Source: a virus (Duplodnaviria; Heunggongvirae; Uroviricota; Caudoviricetes). Taken from it: a stretch of DNA of 48,195 nucleotides. Shown here piece after piece: positions 1 to 48,195 of this stretch. The translations under genes were made by a program, and so were the position numbers. Below the pieces are notes generated by a model. The model searched no databases, was not told the origin of the DNA, and was given only the letters and a program-made list of their open reading frames with translations. The stretch lies in IMG/VR virus record IMGVR_UViG_2519899780_000006. One strand, given 5' to 3'. Numbering within the stretch: position 1 is the stretch's first letter; each line of letters starts with the position of its first letter.

Positions 1-582
1 TTACTCTGCAGGTGAAGTCGGCCACTCAATATCAGGTGCAGTTGATGTATCAACACGGTTCAGCAACACCCGATACTTTTTCCAGGCTTCCAGCAATGAG
101 GTTTCTTCCTCCGTTGCAATTTCCAGATCTGCAGCATCCTGAAGCGGCGCAATATGCTCACTGGCTACCTGCATCAGGTTGTTTTTTGTTTCTTCCGCCT
201 CCCGGATCCGGAACAGTTTTTCTGCTTCCGTATCCTTCACCCAGGCTGTGCCGTTCCACTTCTGAAACTCCCCTTCCGGCGATAACCAGGTAACATTTTC
301 CGGTAACGGACCGAGTTCAGAAATAAATAACTCGTCCCCTGACGCTACGTCATAAACCGTTTTACCCCGATGGTCTTCAACGAGATGCCACGATGCCTCA
401 TCACTGTTGAAAACAGCCACAAAGCCAGCAGGAATATCTGGTGGTGCAATATCGGTACTGTTTGCTGGCAGACCTGTATGAGGCGGAATATATGCGTCAC
501 CTTCACCAATAAATTCATTAGTTCCGGCCAGCAGATTATAAATTTTTATGGTCCGTGGTTGTTCACTCATTCTGAATGCCAT
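1..582 (-). CDS. tfa: Tail fiber assembly protein Tfa
   Basis: 193-aa ORF beginning [24 protein letters not shown], near-identical in my recollection to lambda Tfa; stop codon at window positions 1-3; follows stf as in lambda. Confidence 0.9.
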
Positions 583-3374
583 TATGCAAGCCTCACAATA
601 TAGTTAAATGCGATGTTTTTGACGGTGTTTTCCGCGTTACCAGCAGCGTTAACGGTGATGGTGTGTCCATGTGAACCAATCGCAACGGAGTGCGCATGAG
701 CACCAATTGGAACAGAGTGCGCATGGTTACCTGTAGTGCTTGTGGCACCAGACCAGGTTCTGGAAGCGTTAAAGTTTACAGGAACACCATAAGTAAATTG
801 AGAGCCCGTAAATCCATGGGCTGGCGCAGAGCCACCCAGTGTAAATGCTCCACTTGCTGTATAGAAATTACCGCTATCACTTCTGAAGTAACCGAGAGTA
901 CCGGTAATTTCCATAGTGCCTCGGCTGTGGTTATGGTCACCAGTGGCATTTGAAGACTTAGTACCATAATCAAACGACGACGTGGTTTTCGTCCCCAAAT
1001 CCGTACTGGATGCACTGGCGCTGTGGGTGTGCGATTTAATGCCGTCCTGTTCCTGAGACAATACGGCACGACCACTGGCAGGTTTGCCCTTAATCGTCCA
1101 GCCACGCATATCAGGGATCACGCCTGACGGATAAGCGGCTGCAAGTTTCGGGTAGGCAGATTTGTCAAAAGTCTGCCCCTGCATCAGGGCATAACCAGAC
1201 GGAACGGTATCTGATGGCCACGGGATTGGTGCGCCGACTGGGTAGCTTTCTGGTGGAAGATTTTTCGAGGTATAAACTTCTGCCCAGTCTTCCTCAAAAC
1301 CATAACCGTCTCTTGAAGAACGGTAGAACAGACCACCATTTCTGTAATGCGCCTTCATCTGCAGGGTCCGGCAACTTCCGACTCCGGTATAGAAGTTAAC
1401 CAGAATATAGCTGTCGCCAGAGCGGGTGACATTGTAAGCGCCTGATTCGGCATTCCAGGGAACGGCTCCATCCGAATCCGCATAAGCCCCCGTCGAACGT
1501 CGGGCAAATGCACCAATATTTTCCGGCGTGAGGTTAATATCCGCCGAGCCATCAAACTTAACACCGTTAATTTTTGGGGCTGCCGCAAGTTTCGTCGCGG
1601 TATCGGCGTTCCCCTTCAGTGCCCCGGTGATCCCATCAGTAACAGACAACGGACCTGAAATAGTCCCTCCAGTCGTTGGCAGCGCTCCAATATCTGATGG
1701 TGTAGGTTTCTGATGTGAGCTATACATCGTATAAACAACACCATCGGTAACGCTGGAAGGCTTACTCGCTGAATATGTTGGCGAGGTATAAATAGAAACT
1801 GACGCATTTGTAGTACAATCCCAATGGATATTTACACTCGTCGCATAATTGCCAATCTCAACGTAAATATCATATGTATCGCCGGATGTATTGACCCAGG
1901 CAAAATTTGTAAACCCTGTCGATGTGCGCTGCCATAAAGCACCAGTAATCCCCTTCGGATTACCATTACCTGCACGCAAAACAAGTTCAGATATACCTGC
2001 CTGTTGAGGTGCCCCCACGTTAAATCCAGCGCCACCAATCAACGTAATTGAAACAACAGAACTCGCCTGTGGCATGGTTACCGTTGCTAATTTGAACCAA
2101 CCAGCACCACCGCTGAATGACATTGTTGTTGAGTTAAGCGTACCAATATCTTTCGGCGTCAGTGTTATATCCGCCGAAAGCGCCTTACCATTCACCTTAC
2201 GGTCAGAAGGTACCCGACCATTCGCATTGTCATTCGCTGCTTTAACTGCCTTCGGTGTCGCGGCAAGCGTTTCAGATGTGCTGTTGGTCGCACTGCTGAG
2301 CTGTACTATCCCCTTTTTCGTCGTGCTCGCATCCTCAAGCGCCACGGCGGATGCAATATCCTCTGCCCGTTTTGCCGCTGTCTCAGCGCGCGTTGCTGCA
2401 GATTCCGCCGTACTTTTGCTCTGAGCTGCTGCCGTCGCACTGCCAACTGCCTCTGTCGCCTTCGTGGATGCCGTCGTGGCGCTGCCCTTCGCTGCTGACG
2501 CCTGTCTGGTCGCCTCATCTTTTGAAGCAGACGCCGATGATGCCGATGACGCCGCCGAACTGGCGGACGATGCCGCTGCCGTTTTTGAGGATTCTGCGCT
2601 GGTTTCCGAGGCTTTCGCGTTCGTTTCGGATGTCTTCGCTGCCTCTTTTGAGGCCGCCGCATCCCGTGCTGAAGTGGCTGCTTCTGACGCTTTCGTGGTC
2701 GCGGTGGATGCAGAAGTGGCTGCTGATTGTTGTGACGCTGCCGCATTCGTTTCTGACGTTTTCGCCGCACCGGCACTGGTGGCCGCCGCGCTTTTTGAGG
2801 ACTCTGCAGCGGCAGCACTTTTTGATGCTTCAGTGGCCTTTGTTGATGCCGTTCCTGCGCTGGAAGTCGCTGACTGAGCCGACGACGCGGCCTGTCCGGC
2901 TGACGTGCTGGCTGCGCGTGCTGAGCCTGCAGCATCAGTCGCATGGGTTGCCGCCTCACGGGCTGATGTGCTGGCATCACTGGCTGACTTCTTCGCGGCT
3001 GCCGTGTTCTGTGCCACCACGGACGCGTTACGCGCCACCTCTTCCACCATCAGTTCAAAACGTCGCAGTGCCTCCGGACGGGCATCATCCTCCGTCATGG
3101 CACCGAGAAAATCATTCAGCGTACCCGGTTGTGAGTCTTCATACACGGTGATGGTCCCGGCATGCGATGGCGGGAAGCCTTCCACCAACAGAATAACGCT
3201 GTACTGACCGTACTCAACGTCCATGCTGTAACGCCCTGCTTCATCCAGATTTTCAGATGCCAGCGTGTTCACCACCACCGTGGTGCTGTTACGTTTTGCT
3301 TTCAGCTGGATTGTGCAGTTCTGTACCGGTTTACCTACACCGTCTTTCAGTACACCTGAAATCTTTACTGCCAT
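582..3374 (-). CDS. stf: Side tail fiber protein Stf
   Basis: Long ORF with a central Ala/Ser/Thr-rich low-complexity segment and C-terminal His-x-His repeats ([21 protein letters not shown]). ATG at 3372-3374 is preceded by GGGGTG; the ORF track starts at an upstream GTG (3380). Confidence 0.85.
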
Positions 3375-3385
3375 ATTCACCCCAC

Positions 3386-3411
3386 AAAAAAGCCCGCCTG
3401 AACCGGCGGGC
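3386..3411 (-). terminator. Intrinsic terminator downstream of lom
   Basis: GC hairpin gcccgcc...ggcgggc followed on the minus strand by a U-run, just before the stf ribosome-binding site. Confidence 0.45.
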
Positions 3412-3438
3412 TGTCATAACACTGAGTTGCCTGGCTAA

Positions 3439-4038
3439 TCAGAACTTATAACCGACACCCACGATGAAACCGTCAGTGCGCCAGTCGCCACTGCCGGAGC
3501 CTTCATAAGCAATATCAATGGCCACGGATTCGGTCGGGTTAAACTGCACGCCAGCCCCCCACGCCAGAGACGTGTTGCTGTGGCGACCGTCATCACTTCC
3601 GGTCAGCACGTCGTGCGTTTTCCCCTTGTTGTCAGTTACGCGGAGATAATCCCCGGAGAAAGTCGACACACGGCTGTAAGCCACACCCGCCATCGCATAC
3701 GCGCTGAACCATTCATTCACGCGCACAGACGGCCCCGCCATTACGCTGAACCAGCGGTTACGAACGGAATCTTCATGCCAGCGGGTATCGCTGTAGTGCG
3801 TTTTTTTCTCATCTTCAGCATTGGCATAACTGAAGGACGTAATCAGCCCCAGCGCGTCCGTAAACTCATAACGGTATTTCACGTTAATCCCGTTCAGATT
3901 ATCGCTGCCGGGAGCGTTCGTACGGGCATGAAGATACCCCGCGCTCAGTGTGGACTGATGTTCAGACGCCCATGCAGGCGCACCGGATACGGACAGACAG
4001 ATGGCTGCGGACAAAATGGCTGCACAAACTTTACGCAT
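3439..4038 (-). CDS. lom: Lom/Ail-family outer membrane protein
   Basis: 199 aa with N-terminal signal peptide (MRKVCAAILSAAICLSVSGAPAWA) and beta-barrel-like sequence ending in F; sits between J and stf as in lambda. Confidence 0.85.
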   Translation of the reverse strand: MRKVCAAILSAAICLSVSGAPAWASEHQSTLSAGYLHARTNAPGSDNLNGINVKYRYEFTDALGLITSFSYANAEDEKKTHYSDTRWHEDSVRNRWFSVMAGPSVRVNEWFSAYAMAGVAYSRVSTFSGDYLRVTDNKGKTHDVLTGSDDGRHSNTSLAWGAGVQFNPTESVAIDIAYEGSGSGDWRTDGFIVGVGYKF

Positions 4039-4059
4039 AATTACCTCTCGCTTTTCTGC

Positions 4060-4086
4060 AATAAAAAAGGCGCCATTTCTGGCGCC
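4060..4086 (-). terminator. Intrinsic terminator between J and lom
   Basis: Hairpin ggcgccatttctggcgcc (4069-4086) followed on the minus strand by TTTTTTA. Confidence 0.45.
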
Positions 4087-4105
4087 CGTATATGGGTTAT
4101 AAAAT

Positions 4106-7100
4106 TCAGCTGATACTGATGCCTGCGGTGGCTTTCTTCATCACCACAACCAGCAAATCGCTGATACTTGCTGTGGGATACCAGTTATTCATCAGCCATG
4201 CTGATACCGAAAACTCCAGCGTCATGTGACCGTGACCGGCAGGCATATCAATAACGCCACTGTAAATCAGCGTATTATCCAGCGCGGTACGGTTATAAAT
4301 TTCAGCACCGTTTTTCCGCACTATCAGACGGCATGAGGAGTAAATATCAGTATGCTCTCTCTTATGCTTAGCGCCACTGAATGCCACTGCCGGAATAACA
4401 ATCTGCCGGTCAAACGGCTGATCGTCATAAACCCTGACGGTAATGGTCCCTGATGGCCACCGCTCCGGTGCACGGGAATCCCGGGGGAAAGCTTTGCCCA
4501 CTGTTTTAACGAGATCGCCTTCAATCTGGTTCGCGGACAGTTTTCCCAGAACCCGACAGTTCTCGTTAATCGTGACGTTGTTGAGCGTCCCGGAATTCGC
4601 ATTCACGTTACCGCTGATATCAGCATTTCTTGCGGTCAGCCTGCCCTCCGGCGTCAGGGAAAACGTCGGGGGATTGCCGGACGAGGTGATACTCACCGCA
4701 AACAGCCGCTTCAGGAACACATCGTTCATGAACAACTGATTCCCCTGCGCCACAAATAACGGCGTGGTGTTGCCGTCCTCCGGGTTAATCATCGCAATAC
4801 GGTCAGCCAGCAGCAGTATGTTGCTCAGGGGCTGGCCATCAGTATCCTCAATCCCCGCTCCAATACCGGCAACATAGGGTATGCCATTTTTTGTTTTCTG
4901 TACCTTCAGCATGTAAAGTGCAGCAAGGTCATCATTTGTGTCCTTCTGCACGCGCTGTATCTGCTGTATGGTGGCGCTCTGGTCCTCCAGCGTTTTACTG
5001 ACCGTCTGTGTGATTTCATTGCGGGTTTCGGTGATGGTGGTCTTCATCTCCGCCATCTCATCCGCAAGCTGGCTGTTGTCTATCAGCTCCCACAGCCCCT
5101 GAGCCAGATGCAGTTTTCCTATTTTTTCCCGAAACAGCCCCAGATACCCTTCTGCATCATTGCTGGCCCGTCCACTGGCTTCAACAAAAGCAGATTTCCC
5201 CACCAGGTTAACGCTGCGTACATAAAACCAGAAATCCTTCCCGGGCTTAATGTGCGGGCCGGAGACAGTCCACTGACTGCCAGTCCCCAGATAACGGGCA
5301 GATTTTTCCACCTGTGCCGTGTTCGTGATGCGTTTTTCTGAGAACCAGAATTCAAACTGTACCGTCGGGTCATACACCGCCAGCACCGGTACCGCTGTTA
5401 TCTGAAAATACCCCGGCGTCAGTTCAATGGTGGCGGGTTTTGCTGGCGCGTTAATCCGGAAGGTGGTGGTGGCCGGTTCGCCCTGCTGGCCATAACTGTT
5501 AATTGCCCTGACTGTCAGGGTGTATTCCCCGAGCGGCAGACCACTGAAACGATGCTCTGTATCCGCAGTGATAGCGGTGGTCACCAGACGGCTGTCTTCT
5601 CCGCTTCCGCTGGTCAGTCGCAGACTGAAGCGCACCCCCTTCACCACCCGCGGCGTGTCCCATTTCGCCTGTGCCAGATACTGGCCGTCAGCTGCGCTCA
5701 CCTCCACCGTCAGGTGCTGCACTGCCGGTGGGATGACGCTGTTCAGGGAGCCTGACTGCGGCTCAAAGCGGGCACCGTTATCCACGATGGCTTCTTTTTC
5801 CGGTACGTGCTGCACCGCCGTGATGGCAAAGGTGCCGTCCGTGTTTTCCCGGACGGAGACACAGCGGAACAGGCGACGGCGCAGTGACGGCAGGGAGAGT
5901 CCCCACACCCCGTATGTCTCCACACCATCAGGCAGGGTACTGACCTGTATCCGGTCCGGCGCGGGGTGTGCGGTGATGTCCACACTCACCGGCTTACCGC
6001 TGCCGTTAATCAGGTTCACCGCCGATGTACCTGTCTCCGGCAGGGTAACCTCACGGTCCAGCGTCAGGGTGCGGGTGGCAGCATCAATGGACAGGATACG
6101 TCCGCCGGTCATGGTCCCGGCATAGTCGTTATCACAGATTTCAATAATGTCACCGGGTGTGTGACGCAGCCCCTGTGACCCGAGCGTGAAGTCCACCGTC
6201 TGCGTTTCCAGCAGTTCGGTCTTTATCACCCACAGCCCGGCACGGTGGGCCTGACCGCGGCTGGTACAGCCGAACGCGTCCATCTTCAGCAGGTTGCGTC
6301 CGTAGCGCAGTATGGCTTCCGGGTCTTCCACCAGTTCCGTGGAGGTCTGCCAGCCGTTCTGCGGGTCGGTGTAATTCACCTCCACCGCCGTGTGCCGGTC
6401 CTTCAGGGCACTGAAGCTGTAGCGGAACCCCACGCCGTTATCATCCACCACCACATCGCTGTTGGTGTACGGCCACACCACATCCGACTGGCGGTCCTGA
6501 ACGAACGTCAGCGTCTGGCCGTTCCATACCGGCATACAGCGCATCGCCGAGCAGAAATCACTGAGAACGTCCCACGCCTTACGCTGTTGTGCCAGGTACG
6601 CATTAAAGGTCATCCGCGGCTCTGTGCCCCCGAAACCATCCGGGACCGTCTGGTCGCAGTACTGCCCGATGGCATACAGCGCCCACTTGTCCACATCCGC
6701 CGCCCCCAGACGTTTTCCCATGCCGTAGCGCGGGTGAGTCAGCATGTCCCACAGACACCAGGCCGGGTTGTTGCTGTATGCCGGTTTCAGACTGCCGTCC
6801 CAGATACCACTGTACGTGCGTTTTTCCGGGTCATAGTTTGACGGCACCTGGATGATGCGACCGCGGATATGGTAGTTCACCGTCATCTGCTGGCCGCCGA
6901 ACTGCTCCGCATCCACCTGCAGCCCCACAATGGCCGTGTTCGGGTAGCACTGTTTCACATCGATAATTTCAGTGTACGATGACCAGAGCGTTCTGTTCTG
7001 CAACTGGTCCGTGGTGCTGTCCGCCGTCTCCCTGACCATCCGGATGTTAAAGGGCCGGGGCGGCAGATTATCCAGAATCACCGAGGCCAGGAACTGTGAG

Positions 7101-7579
7101 GTGGTCTTGCCGTTAATGGTGACGTCCTTTTCCGTCACCCAGCGGCCATTACGCTGTAACTGAATCAGAATCCGGACAGAGGAAGGATTACGGTCGCCCT
7201 TTGACGTGGTCTGCACCAGTGACTGCACCCCGAAGGTAACCCGCAGGCGGTCAATGTTCGCGGACGTAATGGTGCGCGTCACCGGTTTTGCCTTCGTCAC
7301 TTCCACGCCCAGTCCGGTTTCAGCTCCGGAGGACTCAAAGCCTTCCGGTGGTGTCTGCTCCTGCTCCCCGGCGCGCCAGACCGCCGTCACACCGTGTATC
7401 ACGGGATTACCGTCCGTGTCCGTCAGCGGGGTTTTGTTCACCAGAATACTCTGCAGGCCTTTCACCGGGCCTTCTATCGGTCCCTCACCAATCGCATCAA
7501 TCACGCTCATCATCTGCGTGGATTTGAGATTGTCTTTCGCCTCACGCGGTGTGTGCGCCCTGCCGCCGCCTTTGCCCAT
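4106..7579 (-). CDS. J: Tail tip host-specificity protein J
   Basis: 1157 aa, N-terminus [22 protein letters not shown] matches lambda J as I recall it; position after I. Confidence 0.9.
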
Positions 7580-7682
7580 TACATCACCTCTTACCGTGAT
7601 AATTGTTCACTCACAAAAACAACAGGCACCTCACCGGGTGCCTGCGTCATGACGGAATAAAATTTCTGAATATCTTCACATT

Positions 7683-7710
7683 TTCACACACTGACTGTGG
7701 CGCTTATAAT
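7683..7710 (+). promoter_or_regulatory. Candidate sigma70 promoter for an I-J intergenic small RNA
   Basis: TTCACA (7683-7688), 16-nt spacer, consensus TATAAT (7705-7710), on the strand opposite the tail genes. Confidence 0.35.
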
Positions 7711-7716
7711 TTCGCT

Positions 7717-7815
7717 GCGTTAGTGTTTTTTTGCCCGGGTAACCAAAACAACTCCTTAACATTAATCTTCATTTGTCTGTCCCCGCAGCTCCGCGATCAC
7801 TGCGGGATTTTTTTA
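7717..7815 (+). ncRNA. Candidate small RNA in the I-J gap (possibly AgvB-like anti-sRNA)
   Basis: About 100 nt between the promoter above and a hairpin cccgcag...ctgcggg (7782-7806) plus U-run (7808-7814). No ATG or RBS. Body is C/A-rich (AACCAAAACAACUCCUUAACAUUAAUC). Confidence 0.3.
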
Positions 7816-7819
7816 TGTT

Positions 7820-8500
7820 TTATCCCTGTCGACCAATAACCACCACCTTTCCGCCCCCGCCTTCATCACGGGTGCTGATGTCCTGAGAGATACGTCGTGA
7901 ACCAACCAGCATTTCACCGTAGGGCACCGGCATCGGGTTGCCCTGGGCAATCATGTTGTCCAGTGAGGAAAAGTACGTGTTCTGTTTACCGTTATCCGTT
8001 GCGCGGTAATCCGGTGTTTTTGCCTTCGGGGCCAGCATCTGGGCCACACCGCCCAGAATCATACTGGCACCCAGTGAAAACAGCATCGTGGTGGCAGAAA
8101 AACCACCGGCACTCAGGGCTGTACCCCATAACGCCATCGAGCCTCCGGCCGTGAAGAAAGAGCCCACGATGGCTGCCGCCCCCAGCACAATCTGCAGTCC
8201 GCCCTTTCCGGCACCGGCCAGTCGCGGCACAATGTGGATGACCGTTCCCTCACCCAGCTGTTCGTGAAGGCGGGCATACACCGCCTCCGGTGCCGTGTCC
8301 TCACCGGCAATACGTATCTGGTACCAGCCTTCGTTCATCTGACGGCGGAATCCGGGCACCTGTAACGACAGCGCCCGGATGGCTTCCGCTGCCGTGTTCA
8401 CATACAGGCTGAGGCGGCGGCCAAATCGTTGTAAATCCCCGTGAAGGCAGATGCGTGCCAGTGGCGGTGACGCCAGACAGAATGCGTTCGTCGTTGCCAT
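7820..8500 (-). CDS. I: Tail assembly protein I
   Basis: 226 aa, lambda gpI-like with Gly/Ala-rich hydrophobic core; overlaps K 3' end as in lambda. Confidence 0.85.
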   Translation of the reverse strand: MATTNAFCLASPPLARICLHGDLQRFGRRLSLYVNTAAEAIRALSLQVPGFRRQMNEGWYQIRIAGEDTAPEAVYARLHEQLGEGTVIHIVPRLAGAGKGGLQIVLGAAAIVGSFFTAGGSMALWGTALSAGGFSATTMLFSLGASMILGGVAQMLAPKAKTPDYRATDNGKQNTYFSSLDNMIAQGNPMPVPYGEMLVGSRRISQDISTRDEGGGGKVVVIGRQG

Positions 8501-9141
8501 TTTTCGGAATACCTCTCCCGTTTACTCAGTTGTTCAGGCAGATGGTGAAGCAGCTCACCGTTGCCGCAGTAAATGGCGGCATGGTTCGGTACCGAAGCAC
8601 CAAAGCAGCACAGCAGAATATCGCCCGCCTGTGCAGAGGACAGGGGCACCCGGTAAAAGCCGGTGACCGCCATATTGTCCAGGTACAGGTTCTGGCCGTT
8701 GCGCCACCAGTCATCCTCGCGATGAAAATCCGGCATTTCAGTCCCCGCCAGATGATAAGCATCCCGGAACAGCGTGTAACAGTCCGTCACCCCGTGCTCA
8801 AAGCGCCGTCCTGTCAGATGTGGCACACAGCGGAATTTGTGAATGTCACCCCGGCAGACCAGCCACCAGGGCAGTGCGCTTTTTATCTGCAGCCGCCGGT
8901 CAGCCTCGCTCAGCCAGGGCAGCCCACCGGGATGACTGTGGACCAGTGCCACAATCTCCCCCTGCATCTCTGCCCGCAGCCAGTCTTCCGGTGCGATACG
9001 AAAATACGCCTCCGGCTCTGCGGAAATATTCACACAAGGGATATACCGCTCCCCCTCCGGCGTGCTTATCACGAAGCCGCACGACTCCGCAGGCGCACAC
9101 CGCCGGGCATGTGCCAGAATCGCTGATTCAGTCTGTGTCAT
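8398..9141 (-). CDS. K: Tail assembly protein K (JAMM/MPN plus NlpC/P60-like)
   Basis: Start taken at MTQTESAILAHARRC (ATG 9139-9141), directly after the L stop; HSHPGG motif. The ORF track extends it upstream to 9402. Confidence 0.8.
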   Translation of the reverse strand: MTQTESAILAHARRCAPAESCGFVISTPEGERYIPCVNISAEPEAYFRIAPEDWLRAEMQGEIVALVHSHPGGLPWLSEADRRLQIKSALPWWLVCRGDIHKFRCVPHLTGRRFEHGVTDCYTLFRDAYHLAGTEMPDFHREDDWWRNGQNLYLDNMAVTGFYRVPLSSAQAGDILLCCFGASVPNHAAIYCGNGELLHHLPEQLSKRERYSEKWQRRTHSVWRHRHWHASAFTGIYNDLAAASACM

Positions 9142-9151
9142 AAACCGGGAT

Positions 9152-9850
9152 TTACTGCGAAAGTTTATTAATGGAAAGGAAACCGCCAAAATTGCCGACA
9201 TTCCTGCGCAGTTCACACCCGCGCATGCACTTGCTGCATCTGTCCTTACGGATATCCGTGGTGGGGTTGTCGAACTCATCCGCCACCGCAGGACCGTTAT
9301 ACCCGCATTCATCTCCCCGGTAATCCCACATACAGGTGTTCGCCAGCATGATGCGACCGGGAAACAGCGCCCCGTCCGTCTCGGTCGGTGTAGCCAGCAC
9401 AAACGAGGCCGTCATGGCTGTCAGCTGCGACATCTGCTCCACCACCCAGCGGTCACTCAGCTCCTGCTCCGGGTCCGCCTCCGGATTGCCCGCAACGAAA
9501 TTCACCGCATCCAGAAAACGGGCATACACCCGGCGGCGGACCACCGTGGCCCCCACCAGACTCTGCAGGTCTTCCGCCATCCCGGTGACCAGACCGAACA
9601 GATTGGACACCGTCAGCGACGGTCTGGCACTGCTGCCCCGGCCGTTCATCTCAAAGCCGCTGCCGTCAATCGGGTATGCCTCATACTTACGCCCCTGCCA
9701 GGTGACCGGCTCCCCTTTTTCATTCAGCTCATTACAGAAAAAATACCGCTCACCACCCTGTACCGTCAGGTCGATTTCCCAGAGTACCACCCGCGGTGAC
9801 TGCTCTGACTTAACCGACTCGTTCAGACTTTCTTCGCGAATATCCTGCAT
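9152..9850 (-). CDS. L: Minor tail protein L
   Basis: 232 aa, same length as lambda gpL; Cys-rich C-terminus; between M and K. Confidence 0.85.
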   Translation of the reverse strand: MQDIREESLNESVKSEQSPRVVLWEIDLTVQGGERYFFCNELNEKGEPVTWQGRKYEAYPIDGSGFEMNGRGSSARPSLTVSNLFGLVTGMAEDLQSLVGATVVRRRVYARFLDAVNFVAGNPEADPEQELSDRWVVEQMSQLTAMTASFVLATPTETDGALFPGRIMLANTCMWDYRGDECGYNGPAVADEFDNPTTDIRKDRCSKCMRGCELRRNVGNFGGFLSINKLSQ

Positions 9851-10179
9851 CAGTTCACCACCTGCTTAAACTCCGCGCTGAACTCAACGCGCAACATCCC
9901 GACCCGTGCAGACCACCCGGCACAGGTCACCTTTATCTGCCGGTATGCATAAGGAGGTGTCCACAGAAACGCCTTCCAGCCACCGTGCTCTGCCAGGAAT
10001 GCCTCCAGATGTCGGGCCTCCTCCCGGGTCACGGAAAGCGTCACCCTGTATGTTTTCAGGTCAGCATTCAGCCCTGCCGCCATACGCTGTGAGTACCCGT
10101 CACCAAAACGCACTTCACGCACCGATGGCTGCGAGTTCACCTCCATATCCGGCTTCACTTTCCAGCGAAAGGTTTTCAT
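9850..10179 (-). CDS. M: Minor tail protein M
   Basis: 109 aa, same length and position as lambda gpM. Confidence 0.85.
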   Translation of the reverse strand: MKTFRWKVKPDMEVNSQPSVREVRFGDGYSQRMAAGLNADLKTYRVTLSVTREEARHLEAFLAEHGGWKAFLWTPPYAYRQIKVTCAGWSARVGMLRVEFSAEFKQVVN

Positions 10180-12788
10180 CCACCGCTCCCTGATAACATA
10201 CCGCCATCACGCAACTGCAGCCGGAGTTCATCCTGTGCCCCCTTGCGGGCCATCTCATACACCGCTTTCATCAGCTGCGGCCCTGCCCGCCCGTTGGGGC
10301 CGTCGTTCTGAATCACCACGTGATTGTTCTGATTAAAATTAATGCCTTCCGCCCGCCGCATCTGCGCCGGACTTCCGGCACCGCCGACATAACCACCTTC
10401 CGCATAGCCCCGCATCAGGCGGTACAGATTGCCGACACCAATCCGGCTGGTCGCCTCCTTCGTGAAGACAAACTCCCCGCGATGAACAATCCCCGCAGGT
10501 TCATATTTACCCCCCGTCCCCGTAAATCCCCCGGTCGCGAAATGGAAGTTCGCCGCCGCAGCCTGAATGGCTGTACCGCCTGACGCGGATGCGCCGCCAC
10601 CGAAAGCACCGCCAATGGCGCTGCCGATACTCCCGACTATCCCCACCATCGCCTGCTTCAGAAAAATCTCTGTCAGCATGGACAGCACAGAACGGGTGAA
10701 ACCACGCCAGTTCTGTTCGCTGCCGGTCAGCATCGCTGCCATATTCTGTGCAATACCGTCAAAGGTCTGCGTGGCCGCGTTTTTAACCTGCGAAAAACTG
10801 TCCGTCGCACTTTCCGCCCACTCGCCCCAGCCGGACTTCATCCCGGCCATCCAGCTTCCACGAAGCTGCTCCTCCGCAGACCAGGTGTTCTTCAGTGCAG
10901 ATGTGGCCTTCGCCAGCGCAGCCGGATTATCACCGTACACCTCACGAAGGCGCTGCTCTTCCGACTCCCGCTGCGCCTGACGGTCGGTGAGTCCGCGGGC
11001 TTTTGCGCTGATTGCCGCCTGCTTCGCGCTCTGCTGCTGTTCAAACCGCGCCGCCTGCTGTGCCAGCTCATTCAGCCGTTTCTGGTGTTCAATCTTGTCG
11101 CCCAGCTCAGCCAGCTGGCGTTTGTACTCCAGCGTTTCTTTCTCATGGGACAGCAGGGATTTTTCCTGCTCAGATAACTGCCGTTTCGTGGCAGCCTCTT
11201 TCAGGACCGCATACTGACTTTCCGCCTTCCATAAATCACGGCGCTGCCGGCTGATTTTCTCATTCGCACCGCTGTGTTTTTCCAGCGTCCTGAGCTCAGC
11301 TTCAAGGGCAAGCAGAGCCTCTCTTGCCTGCTCCTCTTCCCTCTCCCCGGCAGAGCGCGTTTTCGGTGATGTATGCTTTTTACCTGTCAGCTCTTCAGCC
11401 AGACGGCTGACGGCTTCCTGCTGCCCAGGACCTTTGCTGACGCCTGTTGCACGCGAGCGGTTGATGTACCCCATTTCCCCCTGGCGTATACGCGCATCCC
11501 GTTCCGCAATGGATTTTCTCAGCGCCAGTTCATCGCGTTTTGTTTTCTCAATAAATACGCGGTTCTCTTCTGCCAGTTCACCAAACAACGCACCAACGCC
11601 GGGCACATTCTTTGTCGTTTCCCAGGCTGACTGAATAAATTCAGCCAGCGCCAGATCCCCCTGCACAAGCAGCAGCTTCACCTGTTCAACGGTTCCGGCC
11701 ACCACGTCAGTGATCAGACTGAGTGCCCCCAGTGTATGATCACCTATCCATGCCCATGCGTCAGAAGTCCAGGTTTTAACATCGTCCCAGATTTTTTCCA
11801 CCGGCGTGGCCGCTTTATCAAGTTGCTCCAGACGTGCATTCATGACATCCGCAAACAGGGACATCGCCTCCGTCACCGCAGCCTGTTTACCTTTCGTGCG
11901 CTCAAGCTCATCAATATGGCGTAACTGGGAAACGCTCAGGAAGTTATACTGCTGATTCAGGGAGGCCAGCGCCTTCACCGGATCTGCTGCAATCCCTTCA
12001 AAGGCTTTTTCCACCTTCCAGGCATCGTCCCCCACCGTCTGCAGCCATCTCTGAGAGGTTTCCCCCATGATCCGTAGCTGCCCGGCGGTATATTTCCCGC
12101 TTTCTGCCAGACGGGCCAGATTTTCTGCCGCCTGTCTGATACCACCACCGGCTTCATCGCTGATCACCCCGGCCATTTTCCACAATTCTGCCGTTGTGGT
12201 GGCAGCCGCCCCTCCGGTCAGGATCAGTGAACGCAATAAGGCCCGGTCAGCCTGCTCTGCCTGCCAGGCGGCGGCAGCAAGCGCGGCCAGTACGGCAACC
12301 CCGCCACCTGCCGCCACACGGGCCACCGACATAAATCGTCCCAGCTCACCGGCATTCCGGGCATTTTCAGCCAGTGCATTTGCCGTATCTGACAGCGACT
12401 CCTCTGATGATTCAGAGGCATCCCTGATCCCGAGAAGTTCCTCCTTCAGCAGGGTAAGCAGGCTGAGCGGTCCACCGAATGAATCGCTGATCTGCCCCCC
12501 CTGCTGCAGCATGATAAGGAAGGGATTCTGACCACCGGCAAGCTGAGTGACAATATCCGTGAACTGTGCGGGCAGTGTGCGCATGGCAGCCTTATACTGT
12601 CCGACTGATATCCCGGCTTTTTGTGCAGCCAGCGCCTGTCGGCTCAGCCCCTGTTCAACAGTACTGGCGGTTTTTCTGGCATCCGCCTCCAGACTGGAAA
12701 AATGACGGCGTACCCGGGCCATCTGTTCATCAAACCGGGCCGCATCCAGACTCAAATCAATAACCAGATCACCCGCTGGCTGGGACAT
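10176..12788 (-). CDS. H: Tail tape measure protein H
   Basis: 870 aa, coiled-coil-rich middle and Gly-rich C-terminus; downstream of G/T. Confidence 0.9.
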   Translation of the reverse strand: MSQPAGDLVIDLSLDAARFDEQMARVRRHFSSLEADARKTASTVEQGLSRQALAAQKAGISVGQYKAAMRTLPAQFTDIVTQLAGGQNPFLIMLQQGGQISDSFGGPLSLLTLLKEELLGIRDASESSEESLSDTANALAENARNAGELGRFMSVARVAAGGGVAVLAALAAAAWQAEQADRALLRSLILTGGAAATTTAELWKMAGVISDEAGGGIRQAAENLARLAESGKYTAGQLRIMGETSQRWLQTVGDDAWKVEKAFEGIAADPVKALASLNQQYNFLSVSQLRHIDELERTKGKQAAVTEAMSLFADVMNARLEQLDKAATPVEKIWDDVKTWTSDAWAWIGDHTLGALSLITDVVAGTVEQVKLLLVQGDLALAEFIQSAWETTKNVPGVGALFGELAEENRVFIEKTKRDELALRKSIAERDARIRQGEMGYINRSRATGVSKGPGQQEAVSRLAEELTGKKHTSPKTRSAGEREEEQAREALLALEAELRTLEKHSGANEKISRQRRDLWKAESQYAVLKEAATKRQLSEQEKSLLSHEKETLEYKRQLAELGDKIEHQKRLNELAQQAARFEQQQSAKQAAISAKARGLTDRQAQRESEEQRLREVYGDNPAALAKATSALKNTWSAEEQLRGSWMAGMKSGWGEWAESATDSFSQVKNAATQTFDGIAQNMAAMLTGSEQNWRGFTRSVLSMLTEIFLKQAMVGIVGSIGSAIGGAFGGGASASGGTAIQAAAANFHFATGGFTGTGGKYEPAGIVHRGEFVFTKEATSRIGVGNLYRLMRGYAEGGYVGGAGSPAQMRRAEGINFNQNNHVVIQNDGPNGRAGPQLMKAVYEMARKGAQDELRLQLRDGGMLSGSGG

Positions 12789-13631
12789 ATCTCACACCTC
12801 CGGAAATCCCCGCTGAAGCCATCATTAATGCAACATCATCCTCGCTGACATCCACCACATCCGCAGAAGGTGAAATATCGCGCCCTCCGTCCCCTCCGAA
12901 CCGGACGCCTCCGGCAACTCCTGTCGCTTTCTGCATCAGCATTTCTTCCTCGTCCGGCATCTCCGTCTGCTCTTCCTCACACGCTGGAGCAAGCAGACTG
13001 AAATCCGCCGGATGCATATCCGGATCGCCAAAAAACAGGCTGAGTACGGCGTACATCAGCCCGGAAAAATGAGCGTCCAGTTGGGTATCCTGAAAATAAT
13101 GCGTGCAGTAAAAACGTCGCCAGTCGGCATATTCGGTGGATGTCATCCCGGCAAGCATGGCGCGCCAGTCGGGTCTCCCCATCTCTCGCGCCAGTTTCAG
13201 GACAAAGTTCAGCTCGCCTTCGAATGCTTTTTTGATGTTACCGGCTCAGTCGCTTCTGCTTTCCCGGTTTGTTCAGGATCGGCATCGTGCCGGTTATCCA
13301 GCATACCTGAAAGATAAAGCACCCGGTTCGTTGCCTGATTCAGTGCATCAGCAGGCCATCCCAGCATCACTTCACGGCGGATCTGCTGCATCTCTGTCTC
13401 CGGAGAGGCCAGAGTGCCTTTGAGGGAATGGGTATGCCATAGCGACATCGCCACAAGCAGGGATGCCGTTTCCAGATATCGCTGGTTAATGTGCACGACA
13501 TCATGCTTCGTTGTCTCCTGTTGTTCTGCGTCTGAAACAAACTTTATATAATCAAACCGCTGCAGCGCAGACAGCTCAGAAAGCGTGACAGACACACCGT
13601 TATATTCAAATTGTTCTGTTTTCAGAAACAT
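12769..13631 (-). CDS. Tail assembly chaperone G-T fusion (programmed -1 frameshift)
   Basis: The T frame (ORF 12769..13182) is -1 relative to G and is open from 13245 downward. Slippery heptamer A AAA AAG at 13227-13233 lies in the G frame (TCA AAA AAG = S K K). Confidence 0.6.
13209..13631 (-). CDS. G: Tail assembly chaperone G
   Basis: 140 aa, same length as lambda gpG; between V and T/H. Confidence 0.8.
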   Translation of the reverse strand: MFLKTEQFEYNGVSVTLSELSALQRFDYIKFVSDAEQQETTKHDVVHINQRYLETASLLVAMSLWHTHSLKGTLASPETEMQQIRREVMLGWPADALNQATNRVLYLSGMLDNRHDADPEQTGKAEATEPVTSKKHSKAS

Positions 13632-13644
13632 GTATTACCTCCGT

Positions 13645-14397
13645 TTACCCTGCAGCGCCCGCTTCAGTAACGGTGACTTCAGCCACTGCGGCGAACTGAC
13701 CATTTCCGCTCACCACAGGGATCTGCACCTTACCTGTCGCCACGCCGTTTACCGTAATTGTCATATCTTTCACACTAATGGTGGCTTTCGACGGATCGGC
13801 GGAAACCGCTCTGAACGTCTTGTCGGTTGCACTTTCCGGCTCAAAAGAAACCGTCAGGGTGGTTGTTTTCCCTTTTGCCACCGTACCGGATGTCGGCGTC
13901 ACCTTAATCGCACTGACCGGCGTAATTTTGCTGCGTTCTTCCGCTACAGAAGGTTTACCCACGTTAGTGACTTTCACCGTGCGGGTGATCACTTCTTTCG
14001 CCGTCACGGCCTTACCGATACTGCTGACCCAGCCACGAAACACATCCACCGTGCCATTCGGAAAACGGATTTTATAGGCCCGGACATCGCCGCTTTCAAA
14101 CCAGCCTATAAGCCCTTTCTGGCCTTCCTCTCCCGGTTTCCAGGCCAGCGTAAAACTGGTATCACCTGCAGATTTCTGCCCCTGCCCGGTCGCGGTCCAG
14201 TCCGCGTCTTCATCATCCAGGTAGTTATCATCGTAGGATTCTGCCGTCATCTCGCCCGGCGTCAGATCCTTCACCTTAGCCAGTCGCTGCCAGTCATCGT
14301 CTGACAACGGGTTTGCATAAGCATCAGCCTTGCCGTTGTAAACCCACAGAGTGGTACCGGCACCTTTTACCGGCTCCAGGGGATTTGGTGTTGCCAT
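13645..14397 (-). CDS. V: Major tail protein V
   Basis: 250 aa; C-terminal Ig-like segment ([20 protein letters not shown]). Confidence 0.9.
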
Positions 14398-14404
14398 ATC
14401 GTCC

Positions 14405-14800
14405 TCACATCTCGTATGTAATGGAATAAGTCAGATCCGCAGAGCTCCATAACGCCATATCGTCATCACGACGATACTCATAGCCCTGCGTAACCATCGT
14501 GGTAATCAGTCCTGCCAGTGCAGGGATCGCAGTCATCGCCGGATAAATCCGGCTTTCCATCCACTGATCGAGCTCCGAATCAGGTACCTGTGCCGGTAAA
14601 AACACCTCAATATGCAGTGTGGCCCGCCAGGTATCTGCATCCAGCTCTTCACCGGTATACTCTGCATCCGTCAGATAAACCGCGATCGCAGGAAAATCCT
14701 CTTCGTCAAAAACAACGGGGCGACCATCAAACAGCGTCGCCCCGTGTTCATGCTGCTCGAGTGCATCCAGCACTGCGGCACGAATGTCAGTGTGTTTCAT
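14405..14800 (-). CDS. U: Tail terminator protein U
   Basis: 131 aa, lambda gpU length and position. Confidence 0.85.
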
Positions 14801-15372
14801 CGTTTTATCGCAATCCTCAGTTGTTGTTTCAGCGCGTATGCCAGTTCTTTAGGCAGGCGTTCACGCCGGATACGGTCAACATTCTCATCAAATGCCTGTT
14901 TCAGTGGGGCCGCCATCGGGATTTTCACCACCTGAATGGGAAGGCGATTACGCTTTTTCCTTCCCTTGTCGTCATTGCCCTCCTCATATCTGGCCTGGGG
15001 AAGACGTTGCATGACATGCCAGCGACCATTTTTTAATCGCTGAATAAATGCCCGCTGATACCGATGCTGACCGGCTTTAAGTATGCTGTTCGGGCGACGC
15101 CCCAGCATCCTGATCCCCAGCTTAATCACAGGGAGATCACCGCGGTTAACGATAATTTTGGCATTCGGATTTCTGACCGTCGCCCGTTTCAGTCTGGACC
15201 GTTCCTTAACCAGTTTCCGTCTCACCCTGGTTTCCCGGGCAACCTGTGACGAAGACTGATTAATCGCCGTTGTGGCCACGCGGTTAATCGTCATTGCTGA
15301 AGCCGCCGGAATGGCGTTTTTACGAACCCGGCTCAGATTATCAATCGCCTGATCAAGCCCTTTTATCGCCAT
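14797..15372 (-). CDS. Z: Tail completion protein Z
   Basis: 191 aa, basic, lambda gpZ length and position. Confidence 0.8.
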   Translation of the reverse strand: MAIKGLDQAIDNLSRVRKNAIPAASAMTINRVATTAINQSSSQVARETRVRRKLVKERSRLKRATVRNPNAKIIVNRGDLPVIKLGIRMLGRRPNSILKAGQHRYQRAFIQRLKNGRWHVMQRLPQARYEEGNDDKGRKKRNRLPIQVVKIPMAAPLKQAFDENVDRIRRERLPKELAYALKQQLRIAIKR

Positions 15373-15387
15373 AATTTCACCCTGCGT

Positions 15388-15741
15388 TTATCGTCGCCGG
15401 TTAACAGCGGGTGGTTGCCCACGGTTGAGCCAGAGATAACAGCTTCCCCCGTCATCCGGAGAAACACGATCCACCCAGAACATCTCGCCGTTAATGGTCA
15501 GCGTGTCACCACGCCGCACAGCCCGAACCGTATCCGTCCGCACAAATAATGACGGGCTGCTTCCTTCAATACGGACCCCGCCACCGGCAAAACCCAGCGA
15601 CTCCGGATCGTCAAAAACCCCCTGAACTTCGCCACCACGCTGTGCCCCCGAGGTGAACTGCGCACAGAGTCCCATCACTTCAACAATCGTGCTGTCCACC
15701 CCGGCGAGGGCAGCATCGAAGGCATTCTGAAAATCACGCAT
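15388..15741 (-). CDS. FII: Head-tail joining protein FII
   Basis: Start taken at MRDFQNAFD (ATG 15739-15741), giving 117 aa; C-terminus WVDRVSPDDGGSCYLWL matches lambda FII as recalled. Confidence 0.85.
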   Translation of the reverse strand: MRDFQNAFDAALAGVDSTIVEVMGLCAQFTSGAQRGGEVQGVFDDPESLGFAGGGVRIEGSSPSLFVRTDTVRAVRRGDTLTINGEMFWVDRVSPDDGGSCYLWLNRGQPPAVNRRR

Positions 15742-16102
15742 AAACGGCCATTCCACTCTTGACCATGTCTTTTGCCACTGAGGGGGGCATCAGAATTACT
15801 CTGCCAGCATCAACATGCTCAACAGGCTCACCTGTTTCATCGTCAACACCGCACAGGTAAAAACACTTCAGAAGCATGATACGTTCCAGAATACCGAAAG
15901 CATCCTCACCGGTGTTCCTGTATGCCTGCTCATAAACGGTATCATCAACATCTGCGATTTCATTTTCCGATGCGCAAACCTCCTCTTCCCACTCTGCCAC
16001 ACGCTGTGCGATATCCGCTGCACTCCCCGACATATCCGCCTCGCGCCCCAGCAGGCCAGCCAGTTCACGAAGACGTTTCTGATTTTCTTCTTTTGTTGCC
16101 AT
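15734..16102 (-). CDS. FI: DNA-packaging accessory protein FI
   Basis: 122 aa acidic protein between E and FII, lambda FI-like architecture. Confidence 0.7.
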   Translation of the reverse strand: MATKEENQKRLRELAGLLGREADMSGSAADIAQRVAEWEEEVCASENEIADVDDTVYEQAYRNTGEDAFGILERIMLLKCFYLCGVDDETGEPVEHVDAGRVILMPPSVAKDMVKSGMAVYA

Positions 16103-16154
16103 ATCCAGCCCCCTGTGAAAAAAGACACGGGGGCATTTCGCCCCCGCTCACGGA

Positions 16155-17183
16155 TTATTTCACCTGTACCACCACAAACTCATCCGGATCCGGCAGCACC
16201 ATCAGCGGAGCGGACTGCGTCATGGTGAATTCACGGGCCGGATCGCCCACGGTCATCCAGTGTTTCGGATAACGGGAAGAGGCCACCACACCTTCGGACA
16301 ACGCCTGCGCATCCTGAATGGCACCATAGCAACGAATGCCCTCAGCAGCCGTATTTCCCAGGACCAGCGTGCCCTCCGGCAGATAACGTTTTTCGGTACC
16401 GTCCTCTGCCACATAAGATGTTTTCGCCACCACAATAGCCAGATCACCGTAATACCCCTTGAAGGACACCACCGACCCCAGGTCTTTCACTGCCGTTTCG
16501 AGTTGTGAATTTGAGCCGCGACGAGTATCCAGTTTTTCGCGGAACAGCTTAAAGCCATTCAGCAGACGCCAGACGGTACCGTCCATGATGGCAATATTCA
16601 CAAGACCGCTGGCCTGATCACAGAAAAGGTCGATATCATATGTCGGGTCGAACGTGTCACGGTCCTGTTTTGACCACTCCTTACCGCTACCCTGTATGAT
16701 GTTATTCTTCGTCGATCTGCCAAAATCAACCTCAATTTTCTCGAACTGGTCTCCTTCCATGGTGTATTTGCCATACAGCACGGCATTCACCGCCTGCATT
16801 TCTTCCACCTGGACAATGGCGTGCTCTTCCTGTTTGAGGTTATCGGTGATGATACGCAGACGACGGTAGGTCGGGTCGTTCAGCTGCGCCGGATCTTCAC
16901 CGGGAAGGCGCTCCACCGCCTGCTGGTAATTAAATTCGTGTTTCGGCTTGACGTAGCCCGGACGTAACACGCGGGTTTCACCACCACGATGACGCAGCAC
17001 TTTTCCTTCAACAACCGGGGAGACATAGGCTGCCACCGGCGTTTTTCCGGTAATTTTGTCCAGCATCACCTCTTCGGTGTGGAAATTCACCGTACGGCGG
17101 AAAAACAGTTCCAGAAACAGCGCACGAAATTTCACTTTTTGTTCGGTATAACCGAGTAACTGGCGGGTCGTAAACAATCCCAT
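16155..17183 (-). CDS. E: Major capsid protein E
   Basis: 342 aa, lambda gpE length; follows D. Confidence 0.9.
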   Translation of the reverse strand: MGLFTTRQLLGYTEQKVKFRALFLELFFRRTVNFHTEEVMLDKITGKTPVAAYVSPVVEGKVLRHRGGETRVLRPGYVKPKHEFNYQQAVERLPGEDPAQLNDPTYRRLRIITDNLKQEEHAIVQVEEMQAVNAVLYGKYTMEGDQFEKIEVDFGRSTKNNIIQGSGKEWSKQDRDTFDPTYDIDLFCDQASGLVNIAIMDGTVWRLLNGFKLFREKLDTRRGSNSQLETAVKDLGSVVSFKGYYGDLAIVVAKTSYVAEDGTEKRYLPEGTLVLGNTAAEGIRCYGAIQDAQALSEGVVASSRYPKHWMTVGDPAREFTMTQSAPLMVLPDPDEFVVVQVK

Positions 17184-17240
17184 AAATCAGTTCCTTTCAT
17201 TCAGAAATCAGTCAGGCCAACGCGGTGGCCTGATAACGTG

Positions 17241-17588
17241 TTACGGCAGCGCCTCGTGACTCAGGGCTGTGCCGACAAAGGCGTTGGCCTTTTTGTGTTC
17301 ATCCACACTTTCAGGCCAGCGGATTGCCTCCGTCGCAAAGGTCCCCGACTTGTAATACGTCAGCACCGTCTCTGTGCCTTCAAGCGGCAGTACCAGTATG
17401 CCAGCCGCACTACCGGCTTTCTGTCCGTCCCAGACCACCAGTTTCCCGCTGGCTTCATCCAGCATCAGGGGCGTCAGTGCCGGTGTTGCCTGAGAAATCC
17501 CGCTGCTGCCTGTGGCGGTATGAGCCGGATCATTACCGGCAAAAATACGTACTTCTGCACGTTGTTCAGTGATGGTTTTCGTTACCAT
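17241..17588 (-). CDS. D: Head decoration protein D
   Basis: 115 aa, lambda gpD-like; between C and E. Confidence 0.85.
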   Translation of the reverse strand: MVTKTITEQRAEVRIFAGNDPAHTATGSSGISQATPALTPLMLDEASGKLVVWDGQKAGSAAGILVLPLEGTETVLTYYKSGTFATEAIRWPESVDEHKKANAFVGTALSHEALP

Positions 17589-17624
17589 ATTGTAAAAACC
17601 TCATATTGATGGTCAGCACTGACT

Positions 17625-19130
17625 TCATGGCATGGCCATGAGCATTTTCACGTCCGCATCACCGTCTGCTGACGTCTGTGACACGCCACCCCGCACCGCT
17701 GCCGGTGAATGATTCGCCATGAAATGTTCAAACAGGGCAGTTGTGGATGCAGAGACCGGTTCTGCTTTATCCGGCGATGAGGACAGAATGTCGCGGGCAG
17801 CCTCCACCGTCATTCCGGGAAACGCCGCCAGTTTTTCAGCCTGCGCCTCAGCCCCTTTTGCCTCATCCAGAGCCATAATCTGATCACGGAGTGAGGGTCC
17901 GGCATCCGCCTGCGGTGAAGCCGCCAGGATCGGGCGGGCTTTTTCCACCGTCATCTCCGGCATCGCCGCCAGCGTTGCCGCCAGTTGTTCACGACCTTTA
18001 GCCTCTTCACACGCCATAATGCGATCGGCTTCACTCTGCGTGGATGCCACCGGCTGCTGTGGTGCTGCCGCGGTCAGAATCGCCCGGGCCTGTTCAACGC
18101 TCATGCCCTGTTGTCCTGCCAGCATCGTGGCAAGGTGTTCACGTCCTTTCGCTTCCTGACACGTCAGGATCCCCATCACTCGCTGGTTCTCCTGCGCGGC
18201 AGCTTCCGTTGCAGTTAATTGCGGCATAGTGCCTCCTGTATCATGTGTGTTCAGCGCCGCAGCCATCACGCTGATGGCATCCGACGCATTGATTAATTCA
18301 TCCGCCAGCCCGGCCTCAATGCCGGACTGACCTTCAAAAACGGCGGCCTCTGTTCCCGTGACTGCATCAACAGACAGACCGGTATACATCGCCACTTTTT
18401 CGGCAAACATCCGGCGCGCCGCATCAATCCGCTGCTGCATGTCCTGGCGAACCTCTTCCGGCAACGCTTCAAACTGATTGCCATCCACCTTGTGCGCCCC
18501 TGAGTAAATCAGCGTGATATCCACACCGGCCTGCGCCAGATGACCGGCATAGCTGACATGGCTCATCATCACGCCAATGGAGCCGATACGGGATGTCTGG
18601 GTAACCAGCCGTCGGGAGCAGGCCGACGCCAGCAGCATGGCTGCAGAACAGGCCGTGTCATTGCACAGTGCCCAGACCGGCTTCTGCTGACGGAGGCGGT
18701 AAATCATGTCAGCACAGTCAAACGCACCGGCGGCCTGCCCGCCCGGACTGTCAATGTCCAGCAGTACGCCCCGCACCTGGCTATCCGCCATTGCCTGCTG
18801 AAGACAGGCGACAATGCCGTCATAGCCTGTCATTCCGGAAAATGGCCGCATACCCCCCAGCCGGTGCACCAGCGTGCCTGTCACCGGCAGTACAGCAATA
18901 CCGTTCACCACCCGGTAAACACGGGCCGGTCGTTTACCTCCGGCCATGTACTCGTCCGTTTCAGCCAGCATTCCGGGTGCATCAAGCTGTACCTGCTGTT
19001 GTGGTACCGAAAGACTTGCTGCCCCCATCTCGCGCCCGAGCGCGCAAAAGAAAACCCGCGCATAGGCGGGCTCCAGAAGCAGCGGTTCATTGAATGCTGC
19101 TGCAATAATGTGTGAAAGATTACGTCTCAC
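17625..19130 (-). CDS. C: Prohead protease C (S49/ClpP-like) with nested Nu3-like scaffold region
   Basis: 501 aa; N-terminal S49-peptidase-like region; C-terminal Ala-rich region with three tandem repeats of about 47-50 aa. Confidence 0.85.
   Translation of the reverse strand: MRRNLSHIIAAAFNEPLLLEPAYARVFFCALGREMGAASLSVPQQQVQLDAPGMLAETDEYMAGGKRPARVYRVVNGIAVLPVTGTLVHRLGGMRPFSGMTGYDGIVACLQQAMADSQVRGVLLDIDSPGGQAAGAFDCADMIYRLRQQKPVWALCNDTACSAAMLLASACSRRLVTQTSRIGSIGVMMSHVSYAGHLAQAGVDITLIYSGAHKVDGNQFEALPEEVRQDMQQRIDAARRMFAEKVAMYTGLSVDAVTGTEAAVFEGQSGIEAGLADELINASDAISVMAAALNTHDTGGTMPQLTATEAAAQENQRVMGILTCQEAKGREHLATMLAGQQGMSVEQARAILTAAAPQQPVASTQSEADRIMACEEAKGREQLAATLAAMPEMTVEKARPILAASPQADAGPSLRDQIMALDEAKGAEAQAEKLAAFPGMTVEAARDILSSSPDKAEPVSASTTALFEHFMANHSPAAVRGGVSQTSADGDADVKMLMAMP
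17760..18230 (-). repeat. Three tandem in-frame repeats of about 140-150 bp in the scaffold part of C
   Basis: Protein repeats IMxxxEAKGxExLAxxLAxxPxMTVExARxIL three times; DNA units begin near 17858, 17997 and 18147. Confidence 0.5.
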
Positions 19131-20712
19131 GTGGTGTTGTCTCCTCTTCCGGCCTGCGACTCTCCGCTATCTGCTGCTGATACGCCTGCGCTATCCACAC
19201 CGGACGTGAGAGTCCGGCTTTTTCCCGCTCTGCAGATTCCCTGACCTGCTGGCGGAAAATGTCCTGATAATCCTCGCCCATCAGCGCCAGCTCTTTCTCA
19301 TACGTGCTCAGTCCGGAATCAATACGCATCACCGATTCCTGAACCTCCTTGAGCCCGTCAATGGCCATTCTTCCGGCACCAATCCACTCAGCCCGTGACC
19401 AGGCTGAACGCGCCTGATAAAAATCAAAACGTGCCCGTGGCGGACGAATAATCCCCCGAAGAAGTGCCTCTTCCAGCCAGCAGGAAAACATCTGCGTGGC
19501 CAGCCGGGACGCAATAAATTTTCGCCGCCCCATAAAATAGCGCCACGACTCATTGGCGGAGGCGCGGGCACTTGAATAACTGACCTTCGAGTAATCACGG
19601 GACAACTGTTCGTAGGAAACGCCAAGACCGGCGGCGATATACCGCAGCAGCGCCTGTTCAAGCGCCGAAAATCCATTGTCTGAATCCTGCGCGGTCTGAA
19701 GTTTCAGATCATCACCGGGGAAAAGGTGCGGAATTTTGACACCGCCCAGCGTCACGCTATTCGTGTCATACCAGGTGGAGAACTTATCCAGAATATTAAT
19801 AAGCGGATTATCCTTCTGCCCCTGCGGCGCACCGGCGATATATTCAAAGGCCTTTTCGGTATCAAGGTCACTTTCAATCGTCGCTGCATACATCGCCTTC
19901 ACTATGGCCGACTGAAGCTGTGTTGCCTGCAGGGAATCCAGCATCTTCAGCCGTTCCATAACGCTGTAAAACTGATTGGCTCCACGGGTCTGCCCGTCCT
20001 CCACCGGCTCGAAAATATGCAGCATGGCCGGACGCCCGGTGGGAAGTTCACGCGGGATCCGTTCCCATCGTCCACTCCCGGAGCGAGGAAAATCATCCTC
20101 ACAGATATGGTACGCAACGGCACGGCCATATCGATCAACCTCCACACCGGCCCGCAGAAAACGGTTCCCGATACCGTGTCCTGGCGTGTCCACCCGTTTC
20201 GGACTCACGGCTTTAAAACGCGTACGAAACAGTTGCGTGCTCTCCGTATCCCAGACCGGCTGCACAAAGATTTCGCCGTTAAACGCATGAACGCCCACAC
20301 CTTCACGGATAAATTCCGTAAACGTGCGTTTCCCTTCCACGTCGATCTCACCAAACATCCCTTCTGCGTATTCTGACCAGGCCGCCTCCACCTCATCGAC
20401 AAAACTTTTTGCCGCGGTCTCCCGCATCCCCAGCCAGCGCCAGTTCGGACGGTAGCTAATCAGAAACATATGCCCGACAATGTGATCCTTATGCAGGGCC
20501 ACCGCATTGGCCGCTATTCCGTTATTGCGCACCAGATCATCTGCCCGGGCATTCCCCAGACGCAACGCGGGCAGCAGGGCCGCATCGGCACTCTGCGCCG
20601 GTGGCAACCACTCAGCCATTTGCCCGCCAAATCCTGCACCGCCCCCGTTGTAGCTGAGACTATCACGAAGCGGAACGCCGTTCACATCAATCAGGACAGG
20701 CGTTCGTTTCAT
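19120..20712 (-). CDS. B: Portal protein B
   Basis: 530 aa, lambda gpB length; between W and C. Confidence 0.9.
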   Translation of the reverse strand: MKRTPVLIDVNGVPLRDSLSYNGGGAGFGGQMAEWLPPAQSADAALLPALRLGNARADDLVRNNGIAANAVALHKDHIVGHMFLISYRPNWRWLGMRETAAKSFVDEVEAAWSEYAEGMFGEIDVEGKRTFTEFIREGVGVHAFNGEIFVQPVWDTESTQLFRTRFKAVSPKRVDTPGHGIGNRFLRAGVEVDRYGRAVAYHICEDDFPRSGSGRWERIPRELPTGRPAMLHIFEPVEDGQTRGANQFYSVMERLKMLDSLQATQLQSAIVKAMYAATIESDLDTEKAFEYIAGAPQGQKDNPLINILDKFSTWYDTNSVTLGGVKIPHLFPGDDLKLQTAQDSDNGFSALEQALLRYIAAGLGVSYEQLSRDYSKVSYSSARASANESWRYFMGRRKFIASRLATQMFSCWLEEALLRGIIRPPRARFDFYQARSAWSRAEWIGAGRMAIDGLKEVQESVMRIDSGLSTYEKELALMGEDYQDIFRQQVRESAEREKAGLSRPVWIAQAYQQQIAESRRPEEETTPRET

Positions 20713-20915
20713 AACCTCACTCCCAGCGGACGACGGCGACGCCGGGTTGTCCCCAGTACCGACTCCGCATCATTGATCGCCCGGTTAAGCTCATCCAGAG
20801 AAGCCGCCGTATATTCAATTCTGCGACCATCTTTCTGGACAGACACCACCCGTTTACCGGTTAATAAATCAAGGCGCGCCTGACGCAGCGCCTGCAGTTC
20901 AGCGACTGTAACCAT
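20709..20915 (-). CDS. W: Head-tail connector protein W
   Basis: 68 aa, exactly lambda gpW length; between A and B. Confidence 0.8.
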   Translation of the reverse strand: MVTVAELQALRQARLDLLTGKRVVSVQKDGRRIEYTAASLDELNRAINDAESVLGTTRRRRRPLGVRL

Positions 20916-22827
20916 TCACTCCTCCGGACAGCTTCGCTGCCAGTTCTTTAAGGGTTGGCCGGGTCGTCTCTTCTTCCCGGGATTTTGCCAGTACAGCCAG
21001 ATCAAGCTGCCAGCGTTGCACGGACACACGTAATGCCGCGTAGGCATACACCAGGCAGTCCAGCGCTTCGTTACGCCGCTTTTTGTTATCCCACAGCAGA
21101 CGCATCTTTCCTTTTTCCCACTTCTCCACAAGCTCTTCCGCCACCAGTTGCTGCGCCTCTGTCTGCGAAAAAATCTCCGGATCATCAGGAAAACGGATGG
21201 CATACGACGTGGCTTCATCCGCAGGCGTGGGATCGGCTTTCATACGGGCATAGAGAATTTCTTTTGCGGTGTCCGTCCCCACTTCGCACAGATACACGCC
21301 CCGCTGATTGCGGGTTTTTGGCATGGTGATCACCGGCTTGCCATAAACAGATGCACCTTTTACCGGCAGCACCCGGAAAACACCGTGTTTTTTTGACCTC
21401 TGATAGACAATTTCGCCATCGATCCCCCCTGTGTCCCAGCAGACACGGGAAATGGTCATTTCGGTTCCGTCTGCATGGCGGTATTTTTTGTTGATCGCCA
21501 CATCCACACGTAACAGCGTCTCTTCCTCATCGGGACGCCCCATAATGATGATTTTATCCACCAGAAAGGCTTCCTCTCCCGGAGCCCATCCCCAGACATA
21601 CATCTCAAAACGGTTTCGCTGCGAGTCAATGCCCGCCGTCAGATAAACCACCCGGGCAGGCACCGCCGCCGTGTAATGCACGACCTTATCCATCAGTACC
21701 TGGTGATCGAGTTTTTCGCCCACGGCCTCTTCCCAGGTCTCGCCCAGCGTGGTGTTCACAAATGTTTTCAGGCCGTTGGGATCTTTCAGTGCATCCAGCC
21801 AGTCATAGACAATCTGTACCCAGGTGGTGAACGGACTGTACGCCGTCCAGATATGGAATGTGATGGAGCGCGGCGGCGGAATTTCATTACCCGCAGCGCT
21901 GAAAAACGTCAGGCCGTCACGGGTCCACATGCCCGTGTTTTCACAGATCCACCGCCCGTTGCTCTGGTCAAGATCAGACTGATGGATCACGCAGCCATGA
22001 TGTTCACAGAGGTAGAAAACACTTTCTGGACTGTCCTTCTCCCATTTAAGGCCAAAAGGCGTGGACTCATCGCCAAATTTCAGATACTGCTCCTCCCCGC
22101 AGTGTGGGCAGGGCACATAAAAACGCATAAAATGCGCCGACTCGTTGGCCGCTTTTTCGATCTGGCAGGAACCTTTTATTTTTGGCGTCGAGCCGCGAAT
22201 GGATTTTGGCCATACCGAGCCCTCAATACGCTTATCCCCCAGCAGGGTTGGCGAGCCCTCTTTTTCGACATCCGGTTCGAACGAGGAAAGCTCGTCATAG
22301 CAGACCACATCCACGGATTTTTCACGGTAGTTTTTTGCTGCCGCACCACCCAGGCACCAGAAACCCACACCCGATGAAAAGCGTTTCAGCGTGAGGGTAT
22401 TATCACGATGTTTACGTCCCAGCCAGGGAGAAAGTTTTTTCAGGCAGGGAACATCGCGAATCGTCGCCTCCACGTGAGACTTCATAAAATCTTCAGCGGC
22501 AGAATCCGTGGGCTGAAAAAGCAGACTGTTTCGGGATTTATGCTCAATAAAATACCCGGCGACTCCCAGCAACATCTTTGTATAGCCAACACGGGCAGAT
22601 TTAATCAGATTAACAGTCCGGATCTGATCATTCCCCATGCTGTTCATGATGGCGATCTGGAACGGCAGCGTTTTCCATTCGCCGTCACCATATGAAGATT
22701 CTTTAGGCAGATAATAATTTTGATCAGCCCATTCAACTGGCGTCACCGGCAATGCCCTTATCAGGGGCTGTAATGCTGTTGTGACAGCACTCATCATATT
22801 ATTCAGTTGTTGCTCTGATATATTCAT
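20899..22827 (-). CDS. A: Terminase large subunit A
   Basis: Start taken at MNISEQQLNN (ATG 22825-22827), giving 642 aa; WADQNYYLPKESSYGDGEWKTLPFQ matches lambda gpA as recalled. The ORF track extends 19 codons upstream. Confidence 0.9.
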   Translation of the reverse strand: MNISEQQLNNMMSAVTTALQPLIRALPVTPVEWADQNYYLPKESSYGDGEWKTLPFQIAIMNSMGNDQIRTVNLIKSARVGYTKMLLGVAGYFIEHKSRNSLLFQPTDSAAEDFMKSHVEATIRDVPCLKKLSPWLGRKHRDNTLTLKRFSSGVGFWCLGGAAAKNYREKSVDVVCYDELSSFEPDVEKEGSPTLLGDKRIEGSVWPKSIRGSTPKIKGSCQIEKAANESAHFMRFYVPCPHCGEEQYLKFGDESTPFGLKWEKDSPESVFYLCEHHGCVIHQSDLDQSNGRWICENTGMWTRDGLTFFSAAGNEIPPPRSITFHIWTAYSPFTTWVQIVYDWLDALKDPNGLKTFVNTTLGETWEEAVGEKLDHQVLMDKVVHYTAAVPARVVYLTAGIDSQRNRFEMYVWGWAPGEEAFLVDKIIIMGRPDEEETLLRVDVAINKKYRHADGTEMTISRVCWDTGGIDGEIVYQRSKKHGVFRVLPVKGASVYGKPVITMPKTRNQRGVYLCEVGTDTAKEILYARMKADPTPADEATSYAIRFPDDPEIFSQTEAQQLVAEELVEKWEKGKMRLLWDNKKRRNEALDCLVYAYAALRVSVQRWQLDLAVLAKSREEETTRPTLKELAAKLSGGVNGYSR

Positions 22828-23308
22828 CGAGTAAATCCGGTAATTTATCCCCCGCCCGCGCACACTGATTTGCCCCCTTCGCAATAAGGGTTTTCAGATG
22901 GTCAAGATGGCGCGGAGTTAAATCAGGAAACTGTCGCTGCATGGATAAAGGGATGGAATCAAGCGTACTGGATAACGCCATTGCCAGCTTGCTGAGGGCA
23001 AAAATACAGAACCCGGTGTCAATAAGTTTTCCTTTTGACACCTCATTTTTTAACTGCTGTGTAACAGCCTGTTCTGCTGTCAGTTCCCATCTGGCAATAA
23101 GCAATTTCTCCTCATAGTCGTCTTCGCTATCGCCATCAGGCACATCGTTTTTACTTCTTCTCAGATACGATATGTAAAAATCGCGCCAGGCATCCAGATC
23201 CAGTTGCCCTCGCTTATTCGATATCGGGGCACCCGGCAATTTCTGCAATCTGCGAAGCTGGCGATCGGTCAGACTTAAATGCCTGGCAACTTCAGTCTGC
23301 GTAGCCAC
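22799..23308 (-). CDS. nu1: Terminase small subunit Nu1-like
   Basis: 169 aa; C-terminal half resembles lambda Nu1; N-terminal HTH region diverged; overlaps A start; adjacent to cos. Confidence 0.8.
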   Translation of the reverse strand: MATQTEVARHLSLTDRQLRRLQKLPGAPISNKRGQLDLDAWRDFYISYLRRSKNDVPDGDSEDDYEEKLLIARWELTAEQAVTQQLKNEVSKGKLIDTGFCIFALSKLAMALSSTLDSIPLSMQRQFPDLTPRHLDHLKTLIAKGANQCARAGDKLPDLLDEYIRATTE

Positions 23309-23339
23309 TCCTCACCTCGCAAAAACTCTCACCTCACAA

Positions 23340-23503
23340 TCACAACAAAACCGGTCATGTCCGGTTTTAGTGTCTATTTTTTGCGCATGTCCGGTTCATG
23401 GAAAGCATGTTTTTATATTTTTCATATGGTTAACTTGCAGAGAAACCGGACATGGATCCCGGAAAATTTTCATAAATAGTGAAAATCCGCGAGGTCGCCG
23501 CCC
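23340..23503. other. cos: Cohesive end site cos (cosB repeats plus cosN)
   Basis: cosN aggtcgccgccc at 23492-23503 (reverse complement GGGCGGCGACCT, the lambda 12-nt cohesive end). Flank matches lambda cos in reverse complement. Three copies of CATGTCCGGTT: 23356 and 23386 direct, 23444 inverted. Confidence 0.7.
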
Positions 23504-23709
23504 CGTAACCGGTCGGATCGCCGGAAAGGACCCACGAAATGATAATTATTATCATCTATATAAGGTTTATCACAACATGTGTGTACGCCATCAAACCACG
23601 AGAAATAATCAATTATGACGCAGGTATCGTATTAATTGATCTGCGTCAAATTAACGTAAAAGCAACTTCTGATAATACAAATCAGCAACACTGAATATGG
23701 GGAAACATT

Positions 23710-23895
23710 ATGTCATCAAAGAACAGAACGCGCAGAACAACAACCCGCAACATCCGATTTCCAAACCAGATGATTGAACAAATTAACATCGCTCTTGATC
23801 TGAAAGGTTCAGGAAACTTTTCAGCGTGGGTTATTGAAGCCTGCAGAAGAAGGCTGTCAACAGAGAGTTCGGGTATGAATTACATAATTAAGTAA
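23710..23895 (+). CDS. Small basic protein, possible ribbon-helix-helix (YlcI-like position)
   Basis: 61 aa, MSSKNRTRRTTTRNIRFPNQMIEQINIALDLKG; on the strand opposite the late genes, in an AT-rich stretch next to cos. Confidence 0.4.
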   Translation: MSSKNRTRRTTTRNIRFPNQMIEQINIALDLKGSGNFSAWVIEACRRRLSTESSGMNYIIK

Positions 23896-24518
23896 CATGG
23901 TGTTCACAGAACACGCAGTTACCGGACACATCAGTTTTCCATTCGCTCCCTGGCAGTACAGGCTTCCCCTCTGACGGGATAGCCTGAAAAAATAACACAG
24001 AAAATTATTTGTTATAATTAATATAACTTACTCAAAAAAAAGCGACGAGAAAATCAGCATCAACGAACAATAAGCGCCAATACGTGATAACAAATGGCAG
24101 CCATATTTATCTGCAGTATAAGCAATGGACAGGATAACCACACCAGAAACCGTCAGCATAAAATCCATTTGAACTTCCCCGGACAAAATCGACTCATCTA
24201 AAGATTTACAGCTCTTTTTATTATCAATATGTTAAAAGTAAAATAAACAGATGTTCAATAACACGAATACAAAAACGTGCTGAAATTCAATGAATCCATT
24301 TCTGTGTCATCAATTAATAGTGATAAACATCCGGCTTCTTCCACCATCGCACCGGACAGGCGACTATGAGGGGACAACGCCGCGCTCCGTTAACGCGGTA
24401 AACCCCGGTGTGTATCGTTTTTGATTATCCCCGCACACTCGCGCAGAGGAGTCTCCCTGTCGGGCTGCGGTCTCTGTTAATGCGGGGATACGGCGACAAT
24501 ACCGCGCATCAGCAAAAC

Positions 24519-24986
24519 TTATTTCAGGCACTGAGTGCGGATATAGTCCTGTGCCCCTTCCAGTTGCTTCTGCATCGTCATCAGCCGCTCTCTGAGGGTG
24601 AAATAATCCCGTGTAACGGTGTCTGCCAGTTGGGGGCCGGTTGCATTATCCACGCGGGCGGTGCCGGTGGCTTCACGCACGGGACCTGGACAGGTGGCGT
24701 TGATCCGCAGGCTGCGGTGACCAGCGGCAACGTCAGCGCGAAGAGTTTCATTTTCAGCTCTCGCATCGGCTAATTCCCTCGAGTATCTGGCATCAAGTGC
24801 AGCAACATCACGCTGGCGCTGCTGCATATCAGTAATGGTTGCATTTGCCAGCTCCAGCTCACTGACTTTTTTATCGCGCTGCTCTTTGTAGGTTATGGCG
24901 TTATCACGGTAATGATTCAGCCCCAGACTAAGCGCACCACAGGCCACCAGCAGGGCAATGATGACCACGCACAGTACGCGGTTCAT
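24519..24986 (-). CDS. Rz: Spanin inner-membrane subunit Rz
   Basis: 155 aa; N-terminal TM helix then NHYRDNAITYKEQRDKK and C-terminal FTLRERLMTMQKQLEGAQDYI, matching lambda Rz as recalled. Confidence 0.9.
   Translation of the reverse strand: MNRVLCVVIIALLVACGALSLGLNHYRDNAITYKEQRDKKVSELELANATITDMQQRQRDVAALDARYSRELADARAENETLRADVAAGHRSLRINATCPGPVREATGTARVDNATGPQLADTVTRDYFTLRERLMTMQKQLEGAQDYIRTQCLK
24581..24751 (-). CDS. Rz1: Spanin outer-membrane lipoprotein Rz1 (embedded in Rz)
   Basis: Embedded +1-frame ORF; start taken at MKLFALTLPLVTAAC (lipobox), followed by Pro-rich CVKPPAPPAWIMQP. Confidence 0.8.
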   Translation of the reverse strand: MKLFALTLPLVTAACGSTPPVQVPCVKPPAPPAWIMQPAPNWQTPLHGIISPSESG

Positions 24987-24987
24987 T

Positions 24988-25086
24988 TCACCACCAGCGT
25001 ATCTGACCGATGAAATAACCGGAGGCCATAATCACAAACACCAGCCAGATAAGAATGAACTTCCAGGTGGATAATTTTTCAGCCAT
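24988..25086 (-). CDS. Candidate 32-aa single-TM micro-protein translationally coupled to Rz
   Basis: MAEKLSTWKFILIWLVFVIMASGYFIGQIRWW; its TGA stop overlaps the Rz start (TGAAATG). Not in the ORF track because it is under 60 aa. Confidence 0.25.
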   Translation of the reverse strand: MAEKLSTWKFILIWLVFVIMASGYFIGQIRWW

Positions 25087-25156
25087 CACTCGAATCTCCC
25101 GAATCAGTTTGCTAAAATCAAACACACTTTCTCCTTTGACTTTTCCAGAGTCAGGA

Positions 25157-25196
25157 AACACAAAACCCCGCTTGCAGCCAACAAACGGGGTTTTTA
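25157..25196. terminator. Bidirectional terminator-like hairpin between R and Rz
   Basis: ccccg...cgggg stem (25166-25190) with a T-run after it on the plus strand and a U-rich tract after it on the minus strand. Confidence 0.4.
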
Positions 25197-25284
25197 CTTT
25201 TATTCACTTAGTTTTTGTCAGTTCGCAGGATTTCGTGTTATCCGTCCGTGTGAGCAAACCGCATTTTTCAGCAAAATATTCTGC

Positions 25285-25818
25285 TTATCTGTCAATTCCC
25301 CAGCACGCCAGCGCACTCTCCTGGTCGCGACGGGATACCTGACCGTAACAGTTGTTTGAGCGAATACGGCAGTCTCTGCCACCGTCCTTAATCCACCAGC
25401 GAATCGCCTCACACGCCCCCCTGCGATCGCCTGCATTAATTCGTTTATAAAACGTCGACGGGAAACACTTACCGGGACCAATGTTGTACGGACAGAATGA
25501 CGCGATCCCCGCTTTCTGGGGTTCGGTCAGTGGCACTCTGATGTTTTTCTCCACCCACGCCAGCGCTTTATCACGCTCAATGGCGTTAACCTGGTCGCAT
25601 TTTTCCTTCGACAACTTCATGCCCGGAACGACAGGTTTGCCATCCACCATGATGGCACCACGGCAGATGGTCCAGATACCTGCACCATCACGGTATGCCG
25701 TGGTGTGATTGCCTTCCTTTTCATCCAGAAACTGGTCGAGAATGTCAGGCGCAGGCGCACCAGCGGCAATCAGCGCCAGAACGGCAGCCGACAGGCCGTA
25801 TTTGATTTTGGTGTTCAT
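25285..25818 (-). CDS. R: SAR endolysin (T4-lysozyme-like muramidase, GH24)
   Basis: 177 aa; weakly hydrophobic Gly/Ala-rich N-terminus (YGLSAAVLALIAAGAPAP); catalytic E-x8-D-x5-T spacing (EGNHTTAYRDGAGIWT). Confidence 0.85.
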   Translation of the reverse strand: MNTKIKYGLSAAVLALIAAGAPAPDILDQFLDEKEGNHTTAYRDGAGIWTICRGAIMVDGKPVVPGMKLSKEKCDQVNAIERDKALAWVEKNIRVPLTEPQKAGIASFCPYNIGPGKCFPSTFYKRINAGDRRGACEAIRWWIKDGGRDCRIRSNNCYGQVSRRDQESALACWGIDR

Positions 25819-25860
25819 GGATATTTATCAGGATTTATCGGCAACAGATAACGAGCCAGC

Positions 25861-26667
25861 TTATATACGTCCTTTAAGATAAGTCAGTCCTGGATGAAAC
25901 CAGTAAGCCGGCACTTTTTTAAAGGGCGGATTATCAAAATCACGAAGAAGAGCCTCCCGCACAACTGCATCCTTGTCCGCACCACTGGCCAGCGCTTCAA
26001 TCTCAGCAGCTATCTGCAGATATCCCATGCAACGGCCAATGCGCTTCATCAGCCCCTGCTTTTTATTGTTCTTCAGGTAATCAATGGCAAATTCAATGAG
26101 CGCCTCACTATGCTGGTGCGATGGCGGTGTTAATTTCCCATTTTCTGAGATGGTTATTTTCCCGCCATCTCCGTATACAACAAAGGATGGCCGGTTACAC
26201 TCCCATTCCTGATCTTTATCAGGTGCAGACGCAATAAAATAACGTTTATTTCCTTCCTCTCCGGCACTTTTAACCGTAATGGAGTACTCAGACTGCAGAC
26301 AAGACGCCTCTTTTTCTGACCGCAGTGTTGACGGCGGCATCTTCAGAGAACCAGTAATTCTTCCCGGTAGCTTTCCTTTGTAGGTTATCAACACATCCTG
26401 CGCCTCTAAAATTATGGGGCGCTTTTCCGGCAACGGTTCGTTCCCTTCACATAACCCGGCAGCAACATCCATGAAAAACTGCTTCGCCTGCTTTTTCGCC
26501 TCAGCTTCGTAAAACTCCAGCGTGGCACCTTCAGTACGGTCAAGACTAATCGCCACATCTGGCAACAACAGTGACGGATACCCACCAATTTCCAGTGCCA
26601 CAGTAACAGTAATCTTATCCGGATAATTATTTATCCCTTTAACACCCAGTTCGTATTTTTTCTTCAT
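25861..26667 (-). CDS. Hypothetical 268-aa protein inserted between holin and endolysin
   Basis: Intact ORF with GGGGGAG RBS directly after the S stop; lower GC than flanks; no TM segment or signal peptide; no motif I recognise. Confidence 0.6.
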   Translation of the reverse strand: MKKKYELGVKGINNYPDKITVTVALEIGGYPSLLLPDVAISLDRTEGATLEFYEAEAKKQAKQFFMDVAAGLCEGNEPLPEKRPIILEAQDVLITYKGKLPGRITGSLKMPPSTLRSEKEASCLQSEYSITVKSAGEEGNKRYFIASAPDKDQEWECNRPSFVVYGDGGKITISENGKLTPPSHQHSEALIEFAIDYLKNNKKQGLMKRIGRCMGYLQIAAEIEALASGADKDAVVREALLRDFDNPPFKKVPAYWFHPGLTYLKGRI

Positions 26668-26671
26668 CGCT

Positions 26672-26887
26672 TTACTCCCCCCGCGCCGCCTTACGACGGT
26701 CCTCTCTGATTTTGAAATACAGGTTAGTCAGATATGTCAGCAGCCCAAACAGCAGACTCCCCAGCACGCCTATTGCCGCCCACTGAGACGGGGAAACCCT
26801 GTCCAGCAACTGCAGGAACCAGTAGCCCGTTCCCACCGCTGACGTGGTGTATGACACACCTGTTGTGATTTTTTCCATCTGGTACAT
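26672..26887 (-). CDS. S: Class II holin, phage 21 S21-type pinholin
   Basis: 71 aa from dual-start motif MYQM (ATG 26885-26887); [50 protein letters not shown] matches S21 as recalled. The ORF track extends it upstream to 26965. Confidence 0.85.
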
Positions 26888-26919
26888 ACCCCGTCTCCCG
26901 TTATCCGGAAGCTGACAAC

Positions 26920-26952
26920 AATAAAAAAAGCCACCAGTTAAGTACTGATGGC
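26920..26952 (-). terminator. Terminator-like hairpin upstream of S
   Basis: Imperfect 9-bp stem (26930-26952) followed on the minus strand by UUUUUUUAUUG. Confidence 0.35.
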
Positions 26953-27037
26953 TCTGATAACTCATGCAGGCATCTCAGACGACCCACTGACACTACCGGT
27001 GAGTTTAACGATACCTTCCATTTGACTGGCTCACTTT

Positions 27038-28891
27038 TTATGATGATGCCGGTGCATTTATCTCCAGCACCAGACTTTCTATCTCAACGCCATACGCTGC
27101 ATTTTTGGTAATATCCGTCAGCGTCAGCGCATTCAGCCCCAGTGTCAGACTGTCTTTTATGACCTGGAATGCCGGGCCAGCCACTCCATTCAGTTTCGGA
27201 GTAACCGTGGCACTGCCGGCGGTGAACACCAGCTCCAGCGTCTGCCAGTCGTTACTGTAATTCCCGAACTCGCCCAACTTTGTGTTTCCGGCTTTCTTGT
27301 GATGCATCAGATTCAGTTTGCCGTCTGTGGTCTGGGTGAAGAACGACATCAGGAACGGGTTACCAGTCCCGGTCATCGCCACGACGTCAGGTAACGCTAC
27401 ATCGGTATACAGATAAATTCCCAGACCGAACTGGTTGTTGGTCAGTGCGCCTGACAGTCGAAACTTACAGCTCAGTCTGCCACCCCGTGTCAGCAGGGAG
27501 ACTGCGTCATCCACCGGGCGCGTCAGGGACCAGGCTTTATTGCTCTGCTTGGTGATCTTAAATACACCATCTGACAACTGAATTCCGCCATTCTTAATGC
27601 TCCAGCCCTGCGCAGCAGCATCTCCGGCTGTCGGCAACAGGGAGATTGTGCGTACGGATGCATCTTCAGACGGCCCCGATGGCGTGTCGACGCCGGGCGA
27701 GGGTTTGATTTCCGGTGCCTTACCACTGATGAAGGCTGAGGTGCGCCCGGCTGCGTTCAGAATAGCGGTTGCCATACGATCCGGAATAATGCTCCTGCGC
27801 GCCCATGAACTGAAATGTGTCGGGCGGTTTGATGATACCTGGTTTCCATTCGTTCTCGATGCCGCACCGTAATATCCTGATGCCGGAATATCCGGATCTT
27901 CTGCCGGTGCGTTAGTGGCGGTATTGACGCCGTTACCGTCTGTCATGAAGGGCACAAAATAAACGCCCTCACTCTCCCTGTTTTTATACCCTCCGTACAC
28001 GGTGTCGTACTGGGTAGCGTATGTATTTTTCCAGTAATACGTCGTGTCACCACAAATCCACGGTACAACTGCAGCACTGCCGCCATGGCACTGCGCGTTA
28101 AATCCGGAAAGGTCAGTACGGAACTGCTTCAGCATGGCCGTGAACAGGTCCGGTTGCTGTGCGTAGGTGGCAGCGCTCATGTCAAATTCGCCCTGCATCC
28201 AGCACACCGCCAGCAACACATTTTTCGGGTTCTTCTGTAATGCAGCTTTAGTGCGCGCAATCAGGTCCTGATATAGCGGTTTACCCACACCCCAGCGTGC
28301 CGAATCCTGGCTGGCCCCCGCGTCCGCACTGAATGTCCCCTCCGCGCCCTGGGTGAATGCCGAACCACCACGACAGCATGGTACCAGCAGGATCCCAGCG
28401 TTATTCGGGATATACGGGAGCAGTTTTTTGGCAATATGTAAGCCCTGGCCGACACAGCCGTACTGCCCTTTGCTCAGGTCTGCCTTCGGATGATTCAGCG
28501 TACTCATATCCTGCACATCATGCAGACAGTGGTCAGCCGGGATGATGTCGTTATACGTACAACTCTCTCCCCCCGGAGTTACCGTGCTGCGGCGCGCCAG
28601 CTGTTTAATGCGCGGATCCGGAGCATCGTAAGAATCCGGTAACGGAAGCCCTTCACCGTAGGCCATGCCGTTGGACTGTCCGGCAAGCACAACCACGTAG
28701 AACCAGTCCGGCTCAGATGAAGGGCCGACCTGTGGATCTCCTTCAATAGCCACCGCCTGCATCAGTGTGTACGGCGTAATGGCAACCGGTCCGCCATATG
28801 GCTGCCAGCCCTCTTTCAGTTTGTGTGTCAGCTTTTCCGCAAGGTCTGACGGCGACGCCGCCCTGACAACATCATAGTGTTTAAATGCCAT
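27038..28891 (-). CDS. NanS-like sialate O-acetylesterase (SGNH hydrolase)
   Basis: 617 aa; GQSN motif (VLAGQSNGMAYG); occupies the slot between the tRNA cluster and S where Stx phages carry this esterase. Confidence 0.75.
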   Translation of the reverse strand: MAFKHYDVVRAASPSDLAEKLTHKLKEGWQPYGGPVAITPYTLMQAVAIEGDPQVGPSSEPDWFYVVVLAGQSNGMAYGEGLPLPDSYDAPDPRIKQLARRSTVTPGGESCTYNDIIPADHCLHDVQDMSTLNHPKADLSKGQYGCVGQGLHIAKKLLPYIPNNAGILLVPCCRGGSAFTQGAEGTFSADAGASQDSARWGVGKPLYQDLIARTKAALQKNPKNVLLAVCWMQGEFDMSAATYAQQPDLFTAMLKQFRTDLSGFNAQCHGGSAAVVPWICGDTTYYWKNTYATQYDTVYGGYKNRESEGVYFVPFMTDGNGVNTATNAPAEDPDIPASGYYGAASRTNGNQVSSNRPTHFSSWARRSIIPDRMATAILNAAGRTSAFISGKAPEIKPSPGVDTPSGPSEDASVRTISLLPTAGDAAAQGWSIKNGGIQLSDGVFKITKQSNKAWSLTRPVDDAVSLLTRGGRLSCKFRLSGALTNNQFGLGIYLYTDVALPDVVAMTGTGNPFLMSFFTQTTDGKLNLMHHKKAGNTKLGEFGNYSNDWQTLELVFTAGSATVTPKLNGVAGPAFQVIKDSLTLGLNALTLTDITKNAAYGVEIESLVLEINAPASS

Positions 28892-29044
28892 GAATCCTCC
28901 CGGCCGGGATAATATTGTGAGTAAAATGAGGAGCGGGCTGAAGTCCGGAAGTTACAGGACAATGGCAGAAGAGAGACAACAGCCCGCAATACGAAAAAGG
29001 CCGCGCTATTGCGCAGAGTGATTACTGTCGGATATTATTCGCCA

Positions 29045-29114
29045 GCTGAAATATTACTTCACGTTTTGTTGTTTATTCCTTGCCGCCCGCGTCTCCCAGC
29101 GCGGGCTTTTTTTT
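29045..29114 (+). ncRNA. Speculative small RNA of about 70 nt
   Basis: Possible promoter TTGCGC (29009-29014), 18-nt spacer, TATTAT (29033-29038), then the terminator above; G/U-rich body. Confidence 0.2.
29085..29114 (+). terminator. Plus-strand intrinsic terminator with no upstream plus-strand gene
   Basis: 7-bp GC stem gcccgcg / cgcgggc followed by TTTTTTTT (29107-29114). Confidence 0.45.
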
Positions 29115-29341
29115 GTCCATAAGAAAGCCCCTCCGGAGAGGGGCTGGAGAGTGGCGCTATGTGCCATTGCATGGTGCCGGGTGCCTCCCGGTGAATTCAG
29201 TACCAGCACCTGAATCCGCGATTATCCCATATACCTACTCGCTGATTGCCCCTCCGCACAGGGGGATTCACCATGCCAGTTTCTTTTAACAAACTCCCCG
29301 CAAAACAGACAACTGTCAACCGTCTGAATTGTGAGACATTT

Positions 29342-29367
29342 AAAAAAAAGGCCCGCAAAAGCGAGCC
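29342..29367 (-). terminator. Intrinsic terminator after the tRNA cluster
   Basis: Hairpin GGCUCGC UUUU GCGGGCC followed by an 8-U run on the minus strand. Confidence 0.45.
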
Positions 29368-29381
29368 AGGGAAAATAAGTG

Positions 29382-29458
29382 TGGCGCGTTGTACTGGATT
29401 CGAACCAGTGACCGATTGCTTAGAAGGCAATTGCTCTGTCCGGCTGAGCTAACAACGC
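29382..29458 (-). tRNA. argO: tRNA-Arg (anticodon UCU)
   Basis: 77-nt cloverleaf folded by hand: acceptor GCGTTGT/ACAACGC, D stem GCTC/GAGC, anticodon loop CUUCUAA, T loop TTCGAAT, 3' CCA encoded. Confidence 0.85.
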
Positions 29459-29474
29459 AGGATACAGATAATGA

Positions 29475-29548
29475 ACCGCCTTCGGGGACCCGAACTCCGC
29501 GCAACCAGCTTCGAAGGCTGGCGCTCTATCCTGATGAGCTAATGGCGG
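29475..29548 (-). tRNA. argN: tRNA-Arg (anticodon UCG), slightly imperfect
   Basis: About 74 nt; anticodon loop CUUCGAA; T loop TTCGGGT; one mismatch each in acceptor and T stems; no encoded CCA. Ends approximate. Confidence 0.6.
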
Positions 29549-29555
29549 TATGTGA

Positions 29556-29631
29556 TGGTGGCCCTTGCTGGATTTGAACCAGCGACCTGGCGATTATGAG
29601 TCGCTCGCTCTCACCACTGAGCTAAAGGGCC
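29556..29631 (-). tRNA. ileZ: tRNA-Ile2 (anticodon CAU), ileX/ileZ-like
   Basis: 76 nt reading GGCCCTTTAGCTCAGTGGTGAGAGCGAGCGACTCATAATCGC...CCACCA, close to E. coli ileX as recalled. Confidence 0.85.
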
Positions 29632-29680
29632 GGGAGCAGAATAATAATGGTGCGTAATTAATTCTGCAATCTCATCCGTT

Positions 29681-30730
29681 TCAAACGATTAAATCCTGAA
29701 CTTCCCTGACTGTCTGCTCAAAACGTCCTGTCTCCAGTTCAACGCCAATCGCACGACGCCCGAGCGCCAGTGCCGCTTTTACCGTTGAACCCGACCCCAT
29801 GAAAAAATCCGCAACCAGATCACCAGGACGACTACTTGCGCTGATTATCTGCTGCAGCATTTCTGCCGGTTTTTCGCACGGATGTTTCCCGGGATAGAAC
29901 TGCACCGGTTTATGTGTCCACACATCCGTGTACGGCACCTGCGCCGTCACACCAAAATACCGCCGCAGATGTTTATATTCACTCTGCAGCTCCGCATACT
30001 GTCGGTTCAGTGAAGTATACGTATCCACCAGCTGGTGGTGGGGCTTTTCCAGTTCCCCCCGCTGATGCTTCTCTTCTGCCACCCTGGCAAACAGTGCCTG
30101 TAATTTCAGATAATCGCTTTCGTTCGGCAACTGCCACTGACTGGCACTGAACCAGTGCGACACCATGTTTTTCTTTCCTGTGGCATCTGCAATCTGTTTT
30201 GCCGTTATCCCAAGAGCAGCACGCGCATCACGAAAGTAAGAAATCAGCGGGGCCATCACATGCTGTTTCAGTGCCCTGCCCTTCGCCTCATCGCCATCAT
30301 CTTTCGGACGATACGGCCCCTGATAATGTTCCGCGAACAGAATGCGTTCTGTGGCCGGAAAATACGCCCGCAGGCTTTCCTTGTTGCACCCGTTCCAGCG
30401 TCCGGACGGCTTCGCCCAGATAATATGGTTCAGCACACTGAAGCGTTCACGCATCATGATTTCGATATCAGATGCCAGGCGATGACCACAGAACAGGTAA
30501 AGACTTCCGGCAGGTTTCAGCACCCGCCAGAACTGCGCCAGACACTGGTCCAGCCACTTCAGGTAATCATCGTCGCCCTTCCACTGGTTATCCCAGCCCT
30601 CAGGCTTCACTTTAAAGTACGGCGGGTCCGTAACTATCAGGTCAACAGAATTTTCGGGTAACGACCGGATAAATTCCAGGCAGTCGGCGTTGATTAACTC
30701 ACAACTGGATATTTTTACAGTATTAAGCAT
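29681..30730 (-). CDS. DNA methyltransferase, beta-class N6A/N4C (DPPY family)
   Basis: 349 aa; motif IV LIVTDPPYF near the N-terminus and motif I DFFMGSGSTV near the C-terminus. Confidence 0.8.
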   Translation of the reverse strand: MLNTVKISSCELINADCLEFIRSLPENSVDLIVTDPPYFKVKPEGWDNQWKGDDDYLKWLDQCLAQFWRVLKPAGSLYLFCGHRLASDIEIMMRERFSVLNHIIWAKPSGRWNGCNKESLRAYFPATERILFAEHYQGPYRPKDDGDEAKGRALKQHVMAPLISYFRDARAALGITAKQIADATGKKNMVSHWFSASQWQLPNESDYLKLQALFARVAEEKHQRGELEKPHHQLVDTYTSLNRQYAELQSEYKHLRRYFGVTAQVPYTDVWTHKPVQFYPGKHPCEKPAEMLQQIISASSRPGDLVADFFMGSGSTVKAALALGRRAIGVELETGRFEQTVREVQDLIV

Positions 30731-30865
30731 GGATCATTAAGCCTGTCTCTGATAGGCTCATTCTGCTTTTGCGTAAAGCAGTGGGCCTGAGGTTTGCTTG
30801 TGAACCCAACGCATGAGCAGATGGCTGGTGGGTGCCCCTAACACCCACCAGCCGCCCATTTACCA

Positions 30866-30894
30866 CAAATAAAAAAGCCTTCACTGCGGAAGGC
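30866..30894 (-). terminator. Intrinsic terminator at the end of the small post-Q ORF
   Basis: Hairpin gccttc...gaaggc (30877-30894) followed on the minus strand by UUUUUUAUUU. Confidence 0.4.
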
Positions 30895-31078
30895 GTCTGT
30901 AACAACCGAACTGATAGTCTGCCAGACCCGCCATAACCAGCTGGGTCAGTATTAACTGGCAGCGTTCGCGTGAAAGGTAAGTATTCTGCGCAATCTCCCC
31001 GACTGTCGCCGGGTCGGTAACGCTTAATTCATTAAACACCACTCTGGCGGTTTCTGTCATATCCTGCTGTTTTAGCAT
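30881..31078 (-). CDS. Hypothetical small protein
   Basis: 65 aa from ATG 31076-31078 (MLKQQDMTETARVV...); lies between two terminators downstream of Q. The ORF track gives a longer version from 31165. Confidence 0.3.
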   Translation of the reverse strand: MLKQQDMTETARVVFNELSVTDPATVGEIAQNTYLSRERCQLILTQLVMAGLADYQFGCYRRLPQ

Positions 31079-31198
31079 GTCTTTTTCCCTTTTCCGGTTA
31101 ACGTGACACACCAATAACTCTTGTCGAAAAAGCCAGCAAGCTGAAAGACAGGTATTCACCGCCACCAGCGCGTTTACTGTACTGACGCGATTTCAGTC

Positions 31199-31223
31199 AT
31201 AAAAAACCCGCCAGGCGGCGGGG
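31199..31223 (-). terminator. Candidate tR' terminator downstream of Q
   Basis: Hairpin CCCGCC GCCU GGCGGG followed by UUUUUU on the minus strand, about 80 nt after the Q stop. Confidence 0.45.
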
Positions 31224-31271
31224 TGTAAAAAATCTTCTAACGTCAGGCATAAAACGCCCATCGTTAGAGCA

Positions 31272-31299
31272 AATTTACCACAGATTCGGGAAAAATCAA
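31272..31299 (-). promoter_or_regulatory. Candidate late promoter pR'
   Basis: On the minus strand TTGATT (31294-31299), 16-nt spacer, TAAATT (31272-31277), immediately after the Q stop and before the hairpin above. Confidence 0.3.
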
Positions 31300-31304
31300 C
31301 AACA

Positions 31305-32126
31305 CTATCGCGTTACCCTCTTTAACTGCCGCTCCGCCCATGCCTCTTCAATGTCAAACCGAACCACCAACGTATCGTAAAAGCGTTTCACTGATTTTTT
31401 CCACGTATCAAGCGTGATAGCACTCGTCACTTTGCATATGGCATTAAATGCCTCCGTTGATGGTAGTCTTTCACAGCCACGACCACCACAACGCTGGCAG
31501 TCTCTGATAACAGGCATACCACGTTTTACCGACTCTTCACGATGAATGGCGACACCACGCCCACGGCAATCCTTACAGGCGGTGGAAACCTCACCCTTTC
31601 CGCCACACTCCGGACAGGCAACTTTTACCACCTCCCTGACTTTTTTCCATTCTTCCCAGTAAGACGGATACACACCTTTCGTACACTTTGCCCATACCGG
31701 CGGCTTACCATCCGGATACTGGATCTTGTTTGTAAAAACCTCGCTTTCAATAAATTTTTTTCCGTGACAGCAGGAGCACTGTTTTTTGCTCGCCGCGCTA
31801 CGGGCATAATCTTCAAACGCATACGAAGCCATAATACGCATCACTGCCGGTTTTATTTCTGCCGGGAGTTTTCTTAACGCCGCCACGCGATCACACCGCC
31901 TGAGTGCATATTCTGTCAGCAATTCTGTTGCCCGCTCTCTGTCATTCATACTAATGCCCATTTTCCCAAGGAACGCAGAAAACCCCATCTCAGCCCGATT
32001 CTGTGTCATGCCCTGCGCGGCCATCACATCAGTGATACTCAGCGCATCTTTCGACGTTGAGGCCGATGCATCAGTCAGGCCGGGGGATTTTGGGGAGTAG
32101 TATTTCGGTAAATCTTCCAGTTTCAT
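31305..32126 (-). CDS. Q: Late antiterminator, Q-like
   Basis: 273 aa with several CxxC pairs; sits upstream of the pR'/tR' candidates, the tRNA cluster and the lysis genes. Confidence 0.65.
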   Translation of the reverse strand: MKLEDLPKYYSPKSPGLTDASASTSKDALSITDVMAAQGMTQNRAEMGFSAFLGKMGISMNDRERATELLTEYALRRCDRVAALRKLPAEIKPAVMRIMASYAFEDYARSAASKKQCSCCHGKKFIESEVFTNKIQYPDGKPPVWAKCTKGVYPSYWEEWKKVREVVKVACPECGGKGEVSTACKDCRGRGVAIHREESVKRGMPVIRDCQRCGGRGCERLPSTEAFNAICKVTSAITLDTWKKSVKRFYDTLVVRFDIEEAWAERQLKRVTR

Positions 32127-32497
32127 TTTTTGACCTGCCCTTCAAGCATTATGGGGTAAATCTTCACCCCCAGACGTCCACCAGATACTGGCTGACCACG
32201 AACGATATTGATTTCATCAAACTGCTCATCGTCCATTAACACTCCCGCATGCGTCAGCGCATCCAGCGGTGCTTTCAGGATATTGTCCAGGTCGCGACGA
32301 CGCTTATCCGGTGGCTCTGCAATCACCTTTATCGCCAGCCTTCCGGACAGGCTTAATTTCAGCCGCTGCTGGCGAACAATAAGCGCCACAGCCCGGCGAT
32401 AACGCTTTCCCTCCTCCGAGATAAAATATGTGCTGCCACGGCGTCGCCAGTAAGTGTTCACCGTCGGCGGGTAAGGTAAAACCAAATCTATGAGCAT
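32123..32497 (-). CDS. rusA: Holliday junction resolvase RusA
   Basis: 124 aa, MLIDLVLPYPPTVNTYW...DLDNILKAPLDALTHAGVLMDDEQ, RusA family as recalled; directly upstream of Q. Confidence 0.85.
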   Translation of the reverse strand: MLIDLVLPYPPTVNTYWRRRGSTYFISEEGKRYRRAVALIVRQQRLKLSLSGRLAIKVIAEPPDKRRRDLDNILKAPLDALTHAGVLMDDEQFDEINIVRGQPVSGGRLGVKIYPIMLEGQVKK

Positions 32498-32509
32498 CAG
32501 TCACCTCTT

Positions 32510-33559
32510 TTACCCAAGCACGCCAGTTGCAAAGGCGTGATCAAGAAAACGAAAAATTAAATCAACCTGAGAACCATGCTTTTCTTCGAACGCCAGCGGA
32601 TCCGCATGAAGCTCGTTGTGATGCTCCCGACACAGCGGTAGCGTGAAAATATCGTGAGATTTTGTCCCCATTCCGCCCTGACCATGACCAATCAGGTGAT
32701 GGGGATCGTCGGCTGGCTTACCACAACACGCACACGGCTGTGTCTTCACCCAGCGTGTGTATTTCTCGTTAACCCAGCGGCGACGTTTAGGTCGTTTCAT
32801 GAAAGATTCCGGAGACTCAGGATCAACGGCAATGCTGACCACCGTCTTTTCCTGTGGTGGGTTCTGTTGCTGGTGGGCGTGAGGCAGCGGCGCAAGATTT
32901 TTTGTGCGCTGTTTCAGTATGCTGGTGGCGGTCTGCTCTCCCGGTACGATGTCGCTTTCACGGTACATTGAGCGGATTTTTTCCGCACGCAACCCCAGCG
33001 AACGACGTAATACCGCTTCCGGTAGCGCGTCCGCCACCTGATTGCGGACCGCCCACCAGGATAATTCAGCCAGCGATAATTCCCGTTCCTGCGAGCCATT
33101 CATTGCATGGCGTATGACGTCAATCATCCATGCAGACAGGTTTTGGTGAGCAAGTTGCCCGAGTGATTCGGATGTCTGGTCGCGCAGCTGGTTGTCGCAG
33201 TGCCAGCACAACACCATTGCGCCGGTACCATAACGGTGAATGACGGTTTCACTGTGGTGATAATCACCGTGTGGCCACTGGCAGGATTTAACATGGCGCA
33301 GTAACCAGTCAGACAATGCGCCAGCGCCACCAGCAGCACGAATCACTCGTTCGTCGCTGAAAAATGGCAGTAATGATTTATCCTCCGCCAGCGGCTGGCG
33401 AACGGCAGGAACGACCCCGGACGGCAGATTACGCATGCTTTTCGGTTCCGGCTCCACCAGTACCCGGGTATTGTGGAATACCGGCATGGATTCACGGCCC
33501 GGCTTAACGATCACCAGCCCGAGTTCCGGTACCAGAACAGGTCGAAGTAATACCCGCAC
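32510..33559 (-). CDS. Prophage protein with C-terminal Cys/His (HNH-like) motif, possibly DUF968/YdfU-like
   Basis: 349 aa; C-terminal CACCGKPADDPHHLIGHGQGG...CREHHNELH. Confidence 0.55.
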   Translation of the reverse strand: MRVLLRPVLVPELGLVIVKPGRESMPVFHNTRVLVEPEPKSMRNLPSGVVPAVRQPLAEDKSLLPFFSDERVIRAAGGAGALSDWLLRHVKSCQWPHGDYHHSETVIHRYGTGAMVLCWHCDNQLRDQTSESLGQLAHQNLSAWMIDVIRHAMNGSQERELSLAELSWWAVRNQVADALPEAVLRRSLGLRAEKIRSMYRESDIVPGEQTATSILKQRTKNLAPLPHAHQQQNPPQEKTVVSIAVDPESPESFMKRPKRRRWVNEKYTRWVKTQPCACCGKPADDPHHLIGHGQGGMGTKSHDIFTLPLCREHHNELHADPLAFEEKHGSQVDLIFRFLDHAFATGVLG

Positions 33560-33560
33560 G

Positions 33561-33839
33561 TTACCTCCAGATGCGTTGCTGGAATGTGCGGGACGGACGC
33601 GGTGGTCGTTCGGAGTAAGGAAGCCTGACGGAGATTATCCAGTGACGATAATCGAGGCTGAGGGCTTTCTTAATCTCGTATCCGTGTCTGCGGTAGCACT
33701 GAATTAGCCACTCGGCCTGTTCTTCAGTGCATGGGGGATGCTGGAACCAGTCAGATTTGAAAGTGCGGGAACGCCGCCCGTGCCTGCTGGCAGGGGCGGC
33801 AGAGTTATCCGAATTGTAAAATTTGGTATCGTGCGCCAT
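33561..33839 (-). CDS. Hypothetical small protein
   Basis: 92 aa from internal ATG 33837-33839 (MAHDTKFYNSDNS...); between hok and the 349-aa gene. The ORF track version runs to 33968. Confidence 0.35.
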   Translation of the reverse strand: MAHDTKFYNSDNSAAPASRHGRRSRTFKSDWFQHPPCTEEQAEWLIQCYRRHGYEIKKALSLDYRHWIISVRLPYSERPPRPSRTFQQRIWR

Positions 33840-34006
33840 CTGTTTTCTCTGCTGGCGCAGCAGGTGCCAGTTGTTCAGGCTGACGGATGGATTGTAAACC
33901 AGAACGACCAGAAAAAACAAAACCCGCCGAAGCGGGTTAAGTGCGGGTGCGTTGAGGATGCCTGACACATCAGCGGTGGCGAGGGATTTCTCCCCCGCCG
34001 GGTCTC

Positions 34007-34162
34007 TTACTCCTCAGGTTCGTAAGCTGTGAAGACAGCGACCTCCGTCTGGCCGGTTCGGATTCGTACCTCGCAGAGGTCTTTCCTCGTTACCAGTGCC
34101 GTCACTATGACGGTTAAACAGATGACGATCAGGGCGATTAACATCGCCTTTTGCTGCTTCAT
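34007..34162 (-). CDS. hokD: Hok/Gef-family type I toxin
   Basis: 51-aa ORF MKQQKAMLIALIVICLTVIVTALVTRKDLCEVRIRTGQTEVAVFTAYEPEE, hand-translated; absent from the ORF track (under 60 aa); matches HokD/RelF as recalled. Confidence 0.85.
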   Translation of the reverse strand: MKQQKAMLIALIVICLTVIVTALVTRKDLCEVRIRTGQTEVAVFTAYEPEE

Positions 34163-34420
34163 AGCCTGCTTCTCCTTGACCTTTCGGTCCGTAAGAGGCT
34201 AATCTCTATGTGTCGCATAGATATGGCCTCAGATTAATGTTAAGCGTCTTGCAGGACGCGTAATGTTAACTGGGGCTTTTCTCTATCTGCCTTTTGGTGT
34301 TCATGCCTGAGACAGATAGCCTCAAGCACCCGCAGTCATTCTACTTAACTAAGATTTCCCCGCAAACCGTTTTTGTCCGGCACAGTAAATATCCAACTAA
34401 ACCAATGGCGTTCGCTGTAT

Positions 34421-34600
34421 TTACCGCCAGTATTCAATGCACATGACCGCCATGAACACCCCTAAAAAAAGGGCATTTATATATCCAAATATTAATATCA
34501 AAACATCAACTTTTTCCATATACCTTGCTGTGAAGATGATGGGCATACATGATACGAACAACCAGAACGCAACAAACAAAAACTGCAATGCGTTTTTCAT
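34421..34600 (-). CDS. Hypothetical 59-aa two-TM membrane protein
   Basis: MKNALQFLFVAFWLFVSCMPIIFTARYMEKVDVLILIFGYINALFLGVFMAVMCIEYWR; AGGAGG 5-6 nt upstream of ATG 34598-34600; inside a markedly AT-rich islet. Confidence 0.45.
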   Translation of the reverse strand: MKNALQFLFVAFWLFVSCMPIIFTARYMEKVDVLILIFGYINALFLGVFMAVMCIEYWR

Positions 34601-34829
34601 TATTCCTCCTACAATCAATGTGCAATTACATTTAAACACACCTCAATTTGGCCGGACATATAAATATCTAAACCAGAAAAAATCACTTACATAGCGTTAC
34701 AAACTCTTTAGTCTAAATATTCATCGTAAAACATTCCCCATACTTATCAGCCCGTTCTGCGCCAGGTAGCTCATTGCCTTATCTGGGAATCTGTAATCAG
34801 GTTTCCGGATGCTGGTGGATTTTCGCGTT

Positions 34830-35087
34830 TTAGTTGTTCATAAAAGTGCACAGCTTTAACCAGTTCTTCTGATGTAACCGGGACTGGCGGGGCAGTGAAT
34901 AAGGCCTGAATTTCATAGTTCGGCCTGTCGTTACAATCCTCTTTTTTCGGTACATATTTCCAGTCACCAGACCACTACTTCCCCTGAAAGTCCGTAACGC
35001 CTTTTTTTTCACGTAGCGATATCGCCATGCCACTGTTTTTGCTTGTCCCGCCGTTTCATGCCCTTCCTGATAATTAACCTCGCTCAT
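34830..35087 (-). pseudogene. Probable decayed fragment of an ea22-like gene
   Basis: Begins MSEVNYQEGHETAGQ, like the N-termini of the two Ea22-like genes, then becomes basic low-complexity; a T8 homopolymer lies inside it. Confidence 0.3.
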
Positions 35088-35260
35088 TCATCGCCCCACT
35101 CATCACAATATGCTTCGACCGGAGTTTTTCCTGCTTCATAATCATCACGCCATGCTTCAGCATCAGCAGCACTGCCACCACGTAACTCTGCATAGTCCAT
35201 TAACAGTTCATGCCATGCTTCAAAACTGACGTTGTATTTAGTTGAACCAAAATCAGCCAT
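35084..35260 (-). CDS. Hypothetical highly acidic 58-aa protein
   Basis: Hand-translated MADFGSTKYNVSFEAWHELLMDYAELRGGSAADAEAWRDDYEAGKTPVEAYCDEWGDE; about 15 acidic versus 4 basic residues; not in the ORF track. Confidence 0.4.
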   Translation of the reverse strand: MADFGSTKYNVSFEAWHELLMDYAELRGGSAADAEAWRDDYEAGKTPVEAYCDEWGDE

Positions 35261-35435
35261 TTTGCTCTTCCTCTTCGTCTTTTATTTCGTGATATGAGTA
35301 ATTGCAGTAGTTAAAGAAAATATCTTTTGCTTCGTCATGTATTTCATCAGGCGTCGCATCATCATCCACTTCGAATTCATCCTCGAAATCTCCACCGGCT
35401 ATTCCCGTTTCAATAATTATTTTAAACTTTCGCAT
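35253..35435 (-). CDS. Hypothetical highly acidic 60-aa protein
   Basis: MRKFKIIIETGIAGGDFEDEFEVDDDATPDEIHDEAKDIFFNYCNYSYHEIKDEEEEQNG; about 20 acidic versus 5 basic residues. Confidence 0.4.
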   Translation of the reverse strand: MRKFKIIIETGIAGGDFEDEFEVDDDATPDEIHDEAKDIFFNYCNYSYHEIKDEEEEQNG

Positions 35436-35528
35436 TTAACTACCGCCCTTTCGGGCGGCCTCCTGATGTTCTGAGGGTGCAGAAATTCCTCCGGTTAAGG
35501 ATTAAATTTTTAACAGAGCTAAATTTAA

Positions 35529-35885
35529 TTATTCAGTTCTGGATTTTGTCGCCCTGCGTATCCGCGCTTTCGCGTTACGCTCAATCTGAATTAGCTTTTC
35601 TATATTTTTTCGCCTTTCCCGCTCCTCCTGGCGCAAGTGCCTTACATCATCTGCCAGTCTGGTTTCTCTTTTCGCCACAGAGAGCATCCAGTCAAATGGT
35701 TCCACAACTGCACCGCAGATTTTACAGCGGACCTGACGCTCTTTTTCGTCAACCCGGACAGAGGCGTGATGACAATATGGTCTTTCCGATGGCTCATAAA
35801 GAAAATTAACCTGATTACGAGGGTCATCCTCTTTTACCGGAAATAAAACGATATTGCTTAACTCATCCTCTGGTTTTATTTCCAT
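35529..35885 (-). CDS. Hypothetical protein with Cys/His zinc-ribbon-like motif
   Basis: 118 aa from ATG 35883-35885 (MEIKPEDE) with AGGAGAGGAG upstream; CHHASVRVDEKERQVRCKICG. Confidence 0.45.
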   Translation of the reverse strand: MEIKPEDELSNIVLFPVKEDDPRNQVNFLYEPSERPYCHHASVRVDEKERQVRCKICGAVVEPFDWMLSVAKRETRLADDVRHLRQEERERRKNIEKLIQIERNAKARIRRATKSRTE

Positions 35886-36016
35886 GCTCCTCTCCTTTGA
35901 TGCGAATGCCAGCGGTAATTGAAGCCTGATAGCTAATTTCACTCACAGTACCGCCTCCTGAAAATTTAATGAACAATTCAATACGTTCTTTGGTAATAGT
36001 GGTCATGTGTTACTCC

Positions 36017-36280
36017 TTAACCCGCAGTGCTTTCAACTGATGAGGGGAACAAAATCTTTTCATCAAACCCTGCATTCATATCATGAACAGCAACACACCA
36101 ATCCATCGACGAACGATTATCAAGAGCCTCCATGATTTCATCCATGCGGCGCAGGTCATACAGGTAAATGCTTTTATCGCCAATGGTGTAAAAACCAATT
36201 TTTTTCGGTGATGGGCAGCGATCAAGAACGTCCTGTAATTCGTTCAACCATGCCCGTTCTTTTTTTGTTAAAGTTGCCAT
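36017..36280 (-). CDS. Hypothetical protein
   Basis: 87 aa from MATLTKKERAWLNELQ (ATG 36278-36280), start coupled to the upstream stop. Confidence 0.45.
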   Translation of the reverse strand: MATLTKKERAWLNELQDVLDRCPSPKKIGFYTIGDKSIYLYDLRRMDEIMEALDNRSSMDWCVAVHDMNAGFDEKILFPSSVESTAG

Positions 36281-36281
36281 A

Positions 36282-36689
36282 TCACTCTCCTTTCCCATGA
36301 AGCATAGCGGCGCGGCAGGCGTTCCATATTTCGGCAGCAATATCGCGCTCGCTATCGGTTAATTTGTACGTGGAAACATAGCCAGAGAGCATTTCTACGT
36401 TTTCCGGAGTTGCTTCTTCCGGCACTATCGGCGCTGGAGGGGCGGCAAATAGATATCCGCCAAAGTCAGGAAGCTCTCCAATGGCCTGTACGAACTTTTG
36501 TTTGCCTACGTCAACTCCTAATGGGTAATGAGCTATAATCTTTGCCACCGGCTCTGCTTCCAGCGATACCAGTGCAATTCGTGCCAGTTCTTCCGCTTCT
36601 TCTGCTGGCAGTACAACGTTGCTACCCGGTCCGTATGTTTCGCGCCACTGCTTGATTGTCAGCAGTCGCCCTTTGGTAATAGTGATCAT
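36282..36689 (-). CDS. Hypothetical protein
   Basis: 135-aa ORF in the tightly packed nin-like array. Confidence 0.5.
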   Translation of the reverse strand: MITITKGRLLTIKQWRETYGPGSNVVLPAEEAEELARIALVSLEAEPVAKIIAHYPLGVDVGKQKFVQAIGELPDFGGYLFAAPPAPIVPEEATPENVEMLSGYVSTYKLTDSERDIAAEIWNACRAAMLHGKGE

Positions 36690-36765
36690 GCCGCGTTTCC
36701 TTCTTTCTTATTAACAATCACACCGTCATATATTTCATTAAGGTGCCCTCTCAACTCCATGCGCC

Positions 36766-37200
36766 TTAATGCAGATAACATGTAATCGCATTCAACCTGC
36801 TTATTCCCAGTAAATGGCTTATCGTCAGGATTACCCCAACAGCAATTACCCCTGGGCCATCCATGTACTTTCCGTACTCTTCCGTTAACAACGTGAAGTA
36901 TCCCCAGCCGGGAGGTAAATCCTCAACTGAAATAATTTCCGGCTCACTAATAAAGAATCGCCAGTCGCCCATGCCAAGTGAGGGATTTTTACGGAAACGC
37001 TTTTTTCTATCTGCCAACAAGTCAGCACGAGAACACTTCGCCTCTATCAGGCATGATGCTGAATTTCTGAATCCCATAGCATCTGGCTGTTCTCCGGTAC
37101 TGGTTACAGCAACAAAGCGGTCATGAAAGCAAACCTTGAACCCGTTGCGCTTAAGGAACTTGTACGCAATCTGACAGAGTTCGCGGTGTGTTAACGCCAT
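36766..37200 (-). CDS. Hypothetical protein
   Basis: 144 aa; D...EAK pattern (DAMGF...CLIEAKCSRADL) is a weak hint of a PD-(D/E)XK nuclease-like fold. Confidence 0.45.
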   Translation of the reverse strand: MALTHRELCQIAYKFLKRNGFKVCFHDRFVAVTSTGEQPDAMGFRNSASCLIEAKCSRADLLADRKKRFRKNPSLGMGDWRFFISEPEIISVEDLPPGWGYFTLLTEEYGKYMDGPGVIAVGVILTISHLLGISRLNAITCYLH

Positions 37201-37201
37201 A

Positions 37202-37951
37202 TCACTCTCCTTTGATGCGAATGCCAGCGGCGCGGATTGCAGCGATGACTTCAGAAACTTTGTATGCCATTACCGTTTGGTAATCATCGTGAAAATCTGT
37301 TCGATGAAGCATGCTGCTACGTTCCGGGAGCGATATTTCCCGAGCATCCAGTTCCTTAACGCGTTCCTCCAGTTCGTAGACCCTGCATTGTTCTCTATCA
37401 TCAATCAGATATAACCCAAGACATTCGCTTTCTACCCAACCGCCAAAATCATGATCGTAACGCTCACATGAAAACTCACCGTCACCGTCCTTTGTTGGAA
37501 TGGTGTAACTATCTAATGGGCCACCATATGTCGGCACATTCCCCAATGTTGGATGCTCAATCCACATGAAAAATGCACGTCCGGTTATTGGGCAAATATC
37601 TGGCCGCCATTGGTTACGAACAGCCTTGGTTTCGGATAATTCTTCAGCGTGTTGTTTTACTTCCTCAAGCTCAACTCTCAGCTTCCCTACCGTTAGCGCA
37701 ATATCCTCGTTCTCCTGGTCGCGGCGTTTGATGTATTGCTGGTTCCTTTCCCGTTCATCCAGTAGTGCCAGCACGGTTTCTGGTCCGGTCAGAAATTTGA
37801 AGGCATTGAGCGCATCAATATCCACACCGTAATCTTTAAGTTCCTGTTCACTTAACAAATCATCATCAGTTGGCAACATTAACAGGCGTTCCATTGCTGG
37901 AATTGCACGTTCTGCTGCCTCACGCAGTGCCTGGTAATTAATTTCGCTCAC
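37202..37951 (-). CDS. Ea22-like protein (paralogue 1)
   Basis: 249 aa; N-terminus MSEINYQALREAAERA shared with the next gene; coiled-coil middle. Confidence 0.5.
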   Translation of the reverse strand: MSEINYQALREAAERAIPAMERLLMLPTDDDLLSEQELKDYGVDIDALNAFKFLTGPETVLALLDERERNQQYIKRRDQENEDIALTVGKLRVELEEVKQHAEELSETKAVRNQWRPDICPITGRAFFMWIEHPTLGNVPTYGGPLDSYTIPTKDGDGEFSCERYDHDFGGWVESECLGLYLIDDREQCRVYELEERVKELDAREISLPERSSMLHRTDFHDDYQTVMAYKVSEVIAAIRAAGIRIKGE

Positions 37952-38634
37952 TGGTTGCCTCCTTTGCGAAGCTGGGCAGCAAAGTCAACTAACCACTCAG
38001 TCATTTCAACCTTCCCTACCAGGTCTGAACCAGGGTGCATACAGCAATCACTCTGCGCCGCTTTGAAATCCTTATACTCATATTCTTGGGCCACCAGATT
38101 TTTTGCAGCTTCTATAGCAGCATCCACCCCCTGCGCCCGGACTTCAGCCAGGAAAGCATCAGTGGTTGGCGTTTCAGGTATCTGTCTCCTCATCCGTTCT
38201 ATTGCATGATAGAACCCGAAGTCTTCCGCGAGAGATACGTCATCCATATTGTCATTGTCATCCTCAATATCCCGTGATTTTGGAATTGCAGACTTTATTC
38301 CCGCATTCTCAGCAGCCAGCGCCGCGCACTTGGCCTCAAGAGCGGCAACCACTTCCTGATGGTCTTTGTACTTAACGTATGAGCCGGAGATGTCATCACC
38401 TTCGGTGTTTAGCCATGCGTCATTGCAATTCACTGCGTAGGTTCTGATGCTCATGTTGATGCTCTCCCGCCCCTGACAGACGCCAGGCCAGTCAATAAAG
38501 TATCCGCAATGCCTACCCTCAGACGTGCGCGCAGGATAAATGCCGTTATGACCCGGCAAAATATATGCTACCCATTCATCTTGCGTTGCCTGTTCCGCCG
38601 CCTCGCGCAGTTCTTGATAGTCAATCTTGCTCAC
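37948..38634 (-). CDS. Ea22-like protein (paralogue 2)
   Basis: 228 aa; N-terminus MSKIDYQELREAAEQA; C-terminal segment QELREAAEQA repeats the N-terminal motif. Confidence 0.5.
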   Translation of the reverse strand: MSKIDYQELREAAEQATQDEWVAYILPGHNGIYPARTSEGRHCGYFIDWPGVCQGRESINMSIRTYAVNCNDAWLNTEGDDISGSYVKYKDHQEVVAALEAKCAALAAENAGIKSAIPKSRDIEDDNDNMDDVSLAEDFGFYHAIERMRRQIPETPTTDAFLAEVRAQGVDAAIEAAKNLVAQEYEYKDFKAAQSDCCMHPGSDLVGKVEMTEWLVDFAAQLRKGGNQ

Positions 38635-39115
38635 TGGTCGCCTCCTTCATAAAAATAATCCAGTGGGTCTTGTCACCCTTTCCTGTTCGTTGACCGATAA
38701 CAGGCTTTCTGTCGGTCAGTGCCAATATCTGGCGAACAGGTATTTGCGTTTCATTCCAGTTAAAAATCAGAACTCTGTATGGCCGCAACACACGAAAGGC
38801 TTCTTTAAATCCCTGCCGCAAATCATCACGCCAGGTATCTTTATTCAGCCGTCCATATTTCTTTCCCATCCAGGCGTTATCACCAACACGCTCAAGATGC
38901 GGAGGGTCGAATACAACAACCGGAAACGATGCGTCTGCAAATGGTAATGCACGAAAATCTGCTATCAGGTCAGGGCTAATTATCAGTCTTCGTCCATCAC
39001 ATAATGTGTGCTCTTCCTTTCTGATATCGCTAAATATCGCCCGGTCGTCATTCTTATCGAACCAGAACATGCGGCTGCCACAGCACATATCAAGAATGGT
39101 TGCCGGTGCACTCAC
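38621..39115 (-). CDS. Small methyltransferase-like protein (motif I then DPPH)
   Basis: 164 aa; ILDMCCGSRMF (SAM-binding-like) followed by VVFDPPH (N6A/N4C motif IV-like); too short for a typical target-recognition domain. Confidence 0.4.
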   Translation of the reverse strand: MSAPATILDMCCGSRMFWFDKNDDRAIFSDIRKEEHTLCDGRRLIISPDLIADFRALPFADASFPVVVFDPPHLERVGDNAWMGKKYGRLNKDTWRDDLRQGFKEAFRVLRPYRVLIFNWNETQIPVRQILALTDRKPVIGQRTGKGDKTHWIIFMKEATSEQD

Positions 39116-39534
39116 TGCGCTACCTCCTGAAAATTACCCTGATAAAACGACAATATGCGCTGCATAACTTCGCTCTTCCGGCACTCACGACAGATTATGT
39201 TCTGACGCCTGTCGTAGCGGCGTATTTCGCCGTCTGGTAATAGCCAGATAAGGTCCGGATCAACCACAGATGGTTTCTTCAGCTTTGCCCTTGAGAGTTT
39301 TTTGCGGGCGTTTTGCCAGTCCTTGCGCGCCTGCTCAGACGGGAATACTCCGTAACCGGAATTGTAAACATCACCACTGGCGGCCAGCTCCATGCATAAA
39401 CGACCGACAGACGCATGACTGACACCAATTTCATCCGATAACTGCCGAATCGTGCCTCGTCCGTTAAGGCGTACGAATTCCACGATCAGCCCTTTAATTT
39501 TTTCCCGCTCTTCTTGTGTAAAAACTTTTTCCAC
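39112..39534 (-). CDS. Hypothetical protein
   Basis: 140-aa ORF translationally coupled to neighbours. Confidence 0.45.
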   Translation of the reverse strand: MEKVFTQEEREKIKGLIVEFVRLNGRGTIRQLSDEIGVSHASVGRLCMELAASGDVYNSGYGVFPSEQARKDWQNARKKLSRAKLKKPSVVDPDLIWLLPDGEIRRYDRRQNIICRECRKSEVMQRILSFYQGNFQEVAQ

Positions 39535-39574
39535 AAGCCCTCCTGAAAATTACCTCATGACCAGAAATTAACAC

Positions 39575-40552
39575 TTACCCCCTGAAGCCCGGCGGAATTT
39601 CAGTGTCCGGTTCAGAAATGTGATTCACGCAACGCTGCGCAGGCGAACGCCCCAGGCGGATAACCAGTTCATCCCATTTTTCCCGGAGTTTTGCCGGACT
39701 CATGATGTTTTTTACCCAGAACGAATCCCGCTGGAGACGCCCAAACATTTCACAAATTTGTCTGTGAGTTCTGCCATCCAGCATCCGCATTGTGCGAACG
39801 TCATTGGCCCATGCTGTCCAGTTGGGTTCTTTCGGTCTAGTGATCTCGCCATCATCGCTGGCCGCCTGCTCGTAAAGACTCACGATTCGTCCCCAGATCC
39901 ACTGTGCGCACACCAAATCTTCCTGACTTCCCCACTGGCGTTTTTTCGCACTGAACACAACCGCGTCAGGGTGTCGGGTTAAAAAATCCTGTTCAGCCGT
40001 CTGCGGGTCCGGTTGCGAAGCGTCCGGACAAGAAGATCTTTTATCTGACGGATCAGGTTTTAATACTGACGGATCGGGGTCAATCATCGCCCCCCTAATC
40101 GGCAGTTTTTTATCAACGGTTGATCCATCAAAATTTGACGGGTCAACCGTTGAGGGGTCAATATTTGACGGGTCAACTGTTAACGGGTCATTTTTTGCCG
40201 GGCTAATTTTTCTTTTCGGTTTATATGACTCACGCGCCGCCGCCGCAGCTGCTTCGAGTTTTTCCACATTAAGCCGATAGATATTGCTTACATTACGCCC
40301 ACCGACCTTACGCTCTTCCTTCGTCAGCCAGCCCTCTTTCGCCAGTTCTGCAATAGCCGATTTCACTGTGGATTCACTTCTTGCACCGATCTGACGCCGG
40401 ATAGTTTCAATGGCAGGCCATGACACGCCCTCGTCATTGCTGTAGTCTGCAAGACGGGCCATAACCGCCACCCTGGATAAGATCATGCCGGTGAAGGCGC
40501 ACCCTTCCCAGACAAGACCATGAAGCTTGCTGCTCATAAAACCCCCGAACAC
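39575..40552 (-). CDS. Replication initiator, O-like (winged-HTH N-terminus)
   Basis: 325 aa; HTH-like N-terminus; internal peptide repeats DPLTVDPSNIDPSTVDPSNFDGSTVD coincide with DNA iterons; follows the Cro-like and YdaT-like genes. Confidence 0.6.
   Translation of the reverse strand: MFGGFMSSKLHGLVWEGCAFTGMILSRVAVMARLADYSNDEGVSWPAIETIRRQIGARSESTVKSAIAELAKEGWLTKEERKVGGRNVSNIYRLNVEKLEAAAAAARESYKPKRKISPAKNDPLTVDPSNIDPSTVDPSNFDGSTVDKKLPIRGAMIDPDPSVLKPDPSDKRSSCPDASQPDPQTAEQDFLTRHPDAVVFSAKKRQWGSQEDLVCAQWIWGRIVSLYEQAASDDGEITRPKEPNWTAWANDVRTMRMLDGRTHRQICEMFGRLQRDSFWVKNIMSPAKLREKWDELVIRLGRSPAQRCVNHISEPDTEIPPGFRG
40046..40235. repeat. ori: Candidate replication origin: iterons plus AT-rich tract inside the initiator gene
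   Basis: About six copies of GACGG(G/A)TCA-type repeats (near 40048, 40069, 40137, 40150, 40167, 40183) followed by an A/T-rich stretch 40190-40235. Confidence 0.5.
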
Positions 40553-40559
40553 CGTGCTT

Positions 40560-40985
40560 TTAGTGCATCACCACAGCATTCCCTGCCGGGCCGCCGCGAT
40601 TCATCTGGTCATACAAAACAACCGCTGACGCAACAAAATCATCGACATCCTTCACCAGCCGATCCCTCCGTTCGACGATCTCACGGTAATATTCAGAACT
40701 GTGGCTGCGCATACGGGCCACCAGCAAAGGCGGCATCGCCTTTTCGATCGCCGGTAACAGAGCCTGCATTTTTTCAACAGCATCAGGGGTGTCTTTATCC
40801 AGCCAACGGAAAATTTTCTGGGTATTACGGGCCAGGGCTTCCGGATGGCTGTCGTCATACAGTTCCGGGAACGTCATTCCCAGCTCGAAATACGCTTTGG
40901 TAATTTTCGCAGCCGGTACTTTTTCGCCGTCCGGATGCGCCCAGGCATTCATTGCCATGCGGATGTGTTCATGCTTGATTTTCAT
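40560..40985 (-). CDS. YdaT-like protein in the CII position
   Basis: 141 aa, MKIKHEHIRMAMNAWAHPDGEKVPAAKITKAYFELGMTF; resembles Rac YdaT as I recall it. Confidence 0.5.
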   Translation of the reverse strand: MKIKHEHIRMAMNAWAHPDGEKVPAAKITKAYFELGMTFPELYDDSHPEALARNTQKIFRWLDKDTPDAVEKMQALLPAIEKAMPPLLVARMRSHSSEYYREIVERRDRLVKDVDDFVASAVVLYDQMNRGGPAGNAVVMH

Positions 40986-41244
40986 GAATCACCCCCGCCT
41001 CTGGTTGTGTGTTAGCCTGATACTCGACAGGTAAGCCGTCGGTTGGGTTGGGATAAGTACTGCCATCAATCTCGTGCGGAGTTACTATCCAGCCTGTTGC
41101 TTCGCACCAGCGTAAAATTTTTTTCCCCGTAAGTTTCGCCCGTCCGGTAATGACATGGCTTACCATCCCTTGGGTTACCCCAACAATTTCAGCAAAATGC
41201 TTCTGAGTTATACCGGAATGATGCAAATATTCTCCAAGATTCAT
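40969..41244 (-). CDS. Cro-like HTH regulator (YdaS-like)
   Basis: 91 aa; HTH ITQKHFAEIVGVTQGMVSHVI; divergent from the repressor gene. Confidence 0.6.
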   Translation of the reverse strand: MNLGEYLHHSGITQKHFAEIVGVTQGMVSHVITGRAKLTGKKILRWCEATGWIVTPHEIDGSTYPNPTDGLPVEYQANTQPEAGVIHENQA

Positions 41245-41351
41245 TGTTCACCTCATGTGATGTCATCACGATCATTAATAGCATTGTTATTTTTAAAAGT
41301 AAATAGCATCACTATTTCAAAGAGATTAATAATCTTATTAGAATTGAAGGT
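41245..41351. promoter_or_regulatory. Divergent promoter/operator region of the immunity switch
   Basis: 107-bp AT-rich gap between divergent HTH genes; repeated AATAGCAT half-site-like motifs. Confidence 0.4.
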
Positions 41352-41852
41352 ATGAAAAGAAAATCCCTGTCAGAGATCGACCTGCAAGCCGCCCAGAGAC
41401 TGAAAGAAATCTGGACGGCGAAAAAAAATCAACTAGGGTTAACCCAAGAGCGTGCGGCAGAAATTCTGGGATTTTCGACACAGGGAGCTGTAAGCCATTA
41501 TCTAAATGGTCAGACACCTTTAAATCTTGAGGCTGTTATCAAGTTCGCAGGGTTGCTGCAAGTTCCTCCCGAGTCAATCAGACCAGATATGGCCGAGTTG
41601 TTACAAATTGTAAGGATGTATCCCCAAGAATCTGGGGAGGACAATGTTGTCACTATATCTGCAGATATGGAACAATCGGAAAACGAACTTCCGTTTAATA
41701 TAGACCCCATGGAGCGGGATTTGCTCCAGACGTTCAGGGCTTTCCCCAAAGAAGATAAAGAGAAAATGCTTAAGGAAATGAAGGAGAAAAAAGAATCAAT
41801 TGAAGAAATCGTTGCGCGATGGCTAGCTGCGCAAAAGGGTCGTCGCGCCTAA
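41352..41852 (+). CDS. HTH repressor in the CI position (PaaR2/RacR-like)
   Basis: 166 aa; HTH LTQERAAEILGFSTQGAVSHYLNG; no obvious S24 peptidase domain; first gene of a three-gene operon. Confidence 0.6.
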   Translation: MKRKSLSEIDLQAAQRLKEIWTAKKNQLGLTQERAAEILGFSTQGAVSHYLNGQTPLNLEAVIKFAGLLQVPPESIRPDMAELLQIVRMYPQESGEDNVVTISADMEQSENELPFNIDPMERDLLQTFRAFPKEDKEKMLKEMKEKKESIEEIVARWLAAQKGRRA

Positions 41853-41869
41853 TCTGAGGAGGTAAAAAC

Positions 41870-42061
41870 ATGAGTACAGCCCTTTCCCCGATAATTTCTG
41901 AATTTGAAACAGTCGAACAAGAAAACAGCTATAACGAATGGTTGCGAACCAAAGTGGCAGCAAGCCTCTCAGATCCCCGTCCTGCAATTCCACATGACGA
42001 AGTAATGGCTGAAATGGAAAACCTTATTGCTCAATTAGCTGCAACGAACAGGAGTGAGTAA
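41870..42061 (+). CDS. Antitoxin, PaaA2-like
   Basis: 63 aa acidic protein immediately upstream of and overlapping the ParE-like toxin gene. Confidence 0.65.
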   Translation: MSTALSPIISEFETVEQENSYNEWLRTKVAASLSDPRPAIPHDEVMAEMENLIAQLAATNRSE

Positions 42062-42351
42062 TGCTGCCCATTTTATGGCTACCTTCTGCACGTGATGATT
42101 TACGTCAGATCGTAGCCTATATTGCTAAGGAAAACCCTCCCGCTGCACGTAGACTAAAAATACGCATTGAAACATCAGTTTTGTCACTTACTGAACACCC
42201 TTATCTGTACCCACCGAGCGAAAGAGTTCCAAGTCTTCGTGAGATAGTGACTCATCCTAACTACATAATACTTTACCGAGTAACAGCATCTAACATCGAG
42301 ATCGTAAATGTAGTTCACTCACGAAGACAGTATCCAAACAAAACCTGTTAA
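42061..42351 (+). CDS. ParE/RelE-superfamily toxin (ParE2-like)
   Basis: 96 aa; EHPYLYPPSERVPSLREIVTHPNYIILYRV matches the ParE family as recalled; ATGA-coupled to the antitoxin. Confidence 0.7.
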   Translation: MLPILWLPSARDDLRQIVAYIAKENPPAARRLKIRIETSVLSLTEHPYLYPPSERVPSLREIVTHPNYIILYRVTASNIEIVNVVHSRRQYPNKTC

Positions 42352-42365
42352 TCCTTCCTGTCAAC

Positions 42366-42388
42366 AACCACCTTCGGGTGGTTTTTTT
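42366..42388 (+). terminator. Intrinsic terminator of the repressor-TA operon
   Basis: Hairpin aaccacc ttcg ggtggtt followed by TTTTT. Confidence 0.5.
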
Positions 42389-42620
42389 CTTGCCACGATA
42401 ATAGCACTGCTATTTACATAATTAAATAGTAGTGGTATTGTTCATTCATCAACCCACCCCGCCCCACAGAACGCCAGGCAATACTTCGAGTTACCCGGCA
42501 GTGGTCAGGGGTTAAGTAGCCAGCCCGAGGCGTAAGAACATGACGGCAGGGTTCAACTTTAATAACTATGCAGCAGGTTTTTGTTCCGCTACCCCGGCGT
42601 TAAGGGGAAATGAGGTCAGC

Positions 42621-42773
42621 ATGGATACTATCGATCTTGGCAACAACGAATCTCTGGTATGCGGTGTGTTCCCTAACCAGGACGGCACCTTCACCGCGAT
42701 GACGTATACCAAAAGTAAAACGTTTAAAACCGCAGCTGGCGCGCATCGCTGGTTAGCAAGAAACACTGACTGA
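42621..42773 (+). CDS. Small prophage protein (YdaF-like)
   Basis: 50 aa MDTIDLGNNESLVCGVFPNQDGTFTAMTYTKSKTF with GAGG 5 nt upstream of ATG 42621; the ORF track gives a longer version from 42540. Confidence 0.4.
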   Translation: MDTIDLGNNESLVCGVFPNQDGTFTAMTYTKSKTFKTAAGAHRWLARNTD

Positions 42774-43123
42774 TGAGGTTGACGATGGAATTTAAAGATT
42801 TACCTCCTTCAATCCAGGAGATTGCAGCACACACACTTCGTCATCGTCTGAACGAACTTGAATTGGAATCGGTAACAAAAAAAGACACTGATAATATGGC
42901 TCGTAATGTGCGCGATGCGTTTACTGGGCTGTTTTCAGATACAGCTTTAAATATCCATGGCACAGAGGATACAGCAAAACAATTTGCAGAAAAAGAAGTG
43001 GAAGATCCCAGCTCAAAGAGCCAGAAACAGCCAAACAACCATGAAATTAACGAACTGCTTCTGGCAACAGGCTTCATAAATATTAACGAATATGAACGCC
43101 GTAAAAAAATGTTATCTGATTAA
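42773..43123 (+). CDS. Hypothetical protein
   Basis: 116-aa ORF; likelier start at MEFKDL (42785) with GAGG upstream. Confidence 0.4.
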   Translation: MRLTMEFKDLPPSIQEIAAHTLRHRLNELELESVTKKDTDNMARNVRDAFTGLFSDTALNIHGTEDTAKQFAEKEVEDPSSKSQKQPNNHEINELLLATGFININEYERRKKMLSD

Positions 43124-43306
43124 TCCATCAAGATATCTTTTTAGCATCAGCGTTTCTACGTTATTAAAACCATCAGATTTTAACATAGCTTCGATTCGCT
43201 GATTTAAATTGCCAACTAACTGTTGATACTGAGTAGATGGAAGCATGTGTACCAGCTCCTTGAGAACACAATAACATGCACCAAGTTTTAACTCCTGCTC
43301 TGACAT
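43112..43306 (-). CDS. Hypothetical small protein
   Basis: 64 aa from MSEQELKLGACYC (ATG 43304-43306) with GGAGGA RBS; the ORF track gives an 88-aa version. Confidence 0.4.
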   Translation of the reverse strand: MSEQELKLGACYCVLKELVHMLPSTQYQQLVGNLNQRIEAMLKSDGFNNVETLMLKRYLDGLIR

Positions 43307-43872
43307 TTTATCCTCCATTGAGGTTACTGGTTGAGAATGGAGACCTCTCGTGACAGCGTGTGGTCGTGCGCCGGACACGGATAAGAATCCGGCACTGACA
43401 GTTTACTGAAAGGATATTTCCCTGAAAAGTCAGACCATAACGCGAAAGCGCACGGCGAGGTAGCTGGTTCATAGATAGCCTGTCGTTAAATTTTCGTCGA
43501 CCGTGCGCTTCCGGTTGTGGCAATCCGCGAAATGGCGCGGCGGTAAGTATGGCGGGGTTATTCCTTCCCCCGTTGAGGACACCGGGTTGTCAGGTTGGCC
43601 ATACGCTTAAGTGACAACCCCGCTGCAACGCCCTCTGTTATCAATTTTCTGGTGACGTTTGGCGGTATCAGTTTTACTCCGTGACTGCTCTGCCGCCCTT
43701 TTTAAAGTGAATTTTGTGATGTGGTGAATGCGGCTGAGCGCACGCGGAACAGTTAAAACCAAAAACAGTGTTATGGGTGGATTCTCTGTATCCGGCGTTA
43801 ATTGTTAACTGGTTAACGTCACCTGGAGGCACCAGGCACCGCATCACAAAATTCATTGTTGAGGACGCGATA

Positions 43873-44061
43873 ATGGAAACGTTATTACCAAACGTTAATA
43901 CGTCTGAAGGTTGTTTTGATATTGGTGTTCTGCTCAGTAACCGGGAGTTTACTGAAGATGCCATTAATATGAGGAAATATGAGCCTTATCTGCTCAATGA
44001 TAATTCCATACTTTCCCGAATTGCTCTTCTTGAACTTGGTATTTTCGGAGAGCGTCAATGA
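43873..44061 (+). CDS. Hypothetical small protein
   Basis: 62 aa METLLPNVNTSEGCFDIGVLL; GAGGA upstream; ATGA-coupled to the next ORF; low GC. Confidence 0.35.
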   Translation: METLLPNVNTSEGCFDIGVLLSNREFTEDAINMRKYEPYLLNDNSILSRIALLELGIFGERQ

Positions 44062-44246
44062 CTTCAGCATTTGCACTGATGATGACGGTTTTTCTTATAA
44101 CGGGTGAATCACAGAATGTGATTACCGGAATTTATGCCAGTAAAGAATCCTGCCTCCAGGCAAGAGACGAGCAAAAAATTTCTGGTGAATGCCTCCCGGT
44201 AAAAAAAGTATCGCTGTACCTGAATAACGAAACACCGGCTGGATAA
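44058..44246 (+). CDS. Hypothetical small protein with hydrophobic N-terminus
   Basis: 62 aa MTSAFALMMTVFLITGESQNV; possible signal peptide or TM helix. Confidence 0.35.
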   Translation: MTSAFALMMTVFLITGESQNVITGIYASKESCLQARDEQKISGECLPVKKVSLYLNNETPAG

Positions 44247-44338
44247 CCCTCCAGCCATATTAACACCATACCAACGGATTAAAAATGCCAGCAATGGCAG
44301 GGATTTGTTCACCCTTAAATCTGTAATGAGGTTTATCA

Positions 44339-46777
44339 ATGAGCACTGATAAAGAAGAATTTGCGCTATATTGCGAAGCAAAAAATGACAAAGTCAGAAA
44401 ACGTCTGGGAATTAAAGGTGGTTTTTACTGGACTACAGCAAAAAAATTATCTGTTGCCATCTCCCGCTGCATTACCGCAATGGATGACAACGATTATGAT
44501 GAAGACGACTTTAAAAAACCCGTTCGCGTCCATTTACCCGTTGTGAATGACCTTCCACCTGAAGGCGTGTTTGATACCGAATTCTGCAACCGATACGAAA
44601 AAGGCGGGGAAGATGGCATTACAATGGTATTTATCGCGCCCTCTCCCTCCGTGCAGGAGAAACCAGCCAGTACTGACAATACCAACGTCAACGGCGAAGA
44701 CATGACGGAGATTGAGGAGAATATGCTCCTGCCGGTTTCTGGTCAGGAGCTGCCCATTCGCTGGCTTGCGCAACACAGCAGCGAAAAACCAGTAACGCAC
44801 GTTGCACGGGAAGAACTTCAGGCATTACATATAGCACGGGCGGAAGAACTGCCGGCTGTTACTGCCCTGGCCATTTCTCACAAAACAAAGCTGCTCGACC
44901 CGCTGGAGATTCGCGACCTTCACAAACTGGTACGCGACACTGACAAAGTTTTCCCTAATCCCGGTAATTCAGACCTGGGACTGATAACTGCTTTTTTCGA
45001 GGCATACCTGGACGCTGATTACACTGATCGGGGTCTGCTGACAAAAGAGTGGATGAAAGGAAATCGTGTTTCGCGTATCACCCGTACGGCTTCCGGTGCA
45101 AATGCCGGTGGCGGGAACAAAACCGATCGCAATCCGAATTTAGTACACACCTTCGATGCGCTGGATGTGGAGATTGCAGCAGCCACACTTCCGATGGATT
45201 TTAATATTTATGAAATTCCGGGCAGCGTTTATCGTCGCGCAAAAGAAATCGTCCTGAAAAAAGAAAGTCCGTTCAGGGAATGGTCCGCAGCACTTCGCGC
45301 AACCCCTGGTATCCTGGACTATTCCCGCGCAGCTATTTTTGCACTTATCCGAAGCGCCCACCCTGAGTTTTATCACTACCCGGGGCGCCTTCAGGGGTAT
45401 ATCAATGCCAACCTGACAGAAACTGATCACGAGAATCCCACAGCTGAAACGCTCATGGCTGCCCGGCATACACCGGAAAAAGATATCCTGGAAGAAATTA
45501 ACGGCGGACTGGCTGCTGAGTGCAAAACAGAAGAAGAAAAAAATGATGAAGATAACCCGCAACCATCTGGCGCAATGGCAGATGAACAGGCAACGGCTGA
45601 AACAATGGCAGCGGATACAGTTGAACATCATCAGGACCCGCAGCCGCTGGATGACAAGTCACAGGTAAAAGTTACCGCTGACGAAGTAAACAAAATTATG
45701 CAGGCAGCCAATATCAGCCAGCCTGACGCCGATAAGTTGCTTGCTGCCTCTCGCGGAGAATTTGTTGCAGGGATTAGCGCCCCGAATGATCCGAAATGGG
45801 TAAAGGGGATTGAAACCCGCGATTCTGTAAACCAGAACCAGCAAGAATCGGAACAGAACGACCAGAAAGCGGAACAAAACAGCCCAAATGCGTTACAAAA
45901 CGAGCCAGAAACGAAACAACCTGAACCAGTAGTGCAACAGGAACCGGAAAAGATCTGCACAGCCTGCGGTCAGACCGGCGGCGGCAACTGCCCTGATTGT
46001 GGCGCGGTGATGGGCGACGCAACATACCAGGAAACATTCGATGAAGAGAATCAGGTTGAAGTTCAGGAAAATGATCCGAAGGAAATGGAAGGCGCTGAAC
46101 ATCCACACAAGGAGAATGCTGGCAGCGCTCAGGATCACGCCAGCGATAGTGAAACTGGCGAGACGGCAGATCCCTTAATTACGGTGAACGGTCATCACGT
46201 TATCACATCCACCAGCAGGACGTGTGACCATCTAATGATCGACCTTGAAACCATGGGAAAAAATCCTGATGCCCCGATCATCTCAATAGGTGCAATATTT
46301 TTCGATCCGCAAACCGGAGATATGGGACCGGAATTTAGTAAGACTATCGATCTGGAAACTGCTGGCGGGGTCATTGATCGGGACACCATTAAATGGTGGC
46401 TTAAGCAATCACGCGAAGCGCAATCTGCCATTATGACCGATGAAATCCCGTTAGATGATGCACTGTTACAATTGCGGGAATTTATCGACGAAAACTCCGG
46501 TGAATTTTTTGTTCAGGTCTGGGGAAATGGAGCCAACTTCGACAACACGATTTTGCGCCGTTCATACGAACGGCAGGGGCTCCCCTGCCCGTGGCGTTAC
46601 TACAACGATCGAGATGTACGCACAATCGTTGAGCTGGGGAAAGCCATAGACTTCGATGCCAGAACGGCTATTCCATTCGAAGGTGAGCGCCATAATGCAC
46701 TTGATGACGCCCGTTACCAGGCAAAATACGTTTCAGTTATCTGGCAAAAACTGATCCCGAGTCAGGCTGATTTTTAA
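44339..46777 (+). CDS. RecE-like protein with C-terminal DEDDh 3'-5' exonuclease domain
   Basis: 812 aa; central region resembles Rac RecE N-terminal part as recalled ([31 protein letters not shown]); C-terminus has DnaQ-like motifs [29 protein letters not shown]. Confidence 0.65.
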
Positions 46778-46838
46778 TGTTCAACCGTCGCCAGTTGTCG
46801 TTGATATTCTGCAACTGGCGCGTTCCGGAGTGATAGCC

Positions 46839-47108
46839 ATGAGCGAACAGTACCTGATAACGCTCGACGAGTGGAAACCAAAACGGTTCAGTCTCCCAAT
46901 AACAAACACTACCCTGGTGAAATACGGAAAACTAGGATACATCGTTCCAAGACCACAAAAAATTCGTGGGCGTTGGCTGATAGATCGCCGAGCAGTATTT
47001 GTTGGGCCTGGTGAAACGGGAATTGCGCCGGAAATTCATACTGGCGATGATGATGCACTGAAGGAGATTTTAACTCATGTCACCGAGGCCACGAAAAAAC
47101 AGCACTGA
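46839..47108 (+). CDS. xis: Excisionase-like protein
   Basis: 89 aa from MSEQYLITLDEWKPKRF (ATG 46839); immediately upstream of and overlapping int. The ORF track starts at an upstream GTG. Confidence 0.55.
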   Translation: MSEQYLITLDEWKPKRFSLPITNTTLVKYGKLGYIVPRPQKIRGRWLIDRRAVFVGPGETGIAPEIHTGDDDALKEILTHVTEATKKQH

Positions 47109-48195
47109 CGTAGCCGGTCTTTACGAAAAGTTTGATCGCAGAACTGGCAGAGTTTACTACCAGTATAAAAATCCTGTGACTGGAAAATTTCACGGACTCG
47201 GAACAGACAAAGGTAAGGCAGAAAAAATCGCTTCCACAGCCAATCAGCGAATAGCTGCAGCAGAAGCTGAATATTTCATGCGCAAAATTGATGAAAGTCC
47301 GTCAGCAACAAAACGTCGGGGTATCAGATTAAAGGCATGGGTTGATCGATATCTGAAAATACAGGACACGCGACTGAAAAATGGAGATATTGCAGCTACA
47401 ACTCACAAAGAAAAAACTCGAATGGCTGCATACCTGGTTTCCCGTCTGGGAAACCACCCATTGAAAGAACTGGAAGTAAGAGACTTTGCATTAATACTGG
47501 ATGAGTGGCTGGATAAAGACATGGTCAGCACAGCGAGAGTAAATCGTGGATTATGGGTTGATATTTATAAAGAAGCACAGCATGCAGGGGAAGTTCCTCC
47601 TGGATGGAATCCTCCGGAGGCTACCCGTAAACCGATCCCTAAAGTAACCAGAGCCAGGCTCACCATGGAAGACTGGCAAAAAATTTACAATGCAACGCCT
47701 GAAAAACACTTTATCCGTAACGCAATGCTTCTTGCGATTGTTACTGGTCAGCGCCGTGATGACATTTGCCACATGCGTTTTTCAGATGTGTGGAACGAAC
47801 ACTTGCATATCACCCAGGGAAAAACCGGAATGCGTCTGGCGTTACCGCTTACACTACGCTGTGATGCCATTGGGATAACGTTAAAAGAAGTTATTGATGG
47901 GTGCCGAGACAGAATATTAAGTCCATATCTAATCCATAGTCGGCACCAGAAACAACCGAAGCCGATGAGTAAAGACAACCTGAGCGACTACTTTGCCAAA
48001 GCACGGGATCTGGCTGGGATAATTCCACCAGCAGGAAAAACTCCGCCAACATTTCATGAACAACGCTCTCTATCAGAACGGCTGTACCGTGCACAGGGTA
48101 TCGATACAAAAACATTACTAGGACATAAAGTCCAGGCAACCACCGATCGCTATAACGATACTCGAGGTCAGGAATGGGTTAAGCTGGTTATTTGA
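47077..48195 (+). CDS. int: Tyrosine integrase
   Basis: 372 aa; C-terminal catalytic-type residues (HEQRSL, LLGH, DRYNDTRG); stop codon is the last three bases of the window. Confidence 0.85.
   Translation: MSPRPRKNSTDVAGLYEKFDRRTGRVYYQYKNPVTGKFHGLGTDKGKAEKIASTANQRIAAAEAEYFMRKIDESPSATKRRGIRLKAWVDRYLKIQDTRLKNGDIAATTHKEKTRMAAYLVSRLGNHPLKELEVRDFALILDEWLDKDMVSTARVNRGLWVDIYKEAQHAGEVPPGWNPPEATRKPIPKVTRARLTMEDWQKIYNATPEKHFIRNAMLLAIVTGQRRDDICHMRFSDVWNEHLHITQGKTGMRLALPLTLRCDAIGITLKEVIDGCRDRILSPYLIHSRHQKQPKPMSKDNLSDYFAKARDLAGIIPPAGKTPPTFHEQRSLSERLYRAQGIDTKTLLGHKVQATTDRYNDTRGQEWVKLVI

Follow-up and report, generated by a model that had tools for sequence, protein, structure and literature searches.

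PasB (pathogenicity-associated sRNA B) was described in prophage PP6 of EPEC O127:H6 E2348/69 (Pearl Mizrahi et al. 2021, PMC8550237; Zhu, Shabalina and Storz 2026, bioRxiv 10.64898/2026.05.13.724894). It was found by RIL-seq and detected by Northern blotting as an RNA of approximately 83 nt (PMC8550237). In an hfq deletion mutant, the log2 fold change of PasB was −6.8 under activating and −2.4 under non-activating conditions, and the RNA was more abundant in overnight static LB (non-activating) than in DMEM (PMC8550237). PasB took part in 37 interactions and occupied the second (sRNA) place in nearly all of its RIL-seq chimeras, with an RNA2 fraction of 0.99–1.0 (PMC8550237). Three RNAs of EHEC O157:H7 Sakai, EcOnc22, EcOnc23 and EcOnc24, were detected as Hfq-CRAC peaks, migrated at approximately 85 nt in Northern blots and were destabilised without hfq; their function was listed as unknown (Tree et al. 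2014, PMC4104026, Table S2). Like PasB, AgvB and AsxR (Rfam RF02702 and RF02703) are encoded by prophages, bind Hfq and combine a terminator with a short, unstructured 5′ part. Lambda bor and lom exemplify phage morons, segments of additional DNA that are inserted between conserved phage genes and have a promoter and a terminator of their own (Juhala et al. 2000, as cited in PMC4104026).

The I–J gap unit and its relatives

The stretch of DNA analysed here (the window) was the 48,195-nt Caudoviricetes record IMGVR_UViG_2519899780_000006 of IMG/VR. In the window, the tail assembly gene I (7820..8500, minus strand; Pfam Lambda_tail_I, E 4.7e-16) and the tail tip or host specificity gene J (4106..7579, minus strand; Pfam GpJ domains, E down to 3e-41) were separated by a gap of 240 bp (7580–7819, based on ORFs and Pfam). 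The gap in lambda is 60 nt (I end at 15444, J start at 15505), and the original prediction, made from the sequence alone, had given the same contrast of 240 bp against about 60 bp. It had also placed a promoter and an intrinsic terminator antisense to the tail operon in the gap; both were recovered, with 11/12 consensus matches in the promoter and a 7-bp stem followed by U7 in the terminator. As it had stated, the plus-strand RNA body lacked a start codon and a ribosome-binding site, containing neither an ATG nor a Shine-Dalgarno sequence. The small RNA that it had proposed as a candidate agrees with experiment, since a non-coding, Hfq-binding RNA has been shown for EPEC PasB and for EHEC EcOnc22–24.

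Based on sequence comparison, the unit is very probably the gene for PasB, a prophage-encoded, Hfq-dependent small RNA that acts in trans by base pairing. This reading, held with high confidence as a whole, includes that the unit is an independent, moron-like promoter–terminator insert in the I–J gap of lambdoid tail operons, antisense to them. As PasB had already been described, the unit is a rediscovery of a documented prophage sRNA from raw sequence. By homology with the mapped EPEC transcript, the RNA comprised 83 nt (7732..7814, plus strand). It was identical to E2348/69 PasB (NC_011601 1466343..1466261) at 79 of 83 positions, colinear and without gaps (alignment A1). In reverse complement, the Northern probe published for PasB, AATCCCGCAGTGATCGCGGAGCT (table S6, PMC8550237), matched window 7787–7809 with 0 mismatches (chance expectation 0.00). 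Because of this exact probe match and the recurrence of the unit in 1107/5426 complete E. coli genomes, its presence was judged to be beyond chance.

In EPEC, the gene is likewise flanked by gpJ and the gene for the tail assembly protein and is antisense to both, and its promoter region, terminator and probe site were identical to those of the window. IS009 was located <10 kb away in the window, as reported for the PasB flanks. The two copies differed by four substitutions (7738, 7744, 7758 and 7764), and the window carried the O104:H4-type sequence variant. The changes at nt 7 and nt 13, in the 5′ end, were confined to O104:H4-type copies, whereas nt 27 C>A and nt 33 G>A, in the pairing region, were common variants. 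Like the morons named above, the insert is absent from lambda and expressed from the prophage, but its product is a non-coding RNA and it is placed within the tail operon, in antisense orientation.

The expression and Hfq evidence for PasB comes from the EPEC orthologue and the EHEC homologues. EcOnc22, EcOnc23 and EcOnc24 were located in the I–J gaps of Sp15 (Stx1), Sp14 and Sp11, respectively. They fell inside the PasB-like RNA after coordinate calibration, an assignment that relies on a shift of +137 to +146 calibrated on AgvB1, with STnc100 also used for calibration. They shared with window PasB the I–J position, the strand, the upstream box, the −10, the AACUCC and AAUCUUCAU motifs and the terminator; they were only approximately 76% identical (CP-1639 type) and lacked UGUCUGUC. 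Judged from these comparisons, EcOnc22–24 and EPEC PasB are one family occupying the I–J gap of lambdoid tails. This link was not found stated in the PasB papers, and table S6 of PMC8550237 lists no EHEC homologue for PasB. The present analysis adds the unity of the EcOnc22–24/PasB family, an invariant activator-like upstream box and a RIL-seq-supported pairing region at nt 20–40.

Promoter, upstream box and terminators

A sigma-70 promoter-like site (P1; 7683..7710, plus strand) was composed of TTCACA (7683–7688), a spacer of 16 nt and TATAAT (7705–7710). In a consensus scan of 1.5 kb, 2 promoter-like sites were found (0.6 expected). The original prediction had named these promoter elements correctly, but the start coordinate that it gave, 7675, belonged to a second TTCACA copy (7675–7680), 24 nt from the −10, and not to the −35. 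It had estimated an RNA of about 100 nt, but homology with the EPEC mapping placed the 5′ end at 7731/7732 instead of ~7717, giving ~83 nt. The +1 expected from P1 (~7717) was 15 nt upstream of this mapped 5′ end, and no EPEC PasB RIL-seq read started upstream of 1466344, the counterpart of window 7731. The mapped 5′ end, which misfits the best promoter, may reflect a processing site or a weaker second promoter.

An alternative −10, TAGTGT (7721..7726, plus strand), was conserved at T1, A2 and T6 across the family (alignments A2 and A3) and would set the +1 at ~7732–7733, in agreement with the mapped 5′ end. The −10 of P1 was kept as nATnAT in most family variants, and its −35 was not conserved in the YYZ-2008 and CP-1639 types. 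In a divergent paralogue (L012:9982-10207, L027), the first −10 was destroyed and only the second box was left, as TAGATT. From these alignments, we infer that TAGTGT may serve as a working alternative −10.

Further upstream, the box TTCTGAAnnTCTTCACATTT (7664..7683, plus strand) showed no variation in alignment A2 (derived from BLAST), in contrast to the promoter bases next to it. It contained a CRP-like half-site pair, TCTGA-N6-TCACA (7665–7680, centre 7672.5), in which 9/10 half-site bases matched. Since matches of this quality arise approximately 1.8 times per window by chance, only the conservation of the box carries weight. The box is possibly an activator site. Its centre would lie at −60.5 to −61.5 (class I CRP sites: ~−61.5) only if the +1 is 7733/7734, and it was at −44.5 relative to the TATAAT promoter. 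The higher level of PasB in LB than in glucose-containing DMEM fits CRP dependence but is not specific to it.

The Rho-independent terminator of PasB (7782..7814, plus strand) consisted of a G+C-rich 7-bp stem (7782–7788/7800–7806), an 11-nt loop, an A and U7 at 7808–7814, with a folding z of −1.91 (39-mer). A U-tract length of 7 is also given for pasB in table S5 of PMC8550237. The stem was almost invariant in 62 variants, with one compensatory change from G:C to A:U in L017. A second, terminator-like hairpin with a U-rich tract was located on the tail-sense strand (7612..7645, minus strand), where a minus-strand hairpin and U-tract upstream of J had been predicted. It formed 9 pairs (7645..7622), was followed by UUGUUUUUG and had a folding z of −2.86; the J start codon followed 33 nt after the end of the tract and 43 nt after the end of the stem. 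Of the unique variants, 26 had C:G and 14 had T:A at pair 7629:7638, and in 16 variants the outermost pair could form on the minus strand but not on the plus strand. This hairpin is part of a J-proximal mosaic module and not of the PasB module.

Pairing in trans and alternative readings

In the predicted fold, PasB would consist of an unstructured 5′ body of 50 nt followed by the 7-bp terminator hairpin and the U7 tail, the usual Hfq-binding 3′ end. Nt 20–51 (7751..7782, plus strand) were single-stranded in this fold, and PasB would most likely pair in trans through this region. Nt 20–40 contained CUCCUU, CACAUU and AUCUUCA, and nt 43–51 were UGUCUGUCC. Compared with shuffled sequences, nt 20–40 were significantly complementary to four of the nine top RIL-seq partners: napF (z −5.5), map (z −3.6), yhhX (z −3.4) and fabR/yijD (z −3.2). 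Among the same nine partners, nt 40–52 were significantly complementary to yidF only (z −3.05), and this segment near the terminator was rejected as the main seed. Zhu et al. (bioRxiv 10.64898/2026.05.13.724894) placed the seed directly upstream of the terminator, whereas the shuffle test favoured nt 20–40. The C/A-rich body noted in the original prediction was present in the 5′ part, but nt 1–19 were not more complementary than expected to any of the nine partners.

The predicted duplexes suggest how targets could be affected. A 16-bp duplex with napF would cover the Shine-Dalgarno sequence and the GUG start, and a perfect 11-bp duplex with yijD would cover the Shine-Dalgarno sequence; in both cases, ribosome binding would be blocked. 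The chimeras and this complementarity suggest that PasB may repress napF or yijD. With the window variant, the predicted 11-bp yijD duplex was lost and the napF pairing shifted register. Given its two differences from EPEC PasB within the seed (nt 27 and nt 33), the copy in the window probably has another target set. The features of an Hfq-dependent trans-acting sRNA were all found for PasB: an unstructured seed, a hairpin with a U-tail, multiple Hfq partners and complementarity to ribosome-binding sites. A scan of the whole window for duplexes with PasB nt 1–52 (RNAduplex) was uninformative for trans targets: extended duplexes rich in loops were predicted throughout (on average −12 to −14 kcal/mol, and −26 to −33 for many), and only the perfect antisense site stood out.

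The most frequent RIL-seq partner of PasB was a phage RNA, the PP2 leader, which accounted for 774 of the approximately 1820 chimeric fragments that PasB formed across three libraries (odds ratio 24.7). This RNA comes from other prophages, where it is located between the genes for the nanS-p esterase and the pinholin. The main role of PasB could be pairing with this RNA from co-resident lambdoid prophages, so that PasB controls leaky lysis-gene expression or is titrated. In support of such a role, the paralogous PP5 site gave 54 fragments, and PasB was the only significant partner of that RNA (table S5, PMC8550237). Approximately 20 predicted base pairs can form between PasB nt 17–50 and the site GACAGACAGUGACGGAUGUUGU, which precedes an annotated terminator and is separated from a downstream class II holin gene by approximately 180 nt. 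However, the duplex with the PP2 leader was only marginally better than those of shuffled sequences (p 0.06 for the whole body; z −1.2 for nt 40–52). Moreover, the prophage of the window had no such site (≤3 mismatches allowed; no BLAST homology) and carried a P21-type holin with a different leader, and the YYZ-2008 homologue of PasB lacked UGUCUGUC although its co-resident target was 99% conserved, so that no co-variation was found. Taken together, this role is possible but rather unlikely to be the main one. The target site in the lysis-region RNA for this reading was GACAGACAG.

PasB is also perfectly complementary to the I–J intercistronic late mRNA. During lytic growth, an 83-bp duplex could be cut by RNase III, or read-through could be altered, tuning J, lom and the tail-fibre genes relative to the upstream tail genes; such an effect in cis could add to the role in trans. 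The antisense duplex (−71.5 kcal/mol) was the sole outstanding one in the scan of the window. The I–J position and the antisense orientation were kept in every family member, including diverged ones, and the tail-sense hairpin was kept just downstream on the mRNA. On the other hand, PasB overlapped neither the I stop codon (7820–7822) nor the J ribosome-binding site (~7585–7595), had many trans partners and was kept in degraded prophages. There was no chimera with the I–J region among the PasB rows of the EPEC RIL-seq table, though the late operon was silent in those cultures. We consider regulation of the tail operon in cis to be unlikely.

A relation to GcvB was considered in two forms. PasB nt 43–51 are identical to GcvB nt 155–163, within the R3 seed (nt 154–171; Miyakoshi et al. 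2021, PMC9299463), and these nucleotides include the functionally tested G156, G160 and C162 (PMC9299463). Additionally, yidF was a RIL-seq partner of both PasB and GcvB, with the same predicted yidF site. PasB, carried by a prophage, could thus partly mimic the GcvB R3 seed, entering part of the R3 regulon (yidF and perhaps others) or competing for the R3-directed sponge SroC, and the CRP-like box would then give catabolite control. However, only these 9 nt are common and the remainder of both RNAs is unrelated, the 9-mer was missing in diverged members of the PasB family, and most strong PasB partners used nt 20–40. This idea is speculative and quite unlikely to hold; if it were true, the GcvB link would be real but the reverse of the first proposal, with PasB as an R3 mimic and not an R1 decoy.

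The first proposal was an AgvB-like anti-sRNA that would offer its C/A-rich body as a decoy to the G/U-rich GcvB R1 seed and derepress dppA and oppA. Prophage anti-sRNAs do exist, the 5′ body of PasB was C/A-rich (CCAAAACAAC), and a discontinuous duplex with GcvB R1 could be drawn (−14.4 kcal/mol). Nevertheless, identity with AgvB or AsxR was rejected on model, location, size and motif. Neither RF02702 nor RF02703 matched 7500–7900 at E≤10 or the whole window at gathering score, while, as a positive control, the AgvB model scored 96.5 bits on Sakai AgvB. AgvB and AsxR occupy a moron site that follows Q/PR′ and are oriented convergently to its moron gene, whereas the PasB unit was in the tail operon, and the STnc100/tRNA/PR′ region was approximately 21 kb away in the window. 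They are also shorter (51–60 nt compared with 83–98 nt), and their conserved 42-nt 3′ domain and CACAACA pairing with GcvB R1 had no counterpart, with no sequence or model similarity to PasB and the GcvB target consensus CACAACA absent from it.

Nor did the decoy function fare better, as pairing with R1 in silico was equally good for 9–14% of dinucleotide shuffles and an idealised CA-rich target reached −26.2 kcal/mol. For the EPEC orthologue, in which the interaction was assessed, no GcvB–PasB S-chimera was present in the sRNA–sRNA blocks or in any PasB row of the RIL-seq table under either condition, whereas the same parts of the table held approximately 1000 or more SroC–GcvB chimeras. The C/A-rich nt 1–19, as described above, had no excess complementarity to the partners tested, and an AgvB-like function is very improbable. 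The PasB stretch concerned in the proposed decoy effect on dppA was CAAAACAAC.

It is hardly credible that the conserved sequence serves a small protein (7772..7704, tail-sense strand, MKINVKELFWLPGQKNTNAAKL) instead of an RNA: the ATG followed a GGGGA Shine-Dalgarno-like sequence and the first ~10 codons were similar in several variants, with some third-position changes, but the ATG was changed to ACG or deleted in the commonest family variants, the length ranged from 16 to 39 aa with a freely varying C-terminus, and the plus-strand terminator and U-tract were kept in nearly all variants, the plus-strand RNA itself having been seen experimentally in orthologues. This opposite-strand ORF, of 22 aa in the window, was rejected, its start codon and length not being conserved. 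A type I toxin–antitoxin system (hok/sok-like) was also discarded, as the opposite-strand ORF was hydrophilic and variable in length and lost its start codon in the commonest variants.

Sequence variants and distribution of the family

Nt 20–40 are exactly where the common sequence variants differ, and the O104:H4-type copy may regulate a gene set other than that of the EPEC copy. If the regulation of core metabolism genes, for instance napF (nitrate respiration), were rewired by PasB variants depending on the prophage carried, this would bear on the niche adaptation of pathogens. An Rfam search (whole window at gathering score; 7500–7900 at E≤10) gave no credible match in the gap, the matches obtained there being at chance level (Ref84, Hrs1, STnc100 terminator and Trp leader). 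Rfam 15 has no PasB entry, and RefSeq has no annotation in the I–J gap. The value of the assignment lies in annotation, as the gap is unannotated although 1107/5426 complete E. coli genomes matched PasB. Matches were additionally found in 147 phage records and as 58 unique cores in IMG/VR. A scan of species-representative genomes with an 18-base box gave mostly random matches in unrelated phyla. Real copies were limited to E. albertii and to short contigs resembling E. coli within otherwise unrelated assemblies.

The promoter–terminator unit between I and J is PasB

The window is a lambdoid prophage with its late operon on the minus strand. Gene J (4106..7579, minus strand, with a complete GpJ domain set) and gene I (7820..8500, minus strand, encoding a Lambda_tail_I protein) were separated by 240 bp (7580–7819, based on ORF and domain boundaries), compared with 60 nt in lambda (I end 15444, J start 15505). 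A consensus scan placed a sigma-70-like promoter in this gap (TTCACA 7683–7688, 16 nt, TATAAT 7705–7710; 11/12 consensus matches) on the plus strand, antisense to the tail genes. It was followed on the same strand by an intrinsic terminator, supported by scan and folding, with a 7-bp stem (7782–7788/7800–7806), an 11-nt loop and a U7 tract (7808–7814), and the RNA 5′ of the stem folded as essentially unstructured. The original prediction had named both elements; its structural description was accurate and had found a real gene from the sequence alone. It set the start of the unit at 7675, where a plus-strand copy of TTCACA is indeed present, but this copy lies 24 nt from the −10 and is not the −35.

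No Rfam match was obtained within the gap, either at gathering score or at E ≤ 10. The unit is PasB, an already known gene, described in EPEC E2348/69 as an 83-nt RNA on the minus strand of NC_011601 (1466343..1466261) in prophage PP6 and detected with the probe AATCCCGCAGTGATCGCGGAGCT (Pearl Mizrahi et al., Table S6, PMC8550237). The reverse complement of this probe matched the window once, at 7787–7809, with 0 mismatches. In E2348/69, the PasB coordinates are located between a tail assembly protein gene (end 1466255) and gpJ (start 1466496), on the opposite strand. The two gaps aligned without indels, the promoter regions were identical and 79/83 positions of the RNA were shared, with substitutions at window positions 7738, 7744, 7758 and 7764. 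PasB has been reported to be embedded in the phage structural-gene operon, often with IS009 nearby (Zhu et al., bioRxiv 10.64898/2026.05.13.724894); the window also contains IS009 (41–239, minus strand, Rfam gathering score). The gap region was 100% identical to E. coli O104:H4-type chromosomes (FDAARGOS_401, RM8376 and others), and related sequence was present in 1107 of 5426 complete E. coli genomes.

Northern blotting confirmed PasB in EPEC as an RNA whose stability depends on Hfq, its level falling by log2 6.8 (DMEM) and 2.4 (LB) in an hfq mutant (PMC8550237). It was the second RNA in 99–100% of its own chimeras, had 37 partners and was more abundant in the non-activating condition, overnight static LB culture (PMC8550237). 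Its function has been called not elucidated (Zhu et al., bioRxiv 10.64898/2026.05.13.724894).

Three EHEC Sakai RNAs, EcOnc22, EcOnc23 and EcOnc24 (prophages Sp15, Sp14 and Sp11), are plus-strand transcripts of ~85 nt on Northern blots and are destabilised without hfq (Tree et al., Table S2, PMC4104026). The coordinates in that study (PMC4104026) follow an older system, which we calibrated on AgvB1, located with Rfam at 1941920–1941981 in the current Sakai record versus a published peak at 1941783–1941835 (shift +137 to +146). In the current record, the three RNAs mapped into the 240-bp I–J gaps of Sp15, Sp14 and Sp11, antisense to the tail genes. Each gap contained one PasB-like unit of the CP-1639 type, and all three CRAC peaks, once shifted, fell inside the PasB-like RNA. 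From these coordinates, we infer that EcOnc22–24, still listed as of unknown function in a 2021 review, are PasB family members. Besides this family link, the present analysis adds a seed at nt 20–40 with sites in napF and yijD, a conserved upstream box and an identity to the GcvB R3 seed. The two PasB papers do not discuss the promoter, CRP, napF or GcvB, and neither mentions the R3-seed identity.

Conservation, promoter and 5′ end

The PasB unit was found by BLAST in 147 phage records with 75–78% identity, mostly Stx1a, Stx2a and Stx2c phages. Conservation was assessed in an alignment of eight diverged gaps and in a second one of 62 unique IMG/VR variants. Both retained an invariant box (TTCTGAAnnTCTTCACATTT) preceded by ATAAAA, the −10 as nATnAT, another TAnnnT lying 10 nt 3′ of that −10, a T-run, the body motifs AAYUCC and AAUCUUC(A/G)U, and the right arm of the terminator with its U-tract. 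The terminator stem was almost unvarying, with one compensatory change. Most genome matches cover only the sequence from ~7654 onwards; the PasB module therefore travels with the 3′ end of I, and the J-proximal flank is a separate mosaic piece.

Tandem pairs of PasB-family paralogues were observed in the I–J gaps of three IMG/VR contigs (L012:9803–10207, L067:4005–4409 and L087). The upstream copy was strongly diverged in −10, body and terminator, and retained the invariant box and AACUCCUUA. On two further contigs (L058:501–726 and the 546-bp L141), an IS element inserted immediately behind the invariant box disconnected the promoter of PasB. Among species-representative genomes, real PasB copies were limited to E. 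albertii and to contaminant contigs of E. coli-like sequence, in agreement with the reported restriction to Escherichia/Shigella (Zhu et al., bioRxiv 10.64898/2026.05.13.724894). E. coli-like prophage fragments in assemblies labelled Asaia, Parendozoicomonas and Streptomyces (L141, L149 and L156) are probably contamination.

From the TATAAT promoter, a 98-nt RNA starting near 7717 is predicted. The published EPEC 5′ end and the 5′-most RIL-seq read start of PasB (1466344) correspond to window 7731/7732, 15 nt downstream. Two readings would account for the offset: trimming of a primary transcript from TATAAT within the U-rich stretch, or initiation directed by the second conserved TAnnnT box (TAGTGT, 7721–7726). 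In the divergent paralogue, this second box alone survives, as TAGATT.

The invariant box (7664–7683, plus strand) was the same in all family members, and the adjacent −35 varied. It holds a CRP-like TCTGA-N6-TCACA with 9/10 consensus half-site bases; because ~1.8 such matches per window are expected by chance, its weight lies in its conservation alone. Measured from a start at 7733/7734, its centre (7672.5) would fall at −60.5 to −61.5, the position classical for CRP at class I promoters; relative to the TATAAT promoter, it would fall at −44.5. The higher level of PasB in LB than in DMEM fits catabolite control without proving it.

Predicted targets and the relation to GcvB

The nine best-supported RIL-seq partner regions were compared with three parts of PasB, with shuffles of each target as the control. 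Nucleotides 20–40 (ACUCCUUCACAUUGAUCUUCA) were significantly complementary to napF (z −5.5), LEE map (−3.6), yhhX (−3.4) and fabR/yijD (−3.2). Among the nine partners, complementarity of nt 40–52 was significant for yidF alone (−3.05), and the C/A-rich nt 1–19 had no significant complementarity to any of them. The napF site (GAAGGUCAAUGUGAAG) was predicted to form 16 contiguous pairs with PasB nt 24–39 across the Shine-Dalgarno sequence and GUG start, and AAUGUGAAGGA at the fabR end, the yijD Shine-Dalgarno region, paired perfectly in prediction with nt 22–32. In both cases the geometry is that of translational repression: PasB bound at napF or yijD would occlude the ribosome-binding site.

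The commonest partner was a phage RNA (774 chimeras in three libraries) encoded in the E2348/69 prophage PP2, with the nanS-p esterase gene on one side and the class II holin gene on the other, adjoining pasA. The candidate site (L008:3010–3033, on a stretch of NC_011601; 743509–743532, plus strand) precedes an annotated terminator, and its paralogue in prophage PP5 had 54 PasB chimeras. PasB was the sole significant partner of the PP2 leader RNA (PMC8550237). About 20 pairs could be drawn (UGUCUGUC:GACAGACA, UCAC:GUGA and ACAACUCC:GGAUGUUGU), but their energy was only marginally better than that of shuffles. The PP2-type leader was 99–100% conserved in phage 434 (OL657226, about 45550) and Stx1a phages, before an annotated terminator and pinholin gene. 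The site was absent from the window prophage, whose holin is P21-type.

Two of the four substitutions in window PasB (nt 27 C>A and nt 33 G>A) are within the nt 20–40 seed. The predicted yijD duplex weakened from −18.5 to −12.2 kcal/mol, and napF pairing was predicted to persist in a shifted register, with 13 base pairs over GUGAAGAUUGAUG (−22.9 kcal/mol). Since these substitutions alter both predicted duplexes, target sets specific to the PasB variant are plausible.

PasB nt 43–51 (UGUCUGUCC, window 7774–7782, plus strand) were identical to GcvB nt 155–163, the core of the R3 seed, which includes three nucleotides (G156, G160 and C162) that Miyakoshi et al. tested (PMC9299463). An identity to GcvB of at least 9 nt occurred in 2.6% of shuffles. 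The R1-independent GcvB partner yidF (PMC9299463) was also among the PasB RIL-seq partners, and the predicted pairing of both RNAs fell on one and the same yidF site. Outside the PasB-proper clade the 9-mer was missing, and the other seed serves for most strong partners; we regard the link to the R3 seed as a lead rather than a finding.

The original prediction had proposed an AgvB-like decoy for GcvB. AgvB and AsxR occupy a moron site downstream of PR′, are 51–60 nt long and share a 42-nt 3′ domain and CACAACA, whereas PasB differs in phage site and size and lacks CACAACA. The AgvB model, which scored 96.5 bits on true AgvB, had no match here. With GcvB of E2348/69 (located with Rfam), the best duplex of the window variant with the R1 region reached −14.4 kcal/mol, equalled by 9–14% of PasB dinucleotide shuffles, versus −26.2 kcal/mol for an idealised CA-rich target. 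In the EPEC RIL-seq sRNA–sRNA blocks of both conditions, GcvB was joined only with SroC (945 to 1222 chimeras), and no PasB row of the table named gcvB, dppA or oppA. Given the lack of a model match, the shuffle-like R1 energy and the lack of GcvB chimeras, a role of PasB as an R1 decoy is not supported; all of the available tests spoke against the proposed anti-GcvB function.

Tail-sense strand and other window features

The minus-strand hairpin and U-tract predicted upstream of the J ribosome-binding site were present at 7612–7645 (9 pairs over 7645..7622, followed by UUGUUUUUG; folding z −2.86), 33–43 nt upstream of the J start. In ~45 variants with the same flank, the pair 7629:7638 was C:G in 26 and T:A in 14, a compensatory change. 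In 16 variants, the outermost pair could form on the minus strand but not on the plus strand, and the U-rich tract was likewise specific to the minus strand. A different hairpin occupied this place in the other common J-proximal flank type. A consensus scan of the gap and gene I (7000–8500) found no minus-strand promoter. The most likely site of action of the hairpin is the late mRNA itself, where it would serve either as a terminator that Q antitermination overrides or to stabilise a 3′ end.

A 22-codon ORF (MKINVKELFWLPGQKNTNAAKL; 7772..7704, minus strand) ran antisense to PasB, its start opposite AAUCUUCAU and behind a GGGGA Shine-Dalgarno-like sequence. Its first codons were alike in several variants, its length ranged from 16 to 39 codons and, in the commonest variants, the start codon had become ACG or was missing. 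As neither start codon nor length was kept, it was rejected as the cause of the conservation and is probably not a gene.

Further features at Rfam gathering score were STnc100 (29115–29305), three tRNAs (29385–29631) and sok, a hok/sok-type antitoxin RNA (34160–34331), all on the minus strand, and DicF (43647–43698, plus strand). The late region (24519–30730, minus strand) was ordered as DNA methylase (29681–30730), the tRNAs and STnc100, SASA/nanS-p-type esterase (27038–28891), P21-type holin (26672–26965, with a probable internal start), DUF1327 protein (25861–26667) and lysozyme (25285–25818), all minus strand. A terminator-like hairpin (CCATCAGTACTTAACTGGTGGCTTTTTTT) was located ahead of the holin gene.

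What the first reader, a model, noticed from the sequence alone, without database searches (positions are those of the whole stretch)
23340..23503. cos with lambda-identical cosN but distinct terminase-binding repeats
The 12-nt cohesive-end sequence and its immediate flank match lambda in reverse complement. The repeats between cosN and Nu1 are three copies of CATGTCCGGTT (two direct, one inverted), and the Nu1 N-terminal DNA-binding region is diverged. This suggests lambda-type cutting with an altered packaging specificity.
Basis: partly seen in the sequence, partly recalled or inferred. Interest (0 to 1): 0.4.

Follow-up and report, generated by a model that had tools for sequence, protein, structure and literature searches.

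The report
Lambda-type cos, new terminase-binding class
This is the DNA-packaging start site (cos) of a lambda-like E. coli prophage: it should be cut exactly like lambda's, but it is recognised through a different, apparently undescribed pairing of small-terminase DNA-binding domain and binding sites, a pairing found in about a fifth of complete E. coli genomes.

Summary
Window 23492-23503 (minus strand) is lambda's 12-nt cohesive end (12/12). bp 13-45 match lambda 31/33, and cosQ is present. From bp 46 onward similarity to lambda falls to chance.

CATGTCCGGTT occurs exactly three times, at phage bp 50-60 (forward), 108-118 and 138-148 (both reversed). A fourth 10/11 copy makes a palindrome at the third site.

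In diverged relatives the boxes stay at the same positions, around an IHF-like site at bp 72-84. They change in concert within each genome and track helix residue 20: Arg with ATGTCC, Asn/Asp with ATTTCC. A satellite-like element carries this cos from bp 1 to exactly the end of the third box.

I conclude this is a lambda-architecture cosB of a distinct specificity class. Its box is closest to phage 21's (CATGTCGG plus one C). It occurs in 1174 of 5426 complete E. coli genomes, and I found no description of it. No binding or packaging test exists. It is a new variant of a known kind, of moderate interest.

The parts
23527..23533 (-). cosQ core GGGTCCT (phage bp -30..-24), the packaging-termination element
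   Evidence: Same sequence and same distance from cosN as in lambda. Invariant in all relatives, including distant ones, and kept in the satellite-like element.
23492..23503 (-). cosN: 12-nt cohesive-end sequence GGGCGGCGACCT. Phage bp 1 = window 23503.
   Evidence: 12/12 identical to lambda and 21. The flanking CG dinucleotides are conserved.
23459..23486 (-). I2-like AT-rich segment (phage bp 18-45) between cosN and cosB
   Evidence: bp 13-45 are 31/33 identical to lambda. The I2 segment is defined as bp 18-50 in PMC4856287.
23444..23454 (-). R3: CATGTCCGGTT at phage bp 50-60, proposed critical TerS site
   Evidence: Exact copy. Same position as lambda/21 R3, bp 50-65. Present at bp 50/52-60/64 in every relative examined.
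23420..23432 (+). I1-like IHF site TTTCATATGGTTA (phage bp 72-84, bottom strand), with an A/T tract on the R2 side
   Evidence: 2 mismatches to WATCAANNNNTTR here. 0-1 mismatch at the same bp 72-84, on the same strand, in 8 of 9 relatives. Lambda and 21 I1 lie at bp 74-86 on the same strand.
23386..23396 (+). R2: CATGTCCGGTT inverted relative to R3 (phage bp 108-118)
   Evidence: Exact copy. An inverted partner of R3 lies at bp 106/108-118 in all enteric relatives. The R3-to-R2 span is 69 bp, against 68 in lambda and 67 in 21.
23356..23366 (+). R1: third exact copy, same orientation as R2 (phage bp 138-148)
   Evidence: Exact copy. Homology between the satellite-like element and this cos ends exactly at this box. 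Present in L100, weak in L096, absent in several relatives.
23349..23359 (-). Fourth box, CATGACCGGTT (10/11), same orientation as R3 (phage bp 145-155). It overlaps R1 and forms a palindrome.
   Evidence: Lost in two IMG/VR variants and in the satellite-like element, so probably accessory. It also scores as a weak bidirectional terminator-like hairpin.
22799..23308 (-). TerS (Nu1-type small terminase, 169 aa, GTG start). Residues 1-58 form the MATQ-type winged-helix DNA-binding domain.
20899..22827 (-). TerL (gpA-type large terminase, 642 aa from the ATG), overlapping the TerS 3' end by 29 nt
   Evidence: GpA_ATPase and GpA_nuclease domains. 66% identity to lambda gpA over the full length. 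RefSeq annotates the same 1929-nt gene.

Best explanation
Window 23349-23533 is the complete cos site of a lambda-like prophage, which reads on the minus strand. The subsites, in order, are cosQ, cosN, an I2 segment, and a cosB made of R3, an IHF-type bend site (I1), R2 and R1.

The proposed mechanism follows lambda. The N-terminal winged-helix domains of a TerS dimer bind the CATGTCCGGTT boxes R3 and R2 across an IHF-induced bend. This anchors TerL on cosN, 50 bp away. TerL makes the staggered nicks that give lambda-identical 12-nt 5' cohesive ends, and cosQ serves termination.

The recognition module differs from lambda. It pairs a MATQ-type DNA-binding domain with TCCGGTT-core boxes and forms a separate class from the lambda, 21, N15/Monarch, Gifsy-1 and PICI-Rpp modules. 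This phage should therefore select its own kind of DNA even though its ends can anneal with lambda's.

Shown here: the sequence anatomy, the positional conservation, the concerted change of boxes, the tracking of boxes with a helix residue, and the fold prediction. Inferred: TerS binding, IHF bending, the nick positions and the exclusivity of specificity.
For: (a) Anatomy. cosN is 12/12 identical to lambda, bp 13-45 are 31/33 and cosQ is in place. bp 46-195 are only 28% identical to lambda.

(b) Box positions. Boxes lie at bp 50-60 (forward), 108-118 and 138-148 (both reversed). An IHF-like site lies at bp 72-84. The R3-R2 span is 69 bp, against 67-68 bp in 21 and lambda.

(c) Diverged relatives. 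In 11 diverged enteric MATQ-class loci (10 distinct sequences; TerS 60-81% identical where measured) with seven different cosN sequences, R3 and R2 stay at the same coordinates and always carry the same variant within a genome.

(d) Tracking with the helix. The box variant follows residue 20 of the predicted recognition helix.
- Arg20 goes with ATGTCCGGTT (window, L100, L102, L106, L107).
- Asn/Asp20 goes with [AG]TTTCCGGTT or ACTTCCGGTT (L094, L096, L098, L101, L103, L104, L105, L108, L234, L236/L239).
- Residue 15 does not track: E15/R20 gives G and D15/N20 gives T.

(e) Distant members. Aeromonas phage phiARM81ld, whose record starts at the cohesive end, has CATTTCCGGTT at bp 52-62. Pseudomonas phage LPPA33 and several metagenome-assembled genomes keep the TTCCGGTT core next to cos.

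(f) Control. TerS proteins with the same C-terminal half but an N15-type N-terminus have GGTTGTTGT boxes at bp 48-60 and 107-118.

(g) Fold. The domain-only model has pLDDT 84. [quoted passage not shown]

(h) Satellite capture. A satellite-like element without terminase carries this cos at 98-100% identity from bp 1 to bp 147, the end of R1, and nothing beyond.

(i) Live phages. Phages PhiR12_1 to _5 are recorded with lab E. coli strains as hosts. PhiR12_1 has the identical cos, with boxes at bp 50, 108 and 138.
Against: - There is no experimental evidence here for binding, bending, cutting or specificity.
- The window's own I1 has 2 mismatches to the IHF consensus.
- Among close E. coli variants the whole region is 87-100% conserved, so the boxes do not stand out sharply there.
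- The Arg20/G tracking may rest on few independent evolutionary events, because the Arg20 proteins also share other residues.
- R1 is oriented like R2, unlike lambda, where R1 matches R3. R1 is missing in several relatives, so its role is unclear.
- Sequence searches did not link the N-terminal domain to Nu1: no PDB sequence hit, and hhalign probability only 6%.
- The full-length Foldseek search gave no significant hit.
Confidence: 0.85

Rival explanations
1. The anatomy and binding are as described, but the specificity is not exclusive. The box is the phage 21 box plus one base, so 21-type (or N15-type) terminase, or this terminase on 21 DNA, may cross-package. A precedent is N15 terminase packaging lambda DNA.
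For: The window box CATGTCCGG resembles the 21 boxes TC[GA]TGTCGG. The related Asn20-class box CATTTCCGG resembles lambda CGTTTCCG. By the hhalign register, helix residue 20 (R) corresponds to 21 residue R21, and N in the sister class corresponds to lambda N21. Asymmetric cross-packaging is documented for N15 and lambda (PMC4669245).
Against: There is a one-base insertion inside the core. R3 is shifted 3 bp towards cosN relative to 21, and in lambda changes of 3 bp in cosN-cosB spacing are severe (PMC9026076). The DNA-binding domains share no detectable sequence identity.
Confidence: 0.12
2. The repeats are not terminase sites. They would be operators for a transcription factor, or RNA/DNA hairpins (a terminator or attenuator) controlling expression of the head operon or of antisense transcripts.
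For: The R1 palindrome scores as a bidirectional terminator-like hairpin (9 pairs, loop 6, T-rich tails). The region has 5 terminator-like hits against 0.5 expected.
Against: The hairpin's second half is lost in natural variants and in the satellite-like element, while the boxes are kept. R3 and R2 are 47 bp apart and flank an IHF-like site exactly as in lambda. The boxes track the TerS helix. No Rfam family matches.
Confidence: 0.03

Closest known systems
Phage lambda cos with Nu1 (TerS)
   Same: - cosQ, cosN (12/12) and the I2 segment match.
- R3 lies near bp 50-60, I1 near bp 72-86, R2 is inverted near bp 108-120, and the TerS start is near bp 191-196.
- The TerS C-terminal half is 46% identical, TerL is 66% identical, and the TerS/TerL genes overlap.
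   Different: - The box is CATGTCCGGTT instead of CGTTTCC.
- cosB is shifted 2-3 bp towards cosN.
- R1 is oriented like R2 and carries an overlapping palindromic partner.
- The TerS N-terminal domain is not recognisable by sequence.
Phage 21 cosB with gp1
   Same: Identical cosN. The closest box sequence, TC[GA]TGTCGG against CATGTCCGG. The same R3-I1-R2-R1 plan. An Arg at the equivalent helix position, R21 in 21 and R20 here.
   Different: One extra C in the core. The 3' flank is TT. R3 lies 3 bp closer to cosN. The gp1 DNA-binding domain shows no detectable similarity: tblastn aligns only residues 64-166.
N15 / Monarch class
   Same: It shows that a different DNA-binding domain and different boxes can sit on the same lambda-like chassis, in simple (N15) or tripartite (Monarch) form. 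The MATQ class likewise has tripartite enteric forms and simple forms such as phiARM81ld and LPPA33.
   Different: The boxes are GGTTGTTGT and the TerS N-terminus is MAVLLNK/MAFLLNK.
PICI cos with Rpp (EcCICFT073 and relatives)
   Different: R3-PICI is AAGGTGACACCACCACCT. Rpp lacks the TerL-binding C-terminus and works as a heterodimer with helper TerS. Here the domain is part of a complete TerS next to TerL.

Membership tests
Lambda-type cos site (cosQ-cosN-cosB) | 12-nt 5' cohesive-end sequence in a partly symmetric cosN flanked by CG | tested here: met
   GGGCGGCGACCT, 12/12 identical to lambda, at window 23492-23503. The flanks match lambda (ttaCG | GGGCGGCGACCT | CGcgg).
Lambda-type cos site (cosQ-cosN-cosB) | cosQ about 30 bp upstream of cosN | tested here: met
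   GGGTCCT at bp -30..-24 (window 23527-23533), as in lambda. Invariant in relatives.
Lambda-type cos site (cosQ-cosN-cosB) | R3 TerS site about 50-65 bp from the nick, with an inverted R2 across an IHF site (I1) | tested here: met
   R3 at bp 50-60, an IHF-like site at bp 72-84 and inverted R2 at bp 108-118. The same layout holds in all enteric relatives. The I1 match in the window itself is weak (2 mismatches).
Lambda-type cos site (cosQ-cosN-cosB) | R1 in the same orientation as R3 | tested here: not met
   The exact third copy (bp 138-148) has the orientation of R2. Only a 10/11 overlapping copy (bp 145-155) has the orientation of R3. R1 is variable or absent in relatives.
Lambda-type cos site (cosQ-cosN-cosB) | Virion DNA ends map to cosN, and terminase binds cosB | not testable with these tools
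   The records of the phages with this cos (PhiR12_1 to _5) are not cos-permuted, and no end mapping was found.
Lambda packaging specificity | R boxes with the CGTTTCC core, and TerS recognition helix RTIQNWQE | tested here: not met
   No CGTTTCC is present. bp 46-195 are 28% identical to lambda. The helix is DRQLRRLQ.
Phage 21 packaging specificity | R boxes TC[GA]TGTCGG at bp 53-60, 112-119 and 150-165, and helix RTIERWQS | tested here: not met
   The box has an extra C and lies 3 bp closer to cosN. The DNA-binding domain is not alignable by BLAST. Functional cross-recognition is untested.
Nu1-type small terminase (Pfam PF07471) | C-terminal oligomerisation and TerL-binding region | tested here: met
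   PF07471 E = 1e-18 over residues 49-150. 46% identity to lambda Nu1 residues 86-177.
Nu1-type small terminase (Pfam PF07471) | N-terminal MerR-like winged helix-turn-helix DNA-binding domain | tested here: met
PICI cos / Rpp system | R3-PICI sequence, and an rpp gene (no TerL-binding tail) directly downstream of cos | tested here: not met
   R3-PICI-A is AAGGTGACACCACCACCT. The gene downstream here is a full TerS followed by TerL.

The most novel reading that the evidence does not exclude
The MATQ-type TerS domain and its TCCGGTT-core boxes are a further, uncharacterised packaging-specificity class of lambda-like phages. The class spans Enterobacteriaceae to Aeromonas, Pseudomonas and Azospirillum-like genomes. 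It has a readable one-residue/one-base code, helix Arg20 with G and Asn/Asp20 with T at box position 4. This parallels the N21/R21 and T56/G56 difference between lambda and 21. It is mutually exclusive with lambda and 21 packaging despite identical cohesive ends. It is exploited by PICI-like satellites that copy the helper's entire cos (cosQ to R1) instead of using an Rpp adaptor.
Probability: 0.5. Interest if true: 0.55.

Novelty: new variant of a known kind. Interest (0 to 1): 0.4.

Why it matters
Packaging specificity decides which DNAs in a cell with several prophages are encapsidated. Strains with several lambdoid prophages often carry more than one cos of this class: 1886 places in 1174 of 5426 complete E. 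coli genomes. That is twice as many genomes as the 21-type cosB (582).

Knowing its recognition module helps predict which prophages, defective prophages and satellites can be mobilised by which helper, including in O104:H4-type strains.

The family also offers a natural series for studying how a small-terminase helix reads DNA, through the Arg/Asn switch at residue 20 matched with G/T. The same chassis exists in simple and tripartite cosB forms.

Finally, it gives a ready orthogonal cos/TerS pair with lambda-compatible cohesive ends for cosmid or packaging tools.

None of this changes the general picture of lambda-type packaging.

Tried and rejected
- PDB sequence search with TerS found nothing relevant.
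- Foldseek with the full-length model found no hit at E<0.8. The long C-terminal helices are low-confidence, at pLDDT 50-70. The domain-only model was needed.
- The genome-contig scan with the family alignment returned only 6 distant loci and no enteric ones.
- The viral-contig scan with the alignment returned 80 near-identical E. coli loci. These gave only a weak footprint, because the whole region is conserved.
- Pattern scans for the T-variant boxes in IMG/VR gave few hits: 0, then 1 relevant of 4, then 2 relevant of 6.
- Full-text searches for the box sequence, for the RefSeq protein accession and for PhiR12 found no paper on this cos. The key lambda/21 genetics paper (PMC5006951) is not held.
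- Rfam found nothing.
- Similarity of the boxes to PICI R3 was considered and rejected.
- Chance repeats were considered and rejected.
- A terminator role for the R1 palindrome is unlikely, because natural variants lose the hairpin and keep the box.

Full report
**What is in the window.** The head genes of a lambda-like prophage read on the minus strand.
- TerL (gpA family) is at 20899-22827.
- A 169-aa small terminase (TerS) is at 22799-23308, overlapping TerL by 29 nt.
- Upstream lie the non-coding stretch under study, a DUF3950 gene on the other strand, and the lysis genes.
- The first 24 kb are 99.9% identical to a prophage of E. coli O104:H4-type strains.

I number the site as in lambda. 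Phage bp 1 is window 23503 and numbering runs down the minus strand.

**Check of the observation.** The reverse complement of 23492-23503 is GGGCGGCGACCT, identical to lambda's cohesive end.
- bp 13-45 are 31/33 identical to lambda.
- bp -40..-1 are 34/40 identical, including the cosQ core GGGTCCT at bp -30..-24.
- From bp 46 to the TerS start, identity drops to 28% ungapped, which is chance level.

CATGTCCGGTT is present exactly three times, at window 23444-23454 (-), 23386-23396 (+) and 23356-23366 (+). A fourth copy with one mismatch lies at 23349-23359 (-). It overlaps the last copy to give the palindrome AACCGGTCATGTCCGGTT.

With one mismatch allowed, the window holds 6 hits against 0.97 expected, and no shuffle reached 6. 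No other cluster of three 11-mers exists in the 48 kb, and none appeared in 20 shuffles.

In phage coordinates the boxes are R3 at bp 50-60 (forward), R2 at 108-118 (reversed) and R1 at 138-148 (reversed). The partner copy is at 145-155 (forward).

**The protein.**
- Pfam's Nu1 model matches only residues 49-150.
- BLASTP against lambda Nu1 aligns only residues 73-164, at 46% identity.
- tblastn against 50,697 phage records aligns lambda, 434, phi80, N15, 21 and Gifsy-1 only from residue 59-73 onward.
- TerL is 66% identical to lambda gpA along its whole length.

Homologues show that one C-terminal half is joined to three kinds of N-terminus:
- MATQxEVAxHL, the kind in this window;
- MAFLLNK or MAVLLNK;
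- a lambda/21-like MNVNKKKLAEIF.

A domain-only AlphaFold model of residues 1-58 has pLDDT 84. It shows helix 4-10, helix 15-22, a wing, and helix 38-54. [quoted passage not shown]

The N-terminus therefore has the same fold as Nu1's DNA-binding domain, but it is too diverged for sequence methods.

**Comparative evidence that the boxes are the TerS sites.** I fetched cos regions next to diverged MATQ-class TerS genes. They came from E. coli, Klebsiella, Salmonella, Enterobacter, Citrobacter and metagenomes, with TerS 60-81% identical to the window's. Two phage-like IMG/VR contigs were added.

These loci carry seven different cohesive-end sequences and have otherwise unalignable spacers. Even so, each has a box at bp 50/52-60/64 and its exact inverted copy at bp 106/108-118. 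Between the two boxes, 8 of 9 relatives have a 0-1-mismatch IHF consensus at bp 72-84 on the bottom strand. The window has 2 mismatches there. Lambda and 21 I1 lie at bp 74-86 on the same strand.

The R3-to-R2 span is 69 bp, against 68 bp in lambda and 67 bp in 21. The geometry for a TerS dimer bridging an IHF bend is therefore preserved, with the whole cosB 2-3 bp closer to cosN.

Within each genome all boxes carry the same variant, and the variant follows helix residue 20.
- Arg20 goes with ATGTCCGGTT (window, L100, L102, L106, L107).
- Asn or Asp20 goes with ATTTCCGGTT, GTTTCCGGTT or ACTTCCGGTT (L094, L096, L098, L101, L103, L104, L105, L108, L234, L236/L239).
- Residue 15 does not track. 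E15/R20 goes with G (L106, L107), and D15/N20 goes with T (L236, LPPA33).

An Arg-guanine contact is the obvious reading, but that is inference. The number of independent evolutionary switches may also be small.

Distant members keep the core.
- Aeromonas phage phiARM81ld, whose record begins at the cohesive end, has CATTTCCGGTTCCGGTT at bp 52-68 and its TerS start at bp 79.
- Pseudomonas phage LPPA33 and several metagenome-assembled genomes look similar.
- The class therefore has both N15-like simple cosB forms and tripartite forms.

A control supports the link between domain and boxes. TerS genes with the same C-terminal half but an MAFLLNK-type N-terminus have GGTTGTTGT boxes, the N15/Monarch type (PMC4669245). 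These lie at bp 48-60, 107-118 and 186-199. Domain and boxes are therefore exchanged together, while the positions stay fixed.

**A natural delimitation of the site.** Seven IMG/VR loci carry this cos without any terminase gene. One of them, L132, encodes the following, and no terminase:
- a P4-type integrase;
- a D5_N primase;
- SSB;
- PerC;
- gpE-like and gpD-like capsid proteins.

Compared with the window, L110 keeps the cosQ heptamer and GTTACG. It is then 98-100% identical from bp 1 to bp 147, the last base of R1, and unrelated beyond that. This is what one expects if cosQ-to-R1 is the unit needed for packaging by a helper of this class. It also suggests that the palindromic partner of R1 is dispensable. 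Two phage-side variants likewise lack that partner, and one locus (L227) has lost the 30 bp between R2 and R1.

**Relation to known boxes.** The phage 21 boxes, annotated in M81255, are TCGTGTCGG, TCATGTCGG and TCATGTCGG. The lambda core is CGTTTCC. The window box CATGTCCGG is the 21 box with one extra C. The sister box CATTTCCGG resembles lambda's CGTTTCCG.

The T/G difference falls at the base that distinguishes lambda from 21, bp 56 (PMC4669245). In the hhalign register, residue 20 here corresponds to N21 of lambda and R21 of 21. The published genetics assign that discrimination to residues 20 and 24, so I treat this parallel as suggestive only.

It does mean the boxes are a variant on the lambda/21 theme rather than unrelated sequences. 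Cross-recognition with 21 cannot be excluded, although the 1-bp insertion and the 3-bp shift argue against it. The PICI R3 (AAGGTGACACCACCACCT) is unrelated.

**Prevalence and literature.**
- A 153-bp cosB-only query finds this class in 1174 of 5426 complete E. coli genomes, at 1886 places. The lambda type is found in 3999 genomes, where the listed hits are annotated nohD. The 21 type is found in 582.
- Among deposited phages, only PhiR12_1 to _5 have this cos. They are listed with lab E. coli strains as hosts. PhiR12_1 has the identical cos, with boxes at bp 50, 108 and 138.
- Full-text searches found no description of this box or protein. The reviews I could read list lambda/434/phi80, 21, N15/Monarch, Gifsy-1 and PICI-Rpp as the known classes. 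Subscription literature is not covered, so "undescribed" is provisional.

**Verdict.** This is a genuine, complete lambda-type cos. Its cutting and termination elements match lambda, and its recognition module belongs to a separate, widespread and apparently uncharacterised class. It is a new variant of a known kind. Interest is moderate, because the architecture and mechanism are those of lambda and nothing has been tested at the bench.

Noticed in passing
L110, L117, L123, L132, L145, L148, L191 (IMG/VR); for example L132, reverse strand, cos bp 1 at position 347 of the reversed locus: A satellite-like element (PICI/P4-like) has a P4-type integrase, D5_N primase, SSB, PerC, and gpE-like and gpD-like capsid genes, but no terminase. 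It carries this exact cos, 98-100% identical from bp 1 to bp 147 (the end of R1), with no rpp-like gene next to it. This suggests direct mimicry of the helper cos rather than Rpp-type redirection.
   Followed up: partly
L165, L197, L218, L129 (IMG/VR), compared with window 23492-23503: The same cosB and the same TerS recognition-helix segment are combined with different 12-nt cohesive-end sequences: GGGCGGCAGACG, GGTCATAGCACG, GGTCGTAGGACG and GGGCGTCGACCT. Across the wider MATQ class further cosN sequences occur. The cutting site and the recognition module therefore recombine freely.
   Followed up: partly
L227; also L129 and L136 (IMG/VR): L227 has a 30-bp deletion that fuses R2 and R1, as expected from recombination between the direct repeats. 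L129 and L136 have a 29-bp longer leader that lacks the palindromic partner of R1. Some copies also carry single-base changes in R2 (GGGCATG, GGATATG).
   Followed up: no
window 23538-23556 (phage bp -36..-54), just upstream of cosQ: A conserved AT-rich palindrome, TGATAATTATTATCA, matches the 19-bp Fur-box consensus 15/19 here and 16/19 at the same place in lambda. It is kept in most relatives across cos classes. Its function at cos is unknown to me.
   Followed up: no
window 23710-23895 (+): A 61-aa DUF3950 (YlcI/YnfO family) gene lies between the lysis genes and cos, on the strand opposite to the late operon. Lambda has a homologue at its right end.
   Followed up: no
window 29382-29631 (-): Three phage-borne tRNA genes, Arg(tct), Arg(tcg) and Met(cat), lie upstream of the lysis region. 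In a near-identical genome a SASA-family esterase gene lies between them and the holin gene.
   Followed up: no
L230, L231 (Klebsiella, Salmonella): Monarch-type cosB (GGTTGTTGT boxes at bp 48-60, 107-118 and 186-199) is joined to a TerS whose C-terminal half is closer to the window's than to N15's. This is clear mosaicism at the junction between the DNA-binding domain and the rest of TerS (about residue 60).
   Followed up: partly
L100 (Enterobacter kobei), phage bp 84-96: In this relative the IHF-consensus match lies on the opposite strand and 12 bp further from R3 than in all others, while R3, R2 and R1 keep their positions.
   Followed up: no

Follow-up and report, generated by a model that had tools for sequence, protein, structure and literature searches.

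A mobile phage cassette with a conserved small hydrophobic ORF and a predicted cis-antisense RNA at the endolysin-spanin junction of a lambdoid prophage

The window, i.e., the whole stretch of viral DNA that was analysed (48,195 nucleotides, IMG/VR record IMGVR_UViG_2519899780_000006), belongs to a lambdoid, Stx-phage-like prophage without stx. It also holds the ileZ-argN-argO tRNA genes, hok/sok, DicF and STnc100. The late genes, including the lysis genes, are located on the minus strand of the window. The lysis cassette comprises a separate gene of a class II (S21-type) holin (PF04971, 26672-26887), a 268-aa ORF of the DUF1327/YdfR family placed between holin and R (25861-26667), the gene R of a SAR-type phage lysozyme (25285-25818; PF00959, E = 3e-24), the i-spanin gene Rz (24519-24986; PF03245, E = 6e-48) and the o-spanin gene Rz1 embedded in Rz (24581-24766; PF06085, E = 2e-20), all on the minus strand. 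The translation of R begins with a hydrophobic SAR-like segment. The initial annotation had pointed out that R and Rz lie about 300 bp apart instead of being adjacent, and the measured length of the gap is 298 bp. In K-12 Qin, the homologous genes rrrQ (R) and rzpQ (Rz) overlap with zero gap, which shows that the R-Rz gap of the window is an insertion. An HnrS-like region was also observed in the window, 500 bp away.

The gap contains a hydrophobic ORF of 45 aa, MFDFSKLIREIRVMAEKLSTWKFILIWLVFVIMASGYFIGQIRWW (24988-25125, minus strand), the downstream neighbour of which is Rz. The ORF opens with GTG (25123-25125) and is preceded, 5 nt upstream, by the Shine-Dalgarno (SD) sequence GGAG (25131-25134, minus strand). 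Homologues in every lineage open at this place with GTG, TTG or ATG, 13 codons before Met14, and AAGGAG or GGGAG is found at the same distance in all lineages; lineage L011 has an unrelated leader, yet its ORF possesses its own SD at the conserved distance. The ORF was first read as a 32-aa one (24988-25086, minus strand, same frame), but the homologues open 13 codons upstream, and the ATG at 25086 is the internal Met14 of the 45-aa ORF. Longer versions of the ORF, one of 57 aa from GTG 25161 and one of 72 aa in the annotation of LC567829, extend across the hairpin; they are not conserved and were rejected. Between the stop codon TGA (24988-24990) and the ATG of Rz (24984-24986) there is a single base. 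Thus, the tiny hydrophobic ORF reported previously is present, but its stop does not overlap the Rz start, one nucleotide lying between them (TGA-A-ATG). This ORF-Rz junction, TGGTGGTGAnATG, is kept in E. coli, Salmonella, Citrobacter and E. fergusonii.

Residues 1-45 of the ORF product match positions 1-45 of the 45-position profile of PHROG 6632, a family of unknown function, with E = 1.2e-29. The motif of the family is M-x-D-[FI]-S-K-[LI]-[IV]-R-E-[LIV]-R-x-M-x-E-[KR]-L-x-x-W-[KR]-F, followed by a transmembrane domain (TMD) and then by a tail that is often RWW. The conservation of the N-terminal motif indicates that the first 13 residues of the 45-aa ORF are translated. A profile search of 1.84 billion representatives yielded 40 family representatives at the 50% identity cluster level, with Escherichia, Salmonella, Citrobacter and Pseudomonas phages among the family members. 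The layout read from the sequence, an N-terminal amphipathic segment, a single C-terminal TMD and a short RWW tail, agrees with the earlier suggestion of a small membrane protein; the translation has one hydrophobic stretch of 20 residues (residues 23-42). The amphipathic segment is probably cytoplasmic, and an N-in topology is expected from the charge distribution. Searches of Pfam, NCBIfam and PADLOC gave no match for the 45-aa ORF and no homology to a known toxin, holin or defence protein. A literature search on the peptide, its accessions, PHROG identifier and locus tags found nothing, and no description of this ORF was found in the literature on small lysis-cassette proteins.

The ORF is very short, and PGAP leaves the gap unannotated in most genomes, the exact 45-aa ORF being called only sometimes. 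Both circumstances would suit a chance ORF or a decayed remnant, with the hairpin as merely the terminator of R, and a remnant was one of the possibilities raised by the initial annotation. However, Nei-Gojobori counts for the whole ORF of the window gave pS 0.42 and pN 0.05 in comparison with the E. coli prophage L008, pS 0.57 and pN 0.09 with E. fergusonii, and pS 0.70 and pN 0.22 with Salmonella. With pN/pS of about 0.1-0.3 at pS up to 0.7, the 45-aa ORF is under clear purifying selection. The extension of the family to Pseudomonas phages also speaks against a remnant, and the hairpin moves with the ORF and not with R. The conservation of the ORF refutes the reading as a chance or decayed sequence, which we consider extremely improbable; purifying selection and the family of 40 representatives dispose of the remnant suggested before. 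Conservation of the micro-ORF in related phages, which had been named as a test, was indeed found.

The 32-aa form may nevertheless have some significance as the product of a possible second, internal start. Met14 is retained in 13 of the 14 aligned family lineages (P0059 has Ile), and in L122 a pair of Met residues sits one codon earlier. A GGAG-like motif is located 6-9 nt (mostly 9 nt) upstream of Met14 in 12 aligned lineages, while L121 has a weak AAGAG and L129 has none. Internal initiation at Met14 may yield a second, 32-aa product. It could be supposed that the 45-aa (GTG) and 32-aa (Met14) forms are opposed as a holin and an antiholin are, their ratio being set by RNA structure or by an antisense RNA, and the antisense RNA predicted below covers the upstream start only. 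However, the conservation of Glu10 and Met14 may have protein reasons alone, and 9 nt is among the longer spacings of an SD. Such a dual-start arrangement seems improbable, and it would be compatible with the explanation preferred below.

The ORF is a part of a cassette of about 215 bp, in which a hairpin, a T-tract, a second small hairpin, the SD and the ORF travel as a unit. Between unrelated contexts, homology sets in precisely at the A-tract 5′ of the hairpin and extends as far as the stop codon of the ORF; on the lysis strand, the main hairpin bounds the cassette at its 5′ side, and R, the upstream neighbour, lies outside the cassette itself. At least six genomic contexts carry the cassette. 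In E. coli, Salmonella (a P22-like phage), Citrobacter and E. fergusonii it lies 1 nt upstream of i-spanin genes, and these spanin-linked cassettes are associated with four endolysin types and two i-spanin families (PF03245 and DUF2514). In Brunovirus SEN34, Rac-SA53 and two E. coli prophages (L008 and L009) the cassette is inserted between baseplate genes. It was also found in the tail regions of Pseudomonas siphophage YMC11/02/R656 and of a second siphophage, in the virion-gene operon of another phage beside a T7_gp14-like gene, and alone among type II toxin-antitoxin (TA) genes upstream of a terminase gene. Genes of TA or defence type neighbour the cassette in L122-L124. Some genomes contain tandem or multiple copies, namely two in L016, three in L122 and an array in L011. 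The occurrence of the cassette outside lysis regions means that it is not a spanin-specific device. The regulator of lysis or spanin function proposed earlier is unsupported as stated, considering the baseplate, tail, virion-gene and TA contexts, and the terminator that had been assigned to the lysis cassette is not independent there but a fixed part of the mobile cassette.

As regards the moron criteria of Juhala and Hendrix, extra DNA between genes that are adjacent in relatives was found both in comparison with Qin and at the baseplate loci. The other hallmark of a moron, its own promoter upstream and a terminator downstream, was not observed: the ORF follows the terminator instead of preceding it, a sense promoter is lacking, and no terminator separates the ORF from Rz. 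A promoter scan of the lysis strand within 24300-27200 found no sense-strand sigma-70-like site, and nothing upstream of the hairpin is conserved between contexts. With no sense-strand promoter, the protein would be made only from late transcripts reading through the hairpin. This bears on the supposition that the cassette is a moron serving the lysogen (by superinfection exclusion or other conversion), expressed independently of the late operon and insulated by the hairpin. The moron-like placement, the movement among unrelated phages, the TA and defence-type neighbours in L122-L124 and the small membrane protein, as many exclusion proteins are, would all be in line with it. However, a sense promoter is found neither between the hairpin and the ORF nor, in conserved form, upstream, the terminator directly upstream would stop expression in the lysogen, and PADLOC gives no match for the ORF. 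A lysogenic function of this kind is therefore considered unlikely.

The endolysin-spanin junction is a favoured landing site for the cassette. Other families of tiny TM ORFs (phrog_4906, phrog_1115/4493 and phrog_12997) are found at this junction behind the same hairpin head, and several junction families end in (I/V)(R/K)WW-TGA-N-ATG. These observations favour an alternative, a plain accessory lysis gene without an antisense RNA, the protein of which is co-translated with Rz and tunes spanin or holin function in the manner of P2 LysA or the Mu releasin, while the hairpins act on the late mRNA only, by attenuation, by an effect on RNase processing or stability, or by masking the SD. The gathering of several small TM ORF families with the (I/V)(R/K)WW ending at the junction supports this alternative, and so does the finding that in four independent lysis cassettes, with two spanin families and four endolysin types, the ORF stop comes 1 nt ahead of the i-spanin ATG. 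On the other hand, baseplate, tail and virion-gene operons and the vicinity of TA genes harbour the cassette too, with no lysis gene nearby.

The RNA structures of the cassette bear on both this alternative and the antisense reading. The hairpin with U-tracts on both strands, which had been noticed in the gap, was confirmed, its core stem-loop occupying 25162-25194. Together with the flanking A-tract and T-tract (25153-25206), it was recognised by a terminator scan as a bidirectional intrinsic terminator, and a G+C-rich stem-loop with a U-tract is present on each strand of the predicted terminator. The stem has a 9-bp G+C core, lengthened by A/U pairs to about 13-14 bp; the minus strand has the tail UUUUGUGUUU and the plus strand the tail UUUUUACUUUU. 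The fold of the plus strand has an energy of -21.9 kcal/mol (z = -3.2), and 18 pairs were predicted by RNAalifold. Both sides are changed in 7 of 13 pairs, with 92% of cells paired; the conservation and covariation of the main hairpin across homologues show that it is not a chance hairpin.

The second small hairpin, TGACT-CTGGAAA-AGTCA (25137-25153), abuts the SD. A hairpin is present at the same place in all lineages, although it is built from differing sequences (CCTTG/CAAGG, CCxCATG/CATGAGG, CGTTA/TAACG, CCTTCTG/CAGAAGG); four of its seven pairs (helix 1) are changed on both sides, and the copy in the window is out of register relative to the consensus. The sequence varies among lineages and the pairing is kept both in this hairpin next to the SD and in the inner stem of the terminator. 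In an alignment of 14 diverse heads, 87.6% of cells are paired versus 77% in shuffles (0/500), and 11 of 20 pairs are changed on both sides versus 5.2 expected (0/500); each slid control gave a lower score. The covariance model R1, derived from the heads, scores 80.6 bits at 25123-25201 on the plus strand, which is its sole full-length match in the window; the only other match (minus strand, 30.5 bits) is again this hairpin, which is palindromic. The model also finds copies on which it was not trained before other small TM ORFs in L122 and L016. The strand on which the hairpins act cannot be read from the counts of G-U versus A-C (12 versus 7), which are uninformative in this respect. The accessory lysis gene gains from the lack of preference for the antisense strand in these counts and from the ability of the second hairpin to mask part of the SD on the sense strand in several lineages. 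Regardless of the strand, it is highly probable that the ORF gene and the RNA structures are real.

The opposite strand of the ORF contains a candidate sigma-70 promoter (25090-25118, plus strand) inside codons 3-12, consisting of a -35 element TCGAAT (25090-25095), a spacer of 17 nt and a conserved extended -10 element TGCTAAAAT (25110-25118). The predicted transcription start is about 7 nt downstream of the -10 element, at the complement of the start codon. The predicted cis-antisense RNA of about 75-80 nt (25123-25201, plus strand), delineated by the covariance model and the shared architecture, would contain, in order, a 5′ end complementary to the start codon and SD, the second hairpin, an A-rich linker and the terminator. 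The same architecture is preserved across 14 lineages, with a predicted RNA length of 75-84 nt. The main hairpin is most simply explained as the terminator of this putative RNA (about 25124-25200, plus strand).

Of the 16 cassette heads, 13 have the motif TGnTAnnnT on the opposite strand of codons 3-6 (ORF nt 5-13 or 8-16), against a background of 3/1129 for the 5′ ends of ORFs. The most invariant block of the cassette is GAT-(T/A)TT-AGC-AAA, the complement of which, TGCTAA(A/T)AT, has the form of an extended -10 element, and in L127 this position is occupied by a perfect TGATATAAT. The residues under the motif vary (DFSK, DISK, NSSK, YFSK, EFIK, DYIK, ESSN). Nonetheless, in the 12 motif-bearing heads of the PHROG 6632 family, the wobble base is always T at residue 4 and always C at residue 5, Ser5 is always encoded by AGC, and the wobble bases matching A-11 and G-14 are invariant in motif-bearing heads. 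Even G+C-rich Pseudomonas phages retain GAT TTT AGC in the ORF. Arg12 is encoded by the rare codon CGA in 10 of the 11 motif-bearing family heads that keep Arg there (L122 has CGG), and this codon provides TCG at the antisense -35 position, 17 nt away. The conserved block also takes in the A-tract upstream of the stem, which is a TTTTnGCTTTT tail on the other strand. Other ORFs behind the shared head, those of phrog_12997 and phrog_1115-like, carry a -10-like hexamer at the same place as well.

The synonymous rate is reduced over the same part of the ORF. In the four informative comparisons of the window, pS is 0.08-0.39 in codons 2-22 versus 0.65-0.97 in codons 23-45, and across all divergent pairs the 5′ value rises to 0.55. 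The 5′ part has the lower pS in every divergent pair, 2.5- to 9-fold in the comparisons of the window and down to 1.4-fold in others. Mosaic recombination, mRNA structure of the start region, or the internal SD and Met14 could contribute to this low rate. Taken together, the frozen synonymous sites, the -10 motif, the wobble bases and the A-tract are hard to explain by protein or late mRNA alone. The plain accessory lysis gene leaves unexplained both the A-tract upstream of the stem in the conserved block and the wobble bases of codons 3-6 and rare CGA at Arg12, frozen while residues change; we regard it as rather unlikely, though the most probable of the alternatives weighed here.

Some features of the putative promoter are less convincing. 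The -35 element is weak (TCGnnn, with two or three matches of six to the consensus); because only three of six positions match in the window, the promoter was missed by the consensus promoter scan. The extended -10 element is missing in two of the 14 family heads (L129 and L131), and the phrog_1115 head of L010 has only a TATACT hexamer. Two other candidates were not conserved in homologues and were rejected, the plus-strand promoter CTGACC-18-CATAAT (25003-25032) returned by the consensus scan and a second candidate -10 element, GATAAT (25070-25075). The Rfam search found no family in the R-Rz gap. The Hfq-CRAC sRNA lists for O157 Sakai contain none in R-Rz gaps, it being understood that this exact ORF is absent from Sakai and that RNAs of this kind do not necessarily bind Hfq, and no EcOnc peaks are located in any Sakai R-Rz gap. 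HnrS (EcOnc10-12), considered as an RNA of the gap, maps downstream of Rz, outside the gap. In Sakai the same hairpin head precedes other ORFs (ECs_2740, ECs_5740, or ant and a 48-aa ORF), which makes the published Sakai data unusable for this ORF. On balance, the existence of the cis-antisense RNA is considered slightly more probable than its absence.

The preferred explanation, to which we assign about even chances as a whole, is that of a mobile cassette of about 215 bp encoding a 45-aa inner-membrane protein and a cis-antisense RNA of about 75-80 nt, the latter on the opposite strand. The antisense promoter would have its extended -10 element built from codons 3-6 of the ORF, and the RNA would start near the complement of the GTG codon, cross the SD and the small hairpin and stop at the conserved hairpin. 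Pairing of this RNA with the translation-initiation region would keep the protein off in the lysogen. It would also silence leaky or early translation and keep the protein below a threshold early in the late phase. The protein would be made when late transcription, presumably Q-antiterminated in this phage, reads through the hairpin. In the window, the WW codons and stop of the ORF (UGGUGGUGA-A-AUG) may double as an SD-like sequence and translational coupling for Rz. Appearing late, the protein would insert into the inner membrane and perturb or modulate it as a lysis helper or timer. The assignment of the product as a membrane-active helper of lysis is tentative and is made by analogy. A broader generalisation can be put forward as a possibility that we doubt somewhat. 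According to it, the hairpin, the second hairpin, the SD and the first six codons would constitute an undescribed phage antisense RNA gene, serving as an exchangeable head before unrelated tail-anchored families (PHROG 6632, 12997 and 1115-like, many ending in RWW). The resulting modules would form a widespread new type I TA-like class, silent in the lysogen and released by antiterminated late transcription, whose products may be lysis timers or helpers, or late-phase exclusion factors.

The cassette is common. A 381-bp query across the gap was matched over at least 80% of its length in 870 of 5426 complete E. coli genomes, or about one in six, where the ORF is mostly unannotated, and the ORF is carried by Stx1a, Stx2a and Stx2c phages and by H-19B. 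If the antisense RNA is real, the cassette would represent a new family of antisense-controlled small membrane proteins in phage late operons and would show a way in which morons can be silenced in the lysogen with no repressor involved. It could also account for part of the unexplained variability in lysis timing and in phage and toxin release among Stx phages. The module of 215 bp is convenient in that synonymous mutations can remove the predicted antisense promoter and leave the protein unchanged. Even if the antisense RNA is not real, the endolysin-spanin junction harbours a conserved, unstudied family of small proteins.

By analogy, the cassette, itself uncharacterised, resembles a type I TA pair, sar-like antisense control and a moron. 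A classical type I toxin has its own promoter; the cassette differs in that it is without a toxin promoter and has a terminator upstream instead, so that expression would need antiterminated late transcription. A further difference is the conserved N-terminal soluble segment of 22 residues in the cassette protein, which is unusual for type I toxins. In Pfam and NCBIfam, the ORF showed no homology to Hok, Ldr, Ibs, TisB, ShoB, Zor, Fst and the like, and none of the Rfam antitoxin RNA families was found in 24300-25900 at E ≤ 10; the window contains a hok/sok copy elsewhere, at 34160-34331. The likeness to hok/sok, ibs/sib and zor/orz, as well as to SymR/SymE, lies in the predicted antisense gene overlapping the 5′ end of the ORF and its translation-initiation region, and the antisense layout of SymR/SymE is like that predicted here (PMC1891008). 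The 45-aa product also falls among small hydrophobic membrane proteins of less than 60 aa, and the module resides on mobile elements. The arrays of L016, L122 and L011 are a further likeness, tandem or multiple copies being typical of type I TA loci (PMC2887945).

Among phage antisense RNAs, sar of phage P22 is the closest in setting. The details of the P22 sar antisense RNA over ant were reportedly described by Liao et al. in 1987. Rfam presumably includes a sar model; no Rfam antisense or sRNA family reaches the threshold in the region, the best match being the rimP leader with 29.9 bits against a gathering score of 47. In both cases a short cis-antisense RNA, observed or predicted, is encoded by DNA inserted into a lambdoid late operon, has complementarity to the ribosome-binding region of its target and has a factor-independent terminator at its end. 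The target in the cassette differs in being a 45-aa membrane protein instead of an antirepressor, the promoter is located inside the first codons of the target, and the RNA is only predicted here. In the P22 late operon, the small antisense RNA sar lies within the ‘ant moron’ (PMC2629481). The ‘convergent’ sRNAs of EHEC prophages, AsxR, AgvB and HnrS (51-66 nt), are similar in having intrinsic terminators and being transcribed against the late operon of lambdoid prophages (PMC4104026, PMC13502914). Unlike the RNA predicted here, they act in trans and do not overlap the start of a small ORF, and none of them is located in an R-Rz gap.

As to the protein, the accessory membrane proteins of lysis cassettes, P2 LysA and the ‘releasin’ gp25 of Mu, are non-essential lysis modulators, and P2 lysA sits between the endolysin and i-spanin genes (PMC9239132). 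The likeness consists in their small size, their membrane location and the position of their genes next to the spanin genes, within the lysis cassette or at its side. The ORF gave no Pfam match to DUF2730 (Mu releasin) or to holin and antiholin families. Releasin has an N-terminal TMD and a cytoplasmic domain, whereas the TMD of the cassette protein is C-terminal, i.e., of opposite topology, and the PHROG 6632 family extends beyond lysis cassettes. The hokW-sokW pair of the Stx2 prophage Sp5 differs from the cassette by its location outside the late operon, its own promoter and its membership in the Hok family. Nevertheless, it is a type I pair of a Shiga-toxin-type prophage with a role of the kind proposed for the cassette, as its membrane toxin rises on induction and aids lysis and phage release (PMC8621323).

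A hotspot of small membrane ORFs lies at the junction between the endolysin gene R and the spanin gene Rz. The R–Rz gaps of other prophages hold one to four different tiny ORFs with a single transmembrane domain (TMD), represented by phrog_1115/4493, phrog_4906 and a 28-aa ORF with an IRWW end. The loci compared were those of E. coli O157 Sakai prophages Sp14 (L010 and L021; ECs_2740, ECs_5740), Sp9 (L020; ECs_5722) and Sp15 (L132; ECs_5741), together with locus L011. In the Sp14-type and L011 gaps, the tiny TMD ORFs are preceded by the same hairpin head as the mobile cassette of the window, whereas the Sp9 and Sp15 gaps contain ant and a 48-aa ORF instead.

In the E. fergusonii prophage locus L016, a second complete head (3679-3910) comprises the hairpin, hairpin 2, built here as CGTTA/TAACG, a Shine–Dalgarno sequence and the antisense TGCTAGACT. 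It is followed by a 50-aa phrog_12997 ORF ending VKWW-TGA-T-ATG. Since this head and its ORF lie directly upstream of the PHROG 6632 cassette, two tandem cassettes are located between endolysin and spanin. Multiple heads were also detected among toxin–antitoxin genes: in locus L122 (2150-4890), three heads within 2.3 kb alternate with ParE, RelB/YafQ and HicAB-type genes. In front of every head lies a repeat of roughly 350 nt that is near-identical among the copies. As this repeat possesses its own promoter-like site (TTTACA-17-TATCAT, accompanied by GTTTAC repeats) and one further terminator, it may represent another small RNA gene.

The 88-nt stretch between the R stop codon and the hairpin (25197-25284, minus strand; compare L012, another genome's locus, 3752-3925) is outside the mobile cassette. 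Its sequence includes CTGAAAAATG as well as a short palindrome, GGATAACA(C)GAAATCC; in E. coli, and in part in Salmonella, this stretch is conserved together with R. Upstream, a 268-aa ORF (25861-26667, minus strand) is placed between the holin and endolysin genes; its residues 1-100 correspond to DUF1327/YdfR, and for the remainder the matches are to other function-unknown PHROGs (phrog_1085). At this position, relatives carry versions of 103-330 aa or nothing at all, which makes it a second variable slot of the lysis cassette.

Cassette hairpins with a good sense-strand T-tract were found in loci SEN34 L106 (2418-2500) and L127 (2421-2500), flanked by essential baseplate or virion genes. Q-type antitermination is not known in these phages. 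Sense-direction termination at these hairpins must be leaky, because the downstream genes would otherwise be starved of transcript.

Elsewhere in the window, gathering-level Rfam matches include sok antitoxin RNA of the hok/sok type I toxin–antitoxin system (34160-34331, minus strand), DicF (43647-43698, plus strand), STnc100 (29115-29305, minus strand) and IS009 RNA (41-239, minus strand); three tRNAs lie within 29382-29631. Directly 3′ of Rz, the region 24330-24518 shows 94% identity to the segment of Sakai Sp9 carrying HnrS (EcOnc12). HnrS is an Hfq-dependent sRNA of 66 nt that represses hha and whose transcription opposes the late operon (PMC13502914). The window probably carries an HnrS copy on its plus strand, at about 24370-24445.

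Follow-up and report, generated by a model that had tools for sequence, protein, structure and literature searches.

The lysis cassette and its resident gene

The whole stretch of viral DNA analysed, hereafter the window (48,195 nt), carries on its minus strand a lysis cassette in which a SASA esterase gene is followed by a holin gene (S), a 268-aa open reading frame (ORF), a lysozyme gene (R) and Rz, in that order (Table 1). The ORF starts with ATG and its 268-codon frame runs without interruption. Its GC content is 46.5% (GC3 45.0%), compared with 54.6% (68.1%) for the holin gene, 54.7% (60.7%) for the lysozyme gene and 55.1% (60.5%) for the esterase gene. The highest 19-residue Kyte-Doolittle mean of the product was 1.18, with no membrane segment, and judged by its sequence the protein should be soluble and cytoplasmic. 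A pattern scan found no promoter-like or terminator-like sites on the coding strand between S, the ORF and R. The ORF is expected to be co-transcribed with the holin and lysozyme genes from the Q-dependent late promoter, and it is probably coupled to the holin gene in translation. The data therefore bear out much of the sequence-only reading: the ORF is intact, well initiated (GGGGAG), lower in GC (46.5% vs about 55%) and without a transmembrane (TM) segment, and it lies in the late operon between a P21-type holin gene and an R21-type lysozyme gene. The same reading had called it a moron; in the strict sense, this agrees with the deviant GC content, but no promoter or terminator of its own was found flanking the ORF.

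Table 1 Features of the lysis region and of related loci. Positions are those of the window unless a surveyed locus (L number) is named.
Feature	Position	Strand	Remarks
YdfR-family ORF, 268 aa	25861..26667	-	Stop codon included; from the ORF list; identical to GenBank AFS85868.1
DUF1327 N-domain, aa 1-75	26443..26667	-	PF07041; modelled as three beta strands and one long helix, pLDDT 64-89
Linker module, aa 76-118	26314..26442	-	EKRPIILEAQDVLITYKGKLPGRITGSLKMPPSTLRSEK; common to 112-, 296-, 329- and 333-aa relatives; model without confident structure
Short module, aa 119-153	26209..26313	-	EASCLQSEYSITVKSAGEEGNKRYFIASAPDKDQE; abuts the linker directly; junction at repeated SEK motif
Conserved C-terminal domain, aa 154-268	25864..26208	-	Modelled as beta meander and four helices; no Pfam family
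RefSeq pseudogene O3O_RS32345	26332..26667		First 112 codons of the ORF
Shine-Dalgarno GGGGAG	26675..26680	-	Within 3' end of holin gene, 7 nt 5' of ORF ATG
Holin stop codon TAA	26672..26674	-	4 nt ahead of ORF ATG (26667..26665)
P21-type class II holin, 71 aa	26672..26887	-	MYQM dual start; PF04971, E 2.3e-32; K-12 EssQ 79% identical
R21-type lysozyme, 177 aa	25285..25818	-	PF00959; starts 42 nt past ORF stop
Spacer between ORF and lysozyme gene, 42 nt	25819..25860		
14-bp hairpin	25162..25194	-	Immediately upstream of the small ORF
Small ORF	24988..25161	-	Between R and Rz, ending beside Rz start
Rz/Rz1	24519..24986	-	PF03245 (Rz)
Terminator-like hairpin with T run	26927..26955	-	Between esterase and holin genes, within late operon
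nanS-p-like SASA esterase	27038..28891	-	Upstream of holin gene
STnc100 sRNA match and three tRNA genes (Ile, Arg, Arg)	29115..29305 and 29385..29631	-	sRNA match 139 bits
Stx2 phage 86 orf5	L012 2501..3307		268 aa
Slot's resident gene split by IS1203	L015 318..2147		O111:H8 genome
Salmonella homologue locus	L007 2157..3469		In Q-to-holin accessory region
Salmonella homologue locus	L016 3127..3781		In Q-to-holin accessory region
Salmonella homologue locus	L009 2025..2725		In Q-to-holin accessory region
PHROG 1853 gene	L002 2248..2562	+	
PHROG 1853 gene	L003 2956..3270	-	
PHROG 1853 gene	L012 3317..3631	-	orf6 of Stx2 phage 86
PHROG 1853 gene	L007 4599..4916	-	
PHROG 1853 gene	L016 4807..5124	-	

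Several details of the surrounding cassette were also recorded. In the spacer before the lysozyme start (...GATAAATCCTGATAAATATCC-ATG) a Shine-Dalgarno sequence is not evident; R of phage VT2-Sakai, by contrast, uses a GGGGAG within the 3' end of S. Given this difference, insertion of the ORF may alter translation of the endolysin. The terminator-like hairpin ahead of the holin gene is presumably read through by the Q-modified polymerase. The small ORF between R and Rz has a strongly hydrophobic C-terminal half (...LSTWKFILIWLVFVIMASGYFIGQIRWW), and at the matching position in locus L002 RefSeq calls a 45-aa hypothetical protein.

The region is 100% identical to Escherichia coli O104:H4 str. 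2009EL-2071 (NC_018661.1). The prophage is Stx-phage-like but lacks stx, and its late region has, in this order, Q, a DNA methyltransferase gene and tRNA-Ile/Arg/Arg. The nanS-p-like esterase gene follows the tRNA genes directly with no stx between them, which is the layout of an Stx-phage late region minus the toxin.

The RefSeq annotation stops after the first 112 codons of the ORF and calls them a pseudogene ('YdfR family protein', 'missing C-terminus'). Other genomes carry an identical label on ORFs of 268, 296 and 329 aa that are intact. The open frame here and the same label on intact ORFs elsewhere rule out the pseudogene reading; the 'missing C-terminus' looks like a systematic artefact that arises when a mosaic protein is aligned to a reference, and does not reflect a lesion.

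A long-form member of the YdfR family

The sequence-only reading had seen no recognisable motif in the protein and had classed the insert as unknown; profile searches corrected both points. Residues 1-100 match Pfam DUF1327 (PF07041, the YdfR family) with 148.3 bits (E 7.5e-44, profile positions 1-88 of 93), the Pfam gathering cut-off for this family being 25 bits. The full protein matches PHROG 1085 (E 6.3e-162) in two stretches, the C-terminal one aligning residues 132-268 with profile positions 160-296 of 296; the break between the stretches reflects a coiled coil that is absent from the 268-aa protein. BLASTP aligned the N-domain with K-12 YdfR over 78 aa at 45% identity (E 3e-21). The exact protein was already in GenBank (AFS85868.1, from E. 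coli O104:H4 2009EL-2071) under the names 'phage protein' or 'YdfR family protein' in NCBI sources, and its cluster at 90% identity contains 584 sequences. All eight of its PHROG matches are annotated 'unknown function'. The family is narrow in taxonomy: a search of 1.84 billion proteins yielded no more than 72 cluster representatives, and every named source was Escherichia, Shigella or Salmonella. The protein is thus almost certainly a long-form member of the YdfR / DUF1327 / PHROG 1085 family. Gene, family and position are already catalogued, and the ORF is an ordinary accessory gene, not a novel insertion. Previous descriptions do not cover the C-terminal domain as a separate domain family, nor its occasional pairing with a convergent PHROG 1853 gene, to which we return below.

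The domain anatomy became clear from comparison with relatives. Alignment with the 333-aa relative P0042 shows that a coiled-coil and helical stretch of 65 aa, with a SEK motif on either side, is missing from the 268-aa protein; the difference in length is exact (333 - 268 = 65) and the flanking sequence stays in register. The 268-aa protein is an in-frame deletion variant without the central coiled coil that is usual in the family. Across the family, the N-domain, the coiled coil and the C-domain have been recombined in at least six architectures, and the C-domain occurs either with a DUF1327 N-terminus or with the coiled coil only, as in proteins of 185 and 213 aa. Stx2 phage 86 orf5 differs from the ORF at a single position in the first 354 nt and at 25 in the last 345 nt, and this uneven divergence points to a recombination breakpoint within the gene. 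The C-domain is found in Salmonella enterica proteins as well, at 30-45% identity, and the N-termini of these Salmonella relatives show remote homology to DUF1327 (hhalign 90.9%, E 1e-6), which makes the two-domain plan an old one, with K-12 YdfR as the short form.

In a 15-sequence alignment of the C-domain, residues L198, G211, R212, L217, Q218, A220, P248, K250, W256, P259 and Y263 were invariant. The C-domain is under purifying selection, with pairwise dN/dS of 0.15-0.39; the values for the N part were 0.28-0.81. An AlphaFold model of the full-length protein was poor (mean pLDDT 47), and Foldseek returned no PDB match for it at E <= 0.001. A second model, restricted to aa 119-268, placed aa 158-268 at pLDDT 85-95 (pTM 0.69) and folded the C-domain as a three-stranded meander followed by four helices; no significant or close structural match was found for this model. 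Neither the protein nor a C-domain profile found a PDB sequence below E 0.17. Pfam scans at E <= 10 of the C-terminal part, the Salmonella relatives and the convergent partner returned noise only, and an NCBIfam scan of the 268-aa protein gave no match. As modelled, the fold offers nothing firm on function.

A facultative slot after the holin gene

We examined the junction of holin and endolysin genes in related phages and genomes. The order in the K-12 Qin prophage is essQ - ydfR - rrrQ - rzpQ. VT2-Sakai has no such ORF; its R begins 4 nt past the S stop, which is the same geometry as that of the holin gene and the 268-aa ORF in the window. In H-19B the slot holds a shortened version of about 112-114 aa, and a shortened form of about 112 aa is also present in most Stx1a/Stx2c phages, while orf5 of Stx2 phage 86, in the same slot, has 268 aa and is 95% identical. 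A relative of the ORF was detected in 103 of the 434 phage records with this holin type. At the DNA level, relatives were present in 3147 of 5426 complete E. coli genomes (58%), at a median of two places per genome, and at least 80% of the ORF was covered in 553 of these 3147. The earlier statement that S and R are adjacent in cassettes of this type thus holds for only some phages, such as VT2-Sakai, and not for Qin.

A survey of 80 IMG/VR viral contigs, selected for the C-terminal domain at >=90% identity, showed the same arrangement. In 78 of the 80 loci the gene starts directly after S and stops 37-43 nt ahead of R; the other two loci are cut by contig ends. The commonest form has 185 aa (n = 25), followed by forms of 296 aa (n = 23), 329 aa (n = 10) and 268 aa (n = 7), and the rest are eroded to shorter lengths. 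The 185-aa form consists of coiled coil and C-domain and lacks the N-domain; its presence in 25 of the 80 loci suggests that the C-domain has a function of its own. These results indicate that the slot after the P21-type holin gene and before the lysozyme gene is a regular, facultative home of the family. In an O111:H8 genome, IS1203 splits the resident gene of the slot and the C-domain part alone remains.

Disruption in related prophages, which the sequence-only reading had named as a refutation, was observed, and so was absence of the gene: the gene is absent from VT2-Sakai, reduced to about 112 aa in H-19B and most Stx1a/Stx2c phages, and split by an IS element in L015. The gene is therefore dispensable. 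It could even be a functionless passenger, the recombination scar of a decaying accessory gene kept only by its linkage to the lysis genes. Such a passenger could well be annotated by NCBI over its first 112 codons only, as a pseudogene, and could have lost 65 aa of its closest full-length relative; forms truncated to 112 aa, disrupted by an IS or eroded at the N-terminus are common, and fully functional phages without the gene exist. All 268 codons are, however, open both here and in the independent genome L002, the deletion is in frame, and the resulting form is widespread, as the 584-sequence cluster and the 95% identical phage 86 orf5 attest. The C-domain is conserved as far as Salmonella with dN/dS of 0.15-0.39, and the pseudogene label, also carried by intact ORFs of 268, 296 and 329 aa, reads as an alignment artefact. 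We consider a mere passenger very unlikely.

The arrangement in Salmonella prophages is different: the homologue lies upstream of the holin gene, with other genes in between, and at L009, L016 and L018 the neighbouring holin belongs to another family, PF16080. The Salmonella loci listed in Table 1 are neighboured by a gene for an ArtA-like ADP-ribosyltransferase (Pertussis_S1, a faint match), by a HicAB pair, or by a ParE toxin gene and then an HTH-domain gene.

The C-domain gene of some prophages in E. coli and Salmonella has directly behind it a gene in convergent orientation, about 104 aa long (PHROG 1853, E 8e-50), which is also orf6 of Stx2 phage 86. It is absent from the window, where the 42-nt gap before the lysozyme gene stands in its place, and it was found at full length in at most 95 of the 5426 E. 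coli genomes. Its recurrence suggests that the C-domain gene and the PHROG 1853 gene form a conserved two-gene module.

Candidate functions and comparison with known systems

A literature search found no study of long-form YdfR proteins; the functional work found concerns the K-12 protein (PMC13232886, RNA Biol 2026). In that work, a bacterial two-hybrid assay was positive for K-12 YdfR paired with RNase E 1-597, RNase E 1-598 eluted together with Strep-YdfR, and YdfR residues 1-72 were enough for the interaction. DNase-resistant nucleic acid co-purified with YdfR, although its authors did not exclude a contaminant as the retainer of the RNA. Overproduction caused no growth defect and changed few transcripts, and ydfR was silent, with almost no reads, in uninduced cells. 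A screen cited in the same paper linked ydfR to envelope integrity.

On this basis we tentatively propose that the 268-aa protein is neither a lysis enzyme nor a toxin but works as a binder or adaptor in the late phase of infection. Through its N-domain it would contact the catalytic N-terminal half of RNase E of the host, RNA, or both, as reported for K-12 YdfR; the C-domain would be another binding module, exchangeable independently of the first. RNA turnover, or a different cytoplasmic process of the host, would thereby be tuned late in infection, with lysis itself independent of the protein. In favour of the RNase E contact, the N-domain studied here is 45% identical to the K-12 segment that suffices for the interaction. 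In the Foldseek search of the PDB with the full-length model, the dsRBDs of ADAR1, ADAR2 and Loqs recurred among the top matches to the N-domain, at a non-significant E of 0.2-0.7 over 38-76 columns, and this resemblance points weakly in the direction of RNA binding. Against the proposal may be set that RNase E binding has been reported for the 103-aa K-12 protein only, which has no C-domain and is 45% identical, and the small transcriptome effect of YdfR overproduction weighs against a strong global role. The N-domain is, moreover, missing from 25 of 80 viral loci. Among the mechanisms weighed here the adaptor is the best available, but confidence in it is low.

The position of the gene invites a second explanation, in which the protein is a soluble regulator of lysis timing that binds the charged cytoplasmic tail of the holin, or the cytoplasmic end of the signal anchor of the SAR endolysin, and so delays or sharpens triggering. 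The gene sits immediately 3' of the holin gene with a coupled start, a position it keeps in 78 of 80 loci of the E. coli type. Expression would be confined to the time of the lysis genes, given that no promoter of its own was found and that ydfR is silent in uninduced K-12; the envelope-integrity screen fits as well. Such a role would have precedents among soluble proteins of the antiholin type, of which T4 RIII is one. Another is P1 LydB, a TM-less protein encoded right after the holin gene, which acts as the soluble antiholin of LydA and delays lysis (PMC9025707). Yet the family alignment (A1) showed no homology to LydB (hhalign probability 0.15%), and no match to the lysis category of PHROG was found for the 268-aa protein, whereas the flanking holin and lysozyme do match lysis PHROGs; on this point the sequence-only reading stood, as a known lysis accessory protein was not among the matches. 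VT2-Sakai holins with an identical C-terminal tail, RRKAARGE, work with R directly adjacent, so a holin of this kind can do without the ORF. The Salmonella homologues, upstream of the holin gene, separated from it and beside a PF16080 holin (L009, L016, L018), argue against a holin-specific partner. Control of lysis timing is accordingly a fairly unlikely role.

The sequence-only reading had favoured cargo of the toxin, effector or defence kind, and we weighed the corresponding explanation that the gene serves conflict (defence, anti-defence or superinfection exclusion), its reshuffled architecture recording an arms race. The GC content lower than that of the neighbours, the extreme mosaicism with at least six architectures and the facultative presence are all in keeping with this, as are the Salmonella homologues beside HicAB, ParE or the ArtA-like ADP-ribosyltransferase gene, and the fact that some prophages in each genus pair it with a convergent PHROG 1853 gene. 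The searches gave it no backing: PADLOC-DB 2.0 returned 0 defence families at E <= 1, NCBIfam had no match, and neither a significant fold match nor a toxin-like or enzyme-like fold was seen. Lying within the late operon and lacking its own promoter, the gene should not be expressed in lysogens, the state in which a defence would act; K-12 ydfR indeed gave almost no reads without induction, and the overproduced K-12 protein was non-toxic and harmless to growth (PMC13232886). C-domain dN/dS stayed below 0.4, and positive selection was not seen. A conflict gene is quite unlikely on these grounds.

Apart from the adaptor mechanism, in which the C-domain is a second binding module, another possibility is that this domain is a new protein domain with an undescribed late-phase function, for example cytoplasmic control of lysis timing or anti-defence, perhaps together with the PHROG 1853 gene in some phages. 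The absence of a Pfam family, the confident model without a structural neighbour and the purifying selection all speak for a new domain; we nevertheless give this possibility only a slim chance.

The family is among the commonest unexplained prophage genes of E. coli: 58% of complete genomes have a DNA relative, frequently in multiple copies. It is found in the O104:H4 lineage, in Stx1a- and Stx2c-converting phages and in some of the Stx2-converting ones. Its product would be made with the lysis proteins and, where an Stx-converting phage carries the gene, alongside the toxin as well. Tuning of RNA turnover or of lysis timing by the protein, if it occurs, could alter burst size and toxin release. 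For the window itself the result is mainly a correction: the ORF is an ordinary, catalogued family member with nothing to mark it as a toxin, effector or defence gene.

Among known systems, K-12 YdfR (Qin, b1555) is the closest reference. The two proteins are both soluble and share homologous N-domains (45% identity over 78 aa), and their genes share the order holin (EssQ, 79% identical), ydfR-family gene, lysozyme, Rz. K-12 YdfR, however, has 103 aa and consists of the N-domain and one short helix, whereas the 268-aa protein adds the linker and the conserved 115-aa C-terminal domain; binding of RNase E and RNA is reported for the K-12 protein only (PMC13232886). The long forms of PHROG 1085 (296, 329 and 333 aa, and phage 86 orf5) share the N-domain, the linker, the C-domain and the slot. 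The 333-aa form has a central coiled-coil or helical segment of about 65 aa that both the 268-aa protein and phage 86 orf5 lack, and phage 86 differs in carrying the convergent 104-aa orf6 (PHROG 1853). P1 LydB is alike in position and possible role only, being a TM-less protein whose gene comes directly after that of a holin in a late operon; no homology is detectable (hhalign 0.15%), and the effect of LydB on lysis timing has been shown experimentally. Phage-encoded modulators of RNase E include T4 Srd, T7 gp0.7 and phiKZ Dip, which are early or middle products with demonstrated effects on RNA decay. Should the K-12 result carry over, the 268-aa protein would resemble these modulators, by description, in contacting host RNase E, while differing from them as a product of the late operon whose K-12 relative changed few transcripts.

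Follow-up and report, generated by a model that had tools for sequence, protein, structure and literature searches.

What stands in a prophage at the place where Shiga toxin genes would normally be found? The question is raised by positions 28892-29381 of a DNA stretch of 48,195 nucleotides ("the window", by which the whole stretch is meant). A first-pass annotation, made from the sequence alone, saw here a late region of the Stx-phage type with tRNA genes and an esterase gene and nothing of the toxin, and offered two views of it: a toxin-negative relative of the Stx phages, or a site from which cargo had been lost. The analysis given here points to the first. The leader of this late region is very probably a toxin-free allele of the Stx2-phage scaffold, which carries a tRNA cluster and a convergent pair of Hfq-binding sRNAs, and whose cargo slot is unoccupied.

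The window is a lambdoid prophage, 99.95% identical to a prophage of the O104:H4-related strain FDAARGOS_401. Its late region is built from the following parts.

31305-32126, minus strand: Q late antiterminator, 273 aa (Pfam PF03589 Antiterm, E 1.5e-49; PGAP "antitermination protein")
31200-31299, minus strand: putative pR'-like promoter (inferred) and tR'-like intrinsic terminator (terminator scan)
30881-31078, minus strand: small ORF, 65 aa (PGAP hypothetical protein)
29681-30730, minus strand: DNA methyltransferase, N6/N4 type, 349 aa (Pfam PF01555 N6_N4_Mtase, E 5.8e-44)
29641-29669, minus strand: putative sigma-70-like promoter of the tRNA cluster, TTGCAG-17 nt-TATTAT (read from the sequence)
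29556-29631, minus strand: tRNA with anticodon CAT, ileZ type, probably tRNA-Ile2 (ARAGORN; Rfam tRNA, 72.5 bits)
29473-29549, minus strand: tRNA-Arg with anticodon UCG, argN type (ARAGORN)
29382-29458, minus strand: tRNA-Arg with anticodon UCU, argO type, reading AGA/AGG (ARAGORN; Rfam, 70.1 bits)
29342-29367, minus strand: intrinsic terminator ending the tRNA cluster, 7-bp stem and T8 (terminator scan)
27038-28891, minus strand: NanS-p-type prophage sialate O-acetylesterase, 617 aa (Pfam PF08410, PF03629, PF20350; PGAP "SASA family carbohydrate esterase")
24519-26887, minus strand: lysis cassette (PGAP annotation of the 99.95% identical record)
26672-26887, minus strand: holin (Pfam PF04971)
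25285-25818, minus strand: lysozyme (PGAP)
24519-24986, minus strand: Rz-type lysis protein (PGAP)

Read along the minus strand, the order is Q, DNA methyltransferase, probable tRNA-Ile2(CAU), tRNA-Arg(UCG), tRNA-Arg(UCU), a 490-bp interval, the NanS-p-type esterase, holin, lysozyme and Rz. The layout that had been proposed (Q, pR'/tR', tRNAs, esterase, S-R-Rz) is therefore real, but the 65-aa ORF and the methyltransferase intervene between Q/tR' and the tRNAs. The ORF had no match in a Pfam search; it is found in the Stx2a phage Stx2_EH1910 as well, and Stx2 phages have a DNA methyltransferase at the position equivalent to that in the window. The methyltransferase does not appear in the first-pass annotation.

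Both promoters in this list are putative. The pR'-like element (TTGATT-16 nt-TGgTAAATT, 31299-31272) was read by eye, and the tRNA-cluster promoter scores under the threshold of the promoter scan. The tR'-like terminator was returned by the terminator scan, with a stem at 31222-31207 followed by a T run, and it is exactly at 31222 that the homology of phage PhiR5_1, which has a different Q, to the window begins. In the 99.95% identical record, PGAP annotates a frameshifted portal gene and, within the lysis cassette, a truncated YdfR-family gene. The prophage may be partly defective, and its late transcription may therefore be of little weight.

The esterase, with its DUF1737, SASA and DUF6645 domains and its gene upstream of the holin gene, would by these features belong to the NanS-p enzymes; it is homologous to yjhS/nanS-p of Stx phages. 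Genes for nanS-p are, according to the literature, found in both Stx and non-Stx prophages, with five functional copies in O104:H4.

How close, then, is this locus to that of a phage that carries the toxin? Q, ileZ-argN-argO, nanS-p and S-R-Rz stand in the order of the Stx-phage scaffold, and 29341-32600 aligns with Stx2_EH1910 at 93.75% DNA identity, the Q region of the window being matched at that level by the quuQ region of the phage. Thus, the arrangement is indeed related to Stx-phage late regions. In Stx2_EH1910, stx2A and stx2B lie between the tRNAs and yjhS/nanS-p, where the first-pass annotation had expected them. More generally, the Stx2 phages (933W/Sp5 type, Stx2_EH1910, Stx2_EC3283) run Q-tRNAs-stx2AB-STnc100(EcOnc27)/AsxR-nanS-p-lysis, and the literature places STnc100/EcOnc27 directly downstream of stx2B. 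Upstream of the slot they are 90-94% identical to the window. Like the window, they continue with an STnc100-family sRNA, then nanS-p, then a P21-type holin; unlike it, they contain a stx2AB block, and their downstream identity to it is only 70-86%. The place of that block can be given to the base.

29339-29340, no strand assigned: cargo slot, 2 bp replaced by a 1332-bp stx2AB block in Stx2 phages (blastn breakpoints)

Here, the breakpoints at window positions 29338/29341 correspond to 4956/6289 in locus L005 and to 5147/6480 in locus L003. Both sides of the slot are homologous to Stx2 phages, and stx2AB, from its promoter to its 3' UTR, forms a clean 1332-bp indel against 2 bp. The terminator of the tRNA cluster is kept in Stx2 phages, directly upstream of the stx2 cassette. 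In PhiR5_1, homology to the window stops at 29346.

The toxin itself is absent, as had been claimed. Searches with Stx2A and Stx2B (tblastn) and with the 1332-bp cassette (blastn) gave chance matches only in the window (best E 0.05-0.75) and none in the interval. The arrangement that defines a Stx-converting phage, stxA and stxB between Q/tRNAs and nanS-p, is not found, the slot having 2 bp only. Remnants of stx in 28892-29381 were rejected on the same chance-level results; hidden coding cargo was rejected too, the six ORFs of 43-77 aa that overlap the interval being without a Pfam match at E <=1. With homologous flanks and a slot exactly where stx2AB lies, the locus is a toxin-negative relative of the Stx2-phage late region.

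The first-pass annotation described the interval as about 490 bp with only terminator-like hairpins. Its size and its hairpins are as described, but the hairpins terminate the tRNA cluster and two convergent sRNA genes. Thus, to judge from its sequence, this is no empty spacer, since two sRNA genes of known, Hfq-binding types lie in it.

29115-29305, minus strand: STnc100-family sRNA, EcOnc05 type (Rfam RF02076, 139.2 bits, E 1.6e-31)
28932-29113, plus strand: Hfq-dependent sRNA, EcOnc08/21/42 type, 182 nt, convergent with STnc100 (near-identity to an EPEC RIL-seq sRNA)
28885-28913, plus strand: promoter-like site for the plus-strand sRNA, ATGCCA-17 nt-GATAAT, function inferred (promoter scan)

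The covariance match to STnc100 is full length (model positions 1-206 of 206; gathering score 47), and the terminator scan places its terminator at 29145-29126. RNAalifold, applied to six homologues, predicts 37 pairs, and compensatory changes occur in 5 of these; the z-score of the sequence on its own reaches only -1.72. The start of this RNA is less sharply drawn. No -10 element stands at a usable distance from TTGACA near 29314, a conserved TGtTAAAAG near 29291-29283 is a candidate extended -10, and family members, at 177-247 nt on northern blots, are longer than the stretch between the best -10-like element and the terminator. A pseudogene for a "hypothetical protein" that PGAP places at 29161-29286 runs antisense within the STnc100 match and is probably spurious.

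The plus-strand sRNA shares 180 of 182 bases (98.9%) with the EPEC sRNA E2348C_1409.E2348C_1408.IGR, including the CCUUGCC seed (29078-29084) and the terminator, which the scan finds as a stem at 29085-29106 followed by U8. The target motif reported for the EPEC sRNA, GGCAAGG, is complementary to that seed (PMC8550237 Table S6), and its RIL-seq partners include cfa, dppA and tir (PMC8550237). The promoter-like site, the only one returned by the promoter scan, overlaps the esterase start codon on the opposite strand; the 5' end estimated by RNA-seq in EPEC, when carried over to the window, falls 19 nt downstream of it.

Convergent partners of another kind are known, of course. The AgvB/AsxR/EcOnc03 anti-sRNAs are RNAs of 51-60 nt with a conserved 3' region of about 42 nt, and in Sp5 the partner is the 54-nt AsxR, compared with the 182-nt EcOnc08-type RNA of the window. 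Rfam models of AgvB and AsxR (RF02702, RF02703) had no match in the interval at E up to 10 (AgvB was detected in locus L002, a control), and blastn-short with AsxR and AgvB gave only an 11-nt chance match outside the interval. An anti-sRNA of this type was therefore rejected, and the EcOnc08/21/42 type is preferred. Probes for PasA, PasC and PasD likewise had no match in the window (blastn-short). PasD1/PasD2 and EcOnc13 are prophage sRNAs upstream of a sialate esterase gene, structurally related to STnc100 (Zhu, Shabalina and Storz 2026 preprint); the window copy is STnc100 proper, not PasD.

The arrangement has already been described: for O157 Sakai (Sp4) and for EPEC, both the sequence of the toxin-free allele and a map of its transcripts are available. 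Prophage Sp4 (ileZ1-argN1-argO1 / EcOnc05-EcOnc08/21 / ECs_1088) has the same toxin-free order, with three tRNAs, a 489-bp interval and the esterase. It is 98% identical to the window overall and 99.2% (485/489) in the interval, its argO1-ECs_1088 spacer, where each of the two northern probes has an exact match (Tree et al. 2014, PMC4104026). The Hfq-CRAC peaks of Sp4 and the probes (PMC4104026 Table S2) can thus be placed on the window: EcOnc05 at 29244-29136, with its probe at 29213-29247; EcOnc08 and EcOnc21 at 29039-29111 and 28948-29033, with a probe at 29005-29039. The Sp4 copy of EcOnc05 is an RNA of about 222 nt, bound by Hfq in Hfq-CRAC (PMC4104026). By transfer from this 99% identical locus, the minus-strand RNA of the window would also be expressed and Hfq-bound; expression, Hfq binding and targets of the plus-strand RNA would be transferred from the O157 Sakai and EPEC E2348/69 loci. 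Sakai prophages Sp3, 4, 5, 9, 10, 11, 15 and 17 have been reported to carry convergent pairs of sRNAs at the moron site 3' of pR' (PMC7873438).

These relatives are not the same throughout. In Sp4, a CAAX protease and an AraC-type regulator take the place of the methyltransferase upstream of the tRNAs, and Q is different. Phage Nil3 (AM051322, from a bovine O157:H7 isolate, Egypt) is also toxin-free, with Q-tRNA-Ile-tRNA-Arg-tRNA-Arg followed directly by a window-type interval that is 98.9% identical over 444 bp, the record stopping inside the interval; Rfam detects STnc100 there. It differs in a lambda-like Q (435 bp) and in having no methyltransferase between Q and the tRNAs. Prophage PP6 of EPEC E2348/69 has the esterase at the same place (Pearl Mizrahi et al. 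2021, PMC8550237), but ISEc13 interrupts its STnc100 copy in the 5' part, and it lacks argN.

How might such a leader work? Along the minus strand it runs from Q through the putative pR'/tR', the small ORF and the methyltransferase to ileZ-argN-argO with their terminator, then to the sRNA pair, nanS-p and lysis; in Stx2 phages, the stx2AB block stands after the tRNA terminator and before the sRNA module, a place unoccupied in the window. In a lysogen, the tRNAs and both sRNAs would be transcribed from their own promoters and end at their own terminators, and the sRNAs would act on host mRNAs via Hfq. After induction, Q-modified RNA polymerase would pass all terminators into nanS-p and the lysis genes.

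What, then, are the tRNAs for? The first-pass annotation suggested that they support late-gene translation, and one may go further and hold that the cluster is retained mainly for translating the phage's own late genes. The cluster lies within the late transcript, after all, and two of its members are 100% conserved. The window ileZ is identical to the copies in the sampled Stx2-phage loci, Nil3, Sp4 and E2348/69; argO is identical in Stx2_EH1910, Nil3 and Sp4, and one base different in Stx2_EC3283. The gene with anticodon CAT, called Met by ARAGORN, is tRNA-Ile for PGAP and ileZ1 in the Sakai annotation. The CAU anticodon of tRNA-Ile2 decodes AUA after lysidine modification. Codon usage fits the suggestion in part: the late structural genes use AGA and AGG about twice as often as is typical of E. 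coli, and in the lysis and esterase genes these two codons are more frequent still (8.9 and 5.9 per 1000). However, the late structural genes use AUA (5.3 per 1000) and CGA (3.7 per 1000) at roughly the rate of the host, the codons are commoner in early than in late genes (all four, at 13.3, 9.4, 6.3 and 5.6 per 1000), and the major capsid and decoration genes, with 455 codons, have 2 ATA, 1 AGA, 0 AGG and 0 CGA. The stx2A gene fits the tRNA set far better (ATA 47, AGA 19 per 1000). Support of late translation is thus a weak idea, and retention mainly for that purpose, with argN weakened in the window and absent from E2348/69, is doubtful, at perhaps one chance in a few.

The state of argN invites a further thought. 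Its Rfam score is 43.7 bits, and that of the gene in Stx2 phages 54.8. Set beside the Stx2-phage allele, the window copy shows A7.A66 and A52.C62 mismatches and a TTCGGGT T-loop, and it reads TCA where that allele encodes CCA. By this predicted fold, it is a structurally weakened allele. Over the 75 positions that align, Sp4 argN has 2 differences from it; the alignment stops just short of the encoded CCA, which in the window is TCA. No phage record is more than 93.4% identical to the window argN. Perhaps the CGA-reading argN is decaying specifically in toxin-free lineages, which would link its upkeep to carriage of stx; in the limited set of papers searched, nothing was found on ileZ/argN/argO. 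A second such thought concerns the sRNAs. The putative plus-strand promoter overlaps the start codon of nanS-p and points against the late transcript, an arrangement that might make the sRNA pair a switch: both RNAs would be made in the lysogen and keep read-through from reaching nanS-p, until after induction Q-modified polymerase overrode them, its collisions silencing the plus-strand sRNA. These two proposals, judged together, we hold to be improbable.

The other view in the first-pass annotation, that cargo was lost here, may be put most sharply as descent from a Stx2 phage whose stx2AB was lost by a precise deletion, with the tRNA terminator on one side of it and the sRNA module on the other. 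Loss of stx from STEC strains is a known phenomenon and counts for this view. Further, both flanks are clearly homologous to Stx2 phages, and a 5-nt repeat, ATCTG, bounds the stx2 block at both ends in those phages and could mediate deletion; a repeat of that length is, however, expected by chance. Of the cassette, its promoter and its 3' UTR, no remnant is present. The low downstream identity given above also speaks against such descent, and no Stx-converting phage among the matches listed exceeds 85.8% over most of the interval.

Genome counts argue in the same direction. Among 5426 complete E. coli genomes, 1014 have the toxin-free junction, and the strains that bear it include EPEC, ExPEC and environmental ones. 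This junction is about twice as common as that from tRNA to stx2A (552 of the 5426); junction and interval are about 98-99% conserved over hundreds of genomes. A synthetic cassette-free join of the flank types of Stx2_EC3283 (the junction is identical in Stx2_EH1910) was found in 0 of the 5426, and stx2B never adjoins a close copy of the window flank, the best match to that synthetic junction being 88-90% in 6 genomes; both were megablast searches whose 60-nt half-queries came from a single Stx2 flank type, so that more divergent deletion products could escape them. A recent precise deletion was rejected on these two results. Since the joined flanks of the sampled Stx2a phage are not found and stx2B does not stand beside a close window flank, a long-standing toxin-free allele is favoured over recent loss, and descent from a Stx2 phage through such a deletion we consider very unlikely. 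The empty allele would then be an old independent lineage.

That the interval is inert spacer, its terminators merely insulating the esterase gene from the tRNAs, is scarcely credible: the 4 terminator-like hairpins in 490 bp (9 in the scanned 2.7-kb region, against 3.1 expected by chance) and ORFs that lack Pfam matches would suit it, but it is at odds with a full-length Rfam match at three times the gathering score, with the conservation of junction and interval, and with near-identity to two loci that make abundant Hfq-bound RNAs of defined size, northern-confirmed, from both strands.

The locus is, of course, the textbook "moron" slot downstream of pR' in lambdoid prophages, and carries little weight as a discovery. 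What the toxin-free allele adds is the base-precise placing of the stx2AB block relative to the tRNA terminator and the sRNA module, and a correction of annotation. An interval that seems empty, save for a PGAP pseudo "hypothetical protein", would encode two Hfq-dependent regulatory RNAs, which in other strains contact virulence and metabolic mRNAs.

The late region lies on the minus strand, and its gene order was taken from the annotation of a near-identical record, a prophage of E. coli strain FDAARGOS_401 (99.95% identity to the window), together with Pfam. A 1-kb test segment finds 100% matches in two other genomes as well, an O104:H4 strain among them.

Features of the late region, in minus-strand order
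First in the listed order, before Q, minus strand: RusA (annotation)
31305-32126, minus strand: Q (PF03589)
30881-31078, minus strand: 65-aa ORF between Q and the methyltransferase
29681-30730, minus strand: N6/N4 DNA methyltransferase (annotation and Pfam)
29556-29631, minus strand: tRNA with anticodon CAT (ARAGORN), annotated as tRNA-Ile (ileZ) by PGAP and in the Sakai genome
29473-29549, minus strand: tRNA-Arg, anticodon TCG (ARAGORN)
29382-29458, minus strand: tRNA-Arg, anticodon TCT (ARAGORN)
28892-29381: 490-bp interval between the three tRNAs and the esterase
27038-28891, minus strand: 617-aa esterase with the NanS-p architecture (DUF1737, SASA, DUF6645)
After the esterase, minus strand: P21-type holin, truncated YdfR-family gene, lysozyme, Rz-type lysis protein

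The ARAGORN tRNAs and this gene order therefore establish that the coordinates and gene list of the first-pass annotation were right, except that its order from Q to the tRNAs overlooked the methyltransferase and the small ORF between them. A strong minus-strand terminator hairpin (26927-26955, a 12-bp stem followed by T7) separates the esterase stop (27038) from the holin start (26887), at the position of PasA/PasC-type sRNAs in other prophages; PasA and PasC probes have no match there. The published northern probe for PasB, an EPEC prophage sRNA, matches exactly (23/23) at 7787-7809, in the gap between gpJ (4107-7580) and a tail assembly gene (7821-8402). As that probe has the sequence of the minus strand, any PasB homologue here would be encoded on the plus strand and run antisense to the tail genes. 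The 99.95% identical record has a frameshift in the portal gene (region 19121-20712) and a truncated YdfR-family gene in the holin-to-lysozyme gap (region 25861-26667), so the prophage is possibly defective. Two toxin modules adjoin the immunity region, a type I gene for HokD and a type II RelB/RelE toxin-antitoxin pair (34007-34162, 41871-42352).

A 6-kb query around the late region matched 389 phage records, mostly Stx-converting, and alignment confirms the homology: 29341-32600 is 93.75% identical to the Stx2a phage Stx2_EH1910, which is ordered rusA, Q, small ORF, methylase, three tRNAs, stx2A, stx2B, (iraM), yjhS/nanS-p, holin, endolysin. On the other side, two different Stx2a phages become homologous again from 29338. 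In place of exactly 2 bp (29339-29340), the Stx2 phages carry the stx2AB block. It is 1332 bp long in both Stx2a phages compared and consists of the two toxin genes with about 50 bp before stx2A and about 41 bp beyond stx2B. On one side it borders on the T-run of the terminator that closes the tRNA cluster (stem 29367-29350), on the other on TGTCTCACAATTCAG. The toxin-free phage PhiR5_1, with a different Q and without tRNAs, switches modules at 29346, a few bases from the slot, and this switch marks a mosaic boundary. The lack of toxin genes holds for remnants also: Stx2A and Stx2B (tblastn) and the whole cassette (blastn) gave chance-level matches only, whether the whole window or just the interval was searched.

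A slot without toxin genes might have lost its stx2AB cassette recently, or might belong to an allele that has long been toxin-free. A 121-nt query across the empty junction has nearly full-length matches in 1014 of 5426 complete E. coli genomes. Among these are O157:H7 strains, EPEC E2348/69, and isolates of human, meat and river-water origin; the tRNA-to-stx2A junction occurs in 552. A synthetic join of the Stx2_EC3283 flanks without the cassette occurs in none of the 5426 (Stx2_EC3283 and Stx2_EH1910 are identical at the junction), and for a synthetic sequence that joins stx2B to the window flank no close match turned up: the nearest, in six genomes, is 88-90% identical. Among the matches listed, no Stx-converting phage exceeds 85.8% identity over most of the interval, whereas toxin-free Nil3 reaches 98.9%. 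Together, these junction counts, synthetic-join negatives and flank identities mark the empty and filled alleles as distinct sequence lineages. A recent loss appears quite improbable, and a long-standing toxin-free allele is favoured with considerable confidence. The first-pass annotation had offered a toxin-negative relative or a site of cargo loss; the former stands, while the latter is disfavoured.

The tRNAs themselves differ in how closely they follow those of the Stx2 phages. In both Stx2 phages compared, the ileZ copy equals that of the window (100% identity). For argO this is true of Stx2_EH1910, while the Stx2_EC3283 copy has one base changed. The middle gene, tRNA-Arg(UCG) (29473-29549), is a divergent allele, 90.7% identical to the Stx2-phage allele, and its identity to phage records goes no higher than 93.4%. 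Its stems carry A7.A66 and A52.C62 mismatches, its T-loop is an unusual TTCGGGT, TCA replaces the encoded CCA, and the Rfam tRNA model gives it 43.7 bits, versus 54.8 for the Stx2-phage copies. Sakai prophage Sp4 has the altered stems and T-loop too but keeps the encoded CCA, and the EPEC E2348/69 copy of the locus lacks the gene. Judged from its sequence, this may be a decaying tRNA gene.

Codons per 1000
Late structural genes: ATA 5.3, AGA 4.5, AGG 3.0, CGA 3.7
Early genes: ATA 13.3, AGA 9.4, AGG 6.3, CGA 5.6
stx2A: ATA 47, AGA 19, AGG 6.3, CGA 6.3

Typical figures for E. coli are about 4-5 for ATA, 2-3 for AGA, 1-2 for AGG and 3.5 for CGA. The four codons are commoner in the early genes, and the capsid and decoration genes nearly avoid them. 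The proposal that the tRNAs serve the phage's own late genes is therefore weak; the set fits stx2A much better.

The interval was thought to contain only terminator-like hairpins. It holds instead a full-length STnc100 sRNA (RF02076; 29305-29115, minus strand; 139.2 bits in Rfam against a gathering score of 47, E 1.6e-31) and the gene of a convergent sRNA mapped in other strains, and the hairpin at 29145-29126, taken for a bare terminator, is the 3' end of STnc100. In five comparison loci Rfam places the family at this same point, including the two Stx2 phages, where it follows stx2B; for six homologues RNAalifold kept 37 pairs, five with compensatory changes. STnc100 overlaps EcOnc27/sRNA103, an Hfq-binding sRNA directly 3' of stx2B (PMC12711010, PMC12370729). 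A partial "hypothetical protein" pseudogene called by PGAP in the near-identical record (29161-29286, plus strand) lies antisense inside the STnc100 match, is without Pfam support, and is probably a spurious call. No ORF in the interval has a Pfam match.

Convergent sRNA pairs are known from Sakai prophages Sp3, 4, 5, 9, 10, 11, 15 and 17, at a "moron" site 3' of pR' (Tree et al., 2014; PMC7873438). Sp4 has the same toxin-free order (ileZ1-argN1-argO1, 489 bp, esterase ECs_1088), and its interval is identical to that of the window at 485 of 489 positions. The Hfq-CRAC peaks of Tree et al. were mapped onto the window.

Sakai Hfq-CRAC peaks in window coordinates
29244-29136, minus strand: EcOnc05 (northern ~222 nt)
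29039-29111, plus strand: EcOnc08 (northern ~271 nt; same RNA as EcOnc21)
28948-29033, plus strand: EcOnc21 (northern ~271 nt; same RNA as EcOnc08)

The published northern probes match the window exactly, that for EcOnc05 at 29213-29247 and that for EcOnc08/21/42 at 29005-29039. Independently, RIL-seq in EPEC E2348/69 defined a 182-nt sRNA, E2348C_1409.E2348C_1408.IGR, which its authors equate with EcOnc08/21/42 and whose partners include cfa, dppA and tir; it maps to 28932-29113, plus strand, and 180 of the 182 bases agree. Directly before the terminator (stem 29085-29106, then U8) stands CCUUGCC (29078-29084), complementary to the EPEC sRNA target motif GGCAAGG. The sole promoter-like site in the promoter scan, ATGCCA-17 nt-GATAAT (28885-28913, plus strand), lies 19 nt upstream of the EPEC-mapped 5' end and overlaps the opposite-strand esterase start codon. 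In EPEC prophage PP6 (NC_011601 1439456-1446573; locus 1778-3463), ISEc13 sits in the 5' part of the STnc100 copy, yet the plus-strand sRNA is intact. An AsxR/AgvB-type anti-sRNA was rejected as the partner RNA: neither Rfam nor blastn gave a match, although the search did pick up AgvB in a control locus.

In the lysogen, the tRNA cluster (candidate promoter TTGCAG-17 nt-TATTAT, 29669-29641) and the two sRNAs would form separate small transcription units, each with its own terminator. After induction, transcription would start at the pR'-like promoter (31299-31272), and a tR'-like terminator lies at 31222-31207. Q would render polymerase resistant to terminators and so let it cross the methyltransferase, tRNAs and sRNA module and reach nanS-p and the lysis genes. 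An extended -10-like motif, TGGTAAAT, occurs on the minus strand just after Q (31273-31280) and again just after the small ORF's terminator (~30859-30866); a second promoter may thus lie ahead of the methyltransferase and tRNAs.

The observation is real, and the structure is a common toxin-free allele that has been characterised before. The "empty" interval is an already known pair of sRNA genes, whose products would act on host mRNAs via Hfq.

What the first reader, a model, noticed from the sequence alone, without database searches (positions are those of the whole stretch)
34007..34162. Hok/Gef type I toxin missed by the ORF track
A 51-aa ORF encodes a Hok-family membrane toxin that, as far as I recall, matches HokD/RelF exactly. 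Hok mRNAs are normally controlled by an overlapping mok frame and an antisense Sok RNA from the leader; here a relBE pair is not present next to it and the upstream side abuts an AT-rich foreign islet, so whether it is regulated or an orphan is open. A weak plus-strand promoter-like element (TTGACC at 34176, about 17 nt, CTAATC) lies in the leader.
Basis: partly seen in the sequence, partly recalled or inferred. Interest (0 to 1): 0.45.

Follow-up and report, generated by a model that had tools for sequence, protein, structure and literature searches.

The report
Complete hokD/sok toxin-antitoxin locus in prophage
The 51-codon ORF is the known membrane toxin gene hokD, here with its full hok/sok-type RNA control region (which E. 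coli K-12 has lost), inside a lambda-like prophage; it is an ordinary, very common and already annotated element.

Summary
ORF 34007-34162(-) encodes a Hok/Gef peptide identical to K-12 HokD/RelF. relBE is absent from the window and an AT-rich stretch lies upstream. It has a -10 box and 5' tac, ucb masking the mok SD, a mok leader ORF, dcb, a 3' fbi that pairs with tac, and a terminator. All 65 consensus pairs from 36 hok mRNAs form here, with covariation well above controls. K-12 hokD matches only from 16 nt before the ATG; relE replaces its leader. The locus is 91% identical to hokW-sokW of phage 933W/Sp5, an experimentally validated system. About 70% of complete E. coli genomes carry a full-leader copy, which RefSeq annotates as hokD. 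One local peculiarity is a 2-nt deletion that shortens mok to 19 codons ending in ATGA and removes the U from the Sok-target loop. This allele occurs in 835 E. coli records and still meets the published minimal requirement for mok. Verdict: already known, low interest.

The parts
34338..34366 (-). Predicted hok promoter: -10 TAGAAT (34343-34338), 17-nt spacer, weak -35-like TTTGCG (34366-34361)
   Evidence: The -10 lies 6 nt upstream of the conserved 5' GGGTGC and aligns with TATGAT (R1), TATAAT (hokC) and TAGGAT (hokB). It was not reported by the strict consensus scan. Assigned by homology.
33912..34331 (-). Predicted full-length hok (mok-hok) mRNA, about 420 nt
   Evidence: The 5' end is set by the Rfam RF01794 match starting at 34331 and by alignment to R1, hokB, hokC and hokW. 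The 3' end is set by the terminator. MFE -169.3 kcal/mol, z=-8.3, with the 5' and 3' ends paired.
34320..34331 (-). tac (translational activator element), GGGUGCUUGAGG
   Evidence: Pairs with fbi at -21 kcal/mol. Alternative partners are the adjacent downstream segment 34314-34295 (metastable hairpin, -16.6) and ucb (-10.7).
34271..34279 (-). ucb / anti-SD (AAAGCCCCA)
   Evidence: Pairs with the mok SD region in the full-length fold (helix 34276-34266 with 34237-34226), with compensatory AU/GC changes in relatives. Also complementary to tac. Element definition taken from PMC9841398.
34159..34218 (-). mok-like leader ORF: ATG 34218, 19 codons, stop TGA 34161-34159 overlapping the hok ATG (ATGA); SD GAGG at 34230-34227
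   Evidence: The start codon is conserved at -56 to -58 in relatives, which use all three frames. The window has the short form because of a 2-nt deletion relative to 933W.
34205..34221 (-). Sok-target hairpin holding the mok AUG (UCUAUG-CGACA-CAUAGA)
   Evidence: Folds. The loop CGACA has no U, whereas R1 and hokC have CUGA in the folded loop (933W has CUGA at the aligned position, though its short segment does not fold stably).
34194..34200 (-). dcb (AGCCUCU), part of the invariant TAGCCTCTTAC block
   Evidence: Complementary to the mok SD (-9.3 kcal/mol). It overlaps the Sok promoter spacer and -10, as described for R1. In the full-length fold, 34197-34191 pairs with 34010-34004 at the hok stop codon.
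34007..34162 (-). hokD coding sequence (51 aa); SD GGAG at 34175-34172
   Evidence: The AUG region 34161-34154 pairs with 34038-34030 in the consensus structure.
34015..34029 (-). Small hairpin presenting UACG (Tyr47 codon 34024-34022) in its loop: the site type edited A-to-I by TadA in hok mRNAs
   Evidence: Stem 34029-34027 with 34017-34015; two stem pairs show 13 compensatory changes each. hokD mRNA is reported 6% edited in K-12 (PMC12214031).
33945..33957 (-). fbi (fold-back inhibition element), CCUCAACGCACCC
   Evidence: Pairs with tac. The position (45-56 nt after the stop) and the pairing are conserved in relatives, with compensatory changes.
33912..33938 (-). Intrinsic terminator of hok mRNA: stem-loop 33938-33921 and T-run to 33912
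   Evidence: identical in K-12 hokD.
34176..34205 (+). Sok promoter: -35 TTGACC (34176-34181), 18-nt spacer, -10 TAATCT (34200-34205)
   Evidence: Aligns with the sokW, sokC, sokB and R1 sok promoter regions. The sokW -10 was validated by mutation (PMC8621323). Fails the strict consensus scan.
34212..34280 (+). Predicted Sok-like antisense RNA, about 69 nt: 13-nt 5' tail, long hairpin 34225-34277, U-run 34277-34280
   Evidence: The ends were mapped from annotated sokW (71 nt) by alignment. Fold -29.3 kcal/mol, z=-5.0. It covers the mok SD and AUG.

Best explanation
This is a complete hok/sok-type type I toxin-antitoxin cassette of the hokD/hokW lineage. It sits as a self-contained module (own promoter and terminator) in the early-right (nin) region of a Qin-like lambdoid prophage. 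Proposed mechanism, by homology with plasmid R1 hok/sok and phage hokW-sokW:
1. A weak promoter makes a stable ~420-nt mRNA. Its 5' tac is locked to the 3' fbi, and its mok SD is masked by ucb, so it is neither translated nor bound by Sok.
2. Slow 3' trimming removes fbi. tac can then pair with ucb, which frees the mok SD.
3. Ribosomes translate the 19-codon mok leader, terminate at the UGA inside AUGA, and so open or re-initiate at the hok start. This produces the 51-aa membrane toxin.
4. A short-lived ~69-nt antisense Sok RNA, transcribed from TTGACC-18-TAATCT, pairs with the mok SD/AUG region of the processed mRNA and blocks this step.
5. Toxin therefore appears only when Sok synthesis stops.

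Shown here: the sequence elements, their pairings, covariation, and homology to validated loci. Inferred: transcription, processing, coupling, toxicity in this context, and the biological role (prophage retention and/or help with lysis on induction, as reported for hokW-sokW).
For: Hok/Gef domain and identity to HokD. Rfam RF01794 match to the leader, 106.7 bits against a gathering score of 59. Full-length fold closes 5' to 3', z=-8.3. tac-fbi is kept in nearly all of 37 distinct relatives, with compensatory changes. The consensus structure of 36 hok mRNAs has 65 pairs, 97.2% of cells paired, and 23 pairs with double-sided changes, against 10.4+-1.7 in shuffles (0/500) and 2-8 in slid controls. 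All 65 pairs form in the window. After removal of fbi, a tac/ucb conformer is within 0.2 kcal/mol of the MFE. The mok start is conserved at -56 to -58. R1 mutagenesis shows that mok translation is needed only up to the hok start (PMC9841398). The Sok promoter, +1 and terminator align with annotated sokW, sokC and sokB, and Sok folds as tail plus hairpin plus U-run. The locus is 91% identical over about 440 nt to hokW-sokW of 933W, which was shown experimentally to be a type I TA (PMC8621323). All neighbouring genes are on the same strand in a DicF...hok...DUF968-RusA-Q-tRNA prophage layout.
Against: Nothing here shows expression. Neither promoter passes a strict sigma-70 consensus scan. The window allele carries a 2-nt deletion that shortens mok and leaves the Sok-target loop (CGACA) without the YUNR-type U that R1, hokC and hokW have. 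The unconstrained MFE of the truncated RNA picks the 5' metastable hairpin, not tac/ucb. Chromosomal hok loci tested in the literature did not mediate post-segregational killing (statement in 10.1101/2025.08.07.668861).
Confidence: 0.88

Rival explanations
1. The locus is structurally intact-looking but silent: a decaying hok relic, as proposed for most chromosomal hok loci. The 2-nt deletion in the mok/Sok-target loop would be the inactivating lesion, either uncoupling mok from hok or impairing Sok recognition.
For: Relatives such as 933W, R1 and hokC have a long mok (68-71 aa) and a CUGA loop, whereas the window has a 19-codon mok and a CGACA loop. K-12 chromosomal hok loci are reported as inactivated, and chromosomal loci did not give post-segregational killing.
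Against: The hok ORF is intact and identical to HokD, and all 65 consensus pairs are kept. The same allele is present at >=99% identity in 835 E. coli records. An independent 19-codon ATGA-ending mok occurs in hokC-type loci of two other Escherichia species (L016, L018). [quoted passage not shown]
Confidence: 0.2
2. hokD here is expressed mainly as a passenger of the prophage early-right operon. On induction, antiterminated transcription from upstream reads through the cassette in the sense direction, overrides the hok terminator and collides with the convergent Sok promoter. Hok would then appear as an induction-timed helper of lysis, and not as a maintenance (addiction) module.
For: hok is co-oriented with all flanking early genes down to RusA and Q. 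For hokW-sokW, SokW disappears and HokW appears after mitomycin C in a RecA-dependent way, and phage release halves without the locus (PMC8621323).
Against: No promoter or antiterminator mapping was done here. hokW occupies a different place in its phage genome, so the position-dependent part is untested. This reading is compatible with the main explanation and does not exclude it.
Confidence: 0.35
3. A K-12-like arrangement in which hokD is the third gene of a relBE operon and has no RNA antitoxin of its own.
For: The protein and the DNA from 34176 down to the terminator are identical to K-12 hokD. The K-12-type relE-hokD junction is common, found in 1175 of 5426 genomes.
Against: relE and relB are absent from the whole window. 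Upstream of 34176 the window carries the canonical hok leader and not relE.
Confidence: 0.01

Closest known systems
hokW-sokW (mokW) of Stx2 phage 933W / Sakai prophage Sp5
   Same: 91% DNA identity over about 440 nt (34374-33935). Same promoter, tac, ucb, dcb, fbi and Sok layout. Hok differs at 4 of 51 residues. Lambdoid prophage host element. SokW (71 nt) aligns end to end with the predicted 69-nt Sok.
   Different: mokW is in frame with hokW (70 aa), whereas here mok is 19 codons ending in ATGA. The window lacks 2 nt in the Sok-target loop. The terminator region diverges. The cassette sits in the nin region here but near the right genome end in 933W.
hokD (relF) of E. coli K-12 cryptic prophage Qin
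   Same: Identical coding sequence, SD, 3' UTR, fbi and terminator, and the same downstream DUF968 (ydfU-type) neighbour.
   Different: K-12 lacks everything upstream of -16 (promoter, tac, ucb, mok, Sok promoter and Sok); relBE sits there instead. The window has the full leader and no relBE. The ORF between hok and the DUF968 gene is unrelated to K-12 rem.
hok/sok of plasmid R1 (paradigm)
   Same: All named RNA elements are at homologous positions. The tac-fbi pairing is maintained through compensatory changes. The mok start is about 57 nt upstream of hok, and the Sok promoter lies inside the mok/dcb region.
   Different: Hok is only 45% identical (tblastn). R1 has a larger 5' hairpin insert and a shorter Sok hairpin. 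R1 mok is 70 codons in frame. R1 is a plasmid, not a prophage.
Chromosomal hokB/sokB and hokC/sokC of E. coli K-12
   Same: Same family and layout, with annotated Sok RNAs at the homologous place.
   Different: Different Hok subtypes. K-12 hokC is followed by IS186. These are core-chromosome locations, not prophage.

Membership tests
[quoted passage not shown] | Small Hok/Gef membrane toxin ORF (about 50 aa, N-terminal TM helix, conserved RKxLCE core) | tested here: met
   Pfam PF01848, 82.9 bits against 22; PHROG 251; identical to HokD.
[quoted passage not shown] | Conserved structured hok mRNA leader | tested here: met
   Rfam RF01794, 106.7 bits against GA 59, full model 1-157, ending at the hok AUG.
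[quoted passage not shown] | tac/fbi long-range 5'-3' pairing that closes the full-length mRNA | tested here: met
   12 bp with one bulge, -21 kcal/mol. Present in the MFE. Conserved in position and covarying (UA/CG at column 4:425 in 10 sequences; GAGG/CCUC versus GAGA/UCUC).
[quoted passage not shown] | mok SD sequestered by ucb (anti-SD) in the full-length form | tested here: met
   Helix 34276-34266 with 34237-34226 in the MFE and in the consensus, with 12-14 compensatory changes.
[quoted passage not shown] | Refolding after 3' processing: tac/ucb and mok SD/dcb pairings | tested here: inconclusive
   Complementarities exist (-10.7 and -9.3 kcal/mol). A tac/ucb-enforced fold of the fbi-less RNA is within 0.2 kcal/mol of the MFE, but the unconstrained MFE picks the 5' metastable hairpin. 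Processing itself is not testable in silico.
[quoted passage not shown] | mok leader ORF starting about 57 nt upstream and translated at least to the hok initiation region | tested here: met
   ATG at -56 with SD GAGG. It has 19 codons and its stop overlaps the hok ATG. This is a short variant, but it satisfies the minimal requirement reported for R1.
[quoted passage not shown] | cis-antisense Sok RNA with its own promoter and terminator, covering the mok translation initiation region | tested here: met
   Promoter, +1 and U-run align with annotated sokW, sokC and sokB. Folds as a 5' tail plus hairpin, z=-5.0. Expression was not tested, and the promoter fails the strict consensus scan.
[quoted passage not shown] | YUNR (U-turn) motif in the Sok-target loop. 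That this is a family feature rests on my recollection of Franch et al. 1999, which I did not verify here. | tested here: not met
   The loop is CGACA here. CUGA lies in the folded loop of R1 and hokC, and at the aligned position in hokW (whose isolated segment does not fold stably). L016 also lacks the motif.
[quoted passage not shown] | Toxicity of Hok, neutralisation by Sok, RNase III cleavage of the duplex | not testable with these tools
   Shown for the 92%-identical HokW/SokW (PMC8621323), not for this locus.
relBE-hokD (relBEF) operon of K-12 Qin | relE immediately upstream of hokD, with the hok leader absent | tested here: not met
   Homology to K-12 stops at 34176. No relB or relE in the window.

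The most novel reading that the evidence does not exclude
The 'short-mok' allele may be a functional regulatory variant and not a lesion. It has a 19-codon leader ORF that terminates inside the hok ATG (ATGA), and a Sok-target loop without a U-turn motif. It is found in 835 E. coli records and arose independently in hokC-type loci. Hok synthesis would then run by termination-reinitiation coupling, with altered Sok binding kinetics. Placed in the sense orientation inside the prophage early operon, the cassette could be switched on by read-through during induction.
Probability: 0.25. Interest if true: 0.35.

Novelty: already known. Interest (0 to 1): 0.15.

Why it matters
It matters little beyond correct annotation. 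The record should carry hokD together with its mok leader ORF and an antisense sok RNA, which RefSeq records omit because they list only the CDS. The comparison shows that the textbook K-12 hokD is the 5'-truncated, relBE-fused form of a cassette that most E. coli carry complete. It also gives natural-variation support for the idea that only the act of translating mok up to the hok start matters, because relatives use all three reading frames.

Tried and rejected
1. I first labelled the CUCUUAC block as ucb and the GUAAGAG at the hok stop as dcb. PMC9841398 showed that ucb is the anti-SD (GCCCC arm) and that dcb overlaps the Sok promoter. I redid the tests with those definitions.
2. My first tac-versus-leader duplex search excluded the true ucb region and so picked dcb. 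It is superseded.
3. The controls included the reverse strand of the mRNA itself, which gave a meaningless minimum of -28.4. Only the control means (about -13) are usable.
4. The strict promoter scan found neither promoter, so both promoter assignments rest on homology.
5. I called the ORF downstream of hok 'rem-like' by position, but K-12 Rem shows no similarity to it, so I dropped the name.
6. The sub-threshold Rfam hits (isrK 27 bits, ceN48, ceN65, rsmX) were dismissed as chance.
7. Pfam, PHROGs and NCBIfam gave nothing for the 60-aa ORF at 34421-34603.
8. The large protein-database searches and structure prediction were not used. They were unnecessary for a 51-aa peptide identical to a named protein.

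Full report
**Observation.** The minus-strand ORF 34007-34162 exists, starts with ATG and encodes 51 aa. It is a Hok/Gef peptide: Pfam PF01848 at 82.9 bits against a cut-off of 22, and PHROG 251 'MokW-like host killing'. Alignment with the K-12 MG1655 hokD region shows the coding sequence is identical base for base. tblastn with K-12 RelE and RelB finds nothing in the 48-kb window (best E=1.8), and there is only one hok. GC falls to 0.35-0.38 at 34400-34800, against about 0.55 downstream.

**How common it is, and how it is annotated.** The 521 bases around the ORF are 100% identical in several complete E. coli genomes, including O104:H4. A match covering at least 80% of the query is present in 3813 of 5426 complete genomes, with a median of two copies per genome. 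RefSeq names the CDS hokD. In O104:H4 the neighbours are early genes of a lambdoid prophage: ead/Ea22-like genes, small hypothetical genes, hokD, a hypothetical gene, DUF968, RusA, an antiterminator, a DNA methylase and three tRNAs. The window shows the same order, with DicF further upstream. This is a Qin-type prophage layout, and hok is co-oriented with the early-right genes.

**Relation to K-12 hokD.** K-12 and the window are identical from 34176 (16 nt before the ATG) through the 3' UTR and terminator. Upstream of that point K-12 has the end of relE. K-12 hokD is therefore a 5'-truncated copy, which agrees with the statement that K-12 hokD lost canonical TA components by rearrangement (PMC12214031). 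The K-12-type relE-hokD junction occurs in 1175 of 5426 genomes, so both forms are common.

**The leader.** Rfam RF01794 ('sok') matches 34160-34331 on the minus strand at 106.7 bits (gathering score 59), over the whole model. The model ends at the hok AUG, so it describes the sense-strand leader, and the strand of the hit is not the strand of Sok. Alignment with R1 hok, K-12 hokB and hokC, 933W hokW and a Rac-type phage hok shows these shared blocks:
- a -10 box (TAGAAT);
- the 5' GGGTGCTTGAGGC;
- AAAAGCCCC;
- the mok SD and ATG;
- TAGCCTCTTAC;
- CAAGGAGAAG just before the hok ATG.

**RNA structure.**
- The 420-nt transcript 34331-33912 folds with its first 12 nt paired to CCUCAACGCACCC (33957-33945), with z=-8.3.
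- In 37 distinct relatives from Escherichia, Shigella, Kluyvera, Pseudocitrobacter, Photorhabdus and Pantoea, and from plasmids, the same pairing recurs 45-56 nt after the stop codon in nearly all. It shows compensatory changes: GGGUGC/GCACCC versus GGGCGC/GCGCCC, and GAGG/CCUC versus GAGA/UCUC.
- An RNAalifold consensus of 36 hok mRNAs has 65 pairs. In the pair-count test 97.2% of cells are paired, and 23 pairs carry changes on both sides, against 10.4+-1.7 in shuffles (0 of 500 reach it) and 2-8 in slid controls. One caveat: the structure was derived from this same alignment.
- All 65 pairs form in the window.

With the element definitions of PMC9841398, the window has:
- tac at 34331-34320;
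- a metastable partner at 34314-34295;
- ucb at 34279-34271, masking the mok SD (GAGG, 34230-34227);
- dcb at 34200-34194;
- fbi at 33957-33945;
- a terminator at 33938-33921.

When fbi is removed, a fold with tac/ucb enforced costs only 0.2 kcal/mol more than the MFE. The unconstrained MFE, however, shows the metastable 5' hairpin. The R1-type switch is therefore available but not proven.

**mok.** A start codon with an SD is conserved 56-58 nt upstream of hok in almost all relatives, but the reading frame differs:
- in frame with hok, 68-71 aa: R1, hokC, hokW and Photorhabdus;
- overlapping in another frame, 55-69 aa: hokB, the Rac-type phage and Kluyvera;
- 19 codons stopping at the TGA of ATGA: the window, and the hokC-type loci L016 and L018.

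The window form results from a 2-nt deletion just after the mok ATG plus a 1-nt insertion further on, relative to 933W. R1 mutagenesis shows that mok must be translated up to the hok start but not beyond it, so the short form should suffice. The 61-nt stretch that carries this allele is at least 99% identical in 835 E. coli records, so it is not a private lesion. The deletion also changes the loop of the small hairpin that holds the mok AUG. The loop is CGACA here, whereas R1 and hokC have CUGA in the folded loop; hokW has CUGA at the aligned position, although its short segment did not fold stably on its own. From memory (Franch et al. 1999, not verified here), a YUNR U-turn in this loop speeds Sok binding, so this feature is not met here.

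**Sok.** On the plus strand, the elements are TTGACC (34176-34181), an 18-nt spacer, TAATCT (34200-34205), a G at 34212, and a hairpin 34225-34277 followed by UUUU ending at 34280. These align position by position with annotated sokW (71 nt) and with sokC, sokB and R1 sok. The predicted 69-nt RNA folds as a 13-nt 5' tail plus a long hairpin (z=-5.0) and covers the mok SD and AUG. Neither this promoter nor the hok promoter passes the strict consensus scan, so both rest on homology. The sokW -10 has been validated by mutation.

**Closest characterised relative.** The locus is 91% identical over 34374-33935 to hokW-sokW of 933W/Sp5. That extent also marks the cassette boundaries. For hokW-sokW, HokW is toxic and SokW neutralises it. 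SokW disappears and HokW appears after mitomycin C in a RecA-dependent way, and phage release halves without the locus (PMC8621323). [quoted passage not shown]

**Mechanism and verdict.** The best-supported reading is a canonical hok/sok-type type I TA cassette. A stable, self-locked mRNA is activated by 3' trimming. Translation of hok depends on the mok leader, and an unstable antisense RNA blocks that step. The biological role (prophage retention, help with lysis on induction, or both) is inferred from relatives. Because hok is co-oriented with the early operon, sense read-through during induction could both supply hok RNA and interfere with the convergent Sok promoter, but this is speculation. 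The finding is correct but ordinary: the gene is named in RefSeq, the RNA family is in Rfam, and a 91%-identical system has been characterised.

Noticed in passing
window 34421-34603 (-), within the AT-rich stretch 34400-34800: A 60-aa very hydrophobic ORF (MKNALQFLFVAFWLFVSCMPIIF...) with a strong SD (AGGAGGAATAATG) lies immediately upstream of the hok cassette. It has no hit in Pfam, PHROGs or NCBIfam. Some RefSeq genomes annotate a hypothetical protein there. It could be a small membrane-protein moron.
   Followed up: partly
window 34015-34029 (-); Tyr47 codon TAC at 34024-34022: A 3-bp stem with loop CUUACGAAC presents UACG, the TadA A-to-I editing motif reported for hok mRNAs (Tyr to Cys). 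Two of the stem pairs show 13 compensatory changes each across 36 relatives, so the hairpin is under selection.
   Followed up: partly
loci L003, L004, L016, L018, L058-L060 and others, compared with window 34159-34218: The mok start codon position is conserved, but relatives use all three reading frames, including a 19-codon form ending in ATGA in at least two separate hok lineages. This is natural-variation support for the view that only translation up to the hok start matters.
   Followed up: yes
L029 (Kluyvera sp. CHPC 1.2972) 606-1350; also L008, L045: relB and relE, 97-99% identical to K-12, sit directly upstream of a leaderless hok whose protein is only about 70% identical to HokD. The relBE-hok fusion is therefore not a K-12 accident and appears to recombine at the junction.
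   Followed up: partly
window 34160-34331 (-): Rfam family RF01794, named 'sok antitoxin', matches the hok sense strand and ends at the hok AUG. It models the mRNA leader, so the strand of a hit should not be read as the strand of the Sok gene.
   Followed up: yes
window 43647-43698 (+), 29115-29305 (-), 41-239 (-), 29382-29631 (-): DicF sRNA, STnc100, an IS009 RNA element, and three tRNA genes downstream of Q. ARAGORN calls them Arg-tct, Arg-tcg and Met-cat; RefSeq calls the CAT one Ile. These are typical furniture of a Qin/933W-like lambdoid prophage, with no stx genes after the tRNAs in the matching O104:H4 record.
   Followed up: no
window 33561-33839 (-): The ORF between hok and the DUF968 gene (92 aa, PHROG 1212, unknown function) occupies the position of rem in K-12 Qin but shows no similarity to Rem.
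   Followed up: partly
window 33917-33998 (-): A sub-threshold Rfam match to isrK (27 bits against 50) lies over the hok 3' UTR hairpin and terminator. It is probably just a hairpin-plus-terminator resemblance.
   Followed up: no
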